DNA from: Ruminococcus sp.
Lineage (GTDB): Bacteria; Bacillota; Clostridia; Oscillospirales; Ruminococcaceae
Reading direction: 5' to 3'
DNA length: 64,000 nt
Assembly: GCA_017558505.1 (NCBI GenBank)
Contig: JAFYUM010000011.1
Span: forward strand, 13,439 to 77,438
Below the pieces are notes generated by a model. That model did not search any database. It worked only from the letters and a program-made list of their open reading frames with translations, and was not told where the DNA came from. Both the position numbers and the translations under genes were made by a program. Of this stretch, positions 1-64,000 are shown in pieces. How positions within the stretch are numbered: the first letter of the stretch is position 1; every line of letters begins with the position of its first letter.

Positions 1-774
1 AACAATCATATCCACAAATCCCTTGTCCTGCATAAACTCTGCAAGCTGGAAATCCTCGGGGAGACGCTGTTTCATTGTGCTTTCAATAACTCGTCTGCCT
101 GCGAAACCTATGAGTATTTTCGGCTCGGCTATGATGATATCGCCCAGCGAAGCAAAGCTTGCAGTAACTCCGCCTGTAGTGGGATCAGTCAGAACTGTGA
201 TATAAAGTCCGCCGTTATCACTGTGAAGCTTTACAGCCCCCGATGTTTTAGCCATCTGCATAAGAGATACGATACCCTCCTGCATACGTGCACCGCCCGA
301 TGCTGTAAACATAATAACAGGGAGATTATTTTCCGTGGCATATTCAAAGGCACGGGCAATTTTCTCTCCTACAACGCTTCCCATAGAAGCCATCATATAG
401 CGTGAGTCCATAATTCCCACAACAGCCTTTTCGCCCCTTACAAGAGCCGTACCTGTGACAATAGCATCGTTAAGTCCGGTGACTTCACGGAGCTCTGCCT
501 GTTTTTCGGGATAATTCGGAAAGCCGATAGGATCACAGCTTATCATATTGCTGTCAAATTCCTCAAAGCTGCCCTTGTCGAATGTAAGGGCAATACGCTC
601 TCTTGCGGACAGTCTGCCGTGGTAATTACAAGCGGGGCAGACTCTTAAAAGCTCTTCATAGCGTTCAAGGGGTACTGTACCCTGACAGCGTGGACATTTG
701 AAAGCAGGGCCGCTTACTTCTTCTTCGTTTCCGTTGAAACGGTGCTTTACAACCTTAAAAAAATCTTCAAACAT
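1..774 (-). CDS. accD: Acetyl-CoA carboxylase carboxyltransferase beta subunit (partial; runs off the left edge)
   Basis: Manual translation from ATG at 774: [10 protein letters not shown]...CPRC...CPAC zinc ribbon, [40 protein letters not shown]. Not in the ORF track because it is truncated. Confidence 0.93.
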
Positions 775-788
775 CTGAATTCACCGCC

Positions 789-2138
789 TTACTTGCGTTT
801 TTTCATATATCTTGTGAGGAATCCGTTATCGTAATTTCCACCCATAAATTCAGGCTGCTTGATAATTTCAAGCTGGAAGTCGATATTTGTATCAACACCG
901 TCAACGATAAATTCAGATAAAGCCCATCTCATTTTGCGTATAGCTTCATCACGGTCAGCACCGTGAACAATGAGCTTGCTTATCATGGAATCGTAATAAG
1001 GTGTGATTGTATACCCTTGATAAACGGCACTGTCTATACGTATACCCGGACCTCCGGGAACGTAGAGGGCATTGATTGTGCCGGGGGAGGGACGGAAATC
1101 CATATCGGGATTTTCTGCGTTTATACGGCACTCAATAGCATGACCTGTCAGTCTGATATCCTTCTGCTTCATACGCAGGGGCATATCGCAGGCAACCTCA
1201 ATCTGTGCCTTTACAAGGTCAAAGCCTGTAACTTCTTCTGTTATAGGATGTTCAACCTGAATACGTGTATTCATTTCCATAAAGTAGAAATTACGCTCCT
1301 CGTCAACGAGAAACTCAATTGTACCTGCATTGTAATAGCCGCATTCCTTTGCAGCTGTAACAGCCGCCTTGCCCATTTTTTCACGGAGCTCGGAGCTTAC
1401 AACGGGGCTGGGGCATTCTTCAAGAATTTTCTGGTTGCGTCGCTGCATAGAACAGTCACGCTCGCCCAGATATATGGTGTTGCCCATTTTATCAGCCATA
1501 ATCTGGATTTCAACGTGGTGGGGATTTACAAGGAATTTCTCGATGTATACTGTGTCGTCGCCGAAGAAGGAGAGTGCTTCCTGCTGTGCGGCGATAATCT
1601 GTGATTCAAGTTCATCGGGTGAATCAACACGGCGGATACCTCTGCCGCCGCCGCCTGCGGAAGCCTTGACAAGAACGGGATAACCGCATTTTTCAGCAAT
1701 TTTCTTTGCTTCATCAATGCTTTTTACAGCTCCCTTTGAGCCGGGGATAACGGGAACGCCTGCCGCAGCCATTGTTTCCTTTGCCGCAGCCTTATCGCCC
1801 AGCATCTCAATTGATTTATATGAAGGGCCTATGAAAACAATTCCGCTTTTTTCGCAGAGTCTTGCAAATTCTGCATTTTCCGAGAGAAAGCCGAATCCAG
1901 GGTGGATAGCCTCTGCACCAACATTTACAGCAGCCTGTATGACAGCGTTCATATTGAGATAGCTGTCCTTGGTAGCAGGAGGGCCGATACATACCGCCTC
2001 GTCGGCAATCTGTGCGTGGAGAGCGTTTTTGTCGGCGGTGGAATACACAGCCACACAGCGTACGCCCAGTTCACGGCAGGCACGGATAATACGAACCGCA
2101 ATTTCTCCACGGTTAGCAATCAATACTTTTTTAAACAT
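789..2138 (-). CDS. accC: Biotin carboxylase
   Basis: ANRGEIAVR, HPGFGFLSEN, KASAGGGGRG, FMEMNTRIQVEHP, YYDSMISKL. Confidence 0.97.
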   Translation of the reverse strand: MFKKVLIANRGEIAVRIIRACRELGVRCVAVYSTADKNALHAQIADEAVCIGPPATKDSYLNMNAVIQAAVNVGAEAIHPGFGFLSENAEFARLCEKSGIVFIGPSYKSIEMLGDKAAAKETMAAAGVPVIPGSKGAVKSIDEAKKIAEKCGYPVLVKASAGGGGRGIRRVDSPDELESQIIAAQQEALSFFGDDTVYIEKFLVNPHHVEIQIMADKMGNTIYLGERDCSMQRRNQKILEECPSPVVSSELREKMGKAAVTAAKECGYYNAGTIEFLVDEERNFYFMEMNTRIQVEHPITEEVTGFDLVKAQIEVACDMPLRMKQKDIRLTGHAIECRINAENPDMDFRPSPGTINALYVPGGPGIRIDSAVYQGYTITPYYDSMISKLIVHGADRDEAIRKMRWALSEFIVDGVDTNIDFQLEIIKQPEFMGGNYDNGFLTRYMKKRK

Positions 2139-2161
2139 TTATTGTACTCCTAATTGTTACA

Positions 2162-2611
2162 TCAATTGTTGTCACCGTCTGCAACAACAAAGGTAATTTC
2201 GCAGGAAACTGCCTTTTCGCCGTCTACAGAGGCAAGAGCCTTACCTGTGCCGATTGGTCCTCTCTGGCGGATAATCTCAACTTCAAGGTCAAGAACGTCC
2301 CCAGGAACAACCTGTCTGCGGAACTTAGCCTTGTCAATGCCGCCGAAAAGTCCGATTTTACCCTTGAATTCAGGCTTTGAAAGCATACATACAGCACCTG
2401 CCTGTGCAAGCATTTCAACCATAAGTACACCGGGAGTTACGGGGTAGTTCGGGAAATGTCCCTTGAACCAGAAATCGTCCTCCTTGATGTATTTTCTTGC
2501 CTTTACCTTAACGCCCACTTCCATTTCAACAATTTCGTCAATAAGAAGAAAGGGTTCACGGTGAGGGATAATTTCCATTATCTGTTCTTTATTCATTAAA
2601 ACATCTGACAT
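2162..2611 (-). CDS. fabZ: 3-hydroxyacyl-ACP dehydratase
   Basis: IPHREPFLLID, FKGHFPNYPVTPGVLMVE, FRRQVVPGD. Confidence 0.96.
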   Translation of the reverse strand: MSDVLMNKEQIMEIIPHREPFLLIDEIVEMEVGVKVKARKYIKEDDFWFKGHFPNYPVTPGVLMVEMLAQAGAVCMLSKPEFKGKIGLFGGIDKAKFRRQVVPGDVLDLEVEIIRQRGPIGTGKALASVDGEKAVSCEITFVVADGDNN

Positions 2612-2624
2612 AGTAATTACTTCC

Positions 2625-3092
2625 TTACTTGATTATCATAATAGGCTGGTCGAACTCAACAGCCTGACCGTCGGAAACGAGAATACGCTCTACAACGCCG
2701 TCAAATTCAGACTGCACCTCGTTCATAAGCTTCATTGATTCGATAATCATGATGATATCGCCTTTTTTAACCTTATCGCCCACCTTTACAAATGGCGGTT
2801 TATCGGGAGAGGGTGCCTGATAGAAAGTGCCTACAATGGGGGATTTCACTATATTACCCTCGGGAACAGCCTCAGCCTTGGGAGCTTCCGCAGTCTGTAC
2901 AGGAGCAGAGGCAGGAGTAGCCATTGGCATACCCATAGGCATTACAGGGGCAGGGGGAGGGCATTTTTTGCCCTTAATTGTTATATTGCAGTCGTCGTTG
3001 GAAATTGTGATTTCCGAAAGCTCGTTGTCTTTTACAATTTTAGCGAGTCTTTCAATTTTATCAAGCTCAACTGTATCAAGAATTTTACACAT
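2625..3092 (-). CDS. accB: Biotin carboxyl carrier protein
   Basis: Pro/Ala linker, SPIVGTFY, biotinylation motif ESMKLM. Confidence 0.96.
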   Translation of the reverse strand: MCKILDTVELDKIERLAKIVKDNELSEITISNDDCNITIKGKKCPPPAPVMPMGMPMATPASAPVQTAEAPKAEAVPEGNIVKSPIVGTFYQAPSPDKPPFVKVGDKVKKGDIIMIIESMKLMNEVQSEFDGVVERILVSDGQAVEFDQPIMIIK

Positions 3093-3103
3093 AGGCTTAC
3101 TCC

Positions 3104-4372
3104 TTATTCCTTAACTTTTTTGAAGCAGAGAGTTCCGTTATGACCGCCAAATCCGAGAGAGTTGGAAAGTGCGGCATTAACCTCCTGCTGAATATTTCCG
3201 TTTACACAGTAATCGAGATCACATTCCTCGTCTGGAACCTGATAACCGACTGTGGCATGAATAATTCCCTCGTCAATAGACTTTGCAACAACGATAGCTT
3301 CAATAGCGCCTGCGGCACCGAGAAGATGTCCTGTCATTGACTTTGTGGAATTTATCTTTACATTCTTTGCCTCGTCGCCGAAAGCAAGCTTTATAGCGGC
3401 TGTTTCATACTTGTCATTAAGACCTGTTGAAGTGCCGTGAGCGTTGATATAGTCAATATCTGCGGGAGTAAGACCTGCCTCCTGCATAGCAAGAGTCATA
3501 CCCATACCTGCGGCTTCTCCTGTAGGCATAGGAGAAGTCATGTGATAGCCGTCGTCTGTAGCACCGTAGCCAGCGATTTCAGCGTATATCTTTGCACCTC
3601 TTGCCTTTGCGTGTTCATATTCCTCAAGAACAATGACACCGCTTCCTTCGCTTAATACGAAGCCGTGACGCTCCTTGTCAAAAGGTATTGACGCTCTTTC
3701 AAGTTTATCTGCTTTTGTGAGAGCCTTCATATTTGCAAAGCCGGCGTAAGTAAATTCAACATTTGTACTTTCTGTACCGCCTGCAAGACATACATCAAGG
3801 TAACCGTCCTTGATTTTGCGGAAAGCTTCGCCGATAGCGTGGGTAGCAGTAGCACAGGCGGAGGAAATGTCAAAGTTAGCACCTCTGAAGCCTGTTTTCA
3901 TAGCGATAGTACCTGAAGCCATATTGCTTATCATCATAGGAATGTAGAAAGCGGAAACACGGCCCGCACCCTTTTCCAGATATCTTGTATATTCAGAAAG
4001 TGTGAGGTCGATACCGCCGATACCAGAGCCGACGAGAACGCCTGCTCTGTAGCAGTCGATGTCGGAGAAGTCTGTACCGGCGTCCACCATAGCTTCGTGA
4101 GCGGCAACAACGGCATATTTTGTGAACACATCCATACGCTTTGCCTCTTTTTTATCAAAGCAGCCCTTTACGTCGTAGTAAGCTGTTTCGTCGAAATCAC
4201 GTACAATACCTGCTATTTTAACGCCTGTCTTTTCAGTATCGAAAGCGTCGATATAAGAGAAACCAATTTTATTTGCCTTGATGCCCTCCCAGAATTTTTC
4301 AACGCCTGTGCCAAGGGGAGTAACGGCACCCAAACCTGTGATAACAACACGTCTGCTCATATATTTTATCAT
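3104..4372 (-). CDS. fabF: Beta-ketoacyl-ACP synthase II (start 4372 or 4360)
   Basis: RRVVITGLG, SSACAT (catalytic Cys), NAHGTST, KSMTGHLLGAAG, SNSLGFGGHN. Confidence 0.96.
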   Translation of the reverse strand: MIKYMSRRVVITGLGAVTPLGTGVEKFWEGIKANKIGFSYIDAFDTEKTGVKIAGIVRDFDETAYYDVKGCFDKKEAKRMDVFTKYAVVAAHEAMVDAGTDFSDIDCYRAGVLVGSGIGGIDLTLSEYTRYLEKGAGRVSAFYIPMMISNMASGTIAMKTGFRGANFDISSACATATHAIGEAFRKIKDGYLDVCLAGGTESTNVEFTYAGFANMKALTKADKLERASIPFDKERHGFVLSEGSGVIVLEEYEHAKARGAKIYAEIAGYGATDDGYHMTSPMPTGEAAGMGMTLAMQEAGLTPADIDYINAHGTSTGLNDKYETAAIKLAFGDEAKNVKINSTKSMTGHLLGAAGAIEAIVVAKSIDEGIIHATVGYQVPDEECDLDYCVNGNIQQEVNAALSNSLGFGGHNGTLCFKKVKE

Positions 4373-4392
4373 TTTCCTTTCTGTGTGCATTT

Positions 4393-4467
4393 TAATTCCT
4401 TTGCTGTGCAGGAACGGATAGTATCCGCCCGAAATGCTGAAGCAAACCGCGGCATTTCAAGGAATTA
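4393..4467. other. Multi-stem intergenic structure containing a REP-like palindrome
   Basis: Outer stem 4393-4401/4459-4467; inner hairpins CGGAT-AGT-ATCCG (4415-4427) and GAAATGC/GCATTTC (4431-4458). Confidence 0.45.
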
Positions 4468-4489
4468 ATTCTGTATTTTTTACTCTGAA

Positions 4490-5230
4490 TTACATTGAAA
4501 GTCCGCCTGAAATTTCGATTACCTGTCCTGTTATGTAGGACGAGTCGTCGGAAACAAGGAATGAAACAGCAGATGCTATTTCCTCAGGCTCGCCGTATCT
4601 GCCGAGAGCAACAGCGCCCAGCATCTTTGCTTTAAGCTCCTCGGGAAGTGCCGCTGTCATGGGTGTATTTATAAATCCCGGCGCAACGGCATTGCAAGTG
4701 ATATTACGTGAGCCGAACTCCTTTGCAATTGTCTTTGTCATACCGATAATAGCAGCCTTTGAAGCGGAATAGTTAACCTGTCCCGGATTGCCGTAAAGAC
4801 CTGCAACAGATGAAACATTTACAATTCTGCCGTGGCGCTGTTTCATCATAACAGCGCAGGTATGCTTTAACATATTGTAGACGCTTTTCTGATTTACAGC
4901 AATAACAGCGTCGTAATCTTCTTCTTTCATACGTGCAAGGAGAGTATCCTTTGTTATGCCTGCATTGTTTACAAGTGCGTCGATAGTGCCGAATTCAGCC
5001 TTGACCTGCTTTACCATAGCTTCACACTGGTCAAATTTTGAAACATCGGTACCAATACATAATGTTCTGACACCGAAAGCCTCACATTCAGCCGCAACAG
5101 CAAGAGCCTTTTCCTTACTGCTGTCGCTGGGATAGTAGTTTATAACGACATCAAAGCCGTCTTTTGCAAGTCTTTTTGCTATGCAAGCGCCTATTCCCTG
5201 GGATGCGCCTGTTATAATTGCTGTAGCCAT
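4490..5230 (-). CDS. fabG: 3-oxoacyl-ACP reductase
   Basis: TGASQGIG, VNNAGITKD, NYSASK (YxxxK), fab operon context. Confidence 0.96.
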   Translation of the reverse strand: MATAIITGASQGIGACIAKRLAKDGFDVVINYYPSDSSKEKALAVAAECEAFGVRTLCIGTDVSKFDQCEAMVKQVKAEFGTIDALVNNAGITKDTLLARMKEEDYDAVIAVNQKSVYNMLKHTCAVMMKQRHGRIVNVSSVAGLYGNPGQVNYSASKAAIIGMTKTIAKEFGSRNITCNAVAPGFINTPMTAALPEELKAKMLGAVALGRYGEPEEIASAVSFLVSDDSSYITGQVIEISGGLSM

Positions 5231-5298
5231 ATTTTACCTCCGAATTATTTTGTATGTATGGGACGGTGTTTTCGACGCCCCATTTTAATTAATGTGTT

Positions 5299-5517
5299 TT
5301 AATTTTCACAATCTTTTTCAAATACAAGGTCATAACTCATAAGAGAACCGTAACCTCCCGGATCAACGGGAAGCTTTCCGACAAACCGCCAACCTTCTAA
5401 AGCCATATTTCTGATAACTTCACGGTGGTCAGCATTTCCGTATTTTTCACTTGACCTGTACCCCGATTTGAACATTTTCATTTTCCACGTCATTCTTATA
5501 AATTTATATTTTTTCAT
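5299..5517 (-). CDS. Small DUF4177-like protein
   Basis: MKKYKFIR...IRNMALEGWRFV...YDLVFEK pattern; AGGGA RBS before ATG at 5517. Confidence 0.65.
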   Translation of the reverse strand: MKKYKFIRMTWKMKMFKSGYRSSEKYGNADHREVIRNMALEGWRFVGKLPVDPGGYGSLMSYDLVFEKDCEN

Positions 5518-5574
5518 AATAATCCCTATCCTTATATCAATTAAACGGAGCGATGTGGGCATCGCCCGTCAAGA

Positions 5575-6504
5575 TTACGCATTACGCATTAACTTCTCAG
5601 CCTGTTCCATAATTTCCTTAACGATAGCTTCACAGGGTTTCACATCATTAATCATACCTGCGATAAGTCCACAGAGGAACGAGCCTTCCTCAACATTACC
5701 GTCCTGAACGGCTTTACGGAGAGAACCAAGAGTTACTTCCTCGAATTGTTCGGGAGTGAGTGAGCCGTCCTTTTCGCCGTTTGCAAGCATTTTAGCAAAC
5801 TTTGTCTTGATATTTCTGCAAGGGTGACCTGTATAGCGTCCTGTTACGACATTGTCTGTATCCTTTGCTTTGACAACAAGCTCCTTGAATGTGGGGTGAA
5901 TCTGACATTCCTCAGATGCAAGGAAACGTGTGCCAATCTGTACGCCCTCAGCGCCGAGCATAAATGATGCCGCAACACCTCTGCCGTCAGCAATACCGCC
6001 TGCGGCAATTACGGGGATTTCAAGAGCGTCCACAACCTGCGGAACAAGGCACATTGTTGTATTTTCGCCGATATGTCCGCCTGACTCAGTACCCTCTGCA
6101 ACAACAGCGTCAGCGCCTGCACGCTCCATACGCTTTGCGAGAGCAACCGAGGGAATAACAGGAATTACCTTTATTCCCGCCTCTTTCCATGCAGGAATGA
6201 ACTTTCCCGGATTTCCTGCACCTGTTGTGACAACAGCAACCTTTTCATCAATACAGAGCTGTGCAAGGTCGTCAGCATTGGGGCTCATCAGCATAATATT
6301 CACACCGAATGGCTTATCTGTTTTCTCCTTGCAGAGTCTTATCTGCTCACGGAGATAGTCAATAGGTGCAGAGCCGCCTGCGATAAGACCGATACCGCCT
6401 GCATTTGATACAGCCGCCGCAAGGGTATGCTCTGCAATCCATGCCATACCGCCCTGAATAAGTGGGTACTGACAGCCCAGTAATTCTGTAATTCTTGTTT
6501 TCAT
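5575..6504 (-). CDS. fabK: Enoyl-ACP reductase II (FMN-dependent)
   Basis: YPLIQGGMAWIAE, EGTESGGHIG, IAAGGIADGRG; GGAGG RBS. Confidence 0.95.
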   Translation of the reverse strand: MKTRITELLGCQYPLIQGGMAWIAEHTLAAAVSNAGGIGLIAGGSAPIDYLREQIRLCKEKTDKPFGVNIMLMSPNADDLAQLCIDEKVAVVTTGAGNPGKFIPAWKEAGIKVIPVIPSVALAKRMERAGADAVVAEGTESGGHIGENTTMCLVPQVVDALEIPVIAAGGIADGRGVAASFMLGAEGVQIGTRFLASEECQIHPTFKELVVKAKDTDNVVTGRYTGHPCRNIKTKFAKMLANGEKDGSLTPEQFEEVTLGSLRKAVQDGNVEEGSFLCGLIAGMINDVKPCEAIVKEIMEQAEKLMRNA

Positions 6505-6784
6505 AATTTGTCCTCCTCTTTACTTTTTCTAAAAAAAGTTTTTGTTTTCTGTAAAATACTTCGTTATTTTAAATTTAAATTTCCCCCGAAATTTCGGGAA
6601 AAATTAACCATTCTTATTCCATTAGCAATTACAAAAATGTTTTTTTCGGAACAATATTTTAGTACACAAATACATCTCTTGAAGGAGGATTTAGTATCTG
6701 TGTTGTAAAATACTTTTCAACATTTATCTGTTTATGTGGGATAAAATCTTCAATGTATGGGCGGATATTACCGCCCGATTCAGA

Positions 6785-7771
6785 TTAATATTCTAAAATA
6801 ACGCTGCCGTAGGAAAGACCTGCACCGAAGCCTACCAGTGCAAGCTTCTGACCTCTTTTCACAATTCCCTTTTCAATAGCTTCATCAAGGGCAAGTGGAA
6901 TTGATGCGCTTGAAGTATTTCCGTGGTGGTCAAGGGTAACTATAAATTTATCTATTGGCGCACCGAGATTTTTTGCGGCTGTTTCGATAATTCTCACATT
7001 TGCCTGATGAGGTACGAACCAGTCGATTTCTTCGCTTGTAATGCCGATTTTTTCAGCGGCAGCCCTGAATGCTGTAGGAAGTGCCTTTACAGCAAACTTA
7101 TATACCTCTCTGCCGTCCTGATAAAGACTGTGGACAGCCTTCTTTTCAAATCCGTCCTCAAAGTCGGATTCCTGCTTTACAATAGGGGCAGGCTGACAAT
7201 TTCTTGCGTAAAGCTTTCTTGCGCCGCTTCCGTCAGAGTTGAGGAATGAGGAGTAAAGAGCGTCGCTCTTTTCAATAACTGCGGCAGCTGCACCGTCACC
7301 GAAAAGTATGCATGAGCCTCTGTCCTCGTAGTCACTGATACGTGAAATAGCCTCTGTTGAAATTACGAGTGCATACTTTATATTGTCATCTGTTTCAAGG
7401 AATCTTCTTGCTGTATCAAGTGAGAATACAAATCCCGAGCAGGCAGCATTGAGGTCGAAAGCGGCGGCATTTTCAATTCCCAGTTCATACTGGAGCAGGC
7501 TTGCAATACTTGGCGTTACAAAATCGCTTGTAACAGTACTTACAATGACAAGACCGATATCCTTCGGGGATATTCCGGCTCTTTCAATAGCCTTTTCAGC
7601 AGCTTTTTTACCCATATACCACACAGGTTCCCAGCCTGCCATATGACGCTGTGTAATTCCCGTACGTGTACGAATCCATTCGTCGTTTGTGTCGAGGAAT
7701 TTTGCAAAATCATCATTTGTCATGATTTTTTCAGGGAGATAGCTTCCCGTTGCCAATAATTTGATTCCCAT
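6785..7771 (-). CDS. fabH: Beta-ketoacyl-ACP synthase III
   Basis: WIRTRTGI, DLNAACSGF, LFGDGA, PHQANVRI, HGNTSSASIP. Confidence 0.97.
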   Translation of the reverse strand: MGIKLLATGSYLPEKIMTNDDFAKFLDTNDEWIRTRTGITQRHMAGWEPVWYMGKKAAEKAIERAGISPKDIGLVIVSTVTSDFVTPSIASLLQYELGIENAAAFDLNAACSGFVFSLDTARRFLETDDNIKYALVISTEAISRISDYEDRGSCILFGDGAAAAVIEKSDALYSSFLNSDGSGARKLYARNCQPAPIVKQESDFEDGFEKKAVHSLYQDGREVYKFAVKALPTAFRAAAEKIGITSEEIDWFVPHQANVRIIETAAKNLGAPIDKFIVTLDHHGNTSSASIPLALDEAIEKGIVKRGQKLALVGFGAGLSYGSVILEY

Positions 7772-7861
7772 TCAATTGCTCCTTTATCTTCTAACCCATT
7801 TCAGATGAAATTTTTCTGAAAAGTGTTGTAATATTTTCAAAATTATGTTATAGTAATATTA

Positions 7862-7878
7862 TACACCTGTCAGGTGTA
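7862..7878. promoter_or_regulatory. 17-bp perfect palindrome, operator-like, in the fabH leader
   Basis: TACACCTG-T-CAGGTGTA. Confidence 0.45.
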
Positions 7879-7910
7879 CTTGATTAGTATTTTACAGTAT
7901 ACACATATAT

Positions 7911-7963
7911 ATTGTAAATCATTTCCAAAAATTTTGCAAGAATTTTTTTCTCTTTTATATAAT
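7911..7963. promoter_or_regulatory. Back-to-back sigmaA promoters (fabH and fabD) sharing a palindromic -35
   Basis: TTGCAA at 7934-7939; plus strand 18 nt to TATAAT (7958-7963); minus strand 17 nt to TACAAT (7916-7911). Confidence 0.55.
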
Positions 7964-8064
7964 GGGAAATGAAATTTCAGCACTTTAGACAGGATTTATT
8001 AGAATAATCGGCTTAAATCGTTGATTAATTCGACGATTTGCACAGAAAGGAACAATAAAAAATT

Positions 8065-8979
8065 ATGACTATTTCACTTTTCGCAGGGCAGGGTTCACAG
8101 GCTCAGGGTATGGGAAAGGACATATACGACGCTTTCCCGAAAATGGCGGATTTGTATGATACAGCGTCGGAAATCCTCGGCAGGGATATGAAGCAGCTCT
8201 GCTTTGAAGCACCTATTGAGGAGCTTTCAAAGACAATAAATGCACAGCCTGCGATTATGCTTACATCTCTTGTGTGCCTTAATGCGGCAATTGAAAAGGG
8301 ATATAAATTCGACGGTGTGGCAGGTCATTCTCTTGGCGAATATGCCGCACTTGTAAGTTCGGGTATGGTATCCGTTGAGGACGGTTTCAGACTTATAAAA
8401 GCACGTGCAGAAGCTATGGAAATGGCTACAGCAGAGCAAAAGGGTGCAATGGCGGCAGTTATGAAGCTTGCTCCCGAAAAAATTGAGGAAGTATGTGCCA
8501 ACGCTTCAGATTATGTCACAGCTGTAAATTATAATTCTCCACAGCAGACTGTAATTGCAGGAACTCCTGAGGGCATTGCCGAGGTAAGCAAAGTTTTTGC
8601 AGAGTTAAAGGCAAGGGTTATAACTCTTAACGTGGCAGGAGCTTTCCATTCAAAGCTTATGCAGTCCGCCGCAGATAAGTTCTATGAAACAGCAAAGACA
8701 ATTACATTCAACGCTCCGCAGGTGAAGTATTACTCCAACGTAACAGGCGGCGAACTGACAGATTTCAGCGATATGCCGTCGCTTCTTGCAAAGCATATCG
8801 TTTCCCCTGTACGTTTTACTTCTGAACTTGCGGCAATGCAGGAAGCAGGAGCAGATACATTTGTGGAATTCGGCCCCGGAAAAACTCTTACAGGGCTTGT
8901 TAAAAAGACTCTCAAGGATGTTACAGCTCTCAATATAGAAAACCTTGCAGGGCTTGAAGGAGCTGAAATATATGGATAA
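8065..8979 (+). CDS. fabD: Malonyl-CoA:ACP transacylase
   Basis: FAGQGSQ, GHSLGEY, VNYNSPQQTVIAG, AFHSKLM, EFGPGKTL. Confidence 0.97.
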   Translation: MTISLFAGQGSQAQGMGKDIYDAFPKMADLYDTASEILGRDMKQLCFEAPIEELSKTINAQPAIMLTSLVCLNAAIEKGYKFDGVAGHSLGEYAALVSSGMVSVEDGFRLIKARAEAMEMATAEQKGAMAAVMKLAPEKIEEVCANASDYVTAVNYNSPQQTVIAGTPEGIAEVSKVFAELKARVITLNVAGAFHSKLMQSAADKFYETAKTITFNAPQVKYYSNVTGGELTDFSDMPSLLAKHIVSPVRFTSELAAMQEAGADTFVEFGPGKTLTGLVKKTLKDVTALNIENLAGLEGAEIYG

Positions 8980-9808
8980 ATACGGACTTATCGGTCATCC
9001 GCTGGGACATTCAATGTCGCCGCTTATACATAAAAAGCTTTTTGCCTTAAGCGGAATTGAGGATTACAGCTATGACCTTATTGATATTGCGCCTGAAAAG
9101 CTTGCAGAGAGCGAGAGTAGGCTCCGTGAGCTGAAAGGCTTTAATATAACAATTCCCTATAAAACGGAAATTATTCCAATGACTGACAAACTTGGAGAAA
9201 GTGCGGAGAGATACAGTTCCGTCAACTGTATCTCCAACGACAACGGTGTTATGACAGGATATAATACTGATTGTGACGGCTTTCTCCGTTCGGCGGAACT
9301 TCTTCCCCTTGGCGGAAAGGTGCTTCTTGTAGGCTGCGGCGGAGTTGGCAGAATGATTGCCATTGAAGCGGCTTTGCACGGTGCGGAGCTCACAATTGCC
9401 GTTCTTCCCGATTCTGTGAAAAATGCACAGCTTGTTATGGCGGAGATACTCGCAAAGTGCGGTAACGCTTCTGTTAAAATATGCCTTGTGAACGAAATAG
9501 AGGGTGGCTTTGATTTGCTTGTCAACGCAACCCCTGTGGGTATGTATCCGAAGGTTGATACCTGTCCCGTTTCCGATGAGGTAATTGAAAATTCTCTCTC
9601 CGTTTTTGATGTTATCTACAATCCTATTGAAACTCTCCTTGTGAGAAAGGCACGGGCTCTTGGACGTACTGCTGTAGGTGGTGCGGCAATGCTTGTGTAT
9701 CAGGCGGTAAAGGCTCACGAGCTTTGGTACGGCGGTGAATTTGATACGGAGGATATATCTGCTATTATCAAGGATGTTGAAGCCGAAGTTGAAAAGATGA
9801 ACGGGTGA
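8972..9808 (+). CDS. aroE: Shikimate dehydrogenase
   Basis: GLIGHPLGHSMSP, GFNITIPYK, GYNTD, GCGGVGR, NATPVGM, DVIYNP. Confidence 0.94.
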   Translation: MDKYGLIGHPLGHSMSPLIHKKLFALSGIEDYSYDLIDIAPEKLAESESRLRELKGFNITIPYKTEIIPMTDKLGESAERYSSVNCISNDNGVMTGYNTDCDGFLRSAELLPLGGKVLLVGCGGVGRMIAIEAALHGAELTIAVLPDSVKNAQLVMAEILAKCGNASVKICLVNEIEGGFDLLVNATPVGMYPKVDTCPVSDEVIENSLSVFDVIYNPIETLLVRKARALGRTAVGGAAMLVYQAVKAHELWYGGEFDTEDISAIIKDVEAEVEKMNG

Positions 9809-9814
9809 ATTGGT

Positions 9815-10315
9815 ATGACTGTATTTTTATGCGGATTTATGGGCTGCGGCAAAACGACTGTAGGCAGGCTTGCCGCAAGGAAGCTTGGTTATGGCTTCTG
9901 TGATTCCGATGAACTTATTGTGGAAAGAGAGGGTATGAGTATACCCGAAATATTTGAACGAAAGGGCGAGCCTTATTTCCGACAGGTCGAGGCTGAGGTT
10001 ATAAAGTCCCTCTGTGGAAAAAAGGCTGTTGTAGCCTGCGGTGGAGGTGCAATGCTCAATCCCGACTCTGCGGCTGCTGCGGCTAAGGCAGGAGTTGTCA
10101 TATTCCTTGAACTTGACTTTGAAGCCTGCTACAGCCGTATAAGCGGTGACTCAAATCGTCCAATTGTTGTCAATTCCACAAAGGATGAGCTTGAGGAACG
10201 CTTCAATGCCCGCTATGATGTGTATAAGAAACATTCCACAATACAAATAGACGGCAGCGGAAGTCCTATGAGTACGGTAGAGCTCATTGTTGACGCTGTC
10301 AGAATGCTGAAGTGA
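9815..10315 (+). CDS. aroK: Shikimate kinase
   Basis: GFMGCGKTT P-loop, GEPYFRQVE, ACGGG, RP motif. Confidence 0.94.
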   Translation: MTVFLCGFMGCGKTTVGRLAARKLGYGFCDSDELIVEREGMSIPEIFERKGEPYFRQVEAEVIKSLCGKKAVVACGGGAMLNPDSAAAAAKAGVVIFLELDFEACYSRISGDSNRPIVVNSTKDELEERFNARYDVYKKHSTIQIDGSGSPMSTVELIVDAVRMLK

Positions 10316-10333
10316 CATGAACGGAGGTTTTAA

Positions 10334-11509
10334 ATGCTTATATATAATGCAGAAATAATAACTATGGACGACAGGGGAACGATAAAAAAAGGCTGGCTTG
10401 AAACAGACGGCGGAAATATCGGTGCCATAGGCGAGGGTGATCCCGAAAATATCCCGGAGGACAGTCTTGACGCACAGGGCGGTTTACTTCTTCCTGGATT
10501 TATTGATGCTCATACCCACCTTGGAATTATTGAGGACGGTGTTGACTTCGAGGGGGACGACTGTAATGAATCCTCCGAGGCTTTCACTCCGCAGATGAGG
10601 GCAATTGACGGTATAAATCCATTTGACCGCTGTTTTGAAGAAGCGAGAATGAGAGGCATAACCACTGTTGCTTCATGCCCGGGAAGCGCCAATGCCTGCG
10701 GCGGTGAAATCGGAGTTATAAAGACGGCAGGCAGACGTGTTGATGATATGCTTATCAAGACCTGCGGTATGAAGTTTGCTCTGGGTGAAAATCCAAAGAG
10801 GGTATATAACGAAAAGGGGGAAGCTCCTGTTACACGTATGGCAACGGCAGCTATTATCCGTGAGGGCTTGTATAAGTCACGAAGGTATGCCCATGATATG
10901 GATATTTACTATTCTGATAACGAAAATTATGAGCCGCCTGAGTATGATATAAAATGTGAGGCACTTATGCCTCTTCTTGAACGAAAGCAGAAAGCCTTTT
11001 TCCATTGTCACCGCGCCGATGATATATGCACGGCTATGCGTATAGCAAAGGAATTTTCCCTTGAACTTGTAATTATTCACGGTACAGAAGGATATAAAAT
11101 TGCCGATATTTTAGGCGAGGAAGAAGTTCCTGTAATATGCGGCCCTATGATATGTGACCGTTGCAAGCCTGAAATGAAGGGGCTGGAGCTGAAAAATGCG
11201 GCTGTACTTGCAGAAAATGACGTAAAGCTTGCAATCTGCACAGATCACACGGTTATTCCGATACAATATCTTCCCATTTCTGCACAGGCGGCAGTAAAGG
11301 GTGGACTTGATACGGAAAAAGCTCTCCGCAGTCTTACTATAGATGCGGCGGAAATCCTCGGCGTTGACGATGTTGTCGGTAGCCTTACAGCAGGCAAGGA
11401 CGCAGATATTCAGCTTTACCGCAAGGGTGACTCTCCTCTTGACCTTATGTCAGAGCCTGTGCTTGTTATGATTGACGGTGAAATCATAAAAAGAGAGGGA
11501 CTGCAATGA
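10334..11509 (+). CDS. Metal-dependent amidohydrolase
   Basis: PGFIDAHTHLG, KFALGENPK, FHCHRADD, IHG, TDH, GSLTAGKDAD. Confidence 0.88.
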   Translation: MLIYNAEIITMDDRGTIKKGWLETDGGNIGAIGEGDPENIPEDSLDAQGGLLLPGFIDAHTHLGIIEDGVDFEGDDCNESSEAFTPQMRAIDGINPFDRCFEEARMRGITTVASCPGSANACGGEIGVIKTAGRRVDDMLIKTCGMKFALGENPKRVYNEKGEAPVTRMATAAIIREGLYKSRRYAHDMDIYYSDNENYEPPEYDIKCEALMPLLERKQKAFFHCHRADDICTAMRIAKEFSLELVIIHGTEGYKIADILGEEEVPVICGPMICDRCKPEMKGLELKNAAVLAENDVKLAICTDHTVIPIQYLPISAQAAVKGGLDTEKALRSLTIDAAEILGVDDVVGSLTAGKDADIQLYRKGDSPLDLMSEPVLVMIDGEIIKREGLQ

Positions 11510-12366
11510 AGCTTCTGGCGGCAATATTAAGCGGAATTATGGCTGTATCAGCCGCCTCCACGACGGCTGAAAAGGACAGCCGCAAGGAGATTTCAACAGT
11601 TATAAATGCGGTAGAATACACTATACTCGTAAATTCTGACGGTAAAACTGCGGAGCTTAAAAGTGCCTATCTTCCCTACAGCTATGCTGAAACTGATGTT
11701 CCTGCGGAGATAGAGGGATATAAAATAACTTCCATAGGTGAAAGGGCATATGCAGGAAATTTTATAGTTGAAAAGATAACAATCGGGCAGAATATAAAAA
11801 GTATCGGAGAAAAAGCTTTTATGAGCTGCTATGAGCTGAAAGAAGTTGAGCTCAATGAAAAAATTACTGCAATTCCCGATGATTGCTTTTTCTCATGTCC
11901 CAAGCTGGAAACGGTGGTGCTTCCCGATACGCTGAAAAGTATCGGTGATGACGCTTTTTATGGTTGCGTGGCTTACGATGCAGTTATACCATCAGGGGTG
12001 ACAAGCATAGGCACAAATGCAATAGGTATGACTGCTGAAACTCATGGTGAGGGAAGTGTGGCTATCCCCGGTTTTATCATAAGAGGTGCAACGGGGACGG
12101 CTGCGGATAAATACGCAAAAGAAAACGGCATTGAATTTATTGATGTGAAGAAAATTAATATCGGAGATGTGAACGGTGATGAAACTGTAAACTCTACTGA
12201 CGCTTCGGCAGTTCTTGAGGAATACGGAATTGTTTCCACTGGGGCAGCTTTTACTTTTACAAAAAAGCAGCGTATTTACGGTGATGTGAATTTTGACGGT
12301 GCGGTTGATTCTTCCGATGCTTCATGTATTCTTGAAATCTATGCAAAAAACTCTACAGGCGGTTAA
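11506..12366 (+). CDS. Secreted BspA-type leucine-rich-repeat protein with C-terminal dockerin
   Basis: Signal peptide; repeats IGERAY/IGEKAF/IPDDCF/IGDDAF; dockerin GDVNGDETVNSTDAS...GDVNFDGAVDSSDAS. Confidence 0.88.
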   Translation: MKLLAAILSGIMAVSAASTTAEKDSRKEISTVINAVEYTILVNSDGKTAELKSAYLPYSYAETDVPAEIEGYKITSIGERAYAGNFIVEKITIGQNIKSIGEKAFMSCYELKEVELNEKITAIPDDCFFSCPKLETVVLPDTLKSIGDDAFYGCVAYDAVIPSGVTSIGTNAIGMTAETHGEGSVAIPGFIIRGATGTAADKYAKENGIEFIDVKKINIGDVNGDETVNSTDASAVLEEYGIVSTGAAFTFTKKQRIYGDVNFDGAVDSSDASCILEIYAKNSTGG

Positions 12367-12521
12367 TGGACTATCAGGGGCGGCTATAATGTTATCATTG
12401 CAAGGTTTGCATATGTTCTCTATTTTAAGAGAGCCCCTATCTGATTTTTATATTACCCAAATTCGACAAATCGCTATGTTTATTCCACACATTTTTTCTA
12501 TGAAAGTTTTTTGAGTTTCTA

Positions 12522-12550
12522 TTGACATAATGATAAAAAAATGTTATCAT
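12522..12550 (+). promoter_or_regulatory. sigmaA promoter of guaB
   Basis: TTGACA-17-TATCAT with extended TGn. Confidence 0.7.
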
Positions 12551-12562
12551 TAAAGATAATAA

Positions 12563-14092
<1,530 letters not shown>

Positions 14093-14113
14093 TCGGCTGA
14101 TTAATATGATTTC

Positions 14114-14142
14114 AACGGCGTATCTTCGGATGCGCCGTTTTT
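14114..14142 (+). terminator. Intrinsic terminator after guaB
   Basis: AACGGCGTATC-TTCG-GATGCGCCGTT followed by T-run. Confidence 0.85.
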
Positions 14143-14184
14143 AATGCAGAGTGTTCCGGATTGATTAGGCATTATCAATAAACC

Positions 14185-14213
14185 TTGACATCCCCCACAT
14201 AAAATGATATAAT
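14185..14213 (+). promoter_or_regulatory. sigmaA promoter of purB
   Basis: TTGACA-17-TATAAT with TGn. Confidence 0.8.
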
Positions 14214-14261
14214 TGATAGGAAATCAAAACCACGGGAAACCGTAAAATAAGGAGAATAATT

Positions 14262-15701
14262 ATGAGTGGAAATGTAAAAAGCTACGAGTCACCATTTTGC
14301 ACAAGATATGCCAGCGAGGAAATGCAGTATATTTTCTCGGCTGATAAGAAATTCACAACATGGAGAAAGCTGTGGGTTGCTCTTGCAAGAGCAGAAATGA
14401 AGCTTGGACTTCCTGTGACAGAAGCACAGGTAAAGCAGCTTGAGGAGCATGTCAATGATGTGGATTATGAGGCAGCGGCAGAGCGTGAGAAGATTACACG
14501 TCATGACGTAATGGCACATGTTTTCACATACGGACAGGCTTGTCCCGATGCGGCAGGAATCATTCACCTCGGTGCAACTTCCTGCTATGTAGGCGATAAT
14601 ACAGACGTTATCATAATGCGTGATGCCCTTGCAATTGTCCGTAGAAAGCTTATCAATGTAATGAACAACCTTGCAAAGTTTGCGGAGGAATACAAGGATA
14701 TGCCTTGTCTTGGATACACACATCTCCAGCCTGCACAGCTTACAACAGTGGGCAAGAGAGTAACACTCTGGCTCAATGAGCTGCTTATGGATTTCAACGA
14801 CCTTGAATACAGAATATCCACATTAAGCCTTCTCGGCTCAAAGGGTACAACAGGTACGCAGGCTTCATTCGTGGAACTTTTTGAGGGTGATAATGACAAG
14901 GTAAAAGAGCTTGAAAGAATGATTGCAGAGGAAATGGGATTTGATAAAGTTGTTCCCGTTTCAGGTCAGACATATTCAAGAAAAATGGATTCACAGGTCC
15001 TTGCAGTTCTCAGCGGAATTGCACAGACAGCGAGCAAATTCTCCTACGATATGCGACTTCTCCAGAGCTTCAAGGAAATGGAGGAACCTCGTGGAAAGAA
15101 GCAGATAGGCTCATCTGCAATGGCTTATAAGCGTAATCCTATGAGATGCGAGAGAATTACTGCTCTTGCACGTTACGTAATGATTGACAGCCTTAACCCT
15201 GCATTTACAGCAGGTACACAGTGGTTCGAGAGAACTCTCGACGACTCCGCAAACAAGCGTATTTCCGTAGCTGAGGCATTCCTCGGAGTTGACGCTATAC
15301 TCAATATTATGATGAATGTAACTGACGGACTTGTGGTATATCCGGAAATTATCCGCCGCCGTGTAATGGCGGAGCTTCCCTTTATGGCAAGCGAAAATGT
15401 AATGATGAACGCTGTAAAGAAGGGCGGTAACCGTCAGGAACTCCACGACAGAATTATGGATTACTCAATGATTGCAGGCGAGCAGGTTAAGGTTTACGGT
15501 AAGGACAACAACCTCTGTGAGCTTATCCTTGCTGACCCGATGTTTATGGTTACAAGAGAGGAGCTTGAAGCTGTATTGAAGCCTGAAAATTACACAGGCA
15601 GAAGCTCACAGCAGGTTGACGAATTCCTTGCAGATTTCATCAAGCCTGTTCTTGAAGTAAATAAGGATATACTCGGCGAAAATTTTGAGATGAAGAATTG
15701 A
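14262..15701 (+). CDS. purB: Adenylosuccinate lyase
   Basis: TRHDVMAH, HLGATS, GYTHLQPAQ, GSSAMAYKRNPM signature. Confidence 0.96.
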   Translation: MSGNVKSYESPFCTRYASEEMQYIFSADKKFTTWRKLWVALARAEMKLGLPVTEAQVKQLEEHVNDVDYEAAAEREKITRHDVMAHVFTYGQACPDAAGIIHLGATSCYVGDNTDVIIMRDALAIVRRKLINVMNNLAKFAEEYKDMPCLGYTHLQPAQLTTVGKRVTLWLNELLMDFNDLEYRISTLSLLGSKGTTGTQASFVELFEGDNDKVKELERMIAEEMGFDKVVPVSGQTYSRKMDSQVLAVLSGIAQTASKFSYDMRLLQSFKEMEEPRGKKQIGSSAMAYKRNPMRCERITALARYVMIDSLNPAFTAGTQWFERTLDDSANKRISVAEAFLGVDAILNIMMNVTDGLVVYPEIIRRRVMAELPFMASENVMMNAVKKGGNRQELHDRIMDYSMIAGEQVKVYGKDNNLCELILADPMFMVTREELEAVLKPENYTGRSSQQVDEFLADFIKPVLEVNKDILGENFEMKN

Positions 15702-15790
15702 TTTTCTTTTAGCCAATGCGTAATTATTTTGTGTGGGCGCATTCTGTGCACCCACAATTACACATAATCTGGCTTATATCGTAATATCGT

Positions 15791-15894
15791 GTAGGGACAC
15801 GGTGAGCCGTGTCCGCAATTTCGGAACGAAATTCTATGATAAATAATTCGGAATTGATACCTTGCTTAACGGTCACGGCACGCCGTGACTCTAC
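15791..15894. repeat. Inverted pair of GTAG-type REP-like palindromes
   Basis: GTAGGGACACGG-TGAG-CCGTGTCC (15791-15814) and, on the minus strand, GTAGAGTCACGG-CGTG-CCGTGACC (15894-15871). Confidence 0.6.
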
Positions 15895-15955
15895 AAAAAT
15901 ATCAGCACACAAAAAATGAATGGCTAAAGGATAATGGCTAAATAAAGGGGGAGTT

Positions 15956-16477
15956 ATGAAAATTCTGACAATTCACGGATATAAGGGAAATGCCCATAAT
16001 GCCGTATATTCGGCTTTGCGCACTCTCGGAGCTGATACAATATCTCCGCAGTTTGACTATGATAAGGATTCTCCCGAATACGTTTTTGCAGCCTTGCGGA
16101 AAATCCTTGACGAAAATCAGGTTGATATGATAACAGGCACAAGTCTTGGGGGATTTTTTGCACTTACCCTTGCAATTGAAAGAGATTTGCCCGTAATGCT
16201 GACAAATCCCTGCCTTATGCCCTTTTTGCATCTGCCACGGCTTGGCTACACAGGGGAAATTGACACGTTTATGAAAGTTTTCCCCATATTCACAAAGGTT
16301 GACACAAGCAAGGCATATGCGGTAATCGGTGAAAAAGACCAGATAATTGATACCCACGATTTCACAAAGAGGATTATTCCGAATTATGATGTTGTTGAGG
16401 GTGCTGACCATTTCAGCCGAAATCTCAATTTAGAGTACTACTTCAGAAAAGAACTTGAAAAAGGCGGTTATATATGA
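15956..16477 (+). CDS. YqiA/YcfP-like alpha/beta hydrolase (esterase)
   Basis: IHGYKG, nucleophile elbow GTSLGG, LTNP, GEKDQII, GADH. Confidence 0.8.
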   Translation: MKILTIHGYKGNAHNAVYSALRTLGADTISPQFDYDKDSPEYVFAALRKILDENQVDMITGTSLGGFFALTLAIERDLPVMLTNPCLMPFLHLPRLGYTGEIDTFMKVFPIFTKVDTSKAYAVIGEKDQIIDTHDFTKRIIPNYDVVEGADHFSRNLNLEYYFRKELEKGGYI

Positions 16478-16974
16478 AAAAAGAATATCTTGAAGCAGGA
16501 AAAATTGTCACAACTCACGGCATACGTGGGGAAGTGAAAATAATGCCCTACACCGACACTCCCGAACTTCTCTGTGAATTTGACCGCCTGTTTATCGGCA
16601 AGGATAAGGCGGAAATTTACATCGACAGAGCGAGAGTGGCAAAAAATATGGTAATTGCCAAAATCGAGGGAATAGATACCGTTGAGGCGGCTGAAAAATA
16701 CCGCAATAAAGTACTGTTTATGCACCGTGATGACCTTGAACTTGATGAAGATACCTACTTCATACAGGATTTGATTGATATGGAAGTCAAGGACGCTGAC
16801 AGCGGCTTTGTATACGGAAAAATTACCGATGTTCTGCAAAATGGTGCTAATGATGTGTATGTGATAAAGGGTGACAGGGAATACCTTGTTCCTGCAATTC
16901 CCGATGTTGTAATATCAACCGATGTTGATAGCAATATAATGCTAATTCGTCCTCTTGACGGACTTTTTGATTAA
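16474..16974 (+). CDS. rimM: 16S rRNA processing protein RimM
   Basis: GKIVTTHGIRGEVKI, YFIQDLI, GANDVYVI, YLVPAI. Confidence 0.95.
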   Translation: MKKEYLEAGKIVTTHGIRGEVKIMPYTDTPELLCEFDRLFIGKDKAEIYIDRARVAKNMVIAKIEGIDTVEAAEKYRNKVLFMHRDDLELDEDTYFIQDLIDMEVKDADSGFVYGKITDVLQNGANDVYVIKGDREYLVPAIPDVVISTDVDSNIMLIRPLDGLFD

Positions 16975-16983
16975 GGTGAATTT

Positions 16984-17700
16984 ATGAAAATTGAAATAGC
17001 AACTCTTTTCCCCGAAATGTGCGAAGCCGTACTTGGCGAAAGTATAGTGGGCAGAGCGAGAAAAGCAGGAAAAATCGAGGTTTCCTGCCGACAGATACGT
17101 GAATATACGCAGGATAAGCACCGCAGAGTTGACGATACTCCCTATGGTGGCGGTATGGGTATGGTTATGCAGTGCGAGCCGATTTACAACTGTTACAAAG
17201 CAGTGTGCGAGGAACTTGGTACAAAGCCCCATACGATATATATGTCCCCGAAAGGCAAGGTGCTGACGGAGCAGAGAGCTGTGGAGTTGTCGAAAATGGA
17301 CAATATTCTCATTATCTGCGGTCATTACGAGGGCGTTGACCAGCGAGTTCTTGACAAAATCGTTGACGAGGAAATCTCAATCGGCGATTATGTCCTCACA
17401 GGGGGCGAATTGCCTGCTCTTGTGCTGACTGACGCTGTGGCACGCCTATGTCCGGGCGTTCTTTCCGATGATGTGTGCTTTACTGATGAAAGCATTTACA
17501 GCGGATTGCTGGAATATCCCCAGTATACACGCCCCGAAGTGTGGGAGGATATGGCTGTTCCGCCTGTGCTGTTGACGGGACATCATAAGAATATTGAAAA
17601 TTGGCGGCATGAACAAAGCCTTGAAATAACAAGGGAACGACGCCCTGATATGTATGAGAAGTATATTTCCGAAAATCCTGTCAAGAAAAAACGGAAATAG
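16984..17700 (+). CDS. trmD: tRNA (guanine-N1)-methyltransferase
   Basis: TLFPEM, VDDTPYGGGMGM, CGHYEGVDQR, SIGDYVLTGGE, LLEYPQYTRP. Confidence 0.97.
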   Translation: MKIEIATLFPEMCEAVLGESIVGRARKAGKIEVSCRQIREYTQDKHRRVDDTPYGGGMGMVMQCEPIYNCYKAVCEELGTKPHTIYMSPKGKVLTEQRAVELSKMDNILIICGHYEGVDQRVLDKIVDEEISIGDYVLTGGELPALVLTDAVARLCPGVLSDDVCFTDESIYSGLLEYPQYTRPEVWEDMAVPPVLLTGHHKNIENWRHEQSLEITRERRPDMYEKYISENPVKKKRK

Positions 17701-17970
17701 ACAAAATATATAAACAGTTGCATAATATAGGTTGTGAATATGCTTGTCTATATTCACTATAAACTGTTGGTATATATTGAATAAGCTTATCCTGATAGAA
17801 AATAACAACATATATTAACAATGAAAACTGTATAGTTTCTACAATATTCTATTCATATATCGTTCATATTCCCCATAGTGAATATGAACAAGGCAAAGTT
17901 GAAAACACATCACTCCTTGCACTTAAATGTAGAAAATATAGCGAAATGTCATTTTTAATACAAAAAGCCG

Positions 17971-17998
17971 TTGACTATGAAAAAAAATGAATGTATAA
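17971..17998 (+). promoter_or_regulatory. Probable sigmaA promoter of ptsH
   Basis: TTGACT-16-TATAAT. Confidence 0.5.
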
Positions 17999-18074
17999 TA
18001 TAATCAGCAAAGGAAATAAAATTTGCGGTGATGTATCACAGAGATATGTCAATATGAGAATAGGAGAGTTGAAT

Positions 18075-18347
18075 ATGTTTGTAAGAGAAGTATTGGTCAA
18101 GAATCAGGTAGGCCTTCATGCAAGACCTGCAACATTTTTCATCCAGAAGGCAAATGAGTTCAAGTCATCAATCTGGATTGAAAAGGAAGAGCGCAGAGTA
18201 AATGCAAAGAGCTTACTCGGTATCCTTTCACTCGGTATTGTTGGCGGCACAAATGTAAAGATTATCGCTGACGGTGCAGATGAGAGAGCAGCAGTTGACG
18301 CTCTTGTTGATCTCGTAGACAGCGGTTTCAGCGAGGAAAACAGATAA
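18075..18347 (+). CDS. ptsH: HPr family phosphocarrier protein
   Basis: GLHARPA (His15), VNAKSLLGILSLG (Ser46 region); AGGAG RBS before 18075. Confidence 0.92.
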   Translation: MFVREVLVKNQVGLHARPATFFIQKANEFKSSIWIEKEERRVNAKSLLGILSLGIVGGTNVKIIADGADERAAVDALVDLVDSGFSEENR

Positions 18348-18368
18348 TAGATATTTATTTTTGCTGAA

Positions 18369-18394
18369 AAGGGCGTTACGGATGTAACGCCCTT
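18369..18394. terminator. Terminator hairpin between convergent ptsH and spoIVB
   Basis: AAGGGCGTTAC-GGAT-GTAACGCCCTT. Confidence 0.8.
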
Positions 18395-18412
18395 AATTGT
18401 TATGGTTTTCTC

Positions 18413-19531
18413 TTATTGTTTCTGCATTTCATTGTACATGTTTTCAGCAAATATACCATAGCCACGGGTAGGATCAGCCACAAACACATGAGTTACCGCA
18501 CCGATAATGCGGTCATTCTGGATTATGGGGCTGCCGCTCATACCCTGTACTATACCGCCGGTTTCAGCAATAAGCTTTTCATCGGTTATGCGTATAATCA
18601 TATTCTTTGAAGGATCGTTGTTCCGGCAGTTTACTTCCTCGATACATACAGAGTACATCTGAGGAGCAGCTCCGTTTACTGTGGAAAGGATATATGCATC
18701 TCCTTCGGTTATATCTTCCGGATATCCAAGGCTGTACTCCTTCGGCTCCGAAAGACGGTCATATGCCGTTCTGCCAAAGGTTCCGAAAATTCCGCAGCTG
18801 TTATTTCCGGTAAGGCTTCCATATGAGGGAAGTCCTATGAACTGACCGTGTAAAGCTCCGGGAGTGCCTGACTTACCCTTCGATACGGAGGTTATTTTTA
18901 CAGGAACAGCCTCGCCGCTTTGCAGAGGTACAAGTTCACCTGTGTCGCAGTCGCAGACAGGATGACCAAGTCCCGAAAATTCTCCTGTTGCCTTATCGGA
19001 GAATGTCATTGTACCTATACCTGCAATGCTGTCACGTACCCACATGCCGCTGCGCCATATTTTTTCCTTTTCAGAAAAAACAGGAGATAAATCCGTGGTA
19101 ATCGGCGTACCCTCGCGGCGGATTTCAAGGGTAACGGTTTCACCACGGCTTTCTGCTATAATCCTGCTCAATTCCTTATTTGAGGTCAGCGGTGTATCAT
19201 TGGCGGAGATGATGATATCTCCTTTTTTAACTCCGGCGGCATCGGCGGGGCAGGATATGCCGTCAACCTTGCTGATGTCTGTAACCATAACGCCTTCCAT
19301 AAGAAGCTTTATTCCGAAAGGATAACCTCCGGCAATAAGCGTGGGAGGTTCTTTTCGGGCAGTTTCAGCAGATATTGCAGAGAAGCTGCCTGTAAATGAA
19401 ACGGAGGCTGTATTGAGTAAGGCTATATTCCGTGTGATGTTATAGCCTGTTACAGAGAATAATCCGAATAAAGCCGCAGATAATACAGCTGCGGAACATT
19501 TTTTGAAACAAATTTTCAACAGATTTTCCAA
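18413..19531 (-). CDS. spoIVB: SpoIVB-like S55 peptidase with PDZ domain (start may be TTG 19519)
   Basis: GGYPFGIKL, PDZ segment, WVRDSIAGIGTMTF, GLGHPV, GGIVQGMSGSPIIQ, GAVTHVF. Confidence 0.92.
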   Translation of the reverse strand: MENLLKICFKKCSAAVLSAALFGLFSVTGYNITRNIALLNTASVSFTGSFSAISAETARKEPPTLIAGGYPFGIKLLMEGVMVTDISKVDGISCPADAAGVKKGDIIISANDTPLTSNKELSRIIAESRGETVTLEIRREGTPITTDLSPVFSEKEKIWRSGMWVRDSIAGIGTMTFSDKATGEFSGLGHPVCDCDTGELVPLQSGEAVPVKITSVSKGKSGTPGALHGQFIGLPSYGSLTGNNSCGIFGTFGRTAYDRLSEPKEYSLGYPEDITEGDAYILSTVNGAAPQMYSVCIEEVNCRNNDPSKNMIIRITDEKLIAETGGIVQGMSGSPIIQNDRIIGAVTHVFVADPTRGYGIFAENMYNEMQKQ

Positions 19532-19643
19532 CTCCTTTCAGCCGATGTTTATAATGGAGATTTGTATCGGCTGAATTTATTATGTATAAAAAAAACTGAT
19601 GTATGAGTGAAAAATAATCTCAAATTAAAAAAAGAGGTAATAT

Positions 19644-20072
19644 ATGGAAAAAAACAAGAAAAAAGCGCTGTATATTGCATATATGATAATTATGGTCATT
19701 TTCACGGTGATTTATTCACTGATTATGGTATGTATGGCAGGTGCGGGATTGATATACAATGGCGACAGCTACGGCAGAGAGCTTGTAAACGTGGGAATAT
19801 GGCTTATTATATCAGGTGTACTTATGACTGCGGGCGCTGTTGTGTGCTTCTTTAAAAAGCGTATTTTCAGCATTGTATCGGCAGTTCTGACCATTGCAGG
19901 ACTTGCAGTATGTCTTATAATGCTATACATACTCTGTACACATGCAGACAGTGCAGGCTGGGCTGATAATTACACTATGGAGCCTGTCAGCCGAATGTAC
20001 AGAGAACGGTTATTGCCTGTTATAGCGCCTGCTGTAATGACGCTGGGAGTTGATTTCTTTAAATCAAGATAA
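19644..20072 (+). CDS. Hypothetical membrane protein (about 4 TM)
   Basis: Four hydrophobic segments; GAGG RBS. Confidence 0.7.
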   Translation: MEKNKKKALYIAYMIIMVIFTVIYSLIMVCMAGAGLIYNGDSYGRELVNVGIWLIISGVLMTAGAVVCFFKKRIFSIVSAVLTIAGLAVCLIMLYILCTHADSAGWADNYTMEPVSRMYRERLLPVIAPAVMTLGVDFFKSR

Positions 20073-20173
20073 TTTGTATTAAAATTAAGAACCGAGCCTT
20101 TGGAGTAATAAGGCCCGGTTCTTTAAGGAGGTGGAGTATATAAAAATTGGAATTATCAGATAATAATTACGTC

Positions 20174-20206
20174 CGGCTTCGGGAATTGTCCCGAAGCCGC
20201 TTTTTT
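20174..20206. terminator. Terminator between convergent membrane-protein and SBP genes
   Basis: CGGCTTCGGGA-ATTG-TCCCGAAGCCG followed by T-run; a second hairpin lies near 20087-20124. Confidence 0.8.
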
Positions 20207-20383
20207 GTCGTTCCTGCTGTCGGATAAAATGTCATATAGTCTGTTATACAAGCTGTCGGAATTATGTCGCTTAATTATGTCACACAAAGATGTCTTACAG
20301 GGATGTCGCAAAAATTGCGTTATACAAAGGTGTTATACAAGCTGTCAGATAAAATGTCGTACAAGTTGTCACACAAAGGTGTC
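20206..20383. repeat. Array of 15 TGTC/TGTT-centred units at 11-14 nt spacing
   Basis: Cores at 20206, 20218, 20230, 20242, 20254, 20265, 20278, 20291, 20304, 20318 (CGTT), 20331, 20343, 20355, 20367, 20380. Confidence 0.85.
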
Positions 20384-20403
20384 TGTATAGAACTAACCCA
20401 ATA

Positions 20404-22827
20404 TCAGGACTGTTCGCTTATGAGAATAGATACGCGGTTCTGAATGATTTCCGCTGTCTGCTCGGCTGTTTTATCGCCTGCAAAATACGCTTCAGATTCC
20501 TCAGAAATTATATCGTAAATATCCTGGTTGTAGTAATAAGGTGTGGGCTTTGCATTGGAAATATAATCTGCAACAAAGTCTCTTTCCGCCTGTGTGAGCG
20601 GATTGATTTTAATTTCCTCGCCGCCGATATACCACGTATCATCATATTCCTGTTTCTTGCCGTCTGAGTCAGTATAATAGGGTCTTTCCATTGATTCGTC
20701 AAGTTTTTTGTCAAATGCGGATTTGAGTGCAGGTAAGTCATAAAGAGTCTCAGAATTCTGATTTTCCTCGCTGAATATTTCCTTGATGAAATCCCAGCAG
20801 GCGTCCTTGTAGTCGGAATTTTCCATAATAGCGAAAGCGGTTGAATGATAAATCATTGCACCTGTACCATTGATTGAGGGATTTCCTACAAGGGTTACAT
20901 CATCACCGATTTCGCCGTGTACAGCACGTGCATAATCTCTTGGATTGCTGATATAAATTTCGGAAAGGAGCGCCTTATCATTGCGGATAGCAACTTCGGA
21001 TTCCTCCCAGTAAGCATTCATTTCCTCGTTTGTAGCGTTTTCCCAGTCGATTTCGTCGCCTTCTCCTGCACTGGGATATTCGTTGCAGAATTCGAGAACT
21101 TTGATGAATTCCGGACTGTTAAAATTGCAGGTAGCATTGTTGTAGTCGATAAAATCGTTGCTGTTGTAAACGAAACGAGAGAAAATTTCGGTATTTGTAT
21201 TTCCTGTTTTAAATGGTTTCATTCCCTCCGGGAGATTGCGGCAGGTTTCAATGAATTCGTCAATTGTCCAGTTTTCCTTGTCAAAATACTTGCTCTTGCA
21301 TCCAAGAGTACTGATATAGAAAGATGAGGCGAGAGATGTAAGCTTTCCTTCTGTTTCGCATACGGAGAGGATGGTAGGAACGAAATCGTCTTTTGAAAGC
21401 TCCTCGTCCTTTTCAAGATAGTCGTAGAAGTCAACAAGTGCGCCCTTTCTTGAAAGGTTGCTTAAAAGAGAAGAATATGATGAGCCCATACAGATGATGT
21501 CAACGTCTTTTCCTGCTGCAATATCCTGTTTCAGCTGCTTTTCAGGGGAGTTTGTCTGCTTTTCGCTTTCTTCATCCCATTCATAATATTGGTTGTAATC
21601 CTCAACCTTTATACGATATTCGCCGTTTGTCTTGTTGAATTCCTTTATCATTTCGATAACGCTCTGGTCGCTGTACTCCATAACCATATTGATGATCTGT
21701 ACATTTTCAATTTCGGAGGAGTCACGCTTTGTAAGGCGGTAGACGCTTGTTTCACCGGTTGACCAGTTATTCTCTACCATAAGGAAATCGCCGCCATCAA
21801 CGGGAATAAGTCCGGTGACATAGTCGCTTGAAAGATCGGAATCAATCCAGTTGATAAGCTCAACAAGAGTGCCGTCGTCCATTAATCCGTAAAGGGAAGT
21901 GGAGCCTGAAAGGAAGGCACGATACTCGCCTGAACCTTTTATAATATAGTTGAAATAAGATGTATCTTCAAGGGTGACAGAATCGGGCGAAAGCTCCATT
22001 GTATCGGCATTCAGTGTTTTTAATACATTGTCATCTCCGTCGTAGGATAAATAAACAAAGTTATTGTCTCTGTCTGTTCCGTAGGGATAGAAGTATTCGT
22101 CATCACCAAAATCAAGAGGCTCAGATAAGTTGCCTTCTGCATCAACGGTAACATATGTCGATTTTTGTGAACCGCTTATAGCTAAGCATACATTGTCGTT
22201 TCCCAGCGCAAAGCATTCGCCGACGTAAATCTGACCTTCAATGAAATCGTCATCTGCGTATTTTTCAAGTCCTGTAATAGGATTTTCAGTTATAATATTT
22301 CCTGCTTCGTCAAGGGTATAAATTGAATAGGTAGTTGTTGCTGCTTCTTCCATTGCCTCATAATCGAAGTTTTCATAGTCGAAATCGGGGTCGTTGTAGT
22401 CGGGCATTTCAAAATCGCCGTAGTCTGTAATCGTAACAACAGCAAAGATTTTTCCGCTGTTTGTTACAACATATTTCATATCAGGAAAAACGCTGTCAGA
22501 CGCATCAAGTCCAAGGTCAATCTCCTCGAATACAGAGAAATCATAGTCGGTAATAAACGCCTTGGGTTTATACTGGTCGTTCTCGGTTGCATAGCCTGAA
22601 ATGAGTATTTTTCCTGTATCGCCTATAGGGGTTATTGAATTGAGTTCGGTAATAGGAAGCTCTGCTTCGATTTCAATAGCCTTATAGGATTTTTCCATCA
22701 TTTCCTGTACCTGAGAGGAATTATTGGCTTTGTTTCCGTTTGGATCTTTCACGGGACCGCATGCTGCTGTTGAAAGCATACAAGTCATAGCCATAATACC
22801 TGCAAGAATTTTCTTTAATCTGTTCAT
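20404..22827 (-). CDS. Large (807 aa) lipoprotein, extracellular solute-binding protein family 1 with N-terminal extension
   Basis: Lipobox STAAC; C-terminal SBP motifs IKEFNKTNGEYRIKVEDY, LVDFYDYLEKD, EESEAYFAGDKTAEQTAEIIQNRV. Confidence 0.8.
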   Translation of the reverse strand: MNRLKKILAGIMAMTCMLSTAACGPVKDPNGNKANNSSQVQEMMEKSYKAIEIEAELPITELNSITPIGDTGKILISGYATENDQYKPKAFITDYDFSVFEEIDLGLDASDSVFPDMKYVVTNSGKIFAVVTITDYGDFEMPDYNDPDFDYENFDYEAMEEAATTTYSIYTLDEAGNIITENPITGLEKYADDDFIEGQIYVGECFALGNDNVCLAISGSQKSTYVTVDAEGNLSEPLDFGDDEYFYPYGTDRDNNFVYLSYDGDDNVLKTLNADTMELSPDSVTLEDTSYFNYIIKGSGEYRAFLSGSTSLYGLMDDGTLVELINWIDSDLSSDYVTGLIPVDGGDFLMVENNWSTGETSVYRLTKRDSSEIENVQIINMVMEYSDQSVIEMIKEFNKTNGEYRIKVEDYNQYYEWDEESEKQTNSPEKQLKQDIAAGKDVDIICMGSSYSSLLSNLSRKGALVDFYDYLEKDEELSKDDFVPTILSVCETEGKLTSLASSFYISTLGCKSKYFDKENWTIDEFIETCRNLPEGMKPFKTGNTNTEIFSRFVYNSNDFIDYNNATCNFNSPEFIKVLEFCNEYPSAGEGDEIDWENATNEEMNAYWEESEVAIRNDKALLSEIYISNPRDYARAVHGEIGDDVTLVGNPSINGTGAMIYHSTAFAIMENSDYKDACWDFIKEIFSEENQNSETLYDLPALKSAFDKKLDESMERPYYTDSDGKKQEYDDTWYIGGEEIKINPLTQAERDFVADYISNAKPTPYYYNQDIYDIISEESEAYFAGDKTAEQTAEIIQNRVSILISEQS

Positions 22828-22910
22828 TTTATCTTTCTCCTTTATAGAATAGATGTTTTATCGTTTTTGTCTTCTGAAAAAATACAAAATAAGATATAGG
22901 CTCGGAATTA

Positions 22911-22992
22911 TGTCACACATTTATGTCGCAAAATTATGTCAGGCAAAGATGTTGCACACGGTTGTCACGGTATAATGTCCTGCAATGATGTC
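22911..22992. repeat. Array of 7 TGTC/TGTT units at exact 13-nt period
   Basis: Cores at 22911, 22924, 22937, 22950, 22963, 22976, 22989. Confidence 0.85.
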
Positions 22993-23012
22993 TGTACAGA
23001 ATCAACCTGTTA

Positions 23013-25421
23013 TCAGGATTGTTCGCTTAAAAGTGCTGAAACACGATTCTGGAGGGCTTTTGCTGTTTTATCGGCTGTCTTACTGCCTGCAAAATATGCC
23101 TCAACTTCTTCAAGGATTACGTTGTTGATATCTTCATTGTAATAGAAAGGTACAGGCTTTGCATTGCGGATATAATCCTCAATGTAATCTCTTTCCTGTT
23201 TTGTAAGGGGAGAAACTATTATTTCCTTGCCGCTGAGATAGTATATATCCTCATATTCGACCTTGTTGCCGCTTTCGTCAGTATAATACGGATTTTCCAT
23301 AGTTTCATCAAGCTTCTTTTCAAATGCCGATGTGATTACTGGGAAATCGTAAATGTCTTCAGAGGACTGATGTTCCTCGCTGAATATTTCACTGATAAAC
23401 TCCCAGCAGGTATCCTTACAGTCAGAGCTTTCCATAATAGCGTAAGAATCTGAAAACTGAATCCGTGCTCCTGAACCATCAGATGTGGGATTTCCTACAA
23501 GGGTTATTTCATCGCCGAATTCCGCCTGTACAGCACGTACATATGCTCTTGCTGTGTCAAGGGTGATTTCGGAAAGGAGAGCCTTATCGTTGCGGACAGC
23601 AACTATAGATTCAGCCCAGTAGGCATTTGCTTCGTCTTCTGTAGCGGTATTTACATCAATTTCTCCCCCTTCTCCTGCGTTGTAGTATTCGTTGCAGAAT
23701 TCAAGGACTTTTATGAAATCGGGAGAGTCAAAATTGCAGGCAGAATTGTTAAAGTCAACAAAGTCATTGCTGCTGTAGATAAGGTGTGAGAAAATGTCGG
23801 TTTTGGTATTTCCGAGTTTGAATGGCTTCATTCCTTCGGGAAGATTGCGGCAGGTTTCTATAAACTCATCAACAGTCCAGTTTTCCTTGTCGAAATACTT
23901 ACTCTTGCAGGCAAGAGTGCTGATATAGAAGCTGGGGGGGAGCATTGTAAGTTTTCCGTTGTTTTCACATGTTGAAAAGATCATGGGGACAAAATCGTCT
24001 CTTGTCAGCTCGTCGTCCTTATCAATAAATTCATAGAGGTCTGCCAGCTTGCCGTTTTTTGAAAGGGTACTGAGGGCAGATGAACTGCCTGACACGTATA
24101 TAATGTCCACATCCTTACCTGCTTCGATATCCTGTCCGAGCTGCTTATCTGCGGTGTTCAGCAGTTTATTAGTTTCTTTATCCACTACGTTGTATTGGTT
24201 GTAATCTTCTACCTTTATACGGTATTCATCATTTGCTCTGTTGAAGTCTTTTACTTTTTCAAGAATTCTCTGGTCGCTGTATTCCATAACCATATTGATA
24301 ATCTGCAGATTTTCAATTTCGGATGTGTCACGCTTTGTAAGGCGGAATACAGTTGTTTTTTTGGTTGACTGGTTATTTTCGATTACGATGAAATCTCCGT
24401 TTTCGACGGGGGTTATTCCTGCAATAAAGCTGCCTGTAATGTCGCAGTCGAACCAGTTGATAACTTCGGTCATGGTACCGTCGTCTTTTATGCCGTAAAG
24501 TGCTGCGGTGCCTGAAAGGTATAAGCGGTAATCATCTTCGCCCTTCAGGATACTGCTGTAATGGGAGGTATTATCAAGGGTGATGAAATCAGGTGAAATT
24601 TCCAGTGTATCACCGTTCATTGTCTTCAGAAAACGTCCTGAATCCTCGTATGCCACATAGGCAAGATTGTTGTCTCTGTCTGTGCCGTAGGGTGATAAGG
24701 CTTTACTCATGCCGAAAGTTACAGGATCGGAAAGATTTCCGTCAGCGTCTGCTGTGACGTATATCTGTCTGCTTGTACCACGGATTGACAGGCATACCTT
24801 GTCTTTGCCGAGGGCAAAACAATCATTTAAGGCAACCTGTTCGCCTTCGAATACGCTGTTTCTGTATTCATCAATTCCTGTAAGGGTATTCTTTGATGTA
24901 ACCTTTCCTTTTTCGTCAAAAGTGTATATTGTGTGGATTTTGTTTGCTGCCGCATACAGTGCTTCGTAGTTGACGTTTTCAGAGTTGAAATCGGGTAATA
25001 CCAGGTTGCTGTGGTCTACAACAGTAACAACAGCAAATATCTTACCGCTGCTTGTTACTGCAAATTTTACTTCAGGCATAAAAAGGTCATATTCGCCCAG
25101 TTCAAGATCTATTTCACGGAAGTCTGAAAATTCAGAATCTGTGATGTATGCATGCGGAAAATACTGGTTGTTTCTGAGGGCATAGCCGGAAATTAGAATA
25201 TTCCCTGTATCGCCGATAGATATAATGTTTTGAATTTCACTAAATGGGAGATTTGCTTCTATTTCAACAGACTTGTAAAATATGTCGGTTTTTTCCTGAA
25301 TAGGTGAGGGCTGCTGTTCAGTTTTGATTTCACTGATTTTCTTTGACTCAAAACAGGATACGGTTGAAATCATGCAGGCCATTGCCATAGTGCCTGCGAG
25401 CATTCTTTTAAACTTGTTCAT
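23013..25421 (-). CDS. Large (802 aa) lipoprotein SBP, tandem paralogue of 20404-22827
   Basis: Lipobox STVSC; long shared blocks such as FRLTKRDTSEIENLQIINMVMEYSDQ and CKSKYFDKENWT. Confidence 0.8.
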   Translation of the reverse strand: MNKFKRMLAGTMAMACMISTVSCFESKKISEIKTEQQPSPIQEKTDIFYKSVEIEANLPFSEIQNIISIGDTGNILISGYALRNNQYFPHAYITDSEFSDFREIDLELGEYDLFMPEVKFAVTSSGKIFAVVTVVDHSNLVLPDFNSENVNYEALYAAANKIHTIYTFDEKGKVTSKNTLTGIDEYRNSVFEGEQVALNDCFALGKDKVCLSIRGTSRQIYVTADADGNLSDPVTFGMSKALSPYGTDRDNNLAYVAYEDSGRFLKTMNGDTLEISPDFITLDNTSHYSSILKGEDDYRLYLSGTAALYGIKDDGTMTEVINWFDCDITGSFIAGITPVENGDFIVIENNQSTKKTTVFRLTKRDTSEIENLQIINMVMEYSDQRILEKVKDFNRANDEYRIKVEDYNQYNVVDKETNKLLNTADKQLGQDIEAGKDVDIIYVSGSSSALSTLSKNGKLADLYEFIDKDDELTRDDFVPMIFSTCENNGKLTMLPPSFYISTLACKSKYFDKENWTVDEFIETCRNLPEGMKPFKLGNTKTDIFSHLIYSSNDFVDFNNSACNFDSPDFIKVLEFCNEYYNAGEGGEIDVNTATEDEANAYWAESIVAVRNDKALLSEITLDTARAYVRAVQAEFGDEITLVGNPTSDGSGARIQFSDSYAIMESSDCKDTCWEFISEIFSEEHQSSEDIYDFPVITSAFEKKLDETMENPYYTDESGNKVEYEDIYYLSGKEIIVSPLTKQERDYIEDYIRNAKPVPFYYNEDINNVILEEVEAYFAGSKTADKTAKALQNRVSALLSEQS

Positions 25422-25439
25422 TTTTTTCTCCTTAACATA

Positions 25440-26543
25440 CTAATGCTTTGAATCTTTCTGTTCCTTTAATATACTCCGTTTGTAGAGTACCTTTGTTACA
25501 CTGTCACTTAAATTTTCTGTAATTTTTTTTCGCAGTCTGCCTCCTGCACGCCAGCCTGTGACGATAAGGAGCAATAATGTCAGGATAGGAATGATATATG
25601 TAAACCTGCGGAAATAGTAAATTCCCGAAAGCTTAAACTCGGTTATACGTGATGCATTTTCCCAGTATGGGTAAATAACAGGCTTGTCGGCTATTGCGTA
25701 ATCTGATAGATTTTTATACTTTTTTGCAAGCACTGTGGGATTGAACCGCTTCGTATTGTTTACAACAGAGCTTGTATAGCTGTAGCTGCCGCCGAAATAG
25801 TCGTTAATTGCATTGTAGGCAAAATTTTCAACGGGATCCGGAACAATACATTCATAACAGGTGATATTGTTGAGGGGATTGCCACTCTCCTCTGCAAATT
25901 CTCCGTTTATGAGTTCAAGTCCCTCGTAGGAGATATATGCTCTTGAAATATCTCCGCTTGTACGTTTTTCCTGCTCTGTGGATGGAGTGTCAATAACTCC
26001 GGATATATAGAACTTAACGCCGTTGAGGTAGATATTCATGCCTGCAATATCCTCGGAGCCGTAAAGCTCCCATGCAAGAACTTTGTCAATAACAGCACCG
26101 TCCTGCATTAAGTCGTTTTCAGAGAAGTATGAGCCATCAAGAAGTCTGAAATCACGGAACAGAAAGAAATCTCCCCCCACCGCTGTAACCATAGCTTCGG
26201 AACGGGCTGTTCTGTCGCAGCGTACAGACATCTGACCGGCATTATTACTGTATGCTTCCGGGATGAGCTTTTGTCCCTCCTCAGCAATAATTCCTGCATT
26301 TTTCAGCTTATCCGTCAGCGTTTGCTTTACATATGGGACTGAATGGGTGTTAAATCCTGCTTCTTCTGTGAAAAAACAGCTTAGCTGTGTGTAGCCACCC
26401 TCGGAATCCCAGCGTTGAGCCGCATAGTTGCTGCTCTGGGATTTTGCAAGTGAACTGCCGACAGCCGTCAGGACAAGTCCAGTGCCGACAGAAAGCAAAT
26501 TTGCGGCTGCAAGGGCGGCAATTAAAACCTTTTTGATTTTCAT
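25440..26543 (-). CDS. MacB-like periplasmic-core membrane protein (2 TM)
   Basis: N-terminal TM; DFFLFRDFRLLDGSYF...AVIDKVLAWELYG...FYISGVI core; single C-terminal TM. Confidence 0.7.
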   Translation of the reverse strand: MKIKKVLIAALAAANLLSVGTGLVLTAVGSSLAKSQSSNYAAQRWDSEGGYTQLSCFFTEEAGFNTHSVPYVKQTLTDKLKNAGIIAEEGQKLIPEAYSNNAGQMSVRCDRTARSEAMVTAVGGDFFLFRDFRLLDGSYFSENDLMQDGAVIDKVLAWELYGSEDIAGMNIYLNGVKFYISGVIDTPSTEQEKRTSGDISRAYISYEGLELINGEFAEESGNPLNNITCYECIVPDPVENFAYNAINDYFGGSYSYTSSVVNNTKRFNPTVLAKKYKNLSDYAIADKPVIYPYWENASRITEFKLSGIYYFRRFTYIIPILTLLLLIVTGWRAGGRLRKKITENLSDSVTKVLYKRSILKEQKDSKH

Positions 26544-26555
26544 CAGCCCACCGCC

Positions 26556-28328
26556 TTATTCATCTTTCATACGAACCTGATCACCGGGCTTGACTGGAAG
26601 GCTTGAGGCAATAATAACATAGTCGCCATAATTTATGCTTCCGTTTACTGCGCTTGAAACTTCATCAGAGCATATTACTTCAACGGGTACACGCTGTGCA
26701 TAGTAGCGGTTGCCCAGAGGTGAATTCTTGGATTGTACAGTCAGTACGAATGAGCCTTTGTTATCAGTGTATACGGCACTTTTCGGGATGATTGTATCAT
26801 AGTTTCCGCTGCCGAGAGGAATGGAGAGGTCAAGATTCGTGTTGGATTCCACATCGCCTGTTACAGAGAATACAAGTATACGGCTCTTGGAGTTTGGCGT
26901 TGTGTCGTTTTTGATGTTGGTGAGAACAGCCTGAACATTTCCGCTCCAGTTGTTAAGTACCTCGGCTTCAACGCCTTTTTTGATTTTTCTTGTTTTTTCG
27001 CCGTCAACTGTTATTTCAACTGTATAACCCTCGGAGGAAATGTCAATTGTGATAATTTCCATATCGGGATATGTTTCATCTCCTGCCTTGGCGTTTACAG
27101 AGCTTACAATTCCGCTGTGTTTAGCTGTAATTTCAGTTGTTTCGTTTTCCTTTTTAAGCTTTTCAACCTTTGCCTTTGCCTTTTCGATATTATTTTTCAT
27201 GGAGGTAAGATTAAGGCTTTCAAGTTTATCCTGTGCTGCATTGTCTTTCTGTGCCTTGTCAAGCTGTGCGATAAGGTCTTCAAGGGCACGCTGTTTTGCC
27301 TTCACGTCCTCGTTGAGCATTTCAAGAGACATTCCCTCGCCGATCATGCCGGATTCATATTCTTCAATAAGGGCTGTGTAGTATTCGATATTGCTTTCTG
27401 TATCTGTAAGCTGTGCTGAGTATTCGTTCCGCAGCTCGTCTTTTTTTGTATCGTATGCGTCTGCAGCGGCATTACGTGCAGTTTCAGCTTCTTCCATAGC
27501 TGTTTTGGCAGCTGAAAGTGTTTCCTGTGAAACTACAGTCGGAACAGTTGTTTCTTCTTCTGTATTATTTTCACCTGAAAGCATTGCTGTGTATATTGAA
27601 AGCTTTTCCTGATATGTTTTTTCAGCGTCATCAAGTTCGGATTTCAGATTTATGAGCTCCCCTGTGTATTCGGCAGGAGCAGTTGAATAATCGTCCATAT
27701 CGATGGCAGATATAATAGCAGAAAGCTTTGTCCGGAGCTTTGTGCAGCTGTTAAGCTGCGACTTGTTTTCTTTGTAAGCGGATTTTTCAGCTTCCGCATT
27801 ATCCTGATTATCAATGGCATCATCTCTTTTGCTGATAGCCTCTGCAAGATCCTCACGGGCGTGCTTGATAGCCTGATTTTCAGAACTGTAATCAGCGCCG
27901 GGTGAAAGAAGTGCCTTGTTATATTCAAGTTCAAGTGTTTCAAGAGCTTCAATGGCTGCGTTGAGTTCCTCGCTTTCTCCTGTGCCTACAGTCATAAGCA
28001 CATCGCCCTTTTCAACTTCCTTGCCTACTTTTACATTTATAGTATCAATAATCTTGTTTCCGTCAACAGTAACACTGTAAGACTGATTTGACATCACCAT
28101 ACCGCTTCCACGTAGTCTTTCCGTAAGTTTTCCGCTGGTGGTGCGTTCTGTGGTAATCTGCGGGAGTGATCTGTTCATAATGGTGTTTGAGAAAAAGAGA
28201 AGAATTAGAAGTACTGCAAGGAAAATAATAAGAATTGTTTTTATAATTTCACGTTTGCGTCTGGGATTGTATTCTTCTTTATCTCCTTTTATATCCTTGA
28301 CATCTTTGATTTCTTTTATTTCAGCCAT
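26556..28328 (-). CDS. Membrane-fusion/periplasmic adaptor-like protein with very long coiled coil
   Basis: N-terminal TM; split lipoyl-like motifs VKVGKEVEKGDVL and AKHSGIVSSVNAKAGD flanking about 280 aa of coiled coil; AAAGGA RBS before 28328. Confidence 0.75.
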   Translation of the reverse strand: MAEIKEIKDVKDIKGDKEEYNPRRKREIIKTILIIFLAVLLILLFFSNTIMNRSLPQITTERTTSGKLTERLRGSGMVMSNQSYSVTVDGNKIIDTINVKVGKEVEKGDVLMTVGTGESEELNAAIEALETLELEYNKALLSPGADYSSENQAIKHAREDLAEAISKRDDAIDNQDNAEAEKSAYKENKSQLNSCTKLRTKLSAIISAIDMDDYSTAPAEYTGELINLKSELDDAEKTYQEKLSIYTAMLSGENNTEEETTVPTVVSQETLSAAKTAMEEAETARNAAADAYDTKKDELRNEYSAQLTDTESNIEYYTALIEEYESGMIGEGMSLEMLNEDVKAKQRALEDLIAQLDKAQKDNAAQDKLESLNLTSMKNNIEKAKAKVEKLKKENETTEITAKHSGIVSSVNAKAGDETYPDMEIITIDISSEGYTVEITVDGEKTRKIKKGVEAEVLNNWSGNVQAVLTNIKNDTTPNSKSRILVFSVTGDVESNTNLDLSIPLGSGNYDTIIPKSAVYTDNKGSFVLTVQSKNSPLGNRYYAQRVPVEVICSDEVSSAVNGSINYGDYVIIASSLPVKPGDQVRMKDE

Positions 28329-28419
28329 TATATTTAATCCTTTCTCAGAACTTGTCTTAAAGTTTCCCACTCATATACATTCGTATGAGGCAGGGGAAAC
28401 TGGACATATTTTTTTAATT

Positions 28420-29310
28420 TTAACCCTTGATACCGCCTGAATAGGTGATACCCTCAAGGAGATAGTCCTCGCCATAGAGGAACATAAGTATTGTGGGAAC
28501 CATATATACCGTACCTACCGCAAAGGCAAGTCCGATATCGCCTGTATTAATCTGTGACAGGAATACCGAAAGCGGGTGCATATAAGCGTCCTTCATAAGA
28601 ATAAGGGGTTGTTCCACCATATTCCAGTAGTCGATAAATACAAGCATGGCAATTGATACAATAGCACCCTTGCACAGTGGAACGTGGATTTTTGTCAGTA
28701 TCTGAAATTCGCTTGCTCCGTCAAGCTTTGCAGCTTCTACATATGAAGCAGGTATACGCTTCATAACCTTGCTTAACAGAAATACACTGAAAGGGGAAAA
28801 TATACCCGGAAGGATAATTGCCCAGCGTGTATTGAGAATGTTGAATTTTTCTGCTACAAGAAAGTTTGGTACAAGTGTTACCTGATAGGGCATTATCATA
28901 AGTATAATATACGTGAAGAAAATTATATTTTTGAATTTGTTCGGGTAACGTGAAAAGCCATAGGATGTAATTATTGCAAGAAGCATCTGGAATACAGTAA
29001 TCGGAACGGTCAGGAGTATTGAGTTCCAGAATTTCATCAGATAATCGGGATTTTTCAGCAATACATTTTTGTACTGGTCGAAAGTTACCTTGTCAGGGAT
29101 GAATTTGAGGTTTACGCTGTCGGATATGTATGTCTTTTTGTCCTCGGTCATATTTTCCAGCATTGCACCGTAGTTTGCGGAAATTTCCGTTGATGTCATA
29201 AAGGAATTTGCAATTGTAAGCACCGTGGGCATCAGAAATAGGAAAGCTGCAGTAACTGCGAATATCAGAACGAAAGTGTTGAGAATTTTTTCCTTTTTTC
29301 GCTTGTTCAT
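28420..29310 (-). CDS. Carbohydrate (CUT1) ABC permease, MalG-like
   Basis: FWNSILLT, TSYGFSR, IPASYVEAAKLDGAS EAA loop, FIDYWN. Confidence 0.9.
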   Translation of the reverse strand: MNKRKKEKILNTFVLIFAVTAAFLFLMPTVLTIANSFMTSTEISANYGAMLENMTEDKKTYISDSVNLKFIPDKVTFDQYKNVLLKNPDYLMKFWNSILLTVPITVFQMLLAIITSYGFSRYPNKFKNIIFFTYIILMIMPYQVTLVPNFLVAEKFNILNTRWAIILPGIFSPFSVFLLSKVMKRIPASYVEAAKLDGASEFQILTKIHVPLCKGAIVSIAMLVFIDYWNMVEQPLILMKDAYMHPLSVFLSQINTGDIGLAFAVGTVYMVPTILMFLYGEDYLLEGITYSGGIKG

Positions 29311-30191
29311 TATTCCACATCCTTTCCTAAATGATTTTCAATGGCAAGGAGAATGGCAACAATCACAATCATAATAAGTGAGAAAAGCACAGCCGCCGAT
29401 GACAGTTTCTGATAGTCCAGACTGTTGAAGGTGTTGTTCATGAAGTGCTGGAGCATATACATTTTATCGTAGGGATAATCACCTGTAAGGAGATAGACCT
29501 CACGGAAAATCTTGAATGAGTTGATAAGTGAGAGTATCAGCACGAAAAGGATTGTGGGGGAAAGATATCTCAATTTGATATGTACAAACTGATACCAGCC
29601 GCTTGCTCCCTCCAGTTTTGCAACCTCGATAATATCACGGGGAATAGAGGCAAGGGCAGACATAAAGAGTATCATATTATAACCCATGTTTTTCCACAGG
29701 AACATCACTATAATGATAGTTTGTCCGTGAGAGGATTTCATCCAGTCGATAGATCCTCCGCCGAATGTTTCGATAATCTGATTGAGAGTTCCGTTTGTAT
29801 GGAAAAGAACCTGCCATACAAGTACAACTGAGGCGGTGGGAACCATGAGCGGACTGAGAAAAAATGTTCTCACAACACTTTTTCCGGGAATGTCCCTTTC
29901 AAGAAGAACTGCCATCCATAGCGAAAGAATAACAGCAAGAGGAACCGATATAAGCGAAAATGAGGCTGTATTTGCAGCGGCTTTCCTGAATGCTATAGTT
30001 TCCATCAGCCTTTTATAGTTTTCAAGTCCTACGAAATCATGTATAATGGGATTGTTGATTACAGAGTAGTAAACAACAATGCCGAATGGTATCAGAAAAA
30101 ATATCAGAACGCCGATAAGACTTGGCATAACACATATATTGCTGAATATGCGCTCGCCCCTTCGGCCGCACTGGTCTTTTCGTTTTTTCAA
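29310..30191 (-). CDS. Carbohydrate (CUT1) ABC permease, MalF-like
   Basis: FVGLENY, RTFFLSP, WKNMGYNMILF, EVAKLEGAS EAA loop; TTG at 30191 lies 9 nt after AAGGAG. Confidence 0.9.
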   Translation of the reverse strand: MKKRKDQCGRRGERIFSNICVMPSLIGVLIFFLIPFGIVVYYSVINNPIIHDFVGLENYKRLMETIAFRKAAANTASFSLISVPLAVILSLWMAVLLERDIPGKSVVRTFFLSPLMVPTASVVLVWQVLFHTNGTLNQIIETFGGGSIDWMKSSHGQTIIIVMFLWKNMGYNMILFMSALASIPRDIIEVAKLEGASGWYQFVHIKLRYLSPTILFVLILSLINSFKIFREVYLLTGDYPYDKMYMLQHFMNNTFNSLDYQKLSSAAVLFSLIMIVIVAILLAIENHLGKDVE

Positions 30192-30558
30192 ATTAAACAA
30201 CTCCTTTTATGTACAGGGGAACCCACTTTTTCTCTTTAAATATCCCTCTATATATAAGTGTCTTAAAAAGCCAAAAAAAACAAAGACTTGATAAATTTTT
30301 ATTTTTTAATCAAAGCTGTATTGCCGGCTGGTTGTTGAAAATGAAAAAACGGAAATTTAAAAAACAGGGATTTGCCAGTTTATAGCTGTTTTTTACATCG
30401 GGTTTTCTTCCGGTATAAAGCTTGATCGGGTAATACTATTACGAGATGAAAATAAAACCTTATATATTATAGTGGTGGTTTTGTTAACTGCGGTTTACAA
30501 ATGCAAACTTTCTTTTCACAAATCGTACTACATATAATAATACGGTTGTTACAATATC

Positions 30559-30587
30559 ATGATATCATATTAAATCAGATTTGTCAA
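30559..30587 (-). promoter_or_regulatory. Probable sigmaA promoter of the hybrid ABC locus
   Basis: Minus strand TTGACA (30587-30582)-17-TATCAT (30564-30559) with TGn. Confidence 0.55.
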
Positions 30588-30852
30588 TAGTTTTTTTAAA
30601 ATAACCCAAAGTAATTCTACATAAAGATTATATAATACAAAAATGAAAGTTGTCTGATAATTTTCTTAAAAGTTTCTTATAATTTCAATATATCTCTGAA
30701 AATCTGTCTGATTAAAGAAAAAGCAGATGACCTGCATAGCTGCTTTTAAAAATGGGCTTTTGTAGTTGCTCTTTAGTTTTTGAAAATATAAGGCAAAATT
30801 GTAATGGCGCATTGCTTTAATTTGTTAATAGTGCCAAAATTTCAAAACCCCC

Positions 30853-30881
30853 TTGACATTCGCTTCTGTTTGTGATATAAT
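30853..30881 (+). promoter_or_regulatory. sigmaA promoter of the tRNA operon
   Basis: TTGACA-17-TATAAT with TGn. Confidence 0.85.
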
Positions 30882-30903
30882 AATTAACGTTGAAACACAG
30901 AAT

Positions 30904-30977
<74 letters not shown>

Positions 30978-31011
30978 TTTAAAAGCAGCTTTGGCTGCTG
31001 ATTTTATCTAT

Positions 31012-31085
31012 GCGCCTTTAACTCAGCTGGATAGAGTAACTGCCTTCTAAGCAGTAAGCCGCTGGTTCGAATCCAGCAAGGCGCG
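31012..31085 (+). tRNA. tRNA-Arg(TCT)
   Basis: Acceptor GCGCCTT/AAGGCGC; anticodon arm ACTGC-CT-TCT-AA-GCAGT; no encoded CCA. Confidence 0.95.
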
Positions 31086-31093
31086 CTATATAT

Positions 31094-31168
31094 GGTGGGT
31101 GTAGCTTAGCTGGTTAAAGCGTCGGATTGTGGTCCCGAAGATCGTGGGTTCGAATCCCATCTCCCACC
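31094..31168 (+). tRNA. tRNA-His(GTG)
   Basis: G-1 plus GTGGGTG acceptor, anticodon loop TT-GTG-GT, GGTTCGAATCC T arm, C discriminator. Confidence 0.92.
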
Positions 31169-31180
31169 CTCATGAAACAG

Positions 31181-31208
31181 ACACTTTCGATTTTCGAAAG
31201 TGTTTTTT
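31181..31208 (+). terminator. Terminator after the tRNA operon
   Basis: ACACTTTCGA-TTT-TCGAAAGTGT followed by T-run. Confidence 0.8.
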
Positions 31209-31299
31209 GCTTTTGGGATACTTTTTATGTCTGACTGTTCAGAGTATGCCTGATGGCTTTGTGCTGAATTATATTATTAAAACGGAGGTTGAACTGACA

Positions 31300-33111
31300 A
31301 TGATGAAAACTGACAGTAAACCGCAGAACAGACTTAATATACCTATATGGATATTATGCTTTTTGAGCCTGATTTTAGTTTTTATTGTAGAAACAGAAAA
31401 ATTCTTTCCGCTGGATTCTCCTATGTTAGGTCATGATGCAAGCTATCATTATTTAAGGGTTGACGCATTGGCAGAAAGGATAAAAAGCGGAAATATACTT
31501 TCTGGAGGAATAGATTATCTCTTTCTTGATGGTCTTGGATATGCAAGCTCGCTTGCTTATCCTGATGTGATGCTGTACATTCCGGCATTTATGAGAGCTG
31601 CAGGGTGCGGCATCGGAGAAAGCATGGCAATTTTTCTGATGGTGTGTAATACCTTGTTTCTTATATCATCATTCTGGTGTACATACAGAATTTCAAAGTC
31701 GCCTGTGTGTGCAGCTGTTGCCACGGTGATTTTCTCAACCTCTTTTTATAGAAGTGACAATTTGTACACACGATTTGCCCTTGGAGAGGTTCAGGCTTTT
31801 ATTTTCTGGCCCTTAATCATATATGGTCTTTATGATTTCATTTTTGAAGATTTTAAAAAGCCATATGTTTTAGGTCTGGGAATTGTAGGAATGCTTTTCA
31901 CACATACAATATCAACGGCTCTGGCGGTTATTATGTGTGTCTTTATATGCCTTATATATATAAAGCGAATTATTAAATCCCCTAAAAATATATTAAAGCT
32001 TGCAGTAACAGCAGTTTGTGTTCTTGCGGTTACTTCGTTTTATTGGATACCGCTTCTTGAGCTTATGAGTTCCTGTGAACTTACAGTAAAGCATCCTATA
32101 GATAAGGCTTCAAAGTATACAGTTGAATTTATGACATTATTTAAGGATGTAAGCATAGGATACGGCAATGCCGGTCTGGGCATATTGATTTTTGCAGTTT
32201 GCGGTATAAGAGTGTTTGTAAAGCCGCAGGGTAAGAAAGCTGATACATCGCAGGATGTGCTACGGAAAAGGGAACTTCTTAAATTTGCAGATGTCTGCCT
32301 GATTCTTGCATTTGTATTTGTATTCATGACTGTAAAAACTCCTGCCTGGAAACTGCTTGCACCGCTGCTTGATTTTATGCAGTTCCCATGGAGAATGTTT
32401 GCGGTAGTTACCCTGCTTATCTCAATTGCAGTTGCCATATACGCTCATCTGATTGCAACTACTTTCAGAAGTAAGATGCTTCTTCCGCTGGTTGCTTCAT
32501 CTGTATTCATTCTGAATGTTGCAGTACATATGCATAACGTAGGTGCAGCCAGTCACGTATTACTACCATATAATGATGATTACTTTACGGGAAATCCCCA
32601 GGCAACATATAGTATAGGATATGGCGAATGGCTTCCATGGAGCGCTAAAAACTCCATGGATACATTAAAGCAGAATACACGTAAGGTTACTTCGAATGAC
32701 GGAACGGAACTGAAATACGAAAAGAAAAGCGATTATCTTGTATTTTCGCCTGATAAAGCATATGAATATGTAGTTGTTCCTTATATATGGTATAAAGGCT
32801 ATGCTGCATACGATGAGGGCGGAAATGAATATACGACTTCAATTTCTGATATCGGATTTGTCAAGGTAGAGTTGAATGGAAGAGAAGCTGATGGGGATAT
32901 TCGTGTAGAATATCGCTTTACCCCATTGAGAAAGGTTTCTGTTGCAATAAGCATTGTAACATCTGTACTTGTGCTTGCCTATTTCGTTACAGCAAGGATT
33001 AGAAAAAATAAAAAAACTGATGATAAAATGAAAGAAAATAACATAGAAAATTCAGAAGACACAAAAGAGGAAAATATATCTGTTGAGATTCATCAGGCAG
33101 AGGAAATATAA
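31300..33111 (+). CDS. Polytopic membrane protein, GT-C-fold glycosyltransferase-like (YfhO/PTPS-related type)
   Basis: GHDASYHYLRV, RFALGEVQAFIF, QFPWRMF, many TM helices, extracellular C-terminal domain; GGAGG RBS before 31300. Confidence 0.7.
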   Translation: MMKTDSKPQNRLNIPIWILCFLSLILVFIVETEKFFPLDSPMLGHDASYHYLRVDALAERIKSGNILSGGIDYLFLDGLGYASSLAYPDVMLYIPAFMRAAGCGIGESMAIFLMVCNTLFLISSFWCTYRISKSPVCAAVATVIFSTSFYRSDNLYTRFALGEVQAFIFWPLIIYGLYDFIFEDFKKPYVLGLGIVGMLFTHTISTALAVIMCVFICLIYIKRIIKSPKNILKLAVTAVCVLAVTSFYWIPLLELMSSCELTVKHPIDKASKYTVEFMTLFKDVSIGYGNAGLGILIFAVCGIRVFVKPQGKKADTSQDVLRKRELLKFADVCLILAFVFVFMTVKTPAWKLLAPLLDFMQFPWRMFAVVTLLISIAVAIYAHLIATTFRSKMLLPLVASSVFILNVAVHMHNVGAASHVLLPYNDDYFTGNPQATYSIGYGEWLPWSAKNSMDTLKQNTRKVTSNDGTELKYEKKSDYLVFSPDKAYEYVVVPYIWYKGYAAYDEGGNEYTTSISDIGFVKVELNGREADGDIRVEYRFTPLRKVSVAISIVTSVLVLAYFVTARIRKNKKTDDKMKENNIENSEDTKEENISVEIHQAEEI

Positions 33112-33236
33112 ACAGGCGTGTCGCAATAATTTTGATGTTCCTGTGGCTATATTCTTTTTATAGAGAATTGAGAGCAGATTTATCAAGAGGTTTATATATC
33201 GTAAATATTATATAAAGTTTCGGAGTTTTTTATGGT

Positions 33237-33285
33237 ATGCCGAATTGATTGAGAAGTAAATTCTTGATTAATTCGGCATTTTTTG
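33237..33285 (+). terminator. Strong terminator insulating the rSAM cluster
   Basis: 19-bp stem ATGCCGAATTGATTGAGAA/TTCTTGATTAATTCGGCAT whose three mismatches are all G-U on the plus strand, followed by T-run. Confidence 0.8.
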
Positions 33286-33320
33286 TTTGCTCAATATTGT
33301 AAAAATAGAGTTAAAATACT

Positions 33321-33391
33321 GTTTACTCCCTTTTTTATATCGTTTACTCTCTGTTTGTTGTAAATATACGAATAAGATGATATCATATAAT
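33321..33391 (+). promoter_or_regulatory. Activator-dependent (LytTR-type) promoter of the RiPP operon
   Basis: GTTTACTC at 33321 and 33342 (21-bp period), 36 nt, then TATAAT at 33386-33391; no -35 consensus. Confidence 0.72.
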
Positions 33392-33453
33392 CACAGAATA
33401 AATGTCATACGGATTTCACAAGAAATACTAACTGAATGAAAATGGAGGATGAA

Positions 33454-34749
33454 ATGAATTTATTTGAAGAAAAAGTTGCGTTTGCAGGATATGTAAGAAT
33501 TTACAATAGAGAGAAACGTACTCTTATTGCCAGTACTGAAAATAACAAATGCATTATGGTGAGCAGGGAAATATCCGATATTTTTAAACAGGCCGAAAAA
33601 GAAAACCTTACTTTTGGTGAACTGTTTGATAGCGTTGAAGACGAAGCATCACGTGAACTTTTAGTTCATCTCAGTGAGAAACTTCAAAGTTTGGCAATGT
33701 GGAAGCATATTGAAGATGAGCTCGAAAAAATCCCGAGAAGTGAAGTGTCTATTGATATAACAAACAATTGTAATCTCAGATGTAAGCATTGTTGTATATC
33801 GGCAGGAGATAATAAAAGAGGTTGTGATTTAACTACAAATGAGCTTTTAGAGCTCGCGGACAGAATTCTTCTGTTAAATCCCGCGACAATTTCCGTTTCT
33901 GGAGGTGAGCCTTTAGTCAGAAAGGATTTTAGAGAGTTCACTGATAGATTAAGAAGCAAATATAAAGGTACACTTATACTTATGACAAATGCGGTTCTTA
34001 TTAATAACGATGAGATTGCTAAATATCTTACAGATAATTATGATGGATTTGATATAAGTCTTGATGGATATGATGAAGAGACATGTGCTATGATAAGAGG
34101 CGAAGGTGTATTTGAAAAAGTGCTCAACGCTGTAAAGCTTTTACAAAAATATAATGGAAAAATAAGTCTGTCAATGGTTAAGACGAAGAAAACAGCTGAT
34201 AACATTATAAAATTTTCAGAGCTTTGTGAAAAACTGGGTGTGAAATCTCTTGTAAGATGTTTTGAACCAATGGGCAGAGGAGAAAAAAATAAGGATTTGT
34301 TTGAAATTAAAGAGGATCATACATGCGCTTGCGGTACGGATTGGACAAGGGAAAAAGATGTGTTCGAAAAAAAGAAAATGTATACAATAGCTCCGAACAT
34401 TTTTTCTTGTCATGGCGCTAAAACAGAGTTTCAGATAGATCAGAAGGGTGATGTATTCCCGTGTCCTATGTTTATGTCAATAGAATACAAACTTTTTAAT
34501 ATACTTGATATTGAAAATCCTGAAGAATTTATATCCGAAAAAAAATACATGGAATCAGACGGATATAAGAACTTCATGAAGTTTATGCCTTATAATTGTG
34601 ATAATTGTAAGGGTTGTGATAAGCAACTGTTTTGTTTTAGTTGTGCAGCAACTGTAAGAAAATGCGTTGAGGAGAATGATTTCGAATACTTCTGCAATGA
34701 ATGTGGAAAGTATTACGATATGTATTGGGAGAATCATGGGACTGTTTAA
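33454..34749 (+). CDS. Radical SAM/SPASM peptide maturase 1 with N-terminal RRE-like extension
   Basis: CNLRCKHC, SGGEPL, MTNA, ISLDG, MIRG, C...GDVFPC...CxxCxxCx5CxxC...C; about 90-aa beta/helical N-terminal domain; GGAGG RBS before 33454. Confidence 0.9.
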   Translation: MNLFEEKVAFAGYVRIYNREKRTLIASTENNKCIMVSREISDIFKQAEKENLTFGELFDSVEDEASRELLVHLSEKLQSLAMWKHIEDELEKIPRSEVSIDITNNCNLRCKHCCISAGDNKRGCDLTTNELLELADRILLLNPATISVSGGEPLVRKDFREFTDRLRSKYKGTLILMTNAVLINNDEIAKYLTDNYDGFDISLDGYDEETCAMIRGEGVFEKVLNAVKLLQKYNGKISLSMVKTKKTADNIIKFSELCEKLGVKSLVRCFEPMGRGEKNKDLFEIKEDHTCACGTDWTREKDVFEKKKMYTIAPNIFSCHGAKTEFQIDQKGDVFPCPMFMSIEYKLFNILDIENPEEFISEKKYMESDGYKNFMKFMPYNCDNCKGCDKQLFCFSCAATVRKCVEENDFEYFCNECGKYYDMYWENHGTV

Positions 34750-35737
34750 TATATGGCTTACTGAAGCTTGTAATCTTAAATGTACATATTGCTATGAAAG
34801 TAACAAAAGCATGAAGTATATGCAGAAAGATACCATTGAAAGAACAATAGAATTTATCTGTAGAAAAAGTGTTGGTATGGATAGTTGTATTATAAATTTT
34901 CATGGTGGAGAGCCTTTACTTGCATTTGATAACATTTTGTATTTTGTTTCGGAATTTAATAAACGTGGAGTTAGTGCAGTATATTCACTTACTACAAATG
35001 GCGTCTTACTTGATGAAGAAAAGATAAAAAGGTTTTATGAAAACAAGATTTATCTTTCATTAAGTCTTGATGGCAACGCTGAGGTAAATGATAAATGTAG
35101 AATATCCTGTGACGGAAAAGGGACATATGAAAAGGTAGCAGTAAAAATTCCATTAATAATGAAATATTACCCTGAACTTCGAATCAGGATGACAGTTACA
35201 CCGGAAACTTCAATTCATTTATTTGATTCAGTAAAACACATAAGTCAATTAGGCGGAAAACTTATTATTGCTGTTCCAGACCTTTATGATAATAAATGGA
35301 CGAAGGAACTTATAAACAACGTTGAAAAACAAGTAATTGATTTGTATAAAGAATTTAAAGATAGTGATACGGAATTTCTGTTTTTTGAAAAGCTTGAGAA
35401 TTGCAAAAAAGGTAAATGCGATGGCGGAATTAATGAGTTCAACATAAGCATAGAGGGAAAGCTTTATCCTTGTTCGTTTGTTACGGGTAATGATGACTAT
35501 CTCATAGGTAATGTTGTTGATGATGTTGATGAAGCTTTATTATCAAAATTCAGTGCTGTTTATGGAAAATCAAATTACACATGCAGTGGATGTGGACGTG
35601 AAGAAATATGTACCGCTTCAAGATGTAAGTTTGTAAATGCAATGATGACCGGAGATCCTTTAAAAGTACATCCTGTTATTTGTACTTTTGAACATATGAT
35701 CAATAACATTTCAAGAAAAATTAAAAATCAAGTATAA
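34736..35737 (+). CDS. Radical SAM/SPASM maturase 2, no RRE
   Basis: CNLKCTYC at residues 12-19, FHGGEPLL, TTNG, LSLDG, CDGG...GKLYPC, CxxCx5Cx4C...C; overlaps the end of rSAM1. Confidence 0.9.
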   Translation: MGLFNIWLTEACNLKCTYCYESNKSMKYMQKDTIERTIEFICRKSVGMDSCIINFHGGEPLLAFDNILYFVSEFNKRGVSAVYSLTTNGVLLDEEKIKRFYENKIYLSLSLDGNAEVNDKCRISCDGKGTYEKVAVKIPLIMKYYPELRIRMTVTPETSIHLFDSVKHISQLGGKLIIAVPDLYDNKWTKELINNVEKQVIDLYKEFKDSDTEFLFFEKLENCKKGKCDGGINEFNISIEGKLYPCSFVTGNDDYLIGNVVDDVDEALLSKFSAVYGKSNYTCSGCGREEICTASRCKFVNAMMTGDPLKVHPVICTFEHMINNISRKIKNQV

Positions 35738-35766
35738 AAATAAGCGTTAAAAGGATAGGATAATCT

Positions 35767-35997
35767 ATGAAAGTGGAAAGAATCGGGAATGCATATTTTA
35801 ATGAATTTGAAGGTATGGCGCAGAGTTGTTGGAATGAATGTGCTGAATACCGTGGTAAAACATCGATGATAAATACGCTTATAAGGAATGCGGGATTTAA
35901 GGGCGACGGAACCGATAAAGAAAAAGAAATGCTGGAGAAGGCTTTTGGAAGTTATTGCTGCAAAGAACGATCTCCGAAAACCAGTATGTTCTGGTGA
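35767..35997 (+). CDS. Putative RiPP precursor 1 (76 aa)
   Basis: NEFEGMAQ-SCWNECAEYRGKTS...GFKGD...FGSYCCKE.SPKTSMFW; own RBS; paralogy with three neighbours. Confidence 0.85.
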   Translation: MKVERIGNAYFNEFEGMAQSCWNECAEYRGKTSMINTLIRNAGFKGDGTDKEKEMLEKAFGSYCCKERSPKTSMFW

Positions 35998-36019
35998 GTA
36001 AACACAAGGAGAATTCGCA

Positions 36020-36250
36020 ATGAAGATTGAAAAAATAGATGAAGTATATATAAATGAGTTTGATGGAGAAGCACAGGGGTGTTTTGCAGATTGTGCAGAA
36101 TATCGTGGAAAAACATCGGGCGTTTATAAACAGCTTTCTGTTTCCGGGTATTATGGTGATGGATCAGACAGGAACACACAGGAGATAATTAAAGTATTCG
36201 GTAGTTATTGTTATAAGGAGTACTCGCCAAAAACCTGTATGTACTGGTGA
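36020..36250 (+). CDS. Putative RiPP precursor 2 (76 aa)
   Basis: NEFDGEAQ-GCFADCAEYRGKTS...GYYGD...FGSYCYKE.SPKTCMYW; AAGGAG RBS. Confidence 0.85.
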   Translation: MKIEKIDEVYINEFDGEAQGCFADCAEYRGKTSGVYKQLSVSGYYGDGSDRNTQEIIKVFGSYCYKEYSPKTCMYW

Positions 36251-36283
36251 TTATAGATATTAAATATTAAAGGAGGTGATATC

Positions 36284-36523
36284 GTGAAGATTGAGAGAAT
36301 TGAAAATGGATTTGTAAACGAATTTGAGGGCGAGGCACAGAACTGCTGGGATGATTGTACAGAGTACAGAGGCAAGACATCCGGAATTAATTCTCTGATC
36401 AGACGTGCAGGTTATAAGGGCGACGCTTCAAGATCAGACCTTAATCAACTTGCAGAAATCAAAGATGTTTTTGGCTACTACTGCTACAGAGAAAAGACAC
36501 CCAAGACAAGTATTTACCTTTAA
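36284..36523 (+). CDS. Putative RiPP precursor 3 (79 aa, GTG start)
   Basis: NEFEGEAQ-NCWDDCTEYRGKTS...FGYYCYRE.TPKTSIYL; AAGGAGGT RBS. Confidence 0.85.
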   Translation: MKIERIENGFVNEFEGEAQNCWDDCTEYRGKTSGINSLIRRAGYKGDASRSDLNQLAEIKDVFGYYCYREKTPKTSIYL

Positions 36524-36562
36524 TGGTAGATAAAATATAAAAATCTTAAGGAGGATAAAATT

Positions 36563-36802
36563 ATGAAAATTGAGAAAATTGAAAATGGATTTGTAAACGA
36601 ATTTGAGGGCGAAGCACAGAGCTGCTGGGATGATTGTACAGAGTACAGAGGCAAGACATCCGGAATTAATTCTCTGATCAGACGTGCAGGTTATAAGGGC
36701 GACGCTTCAAGATCAGACCTTAATCATCTTGCAGAAATCAAAGATGTTTTTGGTTACTACTGCTACAGAGAAAAGACACCCAAGACATGTATTTATTGGT
36801 AA
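36563..36802 (+). CDS. Putative RiPP precursor 4 (79 aa)
   Basis: 74 of 79 residues identical to precursor 3; ends PKTCIYW; AAGGAGG RBS. Confidence 0.85.
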   Translation: MKIEKIENGFVNEFEGEAQSCWDDCTEYRGKTSGINSLIRRAGYKGDASRSDLNHLAEIKDVFGYYCYREKTPKTCIYW

Positions 36803-36840
36803 TCCATTAAGAATAGGAGATATCAGTACATTTTACGGCA

Positions 36841-36867
36841 TACTGCACAAAGTTTATTTGTGCAGTA
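36841..36867 (+). other. Stem-loop after the precursor array, no U-tract
   Basis: TACTGCACAA-AGTTTAT-TTGTGCAGTA. Confidence 0.6.
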
Positions 36868-36895
36868 CTGCTGTAATAAAGTACTTGTAAAAAAT

Positions 36896-37837
36896 ATGAA
36901 ATATAATATAGCTATAATCGACAGCAGTGTTGATTATTCTCTTATCTCTGAAAAAAGCAGGGATAAAATCGTCACATATAATATGGTAGAACCCGAAGGC
37001 AATATGAGTCATGCAGCTTATGTTATAGATACTTTGTTTAAATATAGCAATAATATAAATAAAATCTATTTATATGATGTTTTCGGTGATAATCCGCGTG
37101 CAAGCGGCAGAGCTGTAATCAATTCTCTTGAAAAAATCGCAACACAGGATGATGTGCGCCTTATACTCGTTTGTCTTACTTTGGCAAATAAAGAGAGATT
37201 TGAAGAAACAAAAGAGATATGCAATTTACTTGCTGCTCAAAACAAGGTTATTATAGCATCATATGCAAATCGTGGAACAGATACTGATAATCATTATCCT
37301 GCATGTTTCGAATGTACGATAGGTGTATATCAGGGGGCTTATGAAAAAGAACCGTTTTTTGGTAAAATATCTGATAAATCTGATTTGCCTGGAGATGCAT
37401 CTCCGGAGTTTATTAAAACAGGAGAAAATCAATATGCTATATTTGGCGGTACAAGTAAAGCTGTTCCTAAGCTTGCTGCTTATATAATAAATATGTTTGA
37501 GGAAGACAATATAAACATCGACAAAGTGCTGGAATATCTTGCTCGGAAGAGTAATGATGAAGATGATAATATTCTTGAACTTTTAAAAAGCAATTGCGAA
37601 GGTTCTGTAAAGAATGAAAACAAAGCACTTAACAGAGAACTCTTTCAAAAATACAAAAAATATAATGATATATCAGATGAATGTGATGATGCATCAATAA
37701 TGCAGCTCGGAAACAATGCGGGTGAATATGTTTCAGAGGTTTTAAATGAATATAAATCTGATATGACTCCCGATATGCTTATGTGTAGAGATTTTTACAC
37801 CGTAAAGTCTTTGAGCAAATTTGTTGACAGGGGCTGA
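36896..37837 (+). CDS. Cytoplasmic S8 (subtilisin-like) peptidase with C-terminal ACP-like extension (start uncertain, 36860 or 36896)
   Basis: IAIIDS (Asp), SHAAYV (His), ASYAN (oxyanion Asn), YPA, GGTSKAVP (Ser); no signal peptide. Confidence 0.8.
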   Translation: MKYNIAIIDSSVDYSLISEKSRDKIVTYNMVEPEGNMSHAAYVIDTLFKYSNNINKIYLYDVFGDNPRASGRAVINSLEKIATQDDVRLILVCLTLANKERFEETKEICNLLAAQNKVIIASYANRGTDTDNHYPACFECTIGVYQGAYEKEPFFGKISDKSDLPGDASPEFIKTGENQYAIFGGTSKAVPKLAAYIINMFEEDNINIDKVLEYLARKSNDEDDNILELLKSNCEGSVKNENKALNRELFQKYKKYNDISDECDDASIMQLGNNAGEYVSEVLNEYKSDMTPDMLMCRDFYTVKSLSKFVDRG

Positions 37838-37841
37838 AAAA

Positions 37842-39527
37842 ATGAATAAAAGTAAAAACAGAAGTTTTTTTACTAAACTCAAAAATGTAGAAAGAAAATA
37901 CCATCTTGATATTTTCTGGTGTATTTTGAAAAAATTCAAAAAATATTATTTCATAGCCATGGTTATTGCACTTCTGAAATCGGTAACAGGATACGCAGCT
38001 CCGCTTATAAATATCCTGATAATTGACCATGGTATCGGAAAAAAGAATATTAATTTGTTATTGCTTGCGGTTATGCTCATGATAGCATTATATGTGATAT
38101 GTGAGGTAATTGCTTATATTGATACAAAATTCAATATGTTTTTTCGATATAAAATCGAATTATTTGTAAAAAAGAAAGTAATATCATATTGTATATACAA
38201 CAGTTTTTCTGAAAATTCGTCTGGAGAATATGAAACATTAATAACAAGCGATTCAGAAAGAGTTGTTTCTCTTTCTTTGTCGCTTTTTTCAAGCATAGCT
38301 CTTAGTCTGTTTAATACCATAACATCATTGGTTGTACTTTTGAAAATACAGCCTCTGCTATCAATCCCGGCTGTTATTATGCAGGTTGTCATGGTTCTTA
38401 TTCGTCTTAAAACTTCAAATATAGAAGAGAAAAACGGTTCGATGGCAAGAGAAAGCTTTGTTAAGTTATGGTCTGTAATAACTGAATTGGTTAATAATAT
38501 AAGAAATATAGCTATTCTTGGTGCAGGTAGATATGCAGAAAAACGTTTTGAAAATGCGATGAAAAATGATTATAATGTAAGAAGCAGAAATAATTTGTTT
38601 AGTACTAAGATATGCAGTTTTGTTTCAGTTGGAATGTCTGCTTCAACTTGTATTCTTCTTGCATTAGGTGGTATATTAGTTATATTGGAAAAGATGACGG
38701 TGGGAAAACTTGTAACATTTAATCAGTATGCAGGTAATTTGTCAACACCGTTGCTTGAACTATTTACTATACCTACTGATATGAGTGCAGAGCTTGCATC
38801 TCTTGATCGCGTGGCACATATATTCAATTACAAATATGATAAGGATATAAATCAACTTAAACACGTTTCGAGTATTAAGGTAGATAAATTGTCATTTTCA
38901 TATGGTGAGAAGAAGATTCTTGAAAATGTAGTGGCTGAATTTGAAAAAGGAACCAAGTATTATATAAGGGGCAAAAGTGGTTCAGGTAAGTCTACATTTA
39001 TTAATCTTATATCAGGCAGGCAGTCATATGAAAGCGGTGAGATTTTTTATGACGGAATTTCTCTTAAAGATATTGATGTAGAAAGTCGAATGGAACTTAT
39101 ATCTTTTGTTTCACAGGATGCGGTATTATTTAACGATTCTATAGAAAATAATATAATACTTGATCTAGAATATAATAAAGAAAAATTAGAAAAAGTATGT
39201 AAATGTTGCAGAATTTATGATGATATAATAAATCTTCCGGACAGCTTTTCAACTATGGTTTCGGAGAATGGCATTAATTTTTCCGGTGGACAGAAAAGCA
39301 GACTTTGTTTAGCAAGAGCGTTGTATCAAGAGAAACCAATAATTATTATAGATGAAGTAACGGCAGGTCTTGATAGTGACACCGAAAGTGAACTCCGTGA
39401 CAATCTTGTTAATGAATTATCGGACAAAATTACGTTGATAATTACGCATAGCAATAATTTTGTTATGTTGAATTCTGTAATTTATTACCTGAATAAAAAT
39501 CATCTCAATGTAAAGGAGAATACATAA
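37842..39527 (+). CDS. ABC exporter (TMD+NBD) without C39 peptidase domain
   Basis: 6-TM N-terminus, GKSGSGKST, FSGGQ, IIIIDE. Confidence 0.9.
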   Translation: MNKSKNRSFFTKLKNVERKYHLDIFWCILKKFKKYYFIAMVIALLKSVTGYAAPLINILIIDHGIGKKNINLLLLAVMLMIALYVICEVIAYIDTKFNMFFRYKIELFVKKKVISYCIYNSFSENSSGEYETLITSDSERVVSLSLSLFSSIALSLFNTITSLVVLLKIQPLLSIPAVIMQVVMVLIRLKTSNIEEKNGSMARESFVKLWSVITELVNNIRNIAILGAGRYAEKRFENAMKNDYNVRSRNNLFSTKICSFVSVGMSASTCILLALGGILVILEKMTVGKLVTFNQYAGNLSTPLLELFTIPTDMSAELASLDRVAHIFNYKYDKDINQLKHVSSIKVDKLSFSYGEKKILENVVAEFEKGTKYYIRGKSGSGKSTFINLISGRQSYESGEIFYDGISLKDIDVESRMELISFVSQDAVLFNDSIENNIILDLEYNKEKLEKVCKCCRIYDDIINLPDSFSTMVSENGINFSGGQKSRLCLARALYQEKPIIIIDEVTAGLDSDTESELRDNLVNELSDKITLIITHSNNFVMLNSVIYYLNKNHLNVKENT

Positions 39528-41900
39528 ATGTTCAAATTAGCCTACAGATACATGAAAAGCAACATAAAAAGCAGTATCAGAGCAGTGTTTGGAATTGCTT
39601 TTTCGATAATGCTGATGTTTAGTCTTGTGCAGATAAGCGGCTATATTATGGATAGTTTTAAAGAACTTGTCAGTACAGGAATGCGTCGTGACTTCACAGT
39701 GTATAACATAAGTGGTGAAGAAACAATTGAAATTCATCATAAACTTACAGAATCCCCGGTTACAGATAAACAAAAGATTATGTCTATGATCTGGGTAGGT
39801 TCTGTTTATGAAACAGAACTTGAAGAATATAAAGTGCTTGGAGTTTCGGGAGATATTGATTATTTTAAAGATACCAGAATGATAAGTAATTCTCTACCAA
39901 CTGGCAACAATGAAATATGCATAGAAAAAAGTTATGCTGACAGAAAAAATCTAAAAGCAGGTGATGAAATATCACTTAATATATTCTTCTTTAATGAATT
40001 GAGCGGTGAAAGTGCAGAGAAGACATTTGATTTTACAATAAGCAGTATTATTGATGATCTTGTTGATGATGGAACGTATTTTTTTACAAGTCTTCCCTGT
40101 GCAGTAAACATTATTAAAGAAAGTGGCATAAGCAGCGATAATCTTTCTAACTCAATTGCTTTTGAAACAATCGAGGGCGATTATGATGTTGAAAAGACAG
40201 TTGATGCAGAATATCTGATTAAAGATATATTAGCGACAAAAAATCCTGAGAAAGCAGAAACTTTTTTTAAGGAATGTATCATAAATAATGATCAGAAATC
40301 TATGAATTATGACGAAAAAGGTACATTTACTTCGGTTTCCTTCGGAGTGCTTGCGATTTCTGTGATTATTGCGTTATGTATGATTATTTTTGTTTATAAT
40401 TCTCTTAATATAAGTCTTATTCAGAAACTGGATAATCTTGCTGTTATGAGATGTATAGGAATGAATAACCGACAGCTTGCACAAATGGTGCTTGCAGAGG
40501 CTATAATTCTTACTAATATTTCATTTGTTGCAGGTGTGGTAGCTGGTAATTTGCTGAATATGCTGGTGGCAGAAAAAATTGTCGGAACGCTTATACAGGG
40601 TGGAGCAGATGTGAGTATTTCCCAAAACCCAATTATATATTTAACAGTGTATATACTTGCAATGCTTTCTGTTCTTATTGCTTGTGTGCGTCTTATATTG
40701 AGATTTTATAAAATAAAGCCTATTAACCTTTCTAAATTTGGAAGCGGGAAGGAAATAAAGAGCAATTTTTCCAAGGGTGGATTAAGTGGAAAAAGATATT
40801 TCTATGGTTTTGCTACAAGAAATATAAAGCGTAATTTTTCTAAAAGTATCACACAGATTGTAACAGTTTCTTTGAGCTATCTCCTCTGTTTTGTAATTTG
40901 TAATACATTTCTTACTGTAAGTACAGGTTCATCCAAAAGTCTTGCTGATATATGTGATTATTCGTTAAAGGCAGATATTGTTCTCAGTCAGAGTTGCTTT
41001 ACTGAAGTTGATGTGGATGTTTTGAAAGATAAATACAAGATTGATACTATTTATACACAATCAGATTTAATGAATGAAGTTGAATGTAATGTTAACGATA
41101 ATTCAGTTCAGCCTATTGTATATAGTAATAATCTTGCAAGTGTACTTGCAAAAAACCTGAAGCTTGATTATAATAGTGAAAAGCCTTTTGCGGTACTTAT
41201 CGGTGAAGGATGCTCTGATAAAAAGGATATAAGTGTTAAGGTAAATGATAAGGAACACATAATTAAGCTTAATGGTTCATATGATGATGTTTCTGATAGC
41301 TTGCAAAGTGTACTTCGTTCAATTGGAACATATCTTCTCATGAATGAGAAAGCTGCTTCTGAAATTGGTTGTAAAACAGATACATTTTCGTCTGTTTTAC
41401 TTGAAACAAATGAAAAAATCACAATCGAGTCAATTAATGAAGAATTTGAAGGTATTGAGTTGGTTGTTGAAGATATGAACGAAGGTAAAAAACAGAGTGC
41501 ACAGCAGCTTCTTGGAATAGTAATGCTTGCGATTTATATTGTAGCTGCAACTATCTTATTAAGCTTTATGATAATCAATAATACCATAAGAGAAAACGCT
41601 GTTACAAGAAAGCGTGAATTTGGAATTATGTGTGCTATTGGTATGAAACGAAAAAGTCTTTGTAAAATATGCTGTTGGGAAAATGTAATACTCAACGTTA
41701 TATCATGTGTTGCAGGCACAGTTTTGTCATTGCCGATAAATATATATATTACTATGACGCTTCATAACAATATACGTGTTTCTGCGACAGCTTACGTAGT
41801 TGTTATTGCGGTATTTACAACTGTAACTGCGTTTTTCTCATATTTATTCATGAAGAAATATTCGAACAGTTCCATTGTTGATATGATTAAGATTGATTAA
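39528..41900 (+). CDS. FtsX/MacB-type ABC permease with two FtsX domains
   Basis: LAVMRCIGMNNRQL and REFGIMCAIGMKRKSL FtsX motifs, two large extracellular domains. Confidence 0.85.
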   Translation: MFKLAYRYMKSNIKSSIRAVFGIAFSIMLMFSLVQISGYIMDSFKELVSTGMRRDFTVYNISGEETIEIHHKLTESPVTDKQKIMSMIWVGSVYETELEEYKVLGVSGDIDYFKDTRMISNSLPTGNNEICIEKSYADRKNLKAGDEISLNIFFFNELSGESAEKTFDFTISSIIDDLVDDGTYFFTSLPCAVNIIKESGISSDNLSNSIAFETIEGDYDVEKTVDAEYLIKDILATKNPEKAETFFKECIINNDQKSMNYDEKGTFTSVSFGVLAISVIIALCMIIFVYNSLNISLIQKLDNLAVMRCIGMNNRQLAQMVLAEAIILTNISFVAGVVAGNLLNMLVAEKIVGTLIQGGADVSISQNPIIYLTVYILAMLSVLIACVRLILRFYKIKPINLSKFGSGKEIKSNFSKGGLSGKRYFYGFATRNIKRNFSKSITQIVTVSLSYLLCFVICNTFLTVSTGSSKSLADICDYSLKADIVLSQSCFTEVDVDVLKDKYKIDTIYTQSDLMNEVECNVNDNSVQPIVYSNNLASVLAKNLKLDYNSEKPFAVLIGEGCSDKKDISVKVNDKEHIIKLNGSYDDVSDSLQSVLRSIGTYLLMNEKAASEIGCKTDTFSSVLLETNEKITIESINEEFEGIELVVEDMNEGKKQSAQQLLGIVMLAIYIVAATILLSFMIINNTIRENAVTRKREFGIMCAIGMKRKSLCKICCWENVILNVISCVAGTVLSLPINIYITMTLHNNIRVSATAYVVVIAVFTTVTAFFSYLFMKKYSNSSIVDMIKID

Positions 41901-41916
41901 TTCAGGAGGATAGATT

Positions 41917-42585
41917 ATGTCAGTAATTACAGTGAAAAATCTCAATAAATATTATAAAACAGGAAATGAAAGCTATCATGCATTAAAAAACATTAATTTT
42001 GAGGTTGGTGAGGGTGAATTTGTAGTAATCCTTGGCCAGAGTGGCTCTGGTAAGAGTACTTTGCTTAATATAATAGGCGGTCTTGATGACTATGATTCGG
42101 GTGATGTATGTCTCAATGCTATGAATTATAAGGATACAGATGATATCACGATGTCAAATTTCAGATGCAGTACAATAGGGTTTGTATTCCAGTCATACAA
42201 TCTTATACCAGTTCTTAATGTGTATGAAAATATAGTTTTTCCTGTAAACATAAGTAATAAAAAAGTAGATGAGGAATATATCAGTCAGCTTATGACAAAA
42301 CTTGGTATAGCGGACAAGAGAAAATCATTTCCATCCATGCTGTCAGGTGGTCAGCAGCAGAGGGTAGCGATTGCCAGAGCCCTTGCGAATAAGCCGAAAA
42401 TCATTTTAGCTGATGAGCCTACAGGAAATCTTGATACAATTACAGGAAATGATGTTTTACAGATATTGCTTGATGGTGTTCATACCTATGGTCAGACTCT
42501 GGTTATGATAACACATAATCCAAGTATTGCTGAATATGCTGATCGTGTGATAAGAATTGAGAATGGAGTAATTGTGCAGCAATAA
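41917..42585 (+). CDS. LolD/MacB-type ABC ATP-binding protein
   Basis: GQSGSGKST, IGFVFQSYNLI, LSGGQQQRVAIARAL, ILADEPTGNLD. Confidence 0.93.
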   Translation: MSVITVKNLNKYYKTGNESYHALKNINFEVGEGEFVVILGQSGSGKSTLLNIIGGLDDYDSGDVCLNAMNYKDTDDITMSNFRCSTIGFVFQSYNLIPVLNVYENIVFPVNISNKKVDEEYISQLMTKLGIADKRKSFPSMLSGGQQQRVAIARALANKPKIILADEPTGNLDTITGNDVLQILLDGVHTYGQTLVMITHNPSIAEYADRVIRIENGVIVQQ

Positions 42586-42623
42586 AAGTGTGATTGCTTT
42601 TTGGATGAAAGGAAATGTGTTGT

Positions 42624-43064
42624 ATGCAGATAGTGGAAAATCAAAATTTATATTTTGATAATGTTCTTTCATATGTTTCTGGTATGGATAATACGCAGAC
42701 TATGGGGCTTGTAAATCATATCTTGAAGAATCTTGAAAGTATAGGACTTGAAGTGAGAGAAAAAGTTATGTTCACCTATTCTGATTCGGAAACAGAATTT
42801 CTTATTCCTTTGAAAAATGAAAAAACGTATGAAAACAGTGGGTATAGAATTAAACCAAAATTCAAGATGATAAATGCTGTGAAAATCAGATTTGAAGGGG
42901 ATTTTGGCGACATTGATATAGCGTTGAAAGCGTTGGAAAAGTATATATCTGAAAAAAAGTACAGGGTGATTTCACGGCCATATTATGTAGTTGTAAGAAG
43001 TAATGTGAATTCAAACAGTGGGATTTGGGATATATATATCAGTATTGACGGTAATATATTTTAG
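42624..43064 (+). CDS. GyrI-like/DUF5085-type small-molecule-binding protein
   Basis: About 146 aa, beta-alpha-beta-beta pattern, AVKIRFEG...LEKYISEKKY...PYYVV...WDIYISIDGNIF. Confidence 0.55.
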   Translation: MQIVENQNLYFDNVLSYVSGMDNTQTMGLVNHILKNLESIGLEVREKVMFTYSDSETEFLIPLKNEKTYENSGYRIKPKFKMINAVKIRFEGDFGDIDIALKALEKYISEKKYRVISRPYYVVVRSNVNSNSGIWDIYISIDGNIF

Positions 43065-43077
43065 TTTTTTGTAAAGT

Positions 43078-43240
43078 TATTGCTCCACCAATAAAACCTT
43101 GCTAAAAAAGACGAATACAGAAAGATAATTTATCAAGGAAGAAAAACGTAGAAATAAATCTTCATTTCAAGTTTTTCTAACGTAGAGAAATTTTCTTTGT
43201 GTCTGGTGTTTGATGGTAAGGGTTAGTTGGTGGAGCAATA
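43078..43240. repeat. 163-bp element bounded by perfect 14-bp inverted repeats
   Basis: TATTGCTCCACCAA (43078-43091) and TTGGTGGAGCAATA (43227-43240). Confidence 0.6.
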
Positions 43241-43305
43241 TTTATAGGGATTTTAATATTTCCCTTATGACTCGATTGTATATAGAAAATTACAGCATGA
43301 AAGCG

Positions 43306-43341
43306 AAAAACCTTCTTAAACATGATGTTTTAAGAAGGTTT
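43306..43341 (-). terminator. Probable terminator of the micro-ORF transcript
   Basis: Perfect 13-bp stem AAACCTTCTTAAA/TTTAAGAAGGTTT, ending in U5 on the minus strand. Confidence 0.65.
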
Positions 43342-43366
43342 AATTATATCAATTTCCAAAAAACAA

Positions 43367-43395
43367 TTGACAATTGGCTCGAAATGTTGTATAAT
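43367..43395 (+). promoter_or_regulatory. Consensus sigmaA promoter of the LytTR/HK pair
   Basis: TTGACA-17-TATAAT. Confidence 0.78.
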
Positions 43396-43418
43396 AAAAT
43401 ACGAAAAACATTTAATGT

Positions 43419-43460
43419 TTAATACCAGAGTGAATTTAACCATTCTACTAATTTTGACAT
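43419..43460 (-). CDS. 13-aa micro-peptide MSKLVEWLNSLWY (candidate signalling peptide)
   Basis: GGAGG (43472-43468) 7 nt before ATG; own promoter upstream and terminator downstream. Confidence 0.62.
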   Translation of the reverse strand: MSKLVEWLNSLWY

Positions 43461-43535
43461 TTTACTTCCTCCATTTTGTTTAATTATAGTAATATAGAAC
43501 TTTAGAAATGATTTTAACACGTGTTTATTAGCATG

Positions 43536-43606
43536 ATTATATAATAACTCATTCGGAGAAATTATGCCACAAAAGTGGAGCGAAAGGATATGTTTTTTGA
43601 GTAAAC
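43536..43606 (-). promoter_or_regulatory. LytTR-type promoter of the micro-peptide
   Basis: GTTTACTC (43606-43599), N13, TTTCGCTC (43585-43578), N36, TATAAT (43541-43536); same spacing as at 33321-33391. Confidence 0.65.
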
Positions 43607-43645
43607 GGGAAATAAAAATGATTTTGGAATTTATTTGGAGGAAAA

Positions 43646-44359
43646 ATGAAAATAGCAATATGTGATGATCAAAAGATTATGCGCGAACTTCTGAAAACAC
43701 AATTGGAAAAATACGCTCATAAGAAAAAATTGTGTTTTGTTTATAATGAATACGATAACGGGTTTGAGATGATTAAAAATGCCATAGATAATGATCTGAT
43801 TTTTATGGATTATCAAATGGACAAGATAGATGGGATACAAACCGCTAAAGAATTAAGAAAAAAGAAAATTGAAACGCCTATTATATTTCTTACAAGTTTT
43901 CCAGACGTTGTTTTCGATGTTTTTGAAGTAAAAGCATATCGTTTTTTGACAAAACCAATTAGCGAACAACAATTAACCAATGCGCTTGATTCACTTATTG
44001 AAGAATTTGCAGAAGAAAACTTTCTTGTCATAAAAACCGATGATGGAATAAAAAGAATAAATATCAATGATATAATATGTGCAGAAGCAGTCGATAAGTA
44101 CTGTTATATAAGTACGACCAGTGGCACAGTTTTATATAAAAAGACATTATCTGTTTTAGAAGAACAATTGCCATCAAATTTGTTTTTTCGTTCACACAGA
44201 ACATATCTTGTAGGTTATAGTCATATTCTGTCTCATACTAATACGGAAATCTTACTTGACAGTAAAGAAAAAGCGTTGATAAGTAAAACGAAAGCTTCGG
44301 CTTTTAAAAAAAATTTTTTAGAATATATAAAGAATTACAGTATGAGAGGGCGAAGTTAA
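43646..44359 (+). CDS. LytTR-family (AgrA-like) response regulator
   Basis: IAICDD, LIFMD, FLTS, AYRFLTKP, FFRSHRTYLV; GGAGG RBS. Confidence 0.93.
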   Translation: MKIAICDDQKIMRELLKTQLEKYAHKKKLCFVYNEYDNGFEMIKNAIDNDLIFMDYQMDKIDGIQTAKELRKKKIETPIIFLTSFPDVVFDVFEVKAYRFLTKPISEQQLTNALDSLIEEFAEENFLVIKTDDGIKRININDIICAEAVDKYCYISTTSGTVLYKKTLSVLEEQLPSNLFFRSHRTYLVGYSHILSHTNTEILLDSKEKALISKTKASAFKKNFLEYIKNYSMRGRS

Positions 44360-44360
44360 G

Positions 44361-45668
44361 ATGGTAGCGGGAATTATTGACGGTTTATTGTGCTTTCTGA
44401 TTGATTTTCTTTTTGTGAATTTTATTTCAGAAATGTTTTCTTTTAAAGTTGATTGGTGTAAAACTTCAGTAATACTTGTTCTATATACTTCATTTTCAGA
44501 ATTTATTTACCATATAAGCTCGCCTGAATTGCCAGTTGCATTCAAAGTATTGATAATGCTTTTTATTCCGCTGCGTACTTTTATTGTATGCTTAATTATA
44601 TTCAAAAAATTCGACTGGAATATACTCTATTTTACGTTGATGCACATTGTATTGTCCCAGATTCCTGATTCAATGATTGTAATTATTGCTCCGGATATAA
44701 GTGAATTTTTAAGAAATATTCTTGTGCCGCTTGTTATAATAATTTCACTTTTTTTAATCTGGCTTTTAATAAAAAACAGAAACAGATTCAATATGTTTCG
44801 TGACAGTTATAATAAAATCAACTGGCTAACCAGAATGATATTGTTGTTTTCAGTGTGGATATTTACATTGTACCTTACAGTTGTACTTGATCCGGAAGAA
44901 AGACCATTTTCTGTATTTATAAGACGAATGCTGACTTTCCCAATGTTTATAATAATGGGCATTTTAGTAGCATTTATCGCATCAGTTTCAGTTTCAGATA
45001 AGAAAAATAACGAAACAGCACAAATTCTTGCAAATCAGATTGACGATCAGGTAAGATACTATGAAAAATTAATCAAGATAAATGATGATATCCGAGGGTT
45101 CAGACATGATTTCAAAAACCATCTTATATGTCTGAGAAGCTTGCTTAACAGTGGACTGACCTCTCAGGCGATTGAATACCTTGATGATATAGAGCATATA
45201 TCATCCGTAACAACAGATAAATACAAAACAGGAAACATTATTGTCGATTCACTTCTTGATGATAAATCAGACAAGGCAGCTACTGTTTCGGCAACAATAG
45301 AATTCAGTGGATTTGTACCGACTATAGGAATAAGCAATGCGGATATATGTATAATACTGTCGAACGCTTTGGATAATGCTATTGAAGCTTGTGAAAGAAA
45401 CGGCGGAGGTATCATTAATATTAAATCTGATTTCAGACAGGGATATTTCTTTCTTGAAATATCAAATCCTGTACCTGTTGATGTCAAGATACAAAACACG
45501 CAGCGCTTAACAACGTCAAAAAGAGATAAAAATATTCATGGTTTCGGAATGCTTAATATATATAAAACGGCTGAAAAATATAACGGTAATTCAAAAGCTA
45601 CAGCTGAAAACGGTGTATTTACGCTTAATGTGGAATTGCAGCTTTCTGACGAATTTTCATCAATATGA
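44361..45668 (+). CDS. AgrC/ComD-like (HPK10) GHKL membrane histidine kinase
   Basis: 6-7 TM sensor, FRHDFKNHL H-box, ILSNALDNAIEAC, TTSK...HGFGMLNI. Confidence 0.92.
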   Translation: MVAGIIDGLLCFLIDFLFVNFISEMFSFKVDWCKTSVILVLYTSFSEFIYHISSPELPVAFKVLIMLFIPLRTFIVCLIIFKKFDWNILYFTLMHIVLSQIPDSMIVIIAPDISEFLRNILVPLVIIISLFLIWLLIKNRNRFNMFRDSYNKINWLTRMILLFSVWIFTLYLTVVLDPEERPFSVFIRRMLTFPMFIIMGILVAFIASVSVSDKKNNETAQILANQIDDQVRYYEKLIKINDDIRGFRHDFKNHLICLRSLLNSGLTSQAIEYLDDIEHISSVTTDKYKTGNIIVDSLLDDKSDKAATVSATIEFSGFVPTIGISNADICIILSNALDNAIEACERNGGGIINIKSDFRQGYFFLEISNPVPVDVKIQNTQRLTTSKRDKNIHGFGMLNIYKTAEKYNGNSKATAENGVFTLNVELQLSDEFSSI

Positions 45669-45730
45669 TAGGAACTTCGAAAAACTCTGTAAATTGTGAT
45701 AAAAACGTTAGATAGGAGTGTCCTGAAATG

Positions 45731-45807
45731 AAATGCTCCTCTTTTGTTAAGACTTTGATTTGGTATATTGCTATTATACCACGTTGTCTAACAAAAGGGG
45801 AGCATTT
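45731..45807. terminator. Long inverted repeat between convergent genes at the right end of the island
   Basis: AAATGCTCCTCTTTTGTTAAGAC / GTCTAACAAAAGGGGAGCATTT with inner hairpin GGTATA/TATACC. Confidence 0.65.
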
Positions 45808-45863
45808 AATTTTTTCTGAACTTGTGCAGTTTGTTCATTAAGAAAGTGGGTGTATCGGTTATA

Positions 45864-47705
45864 TTACCACAACGGATTTTGTCCGGTGGATACGGCAGAA
45901 TAATATTCCAGTATTCTTGAAGCATCAGAGGAGTCGATAACTGTATCGCCGTTTACATCGGCGGCAAGGAGCTGAAACTCTGACAAAACAGAGCCGATAC
46001 CTGTCTGTGTAGCTGCATATTCTGCAAGAATAAGCGAACCGTCTGAAGAATCAATAATTTTATCCTCATTTACATCGCCAAGAACATATTCGGGCTGTCC
46101 GATTATATGATAATCCATATTGTATGTGTTTATATAATCCTGAGCCGTTGAATTTTCGTGACAATAAATTCTTGCCGTTGAGGGTATAGTATCCTCCGAG
46201 TCGTAAATTACACATTCCGGATTTTCGATAGTGATTTTTTTCAGCGATGTACATTCAAAAAATGCACCGTTTCCAATAATATTTACGCTTTGCGGCAGTG
46301 TAATATCATCGAGACTTTCGCAGAGGGAAAATGACATTTCGCCTATGCTTTCCACAGCTTCGGGAATGGTGATCTCTGCAAGACTTTCGCACCATGAAAA
46401 CATATTGTTCTCAATAGTGCTTATGTTTTTCGGCAGAGTGATTGATGTCAGCTCTGTGCAGGCGAAAAATGCACCTTTGCCTATGTGTGAAATGTTGTCG
46501 GGCAGTTCTACGGAAACAAGTCCGCACGAATAAAAAGCTTCTGTTCCGATATCTGTGATGTTATCAGGGAGTTTGATTTCTTTAAGATTAAGGCATTCAT
46601 AAAATGCAACATCTCCCACGGAGATAAGACTATAAGGCAGGGTAATTGTTTTCAGATTATGGCAATAAGCAAATAGCCATTCAGGAAGCTGTTTTATACC
46701 ATTAGGGAAATTAACTGAATTAAGCTCTGTGCAGCCGAAAAAGGCACCGTCAGCTAATGCCGTGACTCCGTCGGGAATTGAAATATCTTCTGTACAATTT
46801 TTACCGTCTATGAGTATTCCTTTTGAGATGACAAGTGGATTTTTTGCTCTTTCGGCGTCAAGCCACGGTGTTCCCTCAAAGGCATTTATTCCTATGCTGC
46901 TTATGCTTCCGGAAATATCCATCTGCGCCAGTTTTTTACAGCCAGAAAAGGCATATTCGCCTACATAGCAAACGGTATCAGGCATTGCTACAGATGTTAT
47001 GTTCGTACAATAGGCGAAAGCACCTCCGCATATTGCAGATACTCCCTCGGGGATAACAATATCGTTTTCGCACAGACTGCCGTCGATAAGGAGATTATTG
47101 AATGTAACAATAGGTGATACTGACCGTTGTCCATCGAGCCATGGAGTTGATTCAAAGGCAGATGTGCCGATATATGTCACACTTTCGGGAATGTTTACGT
47201 TTTCAAGTTCCCGACAGAAGCCGAAAGAAGATGAGCCGATTTCTTCAAGGGTATCGGGGAGAGTAACTTCTGTCAGGTTTATGCAGTCTGAAAAAGCATA
47301 GTTGCCGATAGAAACAAGGGTATCGGGGAGCTGTACTGTCTGTAAGGCGGAACAGCCGCGGAAAACCTCGTCGGGGATATGGTCAATTGTTGAGGGCAGG
47401 GAAACTTCTGTAAGAGAACTGCAGAATGAAAATGAACTGCTTCCTATTGAAGTAACTCCCTCCTCTATGGTTACAGATGTGATAAAATCTCTGTAATCTG
47501 CCCATACAGTATAATCGGAGGTGCGCCAATCGGTCATATCTCCATGACCGCTTATTGTAAGAGCTCCGGTATTATCAAGAATCCAGTAAAGGCTGTCTCC
47601 GCAGGTTCCCTCCACCGTGCTGCCGGCAGCAAGAGAATATCCGTTTATGGATAAAATGGCAGTTGTACAGGTGCTGATGAAGGAAATATATTTTTTGAGT
47701 TTCAT
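45864..47705 (-). CDS. Secreted BspA-type LRR protein with C-terminal dockerin
   Basis: Signal peptide; many 22-23 aa LxxVxLPxxLxxIGxxAFxxC repeats; GDVNEDKIIDSSDGS...ADVNGDTVIDSSDAS. Confidence 0.92.
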   Translation of the reverse strand: MKLKKYISFISTCTTAILSINGYSLAAGSTVEGTCGDSLYWILDNTGALTISGHGDMTDWRTSDYTVWADYRDFITSVTIEEGVTSIGSSSFSFCSSLTEVSLPSTIDHIPDEVFRGCSALQTVQLPDTLVSIGNYAFSDCINLTEVTLPDTLEEIGSSSFGFCRELENVNIPESVTYIGTSAFESTPWLDGQRSVSPIVTFNNLLIDGSLCENDIVIPEGVSAICGGAFAYCTNITSVAMPDTVCYVGEYAFSGCKKLAQMDISGSISSIGINAFEGTPWLDAERAKNPLVISKGILIDGKNCTEDISIPDGVTALADGAFFGCTELNSVNFPNGIKQLPEWLFAYCHNLKTITLPYSLISVGDVAFYECLNLKEIKLPDNITDIGTEAFYSCGLVSVELPDNISHIGKGAFFACTELTSITLPKNISTIENNMFSWCESLAEITIPEAVESIGEMSFSLCESLDDITLPQSVNIIGNGAFFECTSLKKITIENPECVIYDSEDTIPSTARIYCHENSTAQDYINTYNMDYHIIGQPEYVLGDVNEDKIIDSSDGSLILAEYAATQTGIGSVLSEFQLLAADVNGDTVIDSSDASRILEYYSAVSTGQNPLW

Positions 47706-47712
47706 ATATTAA

Positions 47713-49950
47713 TCACCGTTTTTCTGTAACGATAATAGTGTTTGTTTTCTTCTTTTTACCGAAAACATCTGTAATTTCACAGTAAAGCATACAGCCTTTT
47801 GTTTCATCTGTGATGACGCATGAATAATTAGGTGATACTGTTGAAGTGGAATGCCAGTAAATGTCGTTGCTGTATCGTATAAACCAGCGATAACGCAGAC
47901 CGCTTCCGGATGCATTGAGAGATGTTCTTGCAACTTCTCCCATAGGTGCTGAAACGTTTGTGGGCTGTCGGAGAATTTCAAGCGGCAAGCCTAAAGTTGC
48001 GGTGCGTGTTTTTATTTTATTGCCGAAAGCGTCAGTTATTTCGCAGTATACTTCTTTGCCGTTTCTGAATTTTGTAAGAGTACAGGAGTAGGTAGCGTCT
48101 GTGTCACTGGAGCGTCCCCAGTAGGTTGTACCTGCATTCCGTTCGTACCACTGATATTTAAGGCCACAGCCTGTTGCCTTTACCGATGTGCTTACAATAC
48201 TGTTCAATTGACCTGTGGTATTGGCAGGGTTTGAGATTATTTCAACAGGTGTACCTGCGGTTATTGTTTCAGTACGGAGAGTTTTGCTGTATCTGTCTGT
48301 AACGTCACAGTAAATCTGTCTGCCGTTGTTTTCTTCTGTAAGAGTGTAGGAATAAGTTGGACTGTCGATATTTTCAACTTTTGGGATGTATCCGTTGGGT
48401 TCAAGGACATACCATTGATATTTTACTTTCTCGCCCGAAGCGGCAACTGTAACGGAAATTGTATCGCCTATAGCAGCTGAAATATTTTTCGGCTGCTTTG
48501 TTATTTCAAGAGGTGCTTCAATATTGCTGCGGACAAAACGCTGAATAAGGTCGGTGCCGCTGTTATCGTCGGGGGCGCCGTTATTGAATTCCACATCTAT
48601 GAATTTCTTGAATGAAGCGTCTTCAAAAGAGGGGTGATCCCAGCATAGCATATAAAGCCTGTGAAGAACGTTTACAAATTTAAGGTACTCAGGGTTTGTT
48701 TCAGATACATCAAGTCCGAGATAATCTTTCAGTACAGAGGCGGCATGGAGGTTTGTATCGCATGAATAACTGTGGTCATAATCCGAATGGGTTGTATCGG
48801 CACTAAAGAAGAATTCAAGCTTGTTCCAGCCGTATTTTTCGCCGATATTAACCATTTTTTTCGCCATATAGTACACGAAATCGTTGGCGTCAGGAGTTTT
48901 CAGGTTATATATGGTGTTGTACGTACCTTTATCGCCGTTTTCCCATATGGTTATATCGCGGATATTTTCGCAGTTGAATATAGCTGTGATACCTCTTACG
49001 TTGGTGTGAACTTCATCGTGGTAGTTGTAATTGGTATCGAAAGTATTGTTTGCTGTGTGACAGGCATATGAGTGGGAAAGTTCATGCATAACGCACCATG
49101 TTATAGCGTTTCTTTCACTTTCCATAACGGAGATAGCTTCTTCGGTGGTGTTGAGTCCGAAAACGGTAAATCCGTTTATTTGCTTCTTACTGTCAAGTTT
49201 ATAGTTGGCGGAATGAGCCGTTGCACACTCTGCGTCGTTGAAAAGCATATACATAGTTCCGCGGCTGAAACCTGTAACGTCGCTTAAACTGTTGATATAC
49301 ACAGTTATGTTATTCAGCCATTTTTTTAAAGCCGCAGTATCAACTTTATCAGGTATGCTTACGAAAAGATTTTCGCCGTCTGGAGTAATGGCTTCAGCCT
49401 TGATGTAATCGCTGCTGTTGCTGATTAAATTGCAGTATGATGCGGCAAAATTATTTACGCCTGAAAAGTATGCGGTTTCAAACCGCATATCGGTGCCGTA
49501 TGTTATGAAATCATAGATGATTTCATATTTTGTATTGGATTTTTTTACAACTGAACTTGGAAGAATAATTCTTACGGGGCACTCTGCTCCGTTGAGGGTG
49601 TGATATACGTAAAGATTGATTGAGCTGAGCCTGCTGTGAGAAAGTCCTGCTGAAGCTTCAACTACGAGAGAGAGCGAAACTCTGTCCAGCATTTCACAGG
49701 GAGTTACAGCTCCTTTTACTATATTGTTTTCAGTGGAAACGGCAATAGGGCTGTTCATTTGCTCGTAAGGCGTTATACGTAAGTCTATTTTTGTTTCGTC
49801 TATTGTGATAGCACTTTGGTCATTGCTGGGGGAAACGAGCGTGCCGAATGCAACGGTGTTGACAATTGGGTGAATTGGCATTGCGTAAAGGGAAAGTAAA
49901 GCGGAGATACCGGCAGCGGCAAGGCTTTTTATGAACTTTTTGCTTTTCAT
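47713..49950 (-). CDS. Secreted M60-like zinc metallopeptidase with three C-terminal Ig-like repeats
   Basis: Signal peptide; VMHELSH plus DEVHTN; three repeats P[LV]EI..P.N.....G......A.G..[VL][KR]Y[QR]W[YF]. Confidence 0.65.
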   Translation of the reverse strand: MKSKKFIKSLAAAGISALLSLYAMPIHPIVNTVAFGTLVSPSNDQSAITIDETKIDLRITPYEQMNSPIAVSTENNIVKGAVTPCEMLDRVSLSLVVEASAGLSHSRLSSINLYVYHTLNGAECPVRIILPSSVVKKSNTKYEIIYDFITYGTDMRFETAYFSGVNNFAASYCNLISNSSDYIKAEAITPDGENLFVSIPDKVDTAALKKWLNNITVYINSLSDVTGFSRGTMYMLFNDAECATAHSANYKLDSKKQINGFTVFGLNTTEEAISVMESERNAITWCVMHELSHSYACHTANNTFDTNYNYHDEVHTNVRGITAIFNCENIRDITIWENGDKGTYNTIYNLKTPDANDFVYYMAKKMVNIGEKYGWNKLEFFFSADTTHSDYDHSYSCDTNLHAASVLKDYLGLDVSETNPEYLKFVNVLHRLYMLCWDHPSFEDASFKKFIDVEFNNGAPDDNSGTDLIQRFVRSNIEAPLEITKQPKNISAAIGDTISVTVAASGEKVKYQWYVLEPNGYIPKVENIDSPTYSYTLTEENNGRQIYCDVTDRYSKTLRTETITAGTPVEIISNPANTTGQLNSIVSTSVKATGCGLKYQWYERNAGTTYWGRSSDTDATYSCTLTKFRNGKEVYCEITDAFGNKIKTRTATLGLPLEILRQPTNVSAPMGEVARTSLNASGSGLRYRWFIRYSNDIYWHSTSTVSPNYSCVITDETKGCMLYCEITDVFGKKKKTNTIIVTEKR

Positions 49951-50022
49951 TATAGCTCACTCTTTTCTTATAAAATTTAGCGAATTTTCAAAATGATAAT
50001 TTTATTTTTATAACCAGTTTTC

Positions 50023-50051
50023 ATTATATCAAAATAAAATATTTTTGTCAA
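50023..50051 (-). promoter_or_regulatory. sigmaA promoter of the M60-like/LRR-dockerin operon
   Basis: Minus strand TTGACA-17-TATAAT with TGn. Confidence 0.75.
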
Positions 50052-50205
50052 GGTGTTTTTTACGATAAATCCCGAAAAACAGCGGATTTATCAATTGTTG
50101 CGGAGTTTTGTGAAATACCCCGAAAACACGGTTTGTTTAATAGCGTCAAAAGAAATCAACACTCTTGTTTATATTAACCAAATAGCTTATGGAATAAAAT
50201 GTGAA

Positions 50206-50234
50206 TTGACAAATTGAGTTAAAAATGTTATAAT
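50206..50234 (+). promoter_or_regulatory. sigmaA promoter of the DUF3810 gene
   Basis: TTGACA-17-TATAAT with TGn. Confidence 0.8.
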
Positions 50235-50267
50235 GAGGGTATAATCTTGACAAGAAAGGAGATTGCT

Positions 50268-51542
50268 ATGGATACATTAATAAAAGAAGAAACAGTTGTA
50301 TCTGAAGTTATAGAGGAGAAAACTCCGGAAAAAAAGAAAAAATCAAAATACTGGCGGATTGCTGCTGCTGTTTTTTTAATTACGGTAATTCTTGCATTGC
50401 TGTCATTTATTACTCCTTTCTGCGACTGGTATGCAAATAATGCTTATATTTATTTATGCGACGGTTTGACCTATATGACCGCATATCTTCCATTTTGCCT
50501 TGGAGAAATGATGATGTATCTGGGAATTGCAATGGTCATCTTCAGCGTCATATTTTTAATTCTGCTTATTTTTCTTAGGAAAAAGCCGAAATACCGCCGT
50601 TTCTGCGGAGGATATTTCAAAACATTCCTGATGATGCTCCTCTGCGTCCTCTTTTTGTATATGCCTATGTGGCTTATCCCTTTCAGAAGCTCTGTTATGG
50701 GTGAGGGCGAAACGGGAAAGAGGACGGAATTTACATATGATGAGATTTACGCCCTCCTCGAATATTCGGTAAATGGTCTTAATCAGGCTGCGGAAGAAAT
50801 AGAAATTGCCGAGGACGGAAAGGTTTTATTTCCCACAACTGAGGAAACACAGTCTCTTATAAATGAGGCTTTGGTGAATATTTCCGAGGAATTTCCACGT
50901 ATGAGTGGATTCTATCCCACTGTAAAGCCAGCCTTGTGCTCCGATATTCTGGAACGGATGTGGATTGGCGGATATACATATCCTTTTACAATGGAAGCAA
51001 CTCATAACAAGTACACCTCCCCCACATATCAGCCTATTCTTGACGCTCATGAGCTTACACACCACAAGGGCTACTACAAGGAAAATGAAGCTGAATTTTT
51101 AAGCCAGCTTGCCTTGATTAAGAGTGATAACCCGCTGCTGAGATTTTCGGCTTTTGACCAGATGTATGGTTTTGTGTGGGATGAATATGATGAAACAACA
51201 ACGGCGATAGTCGAGGATTTGATAGCAAAAGGCGAGCTTGAACGACCTGACCTTAATGATGTGGAAAGTGTGAAAAATTATATTGACAAGCTCAACCAGA
51301 TATTCAAGCCTGAACCGCAACCCAGCGAAAGAGTGTATCAGATAGCAGATGCAGGTTATGTAATAGCTCAGGAGATATATGAGGAGGATTCCCACCCAAT
51401 TGACGAAATGCCTGCAGTCAACGAGGTTATTGAAGAAACCGCCGATGTTGGCTGGGAAACGCAGGGAGAGATTTTGCAGGAAAACACCTATGACGGTGTG
51501 ACATTGCTTCTTTTGCAGTATTTTGACGGAATTTTATATTGA
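50268..51542 (+). CDS. DUF3810-family membrane protein (putative zincin)
   Basis: Three N-terminal TM segments, GYTYPFTMEA, HELTHHKGY..ENEAEF. Confidence 0.8.
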   Translation: MDTLIKEETVVSEVIEEKTPEKKKKSKYWRIAAAVFLITVILALLSFITPFCDWYANNAYIYLCDGLTYMTAYLPFCLGEMMMYLGIAMVIFSVIFLILLIFLRKKPKYRRFCGGYFKTFLMMLLCVLFLYMPMWLIPFRSSVMGEGETGKRTEFTYDEIYALLEYSVNGLNQAAEEIEIAEDGKVLFPTTEETQSLINEALVNISEEFPRMSGFYPTVKPALCSDILERMWIGGYTYPFTMEATHNKYTSPTYQPILDAHELTHHKGYYKENEAEFLSQLALIKSDNPLLRFSAFDQMYGFVWDEYDETTTAIVEDLIAKGELERPDLNDVESVKNYIDKLNQIFKPEPQPSERVYQIADAGYVIAQEIYEEDSHPIDEMPAVNEVIEETADVGWETQGEILQENTYDGVTLLLLQYFDGILY

Positions 51543-51546
51543 TATA

Positions 51547-51577
51547 ATCCCCGAAGTGACACGCTTCGGGGATTTGT
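51547..51577 (+). terminator. Palindromic terminator; near-copy at 53161-53191
   Basis: ATCCCCGAAG-TGACACG-CTTCGGGGAT-TTGT. Confidence 0.7.
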
Positions 51578-51758
51578 GTTGTGAAAAAACACAATTTATT
51601 ACACATCAAAGGGGGATTTGATTTTCAAAAACAACAAAAATAATAGAGATTTGAGATTGTTTACAATTTATCCATTGATTTTTCGTGTAGACGTAGTATA
51701 ATCGTATCATAATATTTTTAACAATATTATATAAGGATTATTTTTGGAGGATTTAAAA

Positions 51759-52460
51759 ATGAAGAAAATGAAAAAAATTGCAGCTATGGCTGCGGCACTT
51801 GTGGTGTGTTCAGGAACAGCGTCGTATATGCCGCAGGACACATCAGACAATGGTGTAATCACTGCATCGGCATCCAATGTTATTAGTTTCGGTTCTCAAA
51901 TGGAAGTTTTCGGTGATGAAGAAGCTTACGTCTTCCACGTAAACGACAACCTTATTGAAAATCCAGCCAGTTATTTAGGCTATTTAAAGGCAAGGGTTTA
52001 CGATGAGGACGGAAGACCCCTGATTTCTGATTGCTGGCTTGATAGCGGTTACTTTGAATTTAATTTATCGAATGTTGATATGACAAAAGCAGGTACATAT
52101 CCTGTTGAAGTAATATATACTGGAGATGAAACAATCCGCACTACTATCAATATCACAATTGTACCTAAGGATTCACCTTTAACAACAGCACCTGTTGTAA
52201 CAACAGTAACTACTACAAAACCCACAACAACTACTACAAAGCCTACAACAACAACTACAGCTACAACCACAACAACAACTACTACAACTACAGCTGTAAC
52301 AACAGAAAATGAAACTCCCGAAACAACTACAACTGTAACAACACTGCCCCAGACAGGTTATTCCACAGTTTACAATTACATTATGCTTATGGCAGTTGTA
52401 ATGTCAATTCTTGGTGGATTTGCAATGGCAAAGAGCAGAAGAAAACTGAATAACAACTAA
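51759..52460 (+). CDS. Sortase substrate: signal peptide, Ig-like domain, Thr-rich linker, LPQTG anchor
   Basis: VDMTKAGTYPVEVIY Ig-like motif, poly-Thr stretch, LPQTG followed by TM and KSRRK. Confidence 0.88.
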   Translation: MKKMKKIAAMAAALVVCSGTASYMPQDTSDNGVITASASNVISFGSQMEVFGDEEAYVFHVNDNLIENPASYLGYLKARVYDEDGRPLISDCWLDSGYFEFNLSNVDMTKAGTYPVEVIYTGDETIRTTINITIVPKDSPLTTAPVVTTVTTTKPTTTTTKPTTTTTATTTTTTTTTTAVTTENETPETTTTVTTLPQTGYSTVYNYIMLMAVVMSILGGFAMAKSRRKLNNN

Positions 52461-52471
52461 TTCAACAATTA

Positions 52472-52500
52472 AAAGGAGCATCTTTTTTCGATGCTCCTTT
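52472..52500 (+). terminator. Terminator after the LPQTG gene
   Basis: AAAGGAGCATC-7-GATGCTCCTTT. Confidence 0.75.
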
Positions 52501-52561
52501 GTTGCAATATGAGTTAAAATATGCTATAATAGTATGAGATGCGTTTAAAGGAGATATTATA

Positions 52562-53074
52562 ATGACAGAAAAAAAGAGAAAAGTGATTTTTACCCTCGGA
52601 TTTATAGCAATGGTGATAGGCATTACTGTGCTTGGAATTTTCGGCTGGAAACGTATCAGCAGGGAAATTGAAAAACATAGGCTTCTTAAAGAATGTGTAG
52701 TATTTGAAATTCCCGACTTGGATATAAAAGCTCCCGTTATGGACGGAACAGAGCATGAAGTTCTGTCGAAAGCGGCAGGTCATTTTCCAAATACAGGCAG
52801 AGTCGGCGGTGGAAATTACTGCATTGCAGGTCATAACAGCACAATTTATGCTGAAATTTTCAACGAACTGAAAAATATTGAGCTTGGAATGGAAATGAAA
52901 TTAATTGACAACAATGAAAACAGAACGGTATATACTTATACCGTAACGGAAAATTTCATTGTAAATCCCAGTGAAACATGGATTCTTAAAGATTTCGGAG
53001 ATGACCGTATTACAATCGTGACCTGCACCGATGACGGAACACAGCGGCAGATAGTTGTGGGACAGCTGAAATAG
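52562..53074 (+). CDS. Sortase (class D-like)
   Basis: N-terminal TM, AAGHF, CIAGHN (His), ITIVTC (Cys), downstream Arg; own TTGCAA-17-TATAAT promoter at 52502-52530. Confidence 0.9.
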   Translation: MTEKKRKVIFTLGFIAMVIGITVLGIFGWKRISREIEKHRLLKECVVFEIPDLDIKAPVMDGTEHEVLSKAAGHFPNTGRVGGGNYCIAGHNSTIYAEIFNELKNIELGMEMKLIDNNENRTVYTYTVTENFIVNPSETWILKDFGDDRITIVTCTDDGTQRQIVVGQLK

Positions 53075-53266
53075 CTGTTGGTGTAATATTGCTCCCCCGA
53101 CTAAACCTTGCTTTTATCTTTTCGGCAAGGTTTAATTGATGAAGCAATAAATAATAAAATTTCCCTGAAGTGTCACACTTCGGGGATTTGTACATACTTT
53201 ATTCATTGCATTTCGACTGTTGATGTGTTATAATTGTATCAACACAGGAACGGCGGAGGTGAGAGA

Positions 53267-53632
53267 ATGAAAGGTTTTAAAAAAACATTGACTATCGTAG
53301 TTTCTGCGGCGGTTTGTGCAGGTGCTTCGGAAATACCGATACATTTCTCTGACAGCCATAAAAACGACAATTCTTCTGATACTTTTATCCTTGGCGATGT
53401 TCTGGAGGATGGTGCAGTTAATGCAAGTGACGCTTCGATTGTTCTGTCGGAATATTCAATTCTCTCAACGGGTAAAACTTCCTCATTTACCGAAAAACAG
53501 ATGAAAGCCGCCGATGTGAACGGCGACGGGAAATTTGATTCTATTGACGCTACTATTATTCTGGCTTATTACAGTCATATTTCCACAAGTGAGTATATGT
53601 CTGTTGAGGAATTTGTGGAGAATGAGTATTGA
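53267..53632 (+). CDS. Small secreted dockerin-only protein
   Basis: Signal peptide, short linker, GDVLEDGAVNASDAS...ADVNGDGKFDSIDAT; promoter TTGCAT-17-TATAAT at 53206-53234. Confidence 0.85.
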   Translation: MKGFKKTLTIVVSAAVCAGASEIPIHFSDSHKNDNSSDTFILGDVLEDGAVNASDASIVLSEYSILSTGKTSSFTEKQMKAADVNGDGKFDSIDATIILAYYSHISTSEYMSVEEFVENEY

Positions 53633-53650
53633 TTAATGCGGAATTATACT

Positions 53651-53704
53651 GTAAGGGAGCAATGTCCACGATGTCCCGTTAATTTTATTGTTATCCGCCC
53701 CTAC
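53651..53704. repeat. Degenerate GTAG-type REP-like pair
   Basis: GTAAGGGAGCAATGTCCACGATGTCCCG and TTATCCGCCCCTAC (reverse complement GTAGGGGCGGATAA). Confidence 0.4.
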
Positions 53705-53770
53705 ACGTATACTTGCAAATCAGCACATTCGGCAAGAACTACCAAAGGCAGCCCCTGCAAAAATAACAAT

Positions 53771-53813
53771 ATAAAAAGGCGGCAGATTTCCGATTAACGT
53801 GAAATCTGCCGCC
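53771..53813 (-). terminator. Terminator of cbp
   Basis: GGCGGCAGATTTC/GAAATCTGCCGCC with U-run on the minus strand. Confidence 0.85.
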
Positions 53814-53840
53814 GTTATTATTTATGCATAAGGCATTTAA

Positions 53841-56297
53841 TTAGCCCATTACAACTTCAACAGTATGCTCGCCACTCTCGAAAGCAGGAATTACATTGCC
53901 CTCAACAGCCTGTCCGTCAACAGTCATTGATACAACGCCCTTGCAAACGTGGTTGGGATTCTTAACTGTGATATTATAAGTTGCACCACGGAACTTTCTT
54001 GTAGCTGTAAAGCCGTCCCACTCGTGAGGAATTGAAGGATCAACCTTTAATCCGTCCCAATCAGGAGAAATTCCGAGAATATACTGGGAAATAGCAACCA
54101 TATTCCATGCTGCTGTACCTGTAAGCCATGAGTTCTTACCCTCACCGAAGCGACTTGCGTCCTTACCGGCAATCATCTGACCGTATACATAAGGCTCAGT
54201 CTTGTGGAGGTCGGAAATTTCCTCGTTGAATGCAGGAGCAATCTTGCTGTAGTACTCGAATGCCTTGTCACCTCTGCCAGCGTAAGCTTCAGCACAGATA
54301 ATCCAAGCATTGTTGTGTGTGAAGATACCTGCGTTTTCCTTGTATCCGCCTGGATATGTGGAAATCTCACCGTACTGGATATAGTACTTGGAGAATGCAG
54401 GGTTATTGAGAACAAGACCATACTTTGTATTGAGGTACTTGTCGATAGAATCAAGAGTCTTGATGTCAGCTCCCTCTTCCTTACCGATTTCAGACATAAC
54501 AGCAAAGCCCTGTGGTTCGATGAATATCTTACCTTCCTCGCACTCCTTGGAGCCCATTTTAGCACCTGTGGAGTCATAAGCACGGAGGAACCAATCGCCG
54601 TCAAATGCGGATTCCATAACGCACTTCTTCATATTGTCGATTTCAGCCTGTGCAGCAGCAGCCTCATCGTCCTTACCGAGATGCTTGAGAATAGCAACAT
54701 AGTTAGGACCTGCATATGTAAACAGAGTAGCAACCATTACAGATTCAGCAATCTTGGAGTAGCCGCCCTCAGCAGCAAACTTGGGATTTGTATAAGTCTG
54801 GAAGCTTTCGCCGGGAGTATCGGAGAAGCATGAAAGGTTGATACAGTCGTTCCAGTCAGCACGCATAGCAAGGGGCAGACCGTGAGGACCGAGGTTGTTT
54901 ACAATCTTGTAGAATGAAACTTTGAGGTGGTCAAGCATTGGCTTAGCCTTTGACATATCGTTGTCGTAAGGAACAAGCTCATCAAGGAGTGACCAATCGC
55001 CTGTTTCTCTGATATACGCGGAAACAGAAAGAATCATCCACAGCGGATCGTCTGAGAAGTCGCCGCCGATATCGGAGTTACCCTTCTTTGTAAGAGGCTG
55101 GTACTGGTGATAGCATCCGCCGTCTTCGAGCTGGGTTGAAGCGATGTCGATAATACGCTCTCTTGCACGGTCGGGAATCTGGTGAACGAAACCGAGAATG
55201 TCCTGATTGGAGTCACGGAAGCCCATACCACGGCCGATACCGCTTTCAAAGTAAGAAGCAGAACGTGAAAGGTTGAAAGTAACCATACACTGATACTGGT
55301 TCCAGATATTAACCATACGGTTAACCTTATCATCGGAAGTATTAACATTGAGGATACCGAGAAGCTCGTCCCATGCAGCCTTAAGCTCTGCAAGACCTGC
55401 GGCAACCTTTTCAGGTGTGTTGTACTGGTCAATCATAGCAAGAGCCTTTTCCTTGTTGATTGTTACGCCGTCAGCCTCGAACTTCTTGTCAACGGGCATT
55501 TCAACGTAGCCGAGGATAAAGATAAGAGTCTTTGACTCGCCGGGAGCGAGAGTAATCTTCTTGTAGTGTGAAGCAATGGGTGACCAGCCGTCAGCAAATG
55601 AGTTTGTAGCAGCACCTGCCATAACAGCCTGAGGATCGTTGAAGCCATTGTAAAGACCGATGAATGAATCTCTGTCTGTATCGTAGCCGTCGATTTCATC
55701 GTTTACTGTATAGAATGCGAAGTGGTCACGTCTGTCTCTGTACTCTGTCTTGTGATAGATTGTGGAGCCAACAACTTCTACACGGCCGGTAGAGAAGTTT
55801 CTCTGGAAGTTTGTGCAGTCGTCCTGTGCGTCCCAGAGACACCATTCAGCAAATGAGAAAAGTGAGAATGACTTTTCTTCTGTACCTTCGTTTGTGAGTA
55901 CAACCTGCTGAACTTCGCCGTTGTAATTCTGGGGAACGAAGAAAGTAACCTGTGCTTTAAGGTCATTCTTCTTACCTGTGATGATTGTATATCCCATACC
56001 GTGACGGCACTCGTAGGAATCAAGCTCTGTCTTGACAGGTGACCAGCCGGGGTTCCATACTGTACCATTGTCGTTGATATAGAAGTAACGTCCGCCCATA
56101 TCAATCGGTACGTTGTTGTAGCGGTAACGTGTGATACGTCTTAAACGAGCGTCCTTATAGAAGCTGTAACCGCCTGCTGTGTTTGAAATCAGTGAAAAGA
56201 AAGCCTGTGTTCCGAGGTAGTTAATCCACGGATAGGGTGTTCTGGGGGAATTAATGACATATTCCTTATTTGCGTCATCAAAAAATCCGAACTTCAT
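53841..56297 (-). CDS. cbp: Cellobiose phosphorylase (GH94)
   Basis: [40 protein letters not shown] (catalytic Asp), [17 protein letters not shown]. Confidence 0.93.
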
Positions 56298-56547
56298 TGT
56301 AATCTACTCCTTACTTATTATATTGATAGTTGATAATAACGCTGCTTTTTTATGTTGGTTAATACAGACAGCGTATATGATACCAGCTAAAAGTCCGATA
56401 ACTCAAATATCACTTACTATTATAACATAAAATGAACAATAATACAAGTGCTTGCGTATCTTTTAGATGTACTATTTTTTTATTTAAATTTGTGCATTTC
56501 GACTAAATACATTCCCTAAATATTACCTTTTAAGGAATACAAGTCTG

Positions 56548-57555
56548 TTATTTGGAGAAAAATCTCTGATGTGCAGTAAATACTTCGCCGGGTTTTACTT
56601 CACGGTAGCCTGTAACATCAGGGGAGAGAGACAGATTTGGAGCATCAATCATAGCTGTCATAGGCTCGGGACAGAAATAGTGGTTGAAGCCACGGTCATT
56701 CCAGATAATCCAGAAGCCGTATTCCTCTGAAACCTCGTAGCAGAGCTTCTTTCCGCTTGCAGTATCCTCGGCAATAACACCATAGAAGTCCTGTTCGTCA
56801 AGCTTGGCAGTCTCGGCTGTGTACATATCGTTGTCAACAACCTGTAAAACAGGGCACTTTGTACCTTCCTTATACTCTAAATCCCACATTGTGAGAGTTT
56901 TAAGCTGCTCTGTGGGGAGACATCTTTCGTTCAGCTCGCACTTCTTGCCAATCGGCACTGTAAGGCGGATATCCTCCTCCTTTGCACCATCAACGAAGGG
57001 AGCACTGATAGCTGTATGGGATGCAAGGGACATAGGAAGAACCTTGTCGTCGTTGTTTATGAAGCAGATGTCCTGTTCAAGACCGCTTGCGGAGAGAGTG
57101 AAAGTATATTCTGCTGTGAAGCGTACAGGAAGATACTGGAAGAACTCGTCTTTTTCGTCATAAACGTAGCGTGTTTTCAGCCACGCACAGTTACTGTCAG
57201 AGCTGTGCTCCACAACCTCGAATTTGCGCTTGTGGATAAAGCCATGAATATGGTTGTTATATGGCGCTTTTTCGTTTACGGGGAGCTGATATACAGCGTC
57301 GCTTGTTTTGAGAACGCCGTCTGCGAAACGGTTGGGGAGATAAAGTGTAGGAAGTCCCCATACTTCGGCGGATTTGAAAATATCGTCGAAGGTATTGTCG
57401 GGATTCCAGCGGAAGAACTCCATTCCCTCGTTGTTGTTGCGGAGGCGGATAACATTACAGCCGATTTCGTATGCAATAAGTGCCTCATAGCCTCCTGCGG
57501 ACAGTTTAACGCAGGTCATTCCGTTGTGAGTCATAATCTGTGTTGTGTTGCTCAT
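56548..57555 (-). CDS. Aldose 1-epimerase family protein
   Basis: LYLPNRFADG, NNHIHG, SLASH, FCPEPMT; upstream of cbp. Confidence 0.85.
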   Translation of the reverse strand: MSNTTQIMTHNGMTCVKLSAGGYEALIAYEIGCNVIRLRNNNEGMEFFRWNPDNTFDDIFKSAEVWGLPTLYLPNRFADGVLKTSDAVYQLPVNEKAPYNNHIHGFIHKRKFEVVEHSSDSNCAWLKTRYVYDEKDEFFQYLPVRFTAEYTFTLSASGLEQDICFINNDDKVLPMSLASHTAISAPFVDGAKEEDIRLTVPIGKKCELNERCLPTEQLKTLTMWDLEYKEGTKCPVLQVVDNDMYTAETAKLDEQDFYGVIAEDTASGKKLCYEVSEEYGFWIIWNDRGFNHYFCPEPMTAMIDAPNLSLSPDVTGYREVKPGEVFTAHQRFFSK

Positions 57556-57656
57556 AAAAATCAAAACCTTTCTTTGAGTATTTACAATAATATCATTTCT
57601 ATTATAACATATTTTGGTTTGTTTGTAAAGCTTTTTTTGTAAATTTTGCCATGATA

Positions 57657-57677
57657 GTGGCGGATAATATCCGCTAC
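57657..57677. repeat. REP-like palindrome
   Basis: GTGGCGGATAATATCCGCTAC (minus strand starts GTAG). Confidence 0.5.
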
Positions 57678-57706
57678 GTCGCAGTCAGTTGAAATAATTA
57701 CACATT

Positions 57707-57732
57707 AAAAAGGCACCGAAAGGTGCCTTTTT
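57707..57732 (-). terminator. Terminator of citrate synthase
   Basis: AAAAAGGCACC-GAAA-GGTGCCTTTTT. Confidence 0.85.
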
Positions 57733-57736
57733 AAAA

Positions 57737-59083
57737 TCAGTCCATTCTGTTTTCCATATCCGTATATGCTCTTACAGGCGATATTGCCTTGTAAGCAGGA
57801 CGGATAATCTTATTGGAGTTGATAAGCTCTTCGATACGGTGTGCAGACCAGCCGGCAATACGTGATATTGCAAAAAGTGGCGTAAACAGTTCGTCAGGTA
57901 TGCCAAGCATACGATAAACAAATCCGCTGTAGAAGTCTACGTTTGCACATACGCCCTTGTAAATGCGTCTTTCCTCGGCGATAACCTGTGGAGCAAGGCG
58001 TTCAACCATAGCGTAAAGATTAAATTCGTCGTGGAGTCCCTTTTCGTTGCTGAGCTTCTCAACAAATCCCTTGAATACAGTTGCTCTGGGATCAGAGTGT
58101 GAGTATACAGCGTGTCCCATACCGTAGATAAGGCCAGCCTGGTCGAAAGCTTCCTTGTGAAGCAGCTTTTTCAGATATTCCTTTACCTCGTTTTCGTCTG
58201 TCCAGTCCTTGACATTTTTCTTCATATCGTCAAACATAAGTGCAACCTTGATATTTGCACCGCCGTGTTTGGGTCCTTTGAGAGAGCCTAAAGCTGCTGC
58301 AATAGCGGAATAGGTATCAGTTCCCGATGAAGATACAACGTGAACTGTGAATGTAGAGTTGTTTCCGCCGCCATGTTCAGCGTGAAGTACAAGTGCCATA
58401 TCAAGAATACGTGCTTCCAGTTCTGTATATTTTTTATCGGGACGGAGCATATAGAGCAGATTTTCTGCAATTGAAAGCTCAGGGTTTGGATCGTGGATGA
58501 AGAAGCTTCCGCCGCTTCGTGTATATCTGTATGTGTGATAGCCATAAACCGCAAGCAGAGGGAACAGCGTAATAAGTGAAACACTCTGTCTTAATACGTT
58601 GGGGATAGTTATGTTATTTGCGTCGTCATCGTAGGAATAGAGGGCAAGAACAGATTTTGCAAGAATATTCATCATGTTGTCGCTGGGGGATTTCATTATG
58701 ATATCCCTTATAAAAGTGGAGGGGAGATTTCTCGCTTCAACGAGAATTTTTCTGAATTTGTCAAGTTCTGCAGCTGTCGGCATTTCCCCGAATAAAAGGA
58801 GGTATATAGTTTCTTCAAAGCCGAAACGCTTTTCCTTGATAAATCCGTTTACAATATCCTCAACGTCAATACCACGGTAGAAAAGTTTTCCGTGACCGTT
58901 TTCGTCTACGTTTATAGTGCTGATGTTGGTAAGACCTGCAACAACTCCGTTACCGTTGATATCACGCAGACCTCTTTTTACGTCATATTGGGTATAAAGC
59001 GTCGGGTCAATGCGGTATCCTTCAATTGATTTGTCAGCAAGTCCTTTTATTTCGGGTGTGAGTTCGATTAAGCCATAGCCCAT
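57737..59083 (-). CDS. gltA: Citrate synthase (Si-type family)
   Basis: LFYRG, LHAEHGGGNNSTF, GPKHGGAN, YGMGHAVY..DPR, NVDFYSG; promoter TTGACA-17-TATAAT at 59168-59140. Confidence 0.93.
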   Translation of the reverse strand: MGYGLIELTPEIKGLADKSIEGYRIDPTLYTQYDVKRGLRDINGNGVVAGLTNISTINVDENGHGKLFYRGIDVEDIVNGFIKEKRFGFEETIYLLLFGEMPTAAELDKFRKILVEARNLPSTFIRDIIMKSPSDNMMNILAKSVLALYSYDDDANNITIPNVLRQSVSLITLFPLLAVYGYHTYRYTRSGGSFFIHDPNPELSIAENLLYMLRPDKKYTELEARILDMALVLHAEHGGGNNSTFTVHVVSSSGTDTYSAIAAALGSLKGPKHGGANIKVALMFDDMKKNVKDWTDENEVKEYLKKLLHKEAFDQAGLIYGMGHAVYSHSDPRATVFKGFVEKLSNEKGLHDEFNLYAMVERLAPQVIAEERRIYKGVCANVDFYSGFVYRMLGIPDELFTPLFAISRIAGWSAHRIEELINSNKIIRPAYKAISPVRAYTDMENRMD

Positions 59084-59248
59084 GATTTTGTCCTCCTTTT
59101 TGTTTTAATACATCGGGTAGAATAGTGTGTGATATATACATTATAACATATACAGCTATATTTGTCAAGAGAGGTTCTTTGCCGTGTGAATTTCTGTTCA
59201 AAAGTAACATAATAATGACATACATAATATGTACATATTTATTTAATT

Positions 59249-59645
59249 TTACAATATAGATATAAAGCTTTCAATTGAGTCCGTGCCGCCTATTGAAGTG
59301 TAGGCGTAATATGCAAGAGAAAGAGAAGCGTCTGTAGAGTCGTATTTGCTGTCGCTGTTTATATCGGCTGATTTTTTTCTGCTACGTCAATTTCTGATAC
59401 GCTAAAAATTTCATTTTCAGAAAGGATACCGTTACAGTCTTCGTCGAAGCTTTCTGCAACATATTGGCGGAAATCCGGATCGGGGAAAGTGAGTTCGCTG
59501 ATTTCCACATTTCCGACAACAATTTCTCCTGCTGCGTTTGATTTGAAATCATTGACAGTTAAAGTTCCCTTTGGCATATATGAAAATGCACCTGAACAAA
59601 TCAGCAATGCTGTTGAAAAAGCTGTGAACTGTTTTATTTTTTCAT
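59249..59645 (-). pseudogene. Internally deleted, frameshifted LRR-dockerin gene remnant
   Basis: GGGAGG RBS then ATG AAA AAA TAA (one A missing); signal peptide; FPDPDFRQYV...DEDCNGILS LRR-cap motif; then, out of frame, dockerin half SADINSDSKYDSTDASLSLAYYAYTS. Confidence 0.75.
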
Positions 59646-59736
59646 TTGTAATTCCTCCCTGCTACTTATGCTTGGATATGTTATTATATCATACATTTAC
59701 AAGAAATGCAAGAAATACATTTTCACAGAAAATTCA

Positions 59737-59765
59737 TTGACAATAAATTTAAATGGTGTTATACT
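59737..59765 (+). promoter_or_regulatory. sigmaA promoter of the ABC heterodimer
   Basis: TTGACA-17-TATACT with TGn. Confidence 0.7.
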
Positions 59766-59815
59766 TTTATAGTACGAAAAAATAATATATTGTATCGGAA
59801 AGGAGAAGTGATACA

Positions 59816-61552
59816 ATGCTGAAAAAGCTGTTGTCCTATGTGGGTGATTACAAAAAGCAGGCAATTCTGTGTCCGCTTACAATTCTCGGAGAGGTTGCTA
59901 TGGAGGTGCTTATACCCTACGTTATGGCTTCTATAATCAACGAGGGTATACGAAAGGAAAATGTAAAGCACGTGGCACTTATGGGTGTGCTTATGGTGGG
60001 AATGGCTCTTGTTTCCCTTGCTTTCGGAGCTATTGCAGGCAGATTTTCCGCAGTTGCCGCTGTGGGATTTGCTAAAAATCTCCGTAAGGCACTTTTTGAA
60101 AAGGTACAGGGATTTTCCTTTGCAAATGTGGATAAATTCTCCACAGCCTCACTTACAACACGTCTTACAACGGACGTTTCAAATGTGCAGAACTCTTTTA
60201 TGATGTTCATCAGAACAGCTGTAAGAGCGCCTATGATGCTTATTTTCGCATTTATTATGGCACTTACTACCAACGCAAGGCTTTCGCTGGTTTTTGTGTG
60301 TGCAATTCCCGTTCTTGCAATCGCTATAGCCGCTGTAATGACAAAAGCACATCCAAGATTTAAAAAAATGCTGTCACTGTATGACAATATGAATGGCAGA
60401 GTTCAGGAAAATCTCATAGGTATCCGCACGGTAAAGGCATTTGTACGTGAGGATTACGAAAAGAAGAAATTCACCGACAGTACCGAGTCAGTACGTGCAG
60501 CACAGGTCAATGCTGAAAAGCTTGTTATTATGACAATGCCATTTATGCAGATCTGTATGTATGCAAGTACAGTTGCAATTCTGTTTTTCGGCGGGCACCT
60601 CATTGTGGGCGGTGATATGCTCACAGGTGATTTAACCCAGTTTATTACATACGTAACACAGATACTTATGTCCCTTATGATGCTTTCGTTCCTCTTTATG
60701 ATGTTCGTTATCTCAAGGGCTTCAATGCAGCGTATTCATGAGGTGCTTACAGAGGAGATTGATATTGTATCCCCGGAAAATGCTGTAACAGAGGTAGCAA
60801 ACGGCTCTATAAGCTTTAAGAACGTATCATTCAGCTATTTCAAGGATATGAATAATCTTGCTCTTGATAAAATCAATCTTGATATAAAATCGGGTGAAAC
60901 GATAGGTATTATCGGTGGTACAGGTTCATCAAAAACAAGCCTTGTACAGCTTATTCCGCGACTTTATGATACTACAGAGGGTGAAGTTCTCGTAGGCGAC
61001 AGAAATGTCCGTGAATATGACCTTGAAGCCCTCCGAAATCAGGTTGCAATGGTATTGCAGAAGAATGTGCTGTTTTCAGGTACTATCAAGGATAATCTGA
61101 AGTGGGGAAATGCCGAGGCTACCGATGAGGAAATCATAGAAGCCTGCAAGCAGGCTTGCGCCCACGATTTTATCACATCGTTCCCGGACGGCTATGAGCA
61201 GAATTTAGGGCAGGGTGGTGTAAATGTATCGGGCGGACAAAAGCAAAGACTCTGTATTGCCCGTGCATTGCTGAAAAAGCCGAAGATACTCATTCTTGAT
61301 GACTCCACAAGTGCAGTTGACACCGCAACGGACGCAAGCATAAGAAAGGCGTTCCGTGAAAATCTCGGAGATGTAACAACATTTATAATAGCACAGCGTA
61401 TTTCTTCCGTAAAGGACGCAGACAGAATTGTTGTTATGGATGACGGAAAAATCACAGATGTGGGTACTCATGATGAACTTCTGAAAACAAGTGAGATTTA
61501 CCGTGAGGTATATGATTCACAGCAGAAAGGCGGTGACGCTGATGCCTCCTAA
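59816..61552 (+). CDS. Heterodimeric multidrug-type ABC exporter, subunit with degenerate Walker B
   Basis: TMD, GGTGSSKTS, VSGGQ, ILILDD. Confidence 0.9.
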   Translation: MLKKLLSYVGDYKKQAILCPLTILGEVAMEVLIPYVMASIINEGIRKENVKHVALMGVLMVGMALVSLAFGAIAGRFSAVAAVGFAKNLRKALFEKVQGFSFANVDKFSTASLTTRLTTDVSNVQNSFMMFIRTAVRAPMMLIFAFIMALTTNARLSLVFVCAIPVLAIAIAAVMTKAHPRFKKMLSLYDNMNGRVQENLIGIRTVKAFVREDYEKKKFTDSTESVRAAQVNAEKLVIMTMPFMQICMYASTVAILFFGGHLIVGGDMLTGDLTQFITYVTQILMSLMMLSFLFMMFVISRASMQRIHEVLTEEIDIVSPENAVTEVANGSISFKNVSFSYFKDMNNLALDKINLDIKSGETIGIIGGTGSSKTSLVQLIPRLYDTTEGEVLVGDRNVREYDLEALRNQVAMVLQKNVLFSGTIKDNLKWGNAEATDEEIIEACKQACAHDFITSFPDGYEQNLGQGGVNVSGGQKQRLCIARALLKKPKILILDDSTSAVDTATDASIRKAFRENLGDVTTFIIAQRISSVKDADRIVVMDDGKITDVGTHDELLKTSEIYREVYDSQQKGGDADAS

Positions 61553-63434
61553 GAAGAATATGGCGCCCGTACAGAAACCCAAGGATGTAAAGGGCATAAT
61601 CAAGCGTATTTTCAGCTATATGTACGGCTTTAAAATTCACTTTTTCCTTGTTGTGGCTGGTGTAATATTCAGTGCCCTTGCAGGAATTGCAGGAAACGCA
61701 TTGCTTACACCTCTTGTTAATAATATAGAGGAAGCCTGCACCACAGGAACATGGGAAAAGGGTAAATTCATTGGAATACTTGCCTTAATGGGCGTAATTT
61801 ACGTCTTTGGAGCACTTTGTACACTGCTTTTTCAGCGTATGATGATGAAGATTTCTACCACAACCCTTATGCGTATACGTAACGACCTGTTCAACAAAAT
61901 GGAGTCGCTGCCTGTAAAATTCTTTGATAAGCGTACTCACGGCGAACTGATGTCCCTTTACACAAATGATACTGATACTCTCCGTGAAATGATGAGCAAC
62001 AGTATTGCCAATGTTATCAGCTCCGCAATTACAATTGTAGGTGTGTTTGCCCTTATGGTGGCATACAGTTGGATTTTAACAATTATTGTAATCGTAATGC
62101 TCTTTATAATTGTAGGAGTAATTGGTGCAATCGGCTCACGAAGCGGTGCAGGCTTTATTGCACAGCAGAAAGCTATAGGTAAGGCAAATGGCTATATTGA
62201 GGAGCTTATTGACGGTCAGAAGGTTGTAAAGGTATTCTGTCATGAGGATGCGGCAAATGAGGAATTTGACAAGCTGAACAACGAACTCTGTGAAGCGGCA
62301 ACAAAGGCAAATACCTTTGCCAATATCCTTATGCCGATTATGAATAACCTTTCTTATCTCCACTATGCGGCAACTGCAATAGTGGGCGGTATTATGGCTG
62401 TAAGCGGCTTTGGTGGTATGAATATCGGCAAGCTTATATCATATCTTCAGTTTACACGACAGTTTGCACAGCCTATTACGCAGGTTTCACAGCAGCTCAA
62501 TGCAGTTCTTACTGCTCTTGCAGGTGCGGAGAGAATTTTTGCGGTAATTGATGAAGAACCTGAAGCTGATGAGGGATATGTAACCCTTGTAAGCGCTGTA
62601 AGAGGTGCTGACGGAAAGCTTGCGGAATCTGCAGAAAAAACAGGCTTATGGGCATGGAAGCATCCACATAAGGCTGACGGTTCTGTGACTTATACAGAGG
62701 TAAGAGGACACGTTGAATTTGACGATGTAGTTTTCGGCTATGAACCTGAAAAAATCGTTCTCAACGGAATAAGTCTTTACGCTGATGCAGGGCAGAAAAT
62801 CGCATTTGTAGGCTCAACCGGAGCAGGCAAGACGACTATTACAAATCTGATTAACCGTTTTTATGACGTTCCCGACGGAAAAATCAGATATGACGGAATT
62901 AACATCAACAAGATAAAAAAGAGCGATTTAAGACGCTCCCAGTCCATAGTATTGCAGGATACCCACCTTTTCACTGGTACGGTTATGGACAATATCCGTT
63001 ACGGTAAGCTTGATGCAACAGATGAGGAAGTTTACGCAGCAGCAAAGCTTGCAAATGCCCACGGCTTTATAACACACCTTGAAAACGGCTATAATACAAT
63101 GCTTACAGCTGACGGAGCAAATCTTTCGCAGGGACAAAGACAGCTCCTTGCAATTGCAAGAGCAGCTATTGCAAATCCTCCTGTGCTTATCCTTGACGAG
63201 GCTACAAGTTCAATTGATACAAGAACGGAAGCCCTTATTGAAAAGGGTATGGATTCTCTTATGGAGGGACGCACCGTGTTTGTAATTGCTCACCGTTTGT
63301 CAACAGTTCGCAATTCCAAGGCGATTATGGTGCTGGAGAAAGGTAAAATTATCGAGCGTGGCTCTCACGATGATCTTATTGCTCAGAAGGGTAAATATTA
63401 TCAGCTTTATACGGGTATGTTCGAGCTGTCATAA
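61542..63434 (+). CDS. Heterodimeric ABC exporter, subunit with consensus Walker B
   Basis: TMD, GSTGAGKTT, LSQGQ, VLILDE; overlaps the preceding gene. Confidence 0.9.
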   Translation: MPPKKNMAPVQKPKDVKGIIKRIFSYMYGFKIHFFLVVAGVIFSALAGIAGNALLTPLVNNIEEACTTGTWEKGKFIGILALMGVIYVFGALCTLLFQRMMMKISTTTLMRIRNDLFNKMESLPVKFFDKRTHGELMSLYTNDTDTLREMMSNSIANVISSAITIVGVFALMVAYSWILTIIVIVMLFIIVGVIGAIGSRSGAGFIAQQKAIGKANGYIEELIDGQKVVKVFCHEDAANEEFDKLNNELCEAATKANTFANILMPIMNNLSYLHYAATAIVGGIMAVSGFGGMNIGKLISYLQFTRQFAQPITQVSQQLNAVLTALAGAERIFAVIDEEPEADEGYVTLVSAVRGADGKLAESAEKTGLWAWKHPHKADGSVTYTEVRGHVEFDDVVFGYEPEKIVLNGISLYADAGQKIAFVGSTGAGKTTITNLINRFYDVPDGKIRYDGININKIKKSDLRRSQSIVLQDTHLFTGTVMDNIRYGKLDATDEEVYAAAKLANAHGFITHLENGYNTMLTADGANLSQGQRQLLAIARAAIANPPVLILDEATSSIDTRTEALIEKGMDSLMEGRTVFVIAHRLSTVRNSKAIMVLEKGKIIERGSHDDLIAQKGKYYQLYTGMFELS

Positions 63435-63455
63435 ATTTCAATGATAGGTATAACT

Positions 63456-63490
63456 AAAAGCAGGGCGACTATTCTTCGCCCTGCTTTTTT
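63456..63490. terminator. Bidirectional terminator; pnuC stop codon lies in its loop
   Basis: AAAAGCAGGGCGA-CTATTCT-TCGCCCTGCTTTT. Confidence 0.8.
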
Positions 63491-64000
63491 TCCATTTTCT
63501 TCCAGTTTATAAATCCGTACAAATCATTTATCAGAAATGCCGCGAAGCAGACAGCAACAGATATTCCTGATTTGTTGTGCTTTGCTGCCATTATCCACAT
63601 GATTATCAGCACAATATCATTAGCGGCATACCCTACCGCATAAAACGGACTTCTGCGGAATGTAAGGTAAACCGCAAAAAAACTTGTTGCCACAGATAAT
63701 GTGCTGAAAAACATATTTGCCGTATTGAAATAATCAAGTATAAAATAAAACATCACAGTTACCGTTGCTGTGAGGACTGCCACAAAAAAATACTCGCTCA
63801 TTTTCAGCTGATTTACGGCAACCTCTGATTTGTTTCCCTTATAGGGATTTTTCAGCCATGAAACAAGAGCAATAACTGCCATAGGCATAGTCATTCCCAG
63901 ATATGTCACCATTTCGCCATAATAGGCGAATTTGTATGAGATTATGCCGTAAAGCAGGCTGAAAATTACCATAAGTACCTGCCCGAATGGATTGCCCTTG
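63469..64000 (-). CDS. pnuC: PnuC-family nicotinamide riboside/vitamin transporter (5' part off the window)
   Basis: KGNPFGQVL, YYGEMVTYL, WLKNPY, DTLS-like STLSVATSF, FRRSP, NDLYGFINW. Confidence 0.75.
   Translation of the reverse strand, partial: KGNPFGQVLMVIFSLLYGIISYKFAYYGEMVTYLGMTMPMAVIALVSWLKNPYKGNKSEVAVNQLKMSEYFFVAVLTATVTVMFYFILDYFNTANMFFSTLSVATSFFAVYLTFRRSPFYAVGYAANDIVLIIMWIMAAKHNKSGISVAVCFAAFLINDLYGFINWKKMEKKQGEE

What the first reader, a model, noticed from the sequence alone, without database searches (positions are those of the whole stretch)
36896..37837. S8 peptidase fused to an acyl-carrier-like domain lacking the phosphopantetheine Ser
Seen: the last about 75 aa align by eye with ACP (MQLG..., EYVSEVLNEYKSDM versus ELVMALEEEFDTEI, DFYTVKSLSKFV versus ITTVQAAIDYI), but LG is followed by NNA instead of xDS. 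The protease has no signal peptide and the exporter has no C39 domain. Established: stand-alone ACP-related proteins occur in some clostridial rSAM peptide-maturation cassettes (TIGR04069, from memory). Inference: intracellular leader removal with a built-in peptide- or partner-binding module.
Basis: partly seen in the sequence, partly recalled or inferred. Interest (0 to 1): 0.62.

Follow-up and report, generated by a model that had tools for sequence, protein, structure and literature searches.

The report
Leader protease with serine-less carrier-protein tail
A small cytoplasmic subtilisin-type protease in a rumen Ruminococcus peptide-antibiotic gene cluster carries a C-terminal domain with the acyl-carrier-protein fold but without the serine a carrier needs. 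This undescribed architecture recurs in at least 100 protein clusters and probably links leader-peptide cutting to the adjoining ABC exporter.

Summary
Window 36896-37837 (+) encodes a 313-aa protein. Residues 1-218 form a minimal, signal-less S8 protease. Its nearest family model is QhpE, and the catalytic residues D9, H39, N125 and S187 are intact. Residues 241-313 form a four-helix ACP/PCP-like domain.

The fold is supported by two AlphaFold models, by Foldseek hits that are almost all carrier proteins, by a 60-sequence tail profile (best PDB carrier E 6.6e-7) and by hhalign (96-97% probability). The tail is slightly closer to the stand-alone TIGR04069 "acyl carrier-related" proteins than to true ACPs.

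The phosphopantetheine serine is missing. G272 or N273 sits at that position, and none of 60 relatives has a (D/H)S-hydrophobic motif there.

The architecture is widespread: at least 107 of the best 155 representatives carry the tail. Pfam detects the carrier domain in only 1 of 91 members, and I found no paper describing it.

What the tail does is inferred, not shown. In 12 of 12 loci the tail-bearing protease gene lies directly upstream of a C39-less ABC exporter gene, with stop and start overlapping or a few bases apart. In two independent cluster representatives the protease, tail and exporter are fused into one protein. I therefore favour a non-carrier adaptor that builds a two-piece, S8-type analogue of peptidase-containing ABC transporters. 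Leader or maturase binding remains a live rival.

The parts
36896..37837 (+). Gene for the 313-aa protease-plus-tail protein (stop TGA 37835-37837)
   Evidence: ORF and translation. Seven close homologues share the same N-terminus.
36896..37549 (+). Residues 1-218: minimal cytoplasmic S8 (QhpE-like) protease domain. Catalytic D9 (36920-36922), H39 (37010-37012), oxyanion N125 (37268-37270), S187 (37454-37456).
   Evidence: NCBIfam QhpE matches residues 5-218 at E 1.2e-11. Conservation in 91 sequences. Alignment to intracellular subtilisins at E 4e-34. AlphaFold plus Foldseek, E 7e-11. Numbering checked.
37550..37615 (+). Residues 219-240: acidic linker with one short helix (227-232). This is the least confident part of the model.
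   Evidence: pLDDT block 231-240 is 67. Net charge -4.
37616..37834 (+). Residues 241-313: four-helix ACP/PCP-like domain. Helices 243-254, 268-286, 292-300 (two short turns) and 303-312.
37706..37717 (+). LGNN (residues 271-274): the place where ACPs carry LGxDS. G272 or N273 occupies the phosphopantetheine-serine position, and three residues are missing relative to AcpP.
   Evidence: HMM alignments. Column counts over 60 tails. Numbering.
37842..39527 (+). C39-less ABC exporter (ABC_membrane + ABC_tran). The likely start is ATG 37842, 4 nt after the protease stop. Its Shine-Dalgarno AGGGG (37830-37834) lies inside the last protease codons. The longest ORF starts at TTG 37821.
   Evidence: The same junction is conserved in 8 other loci. 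Fused in P0058 and P0142.
35767..36802 (+). Four tandem precursor genes P1-P4, the presumed substrates. The leader is MKIEKIxxxFVNEF(E/D)GxAQ, followed by (S/G/N)CxxxC.
   Evidence: Orthologous precursors.
33436..35737 (+). Two overlapping radical SAM/SPASM maturase genes: an StsB-like sactipeptide-type enzyme and a PapB-like ranthipeptide-type enzyme.
   Evidence: Conserved order in 9 loci.
36833..36876 (+). Strong RNA hairpin between the last precursor gene and the protease gene (extended stem 36821-36889).
   Evidence: MFE -32.6 kcal/mol, z -6.6, 0 of 200 shuffles fold as well.

Best explanation
The gene encodes the dedicated cytoplasmic leader peptidase of a two-radical-SAM peptide (RiPP) cluster.

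Shown:
- A minimal subtilisin domain with an intact D9/H39/N125/S187 set and no signal or pro-peptide.
- A C-terminal domain with the acyl/peptidyl-carrier-protein fold, homologous to carrier proteins and closest to the stand-alone TIGR04069 proteins.
- No phosphopantetheinylation serine, so the domain cannot act as a thiotemplate carrier.

Inferred mechanism:
- The two rSAM enzymes cross-link the Cys-containing core while the leader is held, probably by the RRE of the first rSAM.
- The protease then cuts after the conserved Gln, two residues before the first Cys.
- The core is passed straight to the C39-less ABC exporter encoded by the translationally coupled next gene.
- The serine-less ACP-fold tail is a non-catalytic adaptor. 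It most likely docks the protease on the cytoplasmic N-terminal face of the exporter (about 0.4).
- Alternatively or additionally, it holds the leader or the maturase-peptide complex (about 0.3).

Either way the pair works like a two-piece, serine-protease version of a peptidase-containing ABC transporter.
For: Protease identity and catalytic residues.

ACP fold and homology.

Not a carrier: G272 or N273 sits at the Ser position. Across 60 tails that column reads P13, S7, R6, K5, I5 and so on, with no (D/H)S-hydrophobic motif. The seven TIGR04069 sequences fetched read A, A, P, P, P, P and T at the same position, by my hand count.

Rigid two-domain model: pTM 0.92.

Link to the exporter:
1. 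In the window and 8 other loci from Ruminococcus, Roseburia, Eubacterium and an NCBI genome (AP023367.1), the order is rSAM1-rSAM2-precursor-S8tail-ABC exporter. The protease stop overlaps or lies within 5 nt of the exporter start.
2. Two separate 50%-identity cluster representatives (P0058 at 884 aa, and P0142) are single polypeptides of S8, ACP-like domain and ABC exporter. The tail end joins the exporter at about residue 8, and the context is the same rSAM-rSAM-small ORF.
3. Where the tail is a separate ORF (L025-L027), it still sits between the protease and the exporter.
4. A tail, fused or split, was followed directly by the exporter in 12 of 12 loci. None of 5 tail-less relatives has that coupled arrangement.

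The exporter lacks its own C39 peptidase.
Against: No biochemical evidence exists for cleavage, binding or docking.

The association of tail and exporter may reflect shared ancestry of one conserved operon rather than function. The loci are few and not phylogenetically independent.

Tail-less relatives occur in clusters that do have an ABC_membrane exporter (L030, L031, L032), so the tail is not required for an S8-exporter system.

Stand-alone TIGR04069 relatives occur in a cassette with neither protease nor exporter (L016). That points to a partner common to all systems, namely the peptide or the rSAM enzyme.

The confident intramolecular packing (pTM 0.92) could equally mean the tail extends the substrate-binding surface of the protease.

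I could not obtain model coordinates, so the position of the tail relative to the active site is unknown.

The fusions come from two metagenome assemblies, and an assembly or frameshift artefact is not fully excluded.
Confidence: 0.6

Rival explanations
1. The tail is a peptide-recognition module. It binds the leader, or the maturase-peptide complex, and presents the scissile bond to the S8 active site. This would be an ACP-fold alternative to the RRE, with no direct contact to the exporter.
For: Stand-alone TIGR04069 relatives sit in a cassette made only of precursor, rSAM, TIGR04066 and the ACP-related protein, with no protease or exporter. The shared partner there must be the peptide or a maturase. 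The second rSAM has no RRE (earlier finding e1-5206601, not retested here). The full-length model packs the tail firmly on the protease (pTM 0.92), as expected if it extends the substrate cleft. The minimal 218-aa S8 domain may need extra specificity.
Against: The leaders are acidic (net -1 to -4) and so is the tail (-4; helix II stretch -3), which does not favour an electrostatic match. Tail-less relatives process homologous precursors (L024 and L031 have P4-like precursors). This reading does not explain the fusions to the exporter or the invariant position directly before it.
Confidence: 0.27
2. The tail is an evolutionary remnant of a carrier protein. The ancestor would be an S8-DUF1611 + ACP 'cut-and-modify' system, and the tail now only stabilises or regulates the minimal protease, for example by keeping it inactive until the substrate is mature.
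For: Relatives include S8 fused to a DUF1611 P-loop domain (P0045, P0050, P0078 and others). A CcpM cassette has an ACP-related gene 4 nt upstream of a 550-aa S8 protein (L017). The Ser column is unconstrained.
Against: The tail is kept at full length in at least 107 of the 155 best representatives, with fold-defining positions conserved. That argues for selection on a function. A purely structural role does not explain the exporter fusions.
Confidence: 0.1
3. The tail is a real carrier, modified at a non-canonical residue, for example S267 here or the Ser found at the canonical column in P0004-P0006. It would deliver an acyl or aminoacyl group to the new N-terminus.
For: Seven of 60 tails have Ser at the aligned column. 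P0005 has LDS. One of 91 members reaches Pfam PP-binding at E 3.7e-6.
Against: The window protein has G or N at the site and lacks three residues of the xDS segment. S267 aligns with AcpP S27 and is not conserved. No member has the (D/H)S-hydrophobic motif. The cluster has no adenylating, loading or transferase gene and no phosphopantetheinyl transferase.
Confidence: 0.03

Closest known systems
QhpE, the subtilisin-like leader protease of quinohemoprotein amine dehydrogenase maturation (NCBIfam NF049966)
   Same: It is the best-matching family model for residues 5-218; 90 of 91 family members match it. It is also a small, signal-less, cytoplasmic S8 enzyme encoded beside a radical SAM/SPASM thioether-forming maturase and an ABC transporter. 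From established knowledge of the qhp operon, QhpE removes the QhpC leader.
   Different: The score is 44 bits against a cut-off of 165. QhpE is about 219 aa and has no C-terminal domain. There are no qhpA/B/C genes here. The substrates are four bacteriocin-like precursors, not an enzyme subunit.
[quoted passage not shown]
   Same: It is the closest profile match to the tail (hhalign 97.4%, E 1.3e-11, 87 columns). It shares the two extra residues after helix II that true ACPs lack. It also lacks a conserved serine at the carrier position (A or P in six of seven). It occurs in rSAM peptide cassettes that often include a subtilase and an ABC exporter (PMC4573289, PMC10731318; L017).
   Different: Those proteins are stand-alone at 86-100 aa. 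Here the domain is fused to the C-terminus of the protease. The window's tail does not reach the model at all. The cluster has no TIGR04066 protein and no CcpM equivalog (rSAM2 scores 118 bits against a cut-off of 500). No function is known for TIGR04069 either.
Acyl and peptidyl carrier proteins (PF00550; for example E. coli AcpP and PDB 2lki, 2l4b, 4h2s)
   Same: Four-helix topology and length, and family-level sequence homology over the whole domain.
   Different: There is no phosphopantetheine serine or DSL motif. The xDS segment is shortened by three residues. There is no loading or transfer enzyme in the cluster. Pfam PP-binding does not detect the domain.
Peptidase-containing ABC transporters (PCATs, C39 cysteine-protease domain fused to the exporter)
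   Same: The logic is the same: a cytoplasmic leader protease placed N-terminal to, or directly upstream of, the exporter, so that cleavage and export are coupled. Natural S8-tail-exporter fusions mimic the PCAT layout.
   Different: The protease is a serine S8 enzyme, not a C39 cysteine protease. It is a separate polypeptide here. An ACP-fold domain lies between protease and transporter. The leader ends in Gln rather than Gly-Gly.
Intracellular subtilisin proteases of Bacillus (PDB 7xr8, 7y6m)
   Same: These are the best solved-structure sequence matches to the S8 domain (E 4e-34 and 1e-32). They are also cytoplasmic.
   Different: They are general proteases with an N-terminal inhibitory extension. 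They have no carrier-like tail and no RiPP context.

Membership tests
Peptidase S8 (subtilase) | Asp-His-Ser catalytic triad in that order, plus the oxyanion Asn | tested here: met
   D9, H39, N125 and S187 align with the subtilisin motifs IDTG, NGHGT, AGNE and GTSMA. They are invariant or nearly invariant in 91 relatives.
Peptidase S8 (subtilase) | Pfam PF00082 gathering score (21.8 bits) for this protein | tested here: not met
   14.6 bits, E 0.021. However, 79 of 91 relatives hit PF00082 at E <= 0.01, and the predicted fold matches subtilisins at E 7e-11.
QhpE (NF049966 equivalog) | Score at or above the curated cut-off of 165 bits | tested here: not met
   44.4 bits.
QhpE (NF049966 equivalog) | A qhp operon context (QhpA/B/C subunits and a QhpD maturase) | tested here: not met
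   The neighbours are two rSAM maturases, four bacteriocin-like precursors and exporters. The QhpD model is hit only at 113 bits against a cut-off of 453.
Acyl/peptidyl carrier protein (PF00550 PP-binding) | Four-helix carrier fold | tested here: met
   Two AlphaFold models. Foldseek top hits are nearly all ACP/PCP chains.
Acyl/peptidyl carrier protein (PF00550 PP-binding) | Detectable sequence homology | tested here: met
   Met at family-profile level only: E 6.6e-7 against PDB carriers and hhalign E 1.2e-9. The single sequence gives no Pfam hit.
Acyl/peptidyl carrier protein (PF00550 PP-binding) | Conserved phosphopantetheine-attachment Ser in a (D/H)S(L/I) motif at the start of helix II | tested here: not met
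   G272 or N273 is at the site. None of 60 family tails has the motif.
Acyl/peptidyl carrier protein (PF00550 PP-binding) | Actual 4'-phosphopantetheinylation | not testable with these tools
   Needs intact-mass measurement of the expressed protein.
TIGR04069 (ocin_ACP_rel) | Score at or above the curated cut-off of 70 bits | tested here: not met
   The window's tail gives no hit even at E 10. Five of 91 relatives hit it, best E 1.1e-5. Profile-profile probability is 97.4%.
TIGR04069 (ocin_ACP_rel) | A stand-alone small protein in a TIGR04065/04066/04068 cassette | tested here: not met
   Here it is fused to a protease. No TIGR04066 or TIGR04065 match appears in the cluster. For comparison, genuine cassettes are L016 and L017.
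Peptidase-containing ABC transporter (PCAT) | N-terminal C39 cysteine-peptidase domain on the exporter | tested here: not met
   The exporter has only ABC_membrane (44-311) and ABC_tran (367-515). The bacteriocin-ABC models align from position ~139 onward.

The most novel reading that the evidence does not exclude
Serine-less ACP-fold modules, fused here and stand-alone as TIGR04069, are a general and so far unrecognised adaptor domain of radical-SAM peptide pathways. They would physically hand the modified precursor from maturase to a QhpE-type protease and on to a C39-less ABC exporter. This would define an S8-based counterpart of the PCAT machinery and a second leader/partner-recognition fold beside the RRE.
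Probability: 0.3. Interest if true: 0.75.

Novelty: new variant of a known kind. Interest (0 to 1): 0.55.

Why it matters
Leader removal is the least understood step for sactipeptide- and ranthipeptide-type products, and it often blocks heterologous production. A 2023 review of RiPP leader proteases (PMC10885120) does not contain the terms QhpE, carrier protein, sactipeptide or ranthipeptide.

This work defines a large, essentially unannotated family: at least 100 clusters at 50% identity, with Pfam detecting the tail in 1 of 91. A minimal cytoplasmic subtilisin carries a carrier-protein fold that has lost its carrier chemistry and is tied by gene order, and sometimes by fusion, to an exporter.

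If the tail proves to be the docking or recognition element, three things follow:
- It explains how C39-less exporters obtain processed cargo.
- It suggests a function for the long-orphan TIGR04069 proteins.
- It provides a portable protease-exporter pair for producing such peptides.

If it is only a structural remnant, the finding is still a useful annotation correction.

Tried and rejected
- **Single-sequence domain searches.** Pfam and NCBIfam searches of the tail, at E up to 10, returned nothing relevant. The small 7-sequence profile gave only a marginal ACP hit (2lki, E 0.024) beside a better-scoring, unrelated esterase hit. Significance came only after enlarging the family.
- **RRE (PqqD-like winged helix) as the identity of the tail.** Rejected. 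Both models are all-helical with ACP topology, and no strand of three or more residues is present.
- **True carrier function.** Rejected for this protein.
- **Strict co-occurrence of tail and ABC_membrane exporter.** The first two tail-less cases lacked the exporter (L024, L028/29). Three more (L030-L032) have one, so only the weaker statement survives: a tail implies an exporter immediately downstream.
- **TIGR04066 and the C-terminus of the L017 S8 protein as DUF1611 relatives.** No Pfam hit.
- **The search for related loci with the 91-sequence alignment.** It failed because no conserved stretch was found. The 7-sequence alignment gave only 6 loci.
- **Domain interface.** I could not get coordinates or PAE for the models, so the interface and its distance from the active site were not analysed.
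- **Numbering error.** My second notebook entry gave the Ser-equivalent as G268/N269. Recounting gives G272/N273.

Full report
**What is there**

Window 36896-37837 (+) is an intact ORF of 313 codons. It lies in a low-GC island (about 32% against about 42% around it). The island holds a tightly packed operon:
- two overlapping radical SAM/SPASM genes (33436-34749, and about 34733-35737);
- four tandem precursor genes (35767-36802);
- this gene;
- an ABC_membrane/ABC_tran exporter;
- an FtsX-type permease and its ATPase;
- a LytTR/histidine-kinase pair.

The genome is a Ruminococcus. The closest public locus is a Ruminococcus MAG at 82% protein identity.

**The protease domain**

On its own the protein barely registers in Pfam S8 (14.6 bits, below the 21.8 cut-off). 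Residues 5-218 match the NCBIfam model for QhpE, the small cytoplasmic subtilisin that removes the leader in quinohemoprotein amine dehydrogenase maturation (E 1.2e-11, but 44 bits against a cut-off of 165).

A profile of 91 relatives hits solved intracellular subtilisins at E 4e-34. In that alignment the family's Asp, His, Asn and Ser motifs align with IDTG, NGHGT, AGNE and GTSMA. H39 and S187 are invariant, and D9 and N125 nearly so. The AlphaFold model built on that alignment is confident (pLDDT 93.4, pTM 0.92) and matches subtilisins at E 7e-11.

The catalytic Asp is residue 9, inside the first beta strand. There is therefore no room for a signal peptide or propeptide, and the enzyme is cytoplasmic and made in active form. 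It is QhpE-like but not a QhpE equivalog.

**The tail**

The tail was folded alone with seven sequences. Residues 241-313 came out as helix, long loop, long helix, short helix, helix. About 43 of the 50 best Foldseek PDB matches were acyl or peptidyl carrier proteins. Target-normalised TM was 0.42-0.66 (mostly above 0.5) in the stand-alone carrier chains, but each individual E-value was 0.34 or worse. In the full-length model the same four helices appear at pLDDT 92-97.

Sequence evidence needed the wider family. An exhaustive profile search found 2436 representatives at E <= 1e-3 and 414 at E <= 1e-10. Of the best 155, 107 carry the tail by a tail-only HMM.

A 60-sequence tail profile that includes the window hits 120 distinct PDB sequences at E <= 1. 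All but one of the 60 shown are named carrier proteins or are ACP-sized unnamed chains. The best are 2lki at 6.6e-7, the ACP 2l4b at 3.4e-6, and the aminoacyl carrier protein 4h2s at 9.3e-6. These matches cover profile positions 4-85.

Among 91 full-length members scanned one by one:
- 11 hit an ACP model (PRK07081);
- 7 hit the AmcB ACP;
- 5 hit TIGR04069.

hhalign gives 96.4% probability (E 1.2e-9) against four true ACPs. It gives 97.4% (E 1.3e-11, 87 gap-free columns) against seven TIGR04069 proteins fetched from other Clostridia. The tail and TIGR04069 share two residues after helix II that true ACPs lack.

**The missing serine**

LGNN is residues 271-274. In HMM alignments the ACP serine falls on G272 or N273. 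Between the conserved LG and the aromatic residue at the end of helix II the window has 14 residues where AcpP has 17, so the xDS segment is effectively deleted. S267 aligns with AcpP S27, not S36.

Across 60 tails the serine column reads P13, S7, R6, K5, I5, E4 and so on. No member has a (D/H)S-hydrophobic motif there. The seven TIGR04069 sequences read A, A, P, P, P, P and T at the equivalent position, by hand count from the conserved aromatic. Loss of carrier chemistry is therefore a family trait, not a local mutation.

Pfam PP-binding detects 1 of 91 members, so routine annotation does not see this domain.

**Context and the case for an exporter link**

The cassette rSAM1-rSAM2-precursor(s)-S8tail-ABC exporter, followed by an FtsX permease and its ATPase (these two in the opposite order in L005), recurs in 8 further loci. 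These come from Ruminococcus albus and other Ruminococcus, Roseburia, Eubacterium, Eubacteriaceae and an NCBI genome (AP023367.1).

In every one the protease stop overlaps the exporter start or lies within a few bases of it (ATGA, TAATG, or an 11-nt overlap). In the window the exporter's likely ATG (37842) is 4 nt after the stop, and its AGGGG ribosome-binding site lies in the last two protease codons.

The exporter has no C39 domain.

Two separate 50%-identity cluster representatives, P0058 (884 aa) and P0142 (truncated at 683 aa), are single proteins made of S8, ACP-like domain and ABC exporter. In P0058 the tail ends about 5 residues before a segment that aligns with residue 8 of the window's exporter. 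Its locus has the same rSAM, rSAM, small-ORF context.

In three loci the tail is a separate ORF (tail-HMM E 4e-8 to 4e-14), and it still lies between protease and exporter. These may be true splits or frameshift errors.

Five tail-less relatives were examined:
- Two clusters lack the ABC_membrane exporter altogether (L024, L028/29).
- Three have one, but it is not coupled: 350 nt downstream, upstream of the protease, or separated by a regulator gene.

A tail therefore predicts an exporter immediately downstream (12 of 12 against 0 of 5). The tail is not indispensable to every S8-exporter system, and shared ancestry could produce the same pattern.

**Mechanism**

The best-supported reading is a dedicated cytoplasmic leader peptidase whose serine-less ACP-fold tail is a non-catalytic adaptor. 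It would couple cleavage to export, giving a two-piece serine-protease analogue of PCATs.

The cut site is inferred. All orthologous precursors keep a Gln two residues before the first Cys: EAQ|SC, AQAQ|SC, ETQ|GC and KGQ|GC. A more distant fused-type locus reads EMQKIS-WC instead.

The main rival is that the tail binds the leader or the maturase-peptide complex. It is supported by the genuine TIGR04069 cassette that has neither protease nor exporter (L016) and by the rigid packing of the tail on the protease. It is weakened by like charges on leader and tail and by tail-less relatives that sit next to homologous precursors.

A vestigial or regulatory role and a cryptic carrier role are less likely.

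**Comparison and novelty**

- It works like QhpE plus QhpF, and like a PCAT.
- It is not a member of QhpE, TIGR04069 or PF00550 by their defining scores or features.
- Related systems pair an S8-DUF1611 fusion with a separate ACP (L017; earlier scan notes).
- The published CcpM-type clusters list an ACP-related protein and a subtilase as separate genes, with no function assigned (PMC4573289, PMC10731318).
- I found no paper describing the fused S8-ACP-like architecture or the S8-ACP-like-ABC fusions. The 2023 review of RiPP leader proteases does not contain the terms QhpE or carrier protein. The library excludes most subscription journals, so absence there is not proof of novelty.

I rate it a new variant of a known kind. 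The structural call is solid, the functional role is unproven, and the interest is moderate.

Noticed in passing
window 36821-36889 (core stem 36833-36876): A very stable RNA hairpin (-32.6 kcal/mol, z -6.6) lies between the last precursor gene and the protease gene, ending 7 nt before the ATG. It has no clean T-run. It is probably an attenuator or transcript-stabilising element that keeps precursor mRNA in excess over enzyme mRNA, as in many RiPP operons. The protease gene also lacks an obvious Shine-Dalgarno sequence.
   Followed up: partly
L004 2737-5391 (P0058); P0142: These are natural single-polypeptide fusions of the S8 protease, the ACP-like domain and the ABC exporter. They amount to a serine-protease counterpart of the PCAT layout, and I could not find it described.
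   Followed up: partly
P0149 (678 aa); P0045, P0050, P0078, P0084, P0129, P0138 (~600-630 aa): Other fusion partners of the same QhpE-like S8 domain occur: a radical SAM domain in P0149, and a DUF1611 P-loop domain in six representatives.
   Followed up: no
L006-L010, L012, L015 (TIGR04069 proteins); L016 8135-8419 (-): Among seven sequences fetched with the TIGR04069 'acyl carrier-related' model, four above its 70-bit cut-off and one weaker hit (L012) lack a serine at the carrier position. Four have Pro and one has Thr there. The other two have Ala, with a Ser one residue earlier. The family name may therefore mislead about its chemistry.
   Followed up: partly
window 35767-36802; L002 9823-10056; L019-L023; L005 7634-7807: Orthologous precursors keep three features: Gln two residues before the first Cys, an N-terminal CxxxC, and a C-terminal YCYR(D/E/K)xT..(Y/L)W. 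The middle of the core is highly variable and ranges from about 15 to 45 residues.
   Followed up: partly
L028/L029 (GCA_026646565.1), 4639-14723: A related cluster has a tail-less S8, three rSAM genes, FtsX/ATPase and a LytTR/HK pair, but no ABC_membrane exporter. It is a natural comparison case for the role of the tail.
   Followed up: partly
window 30000-46000: The whole cluster lies in a low-GC stretch (31-36% against 40-47% in the flanks) with strong positive GC skew. This is compatible with horizontal acquisition.
   Followed up: no
P0001 versus window 36896-37837: The database entry listed as 100% identical, and shown without sources, differs from the window's translation at residue 12 (Ile against Val).
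   Followed up: no
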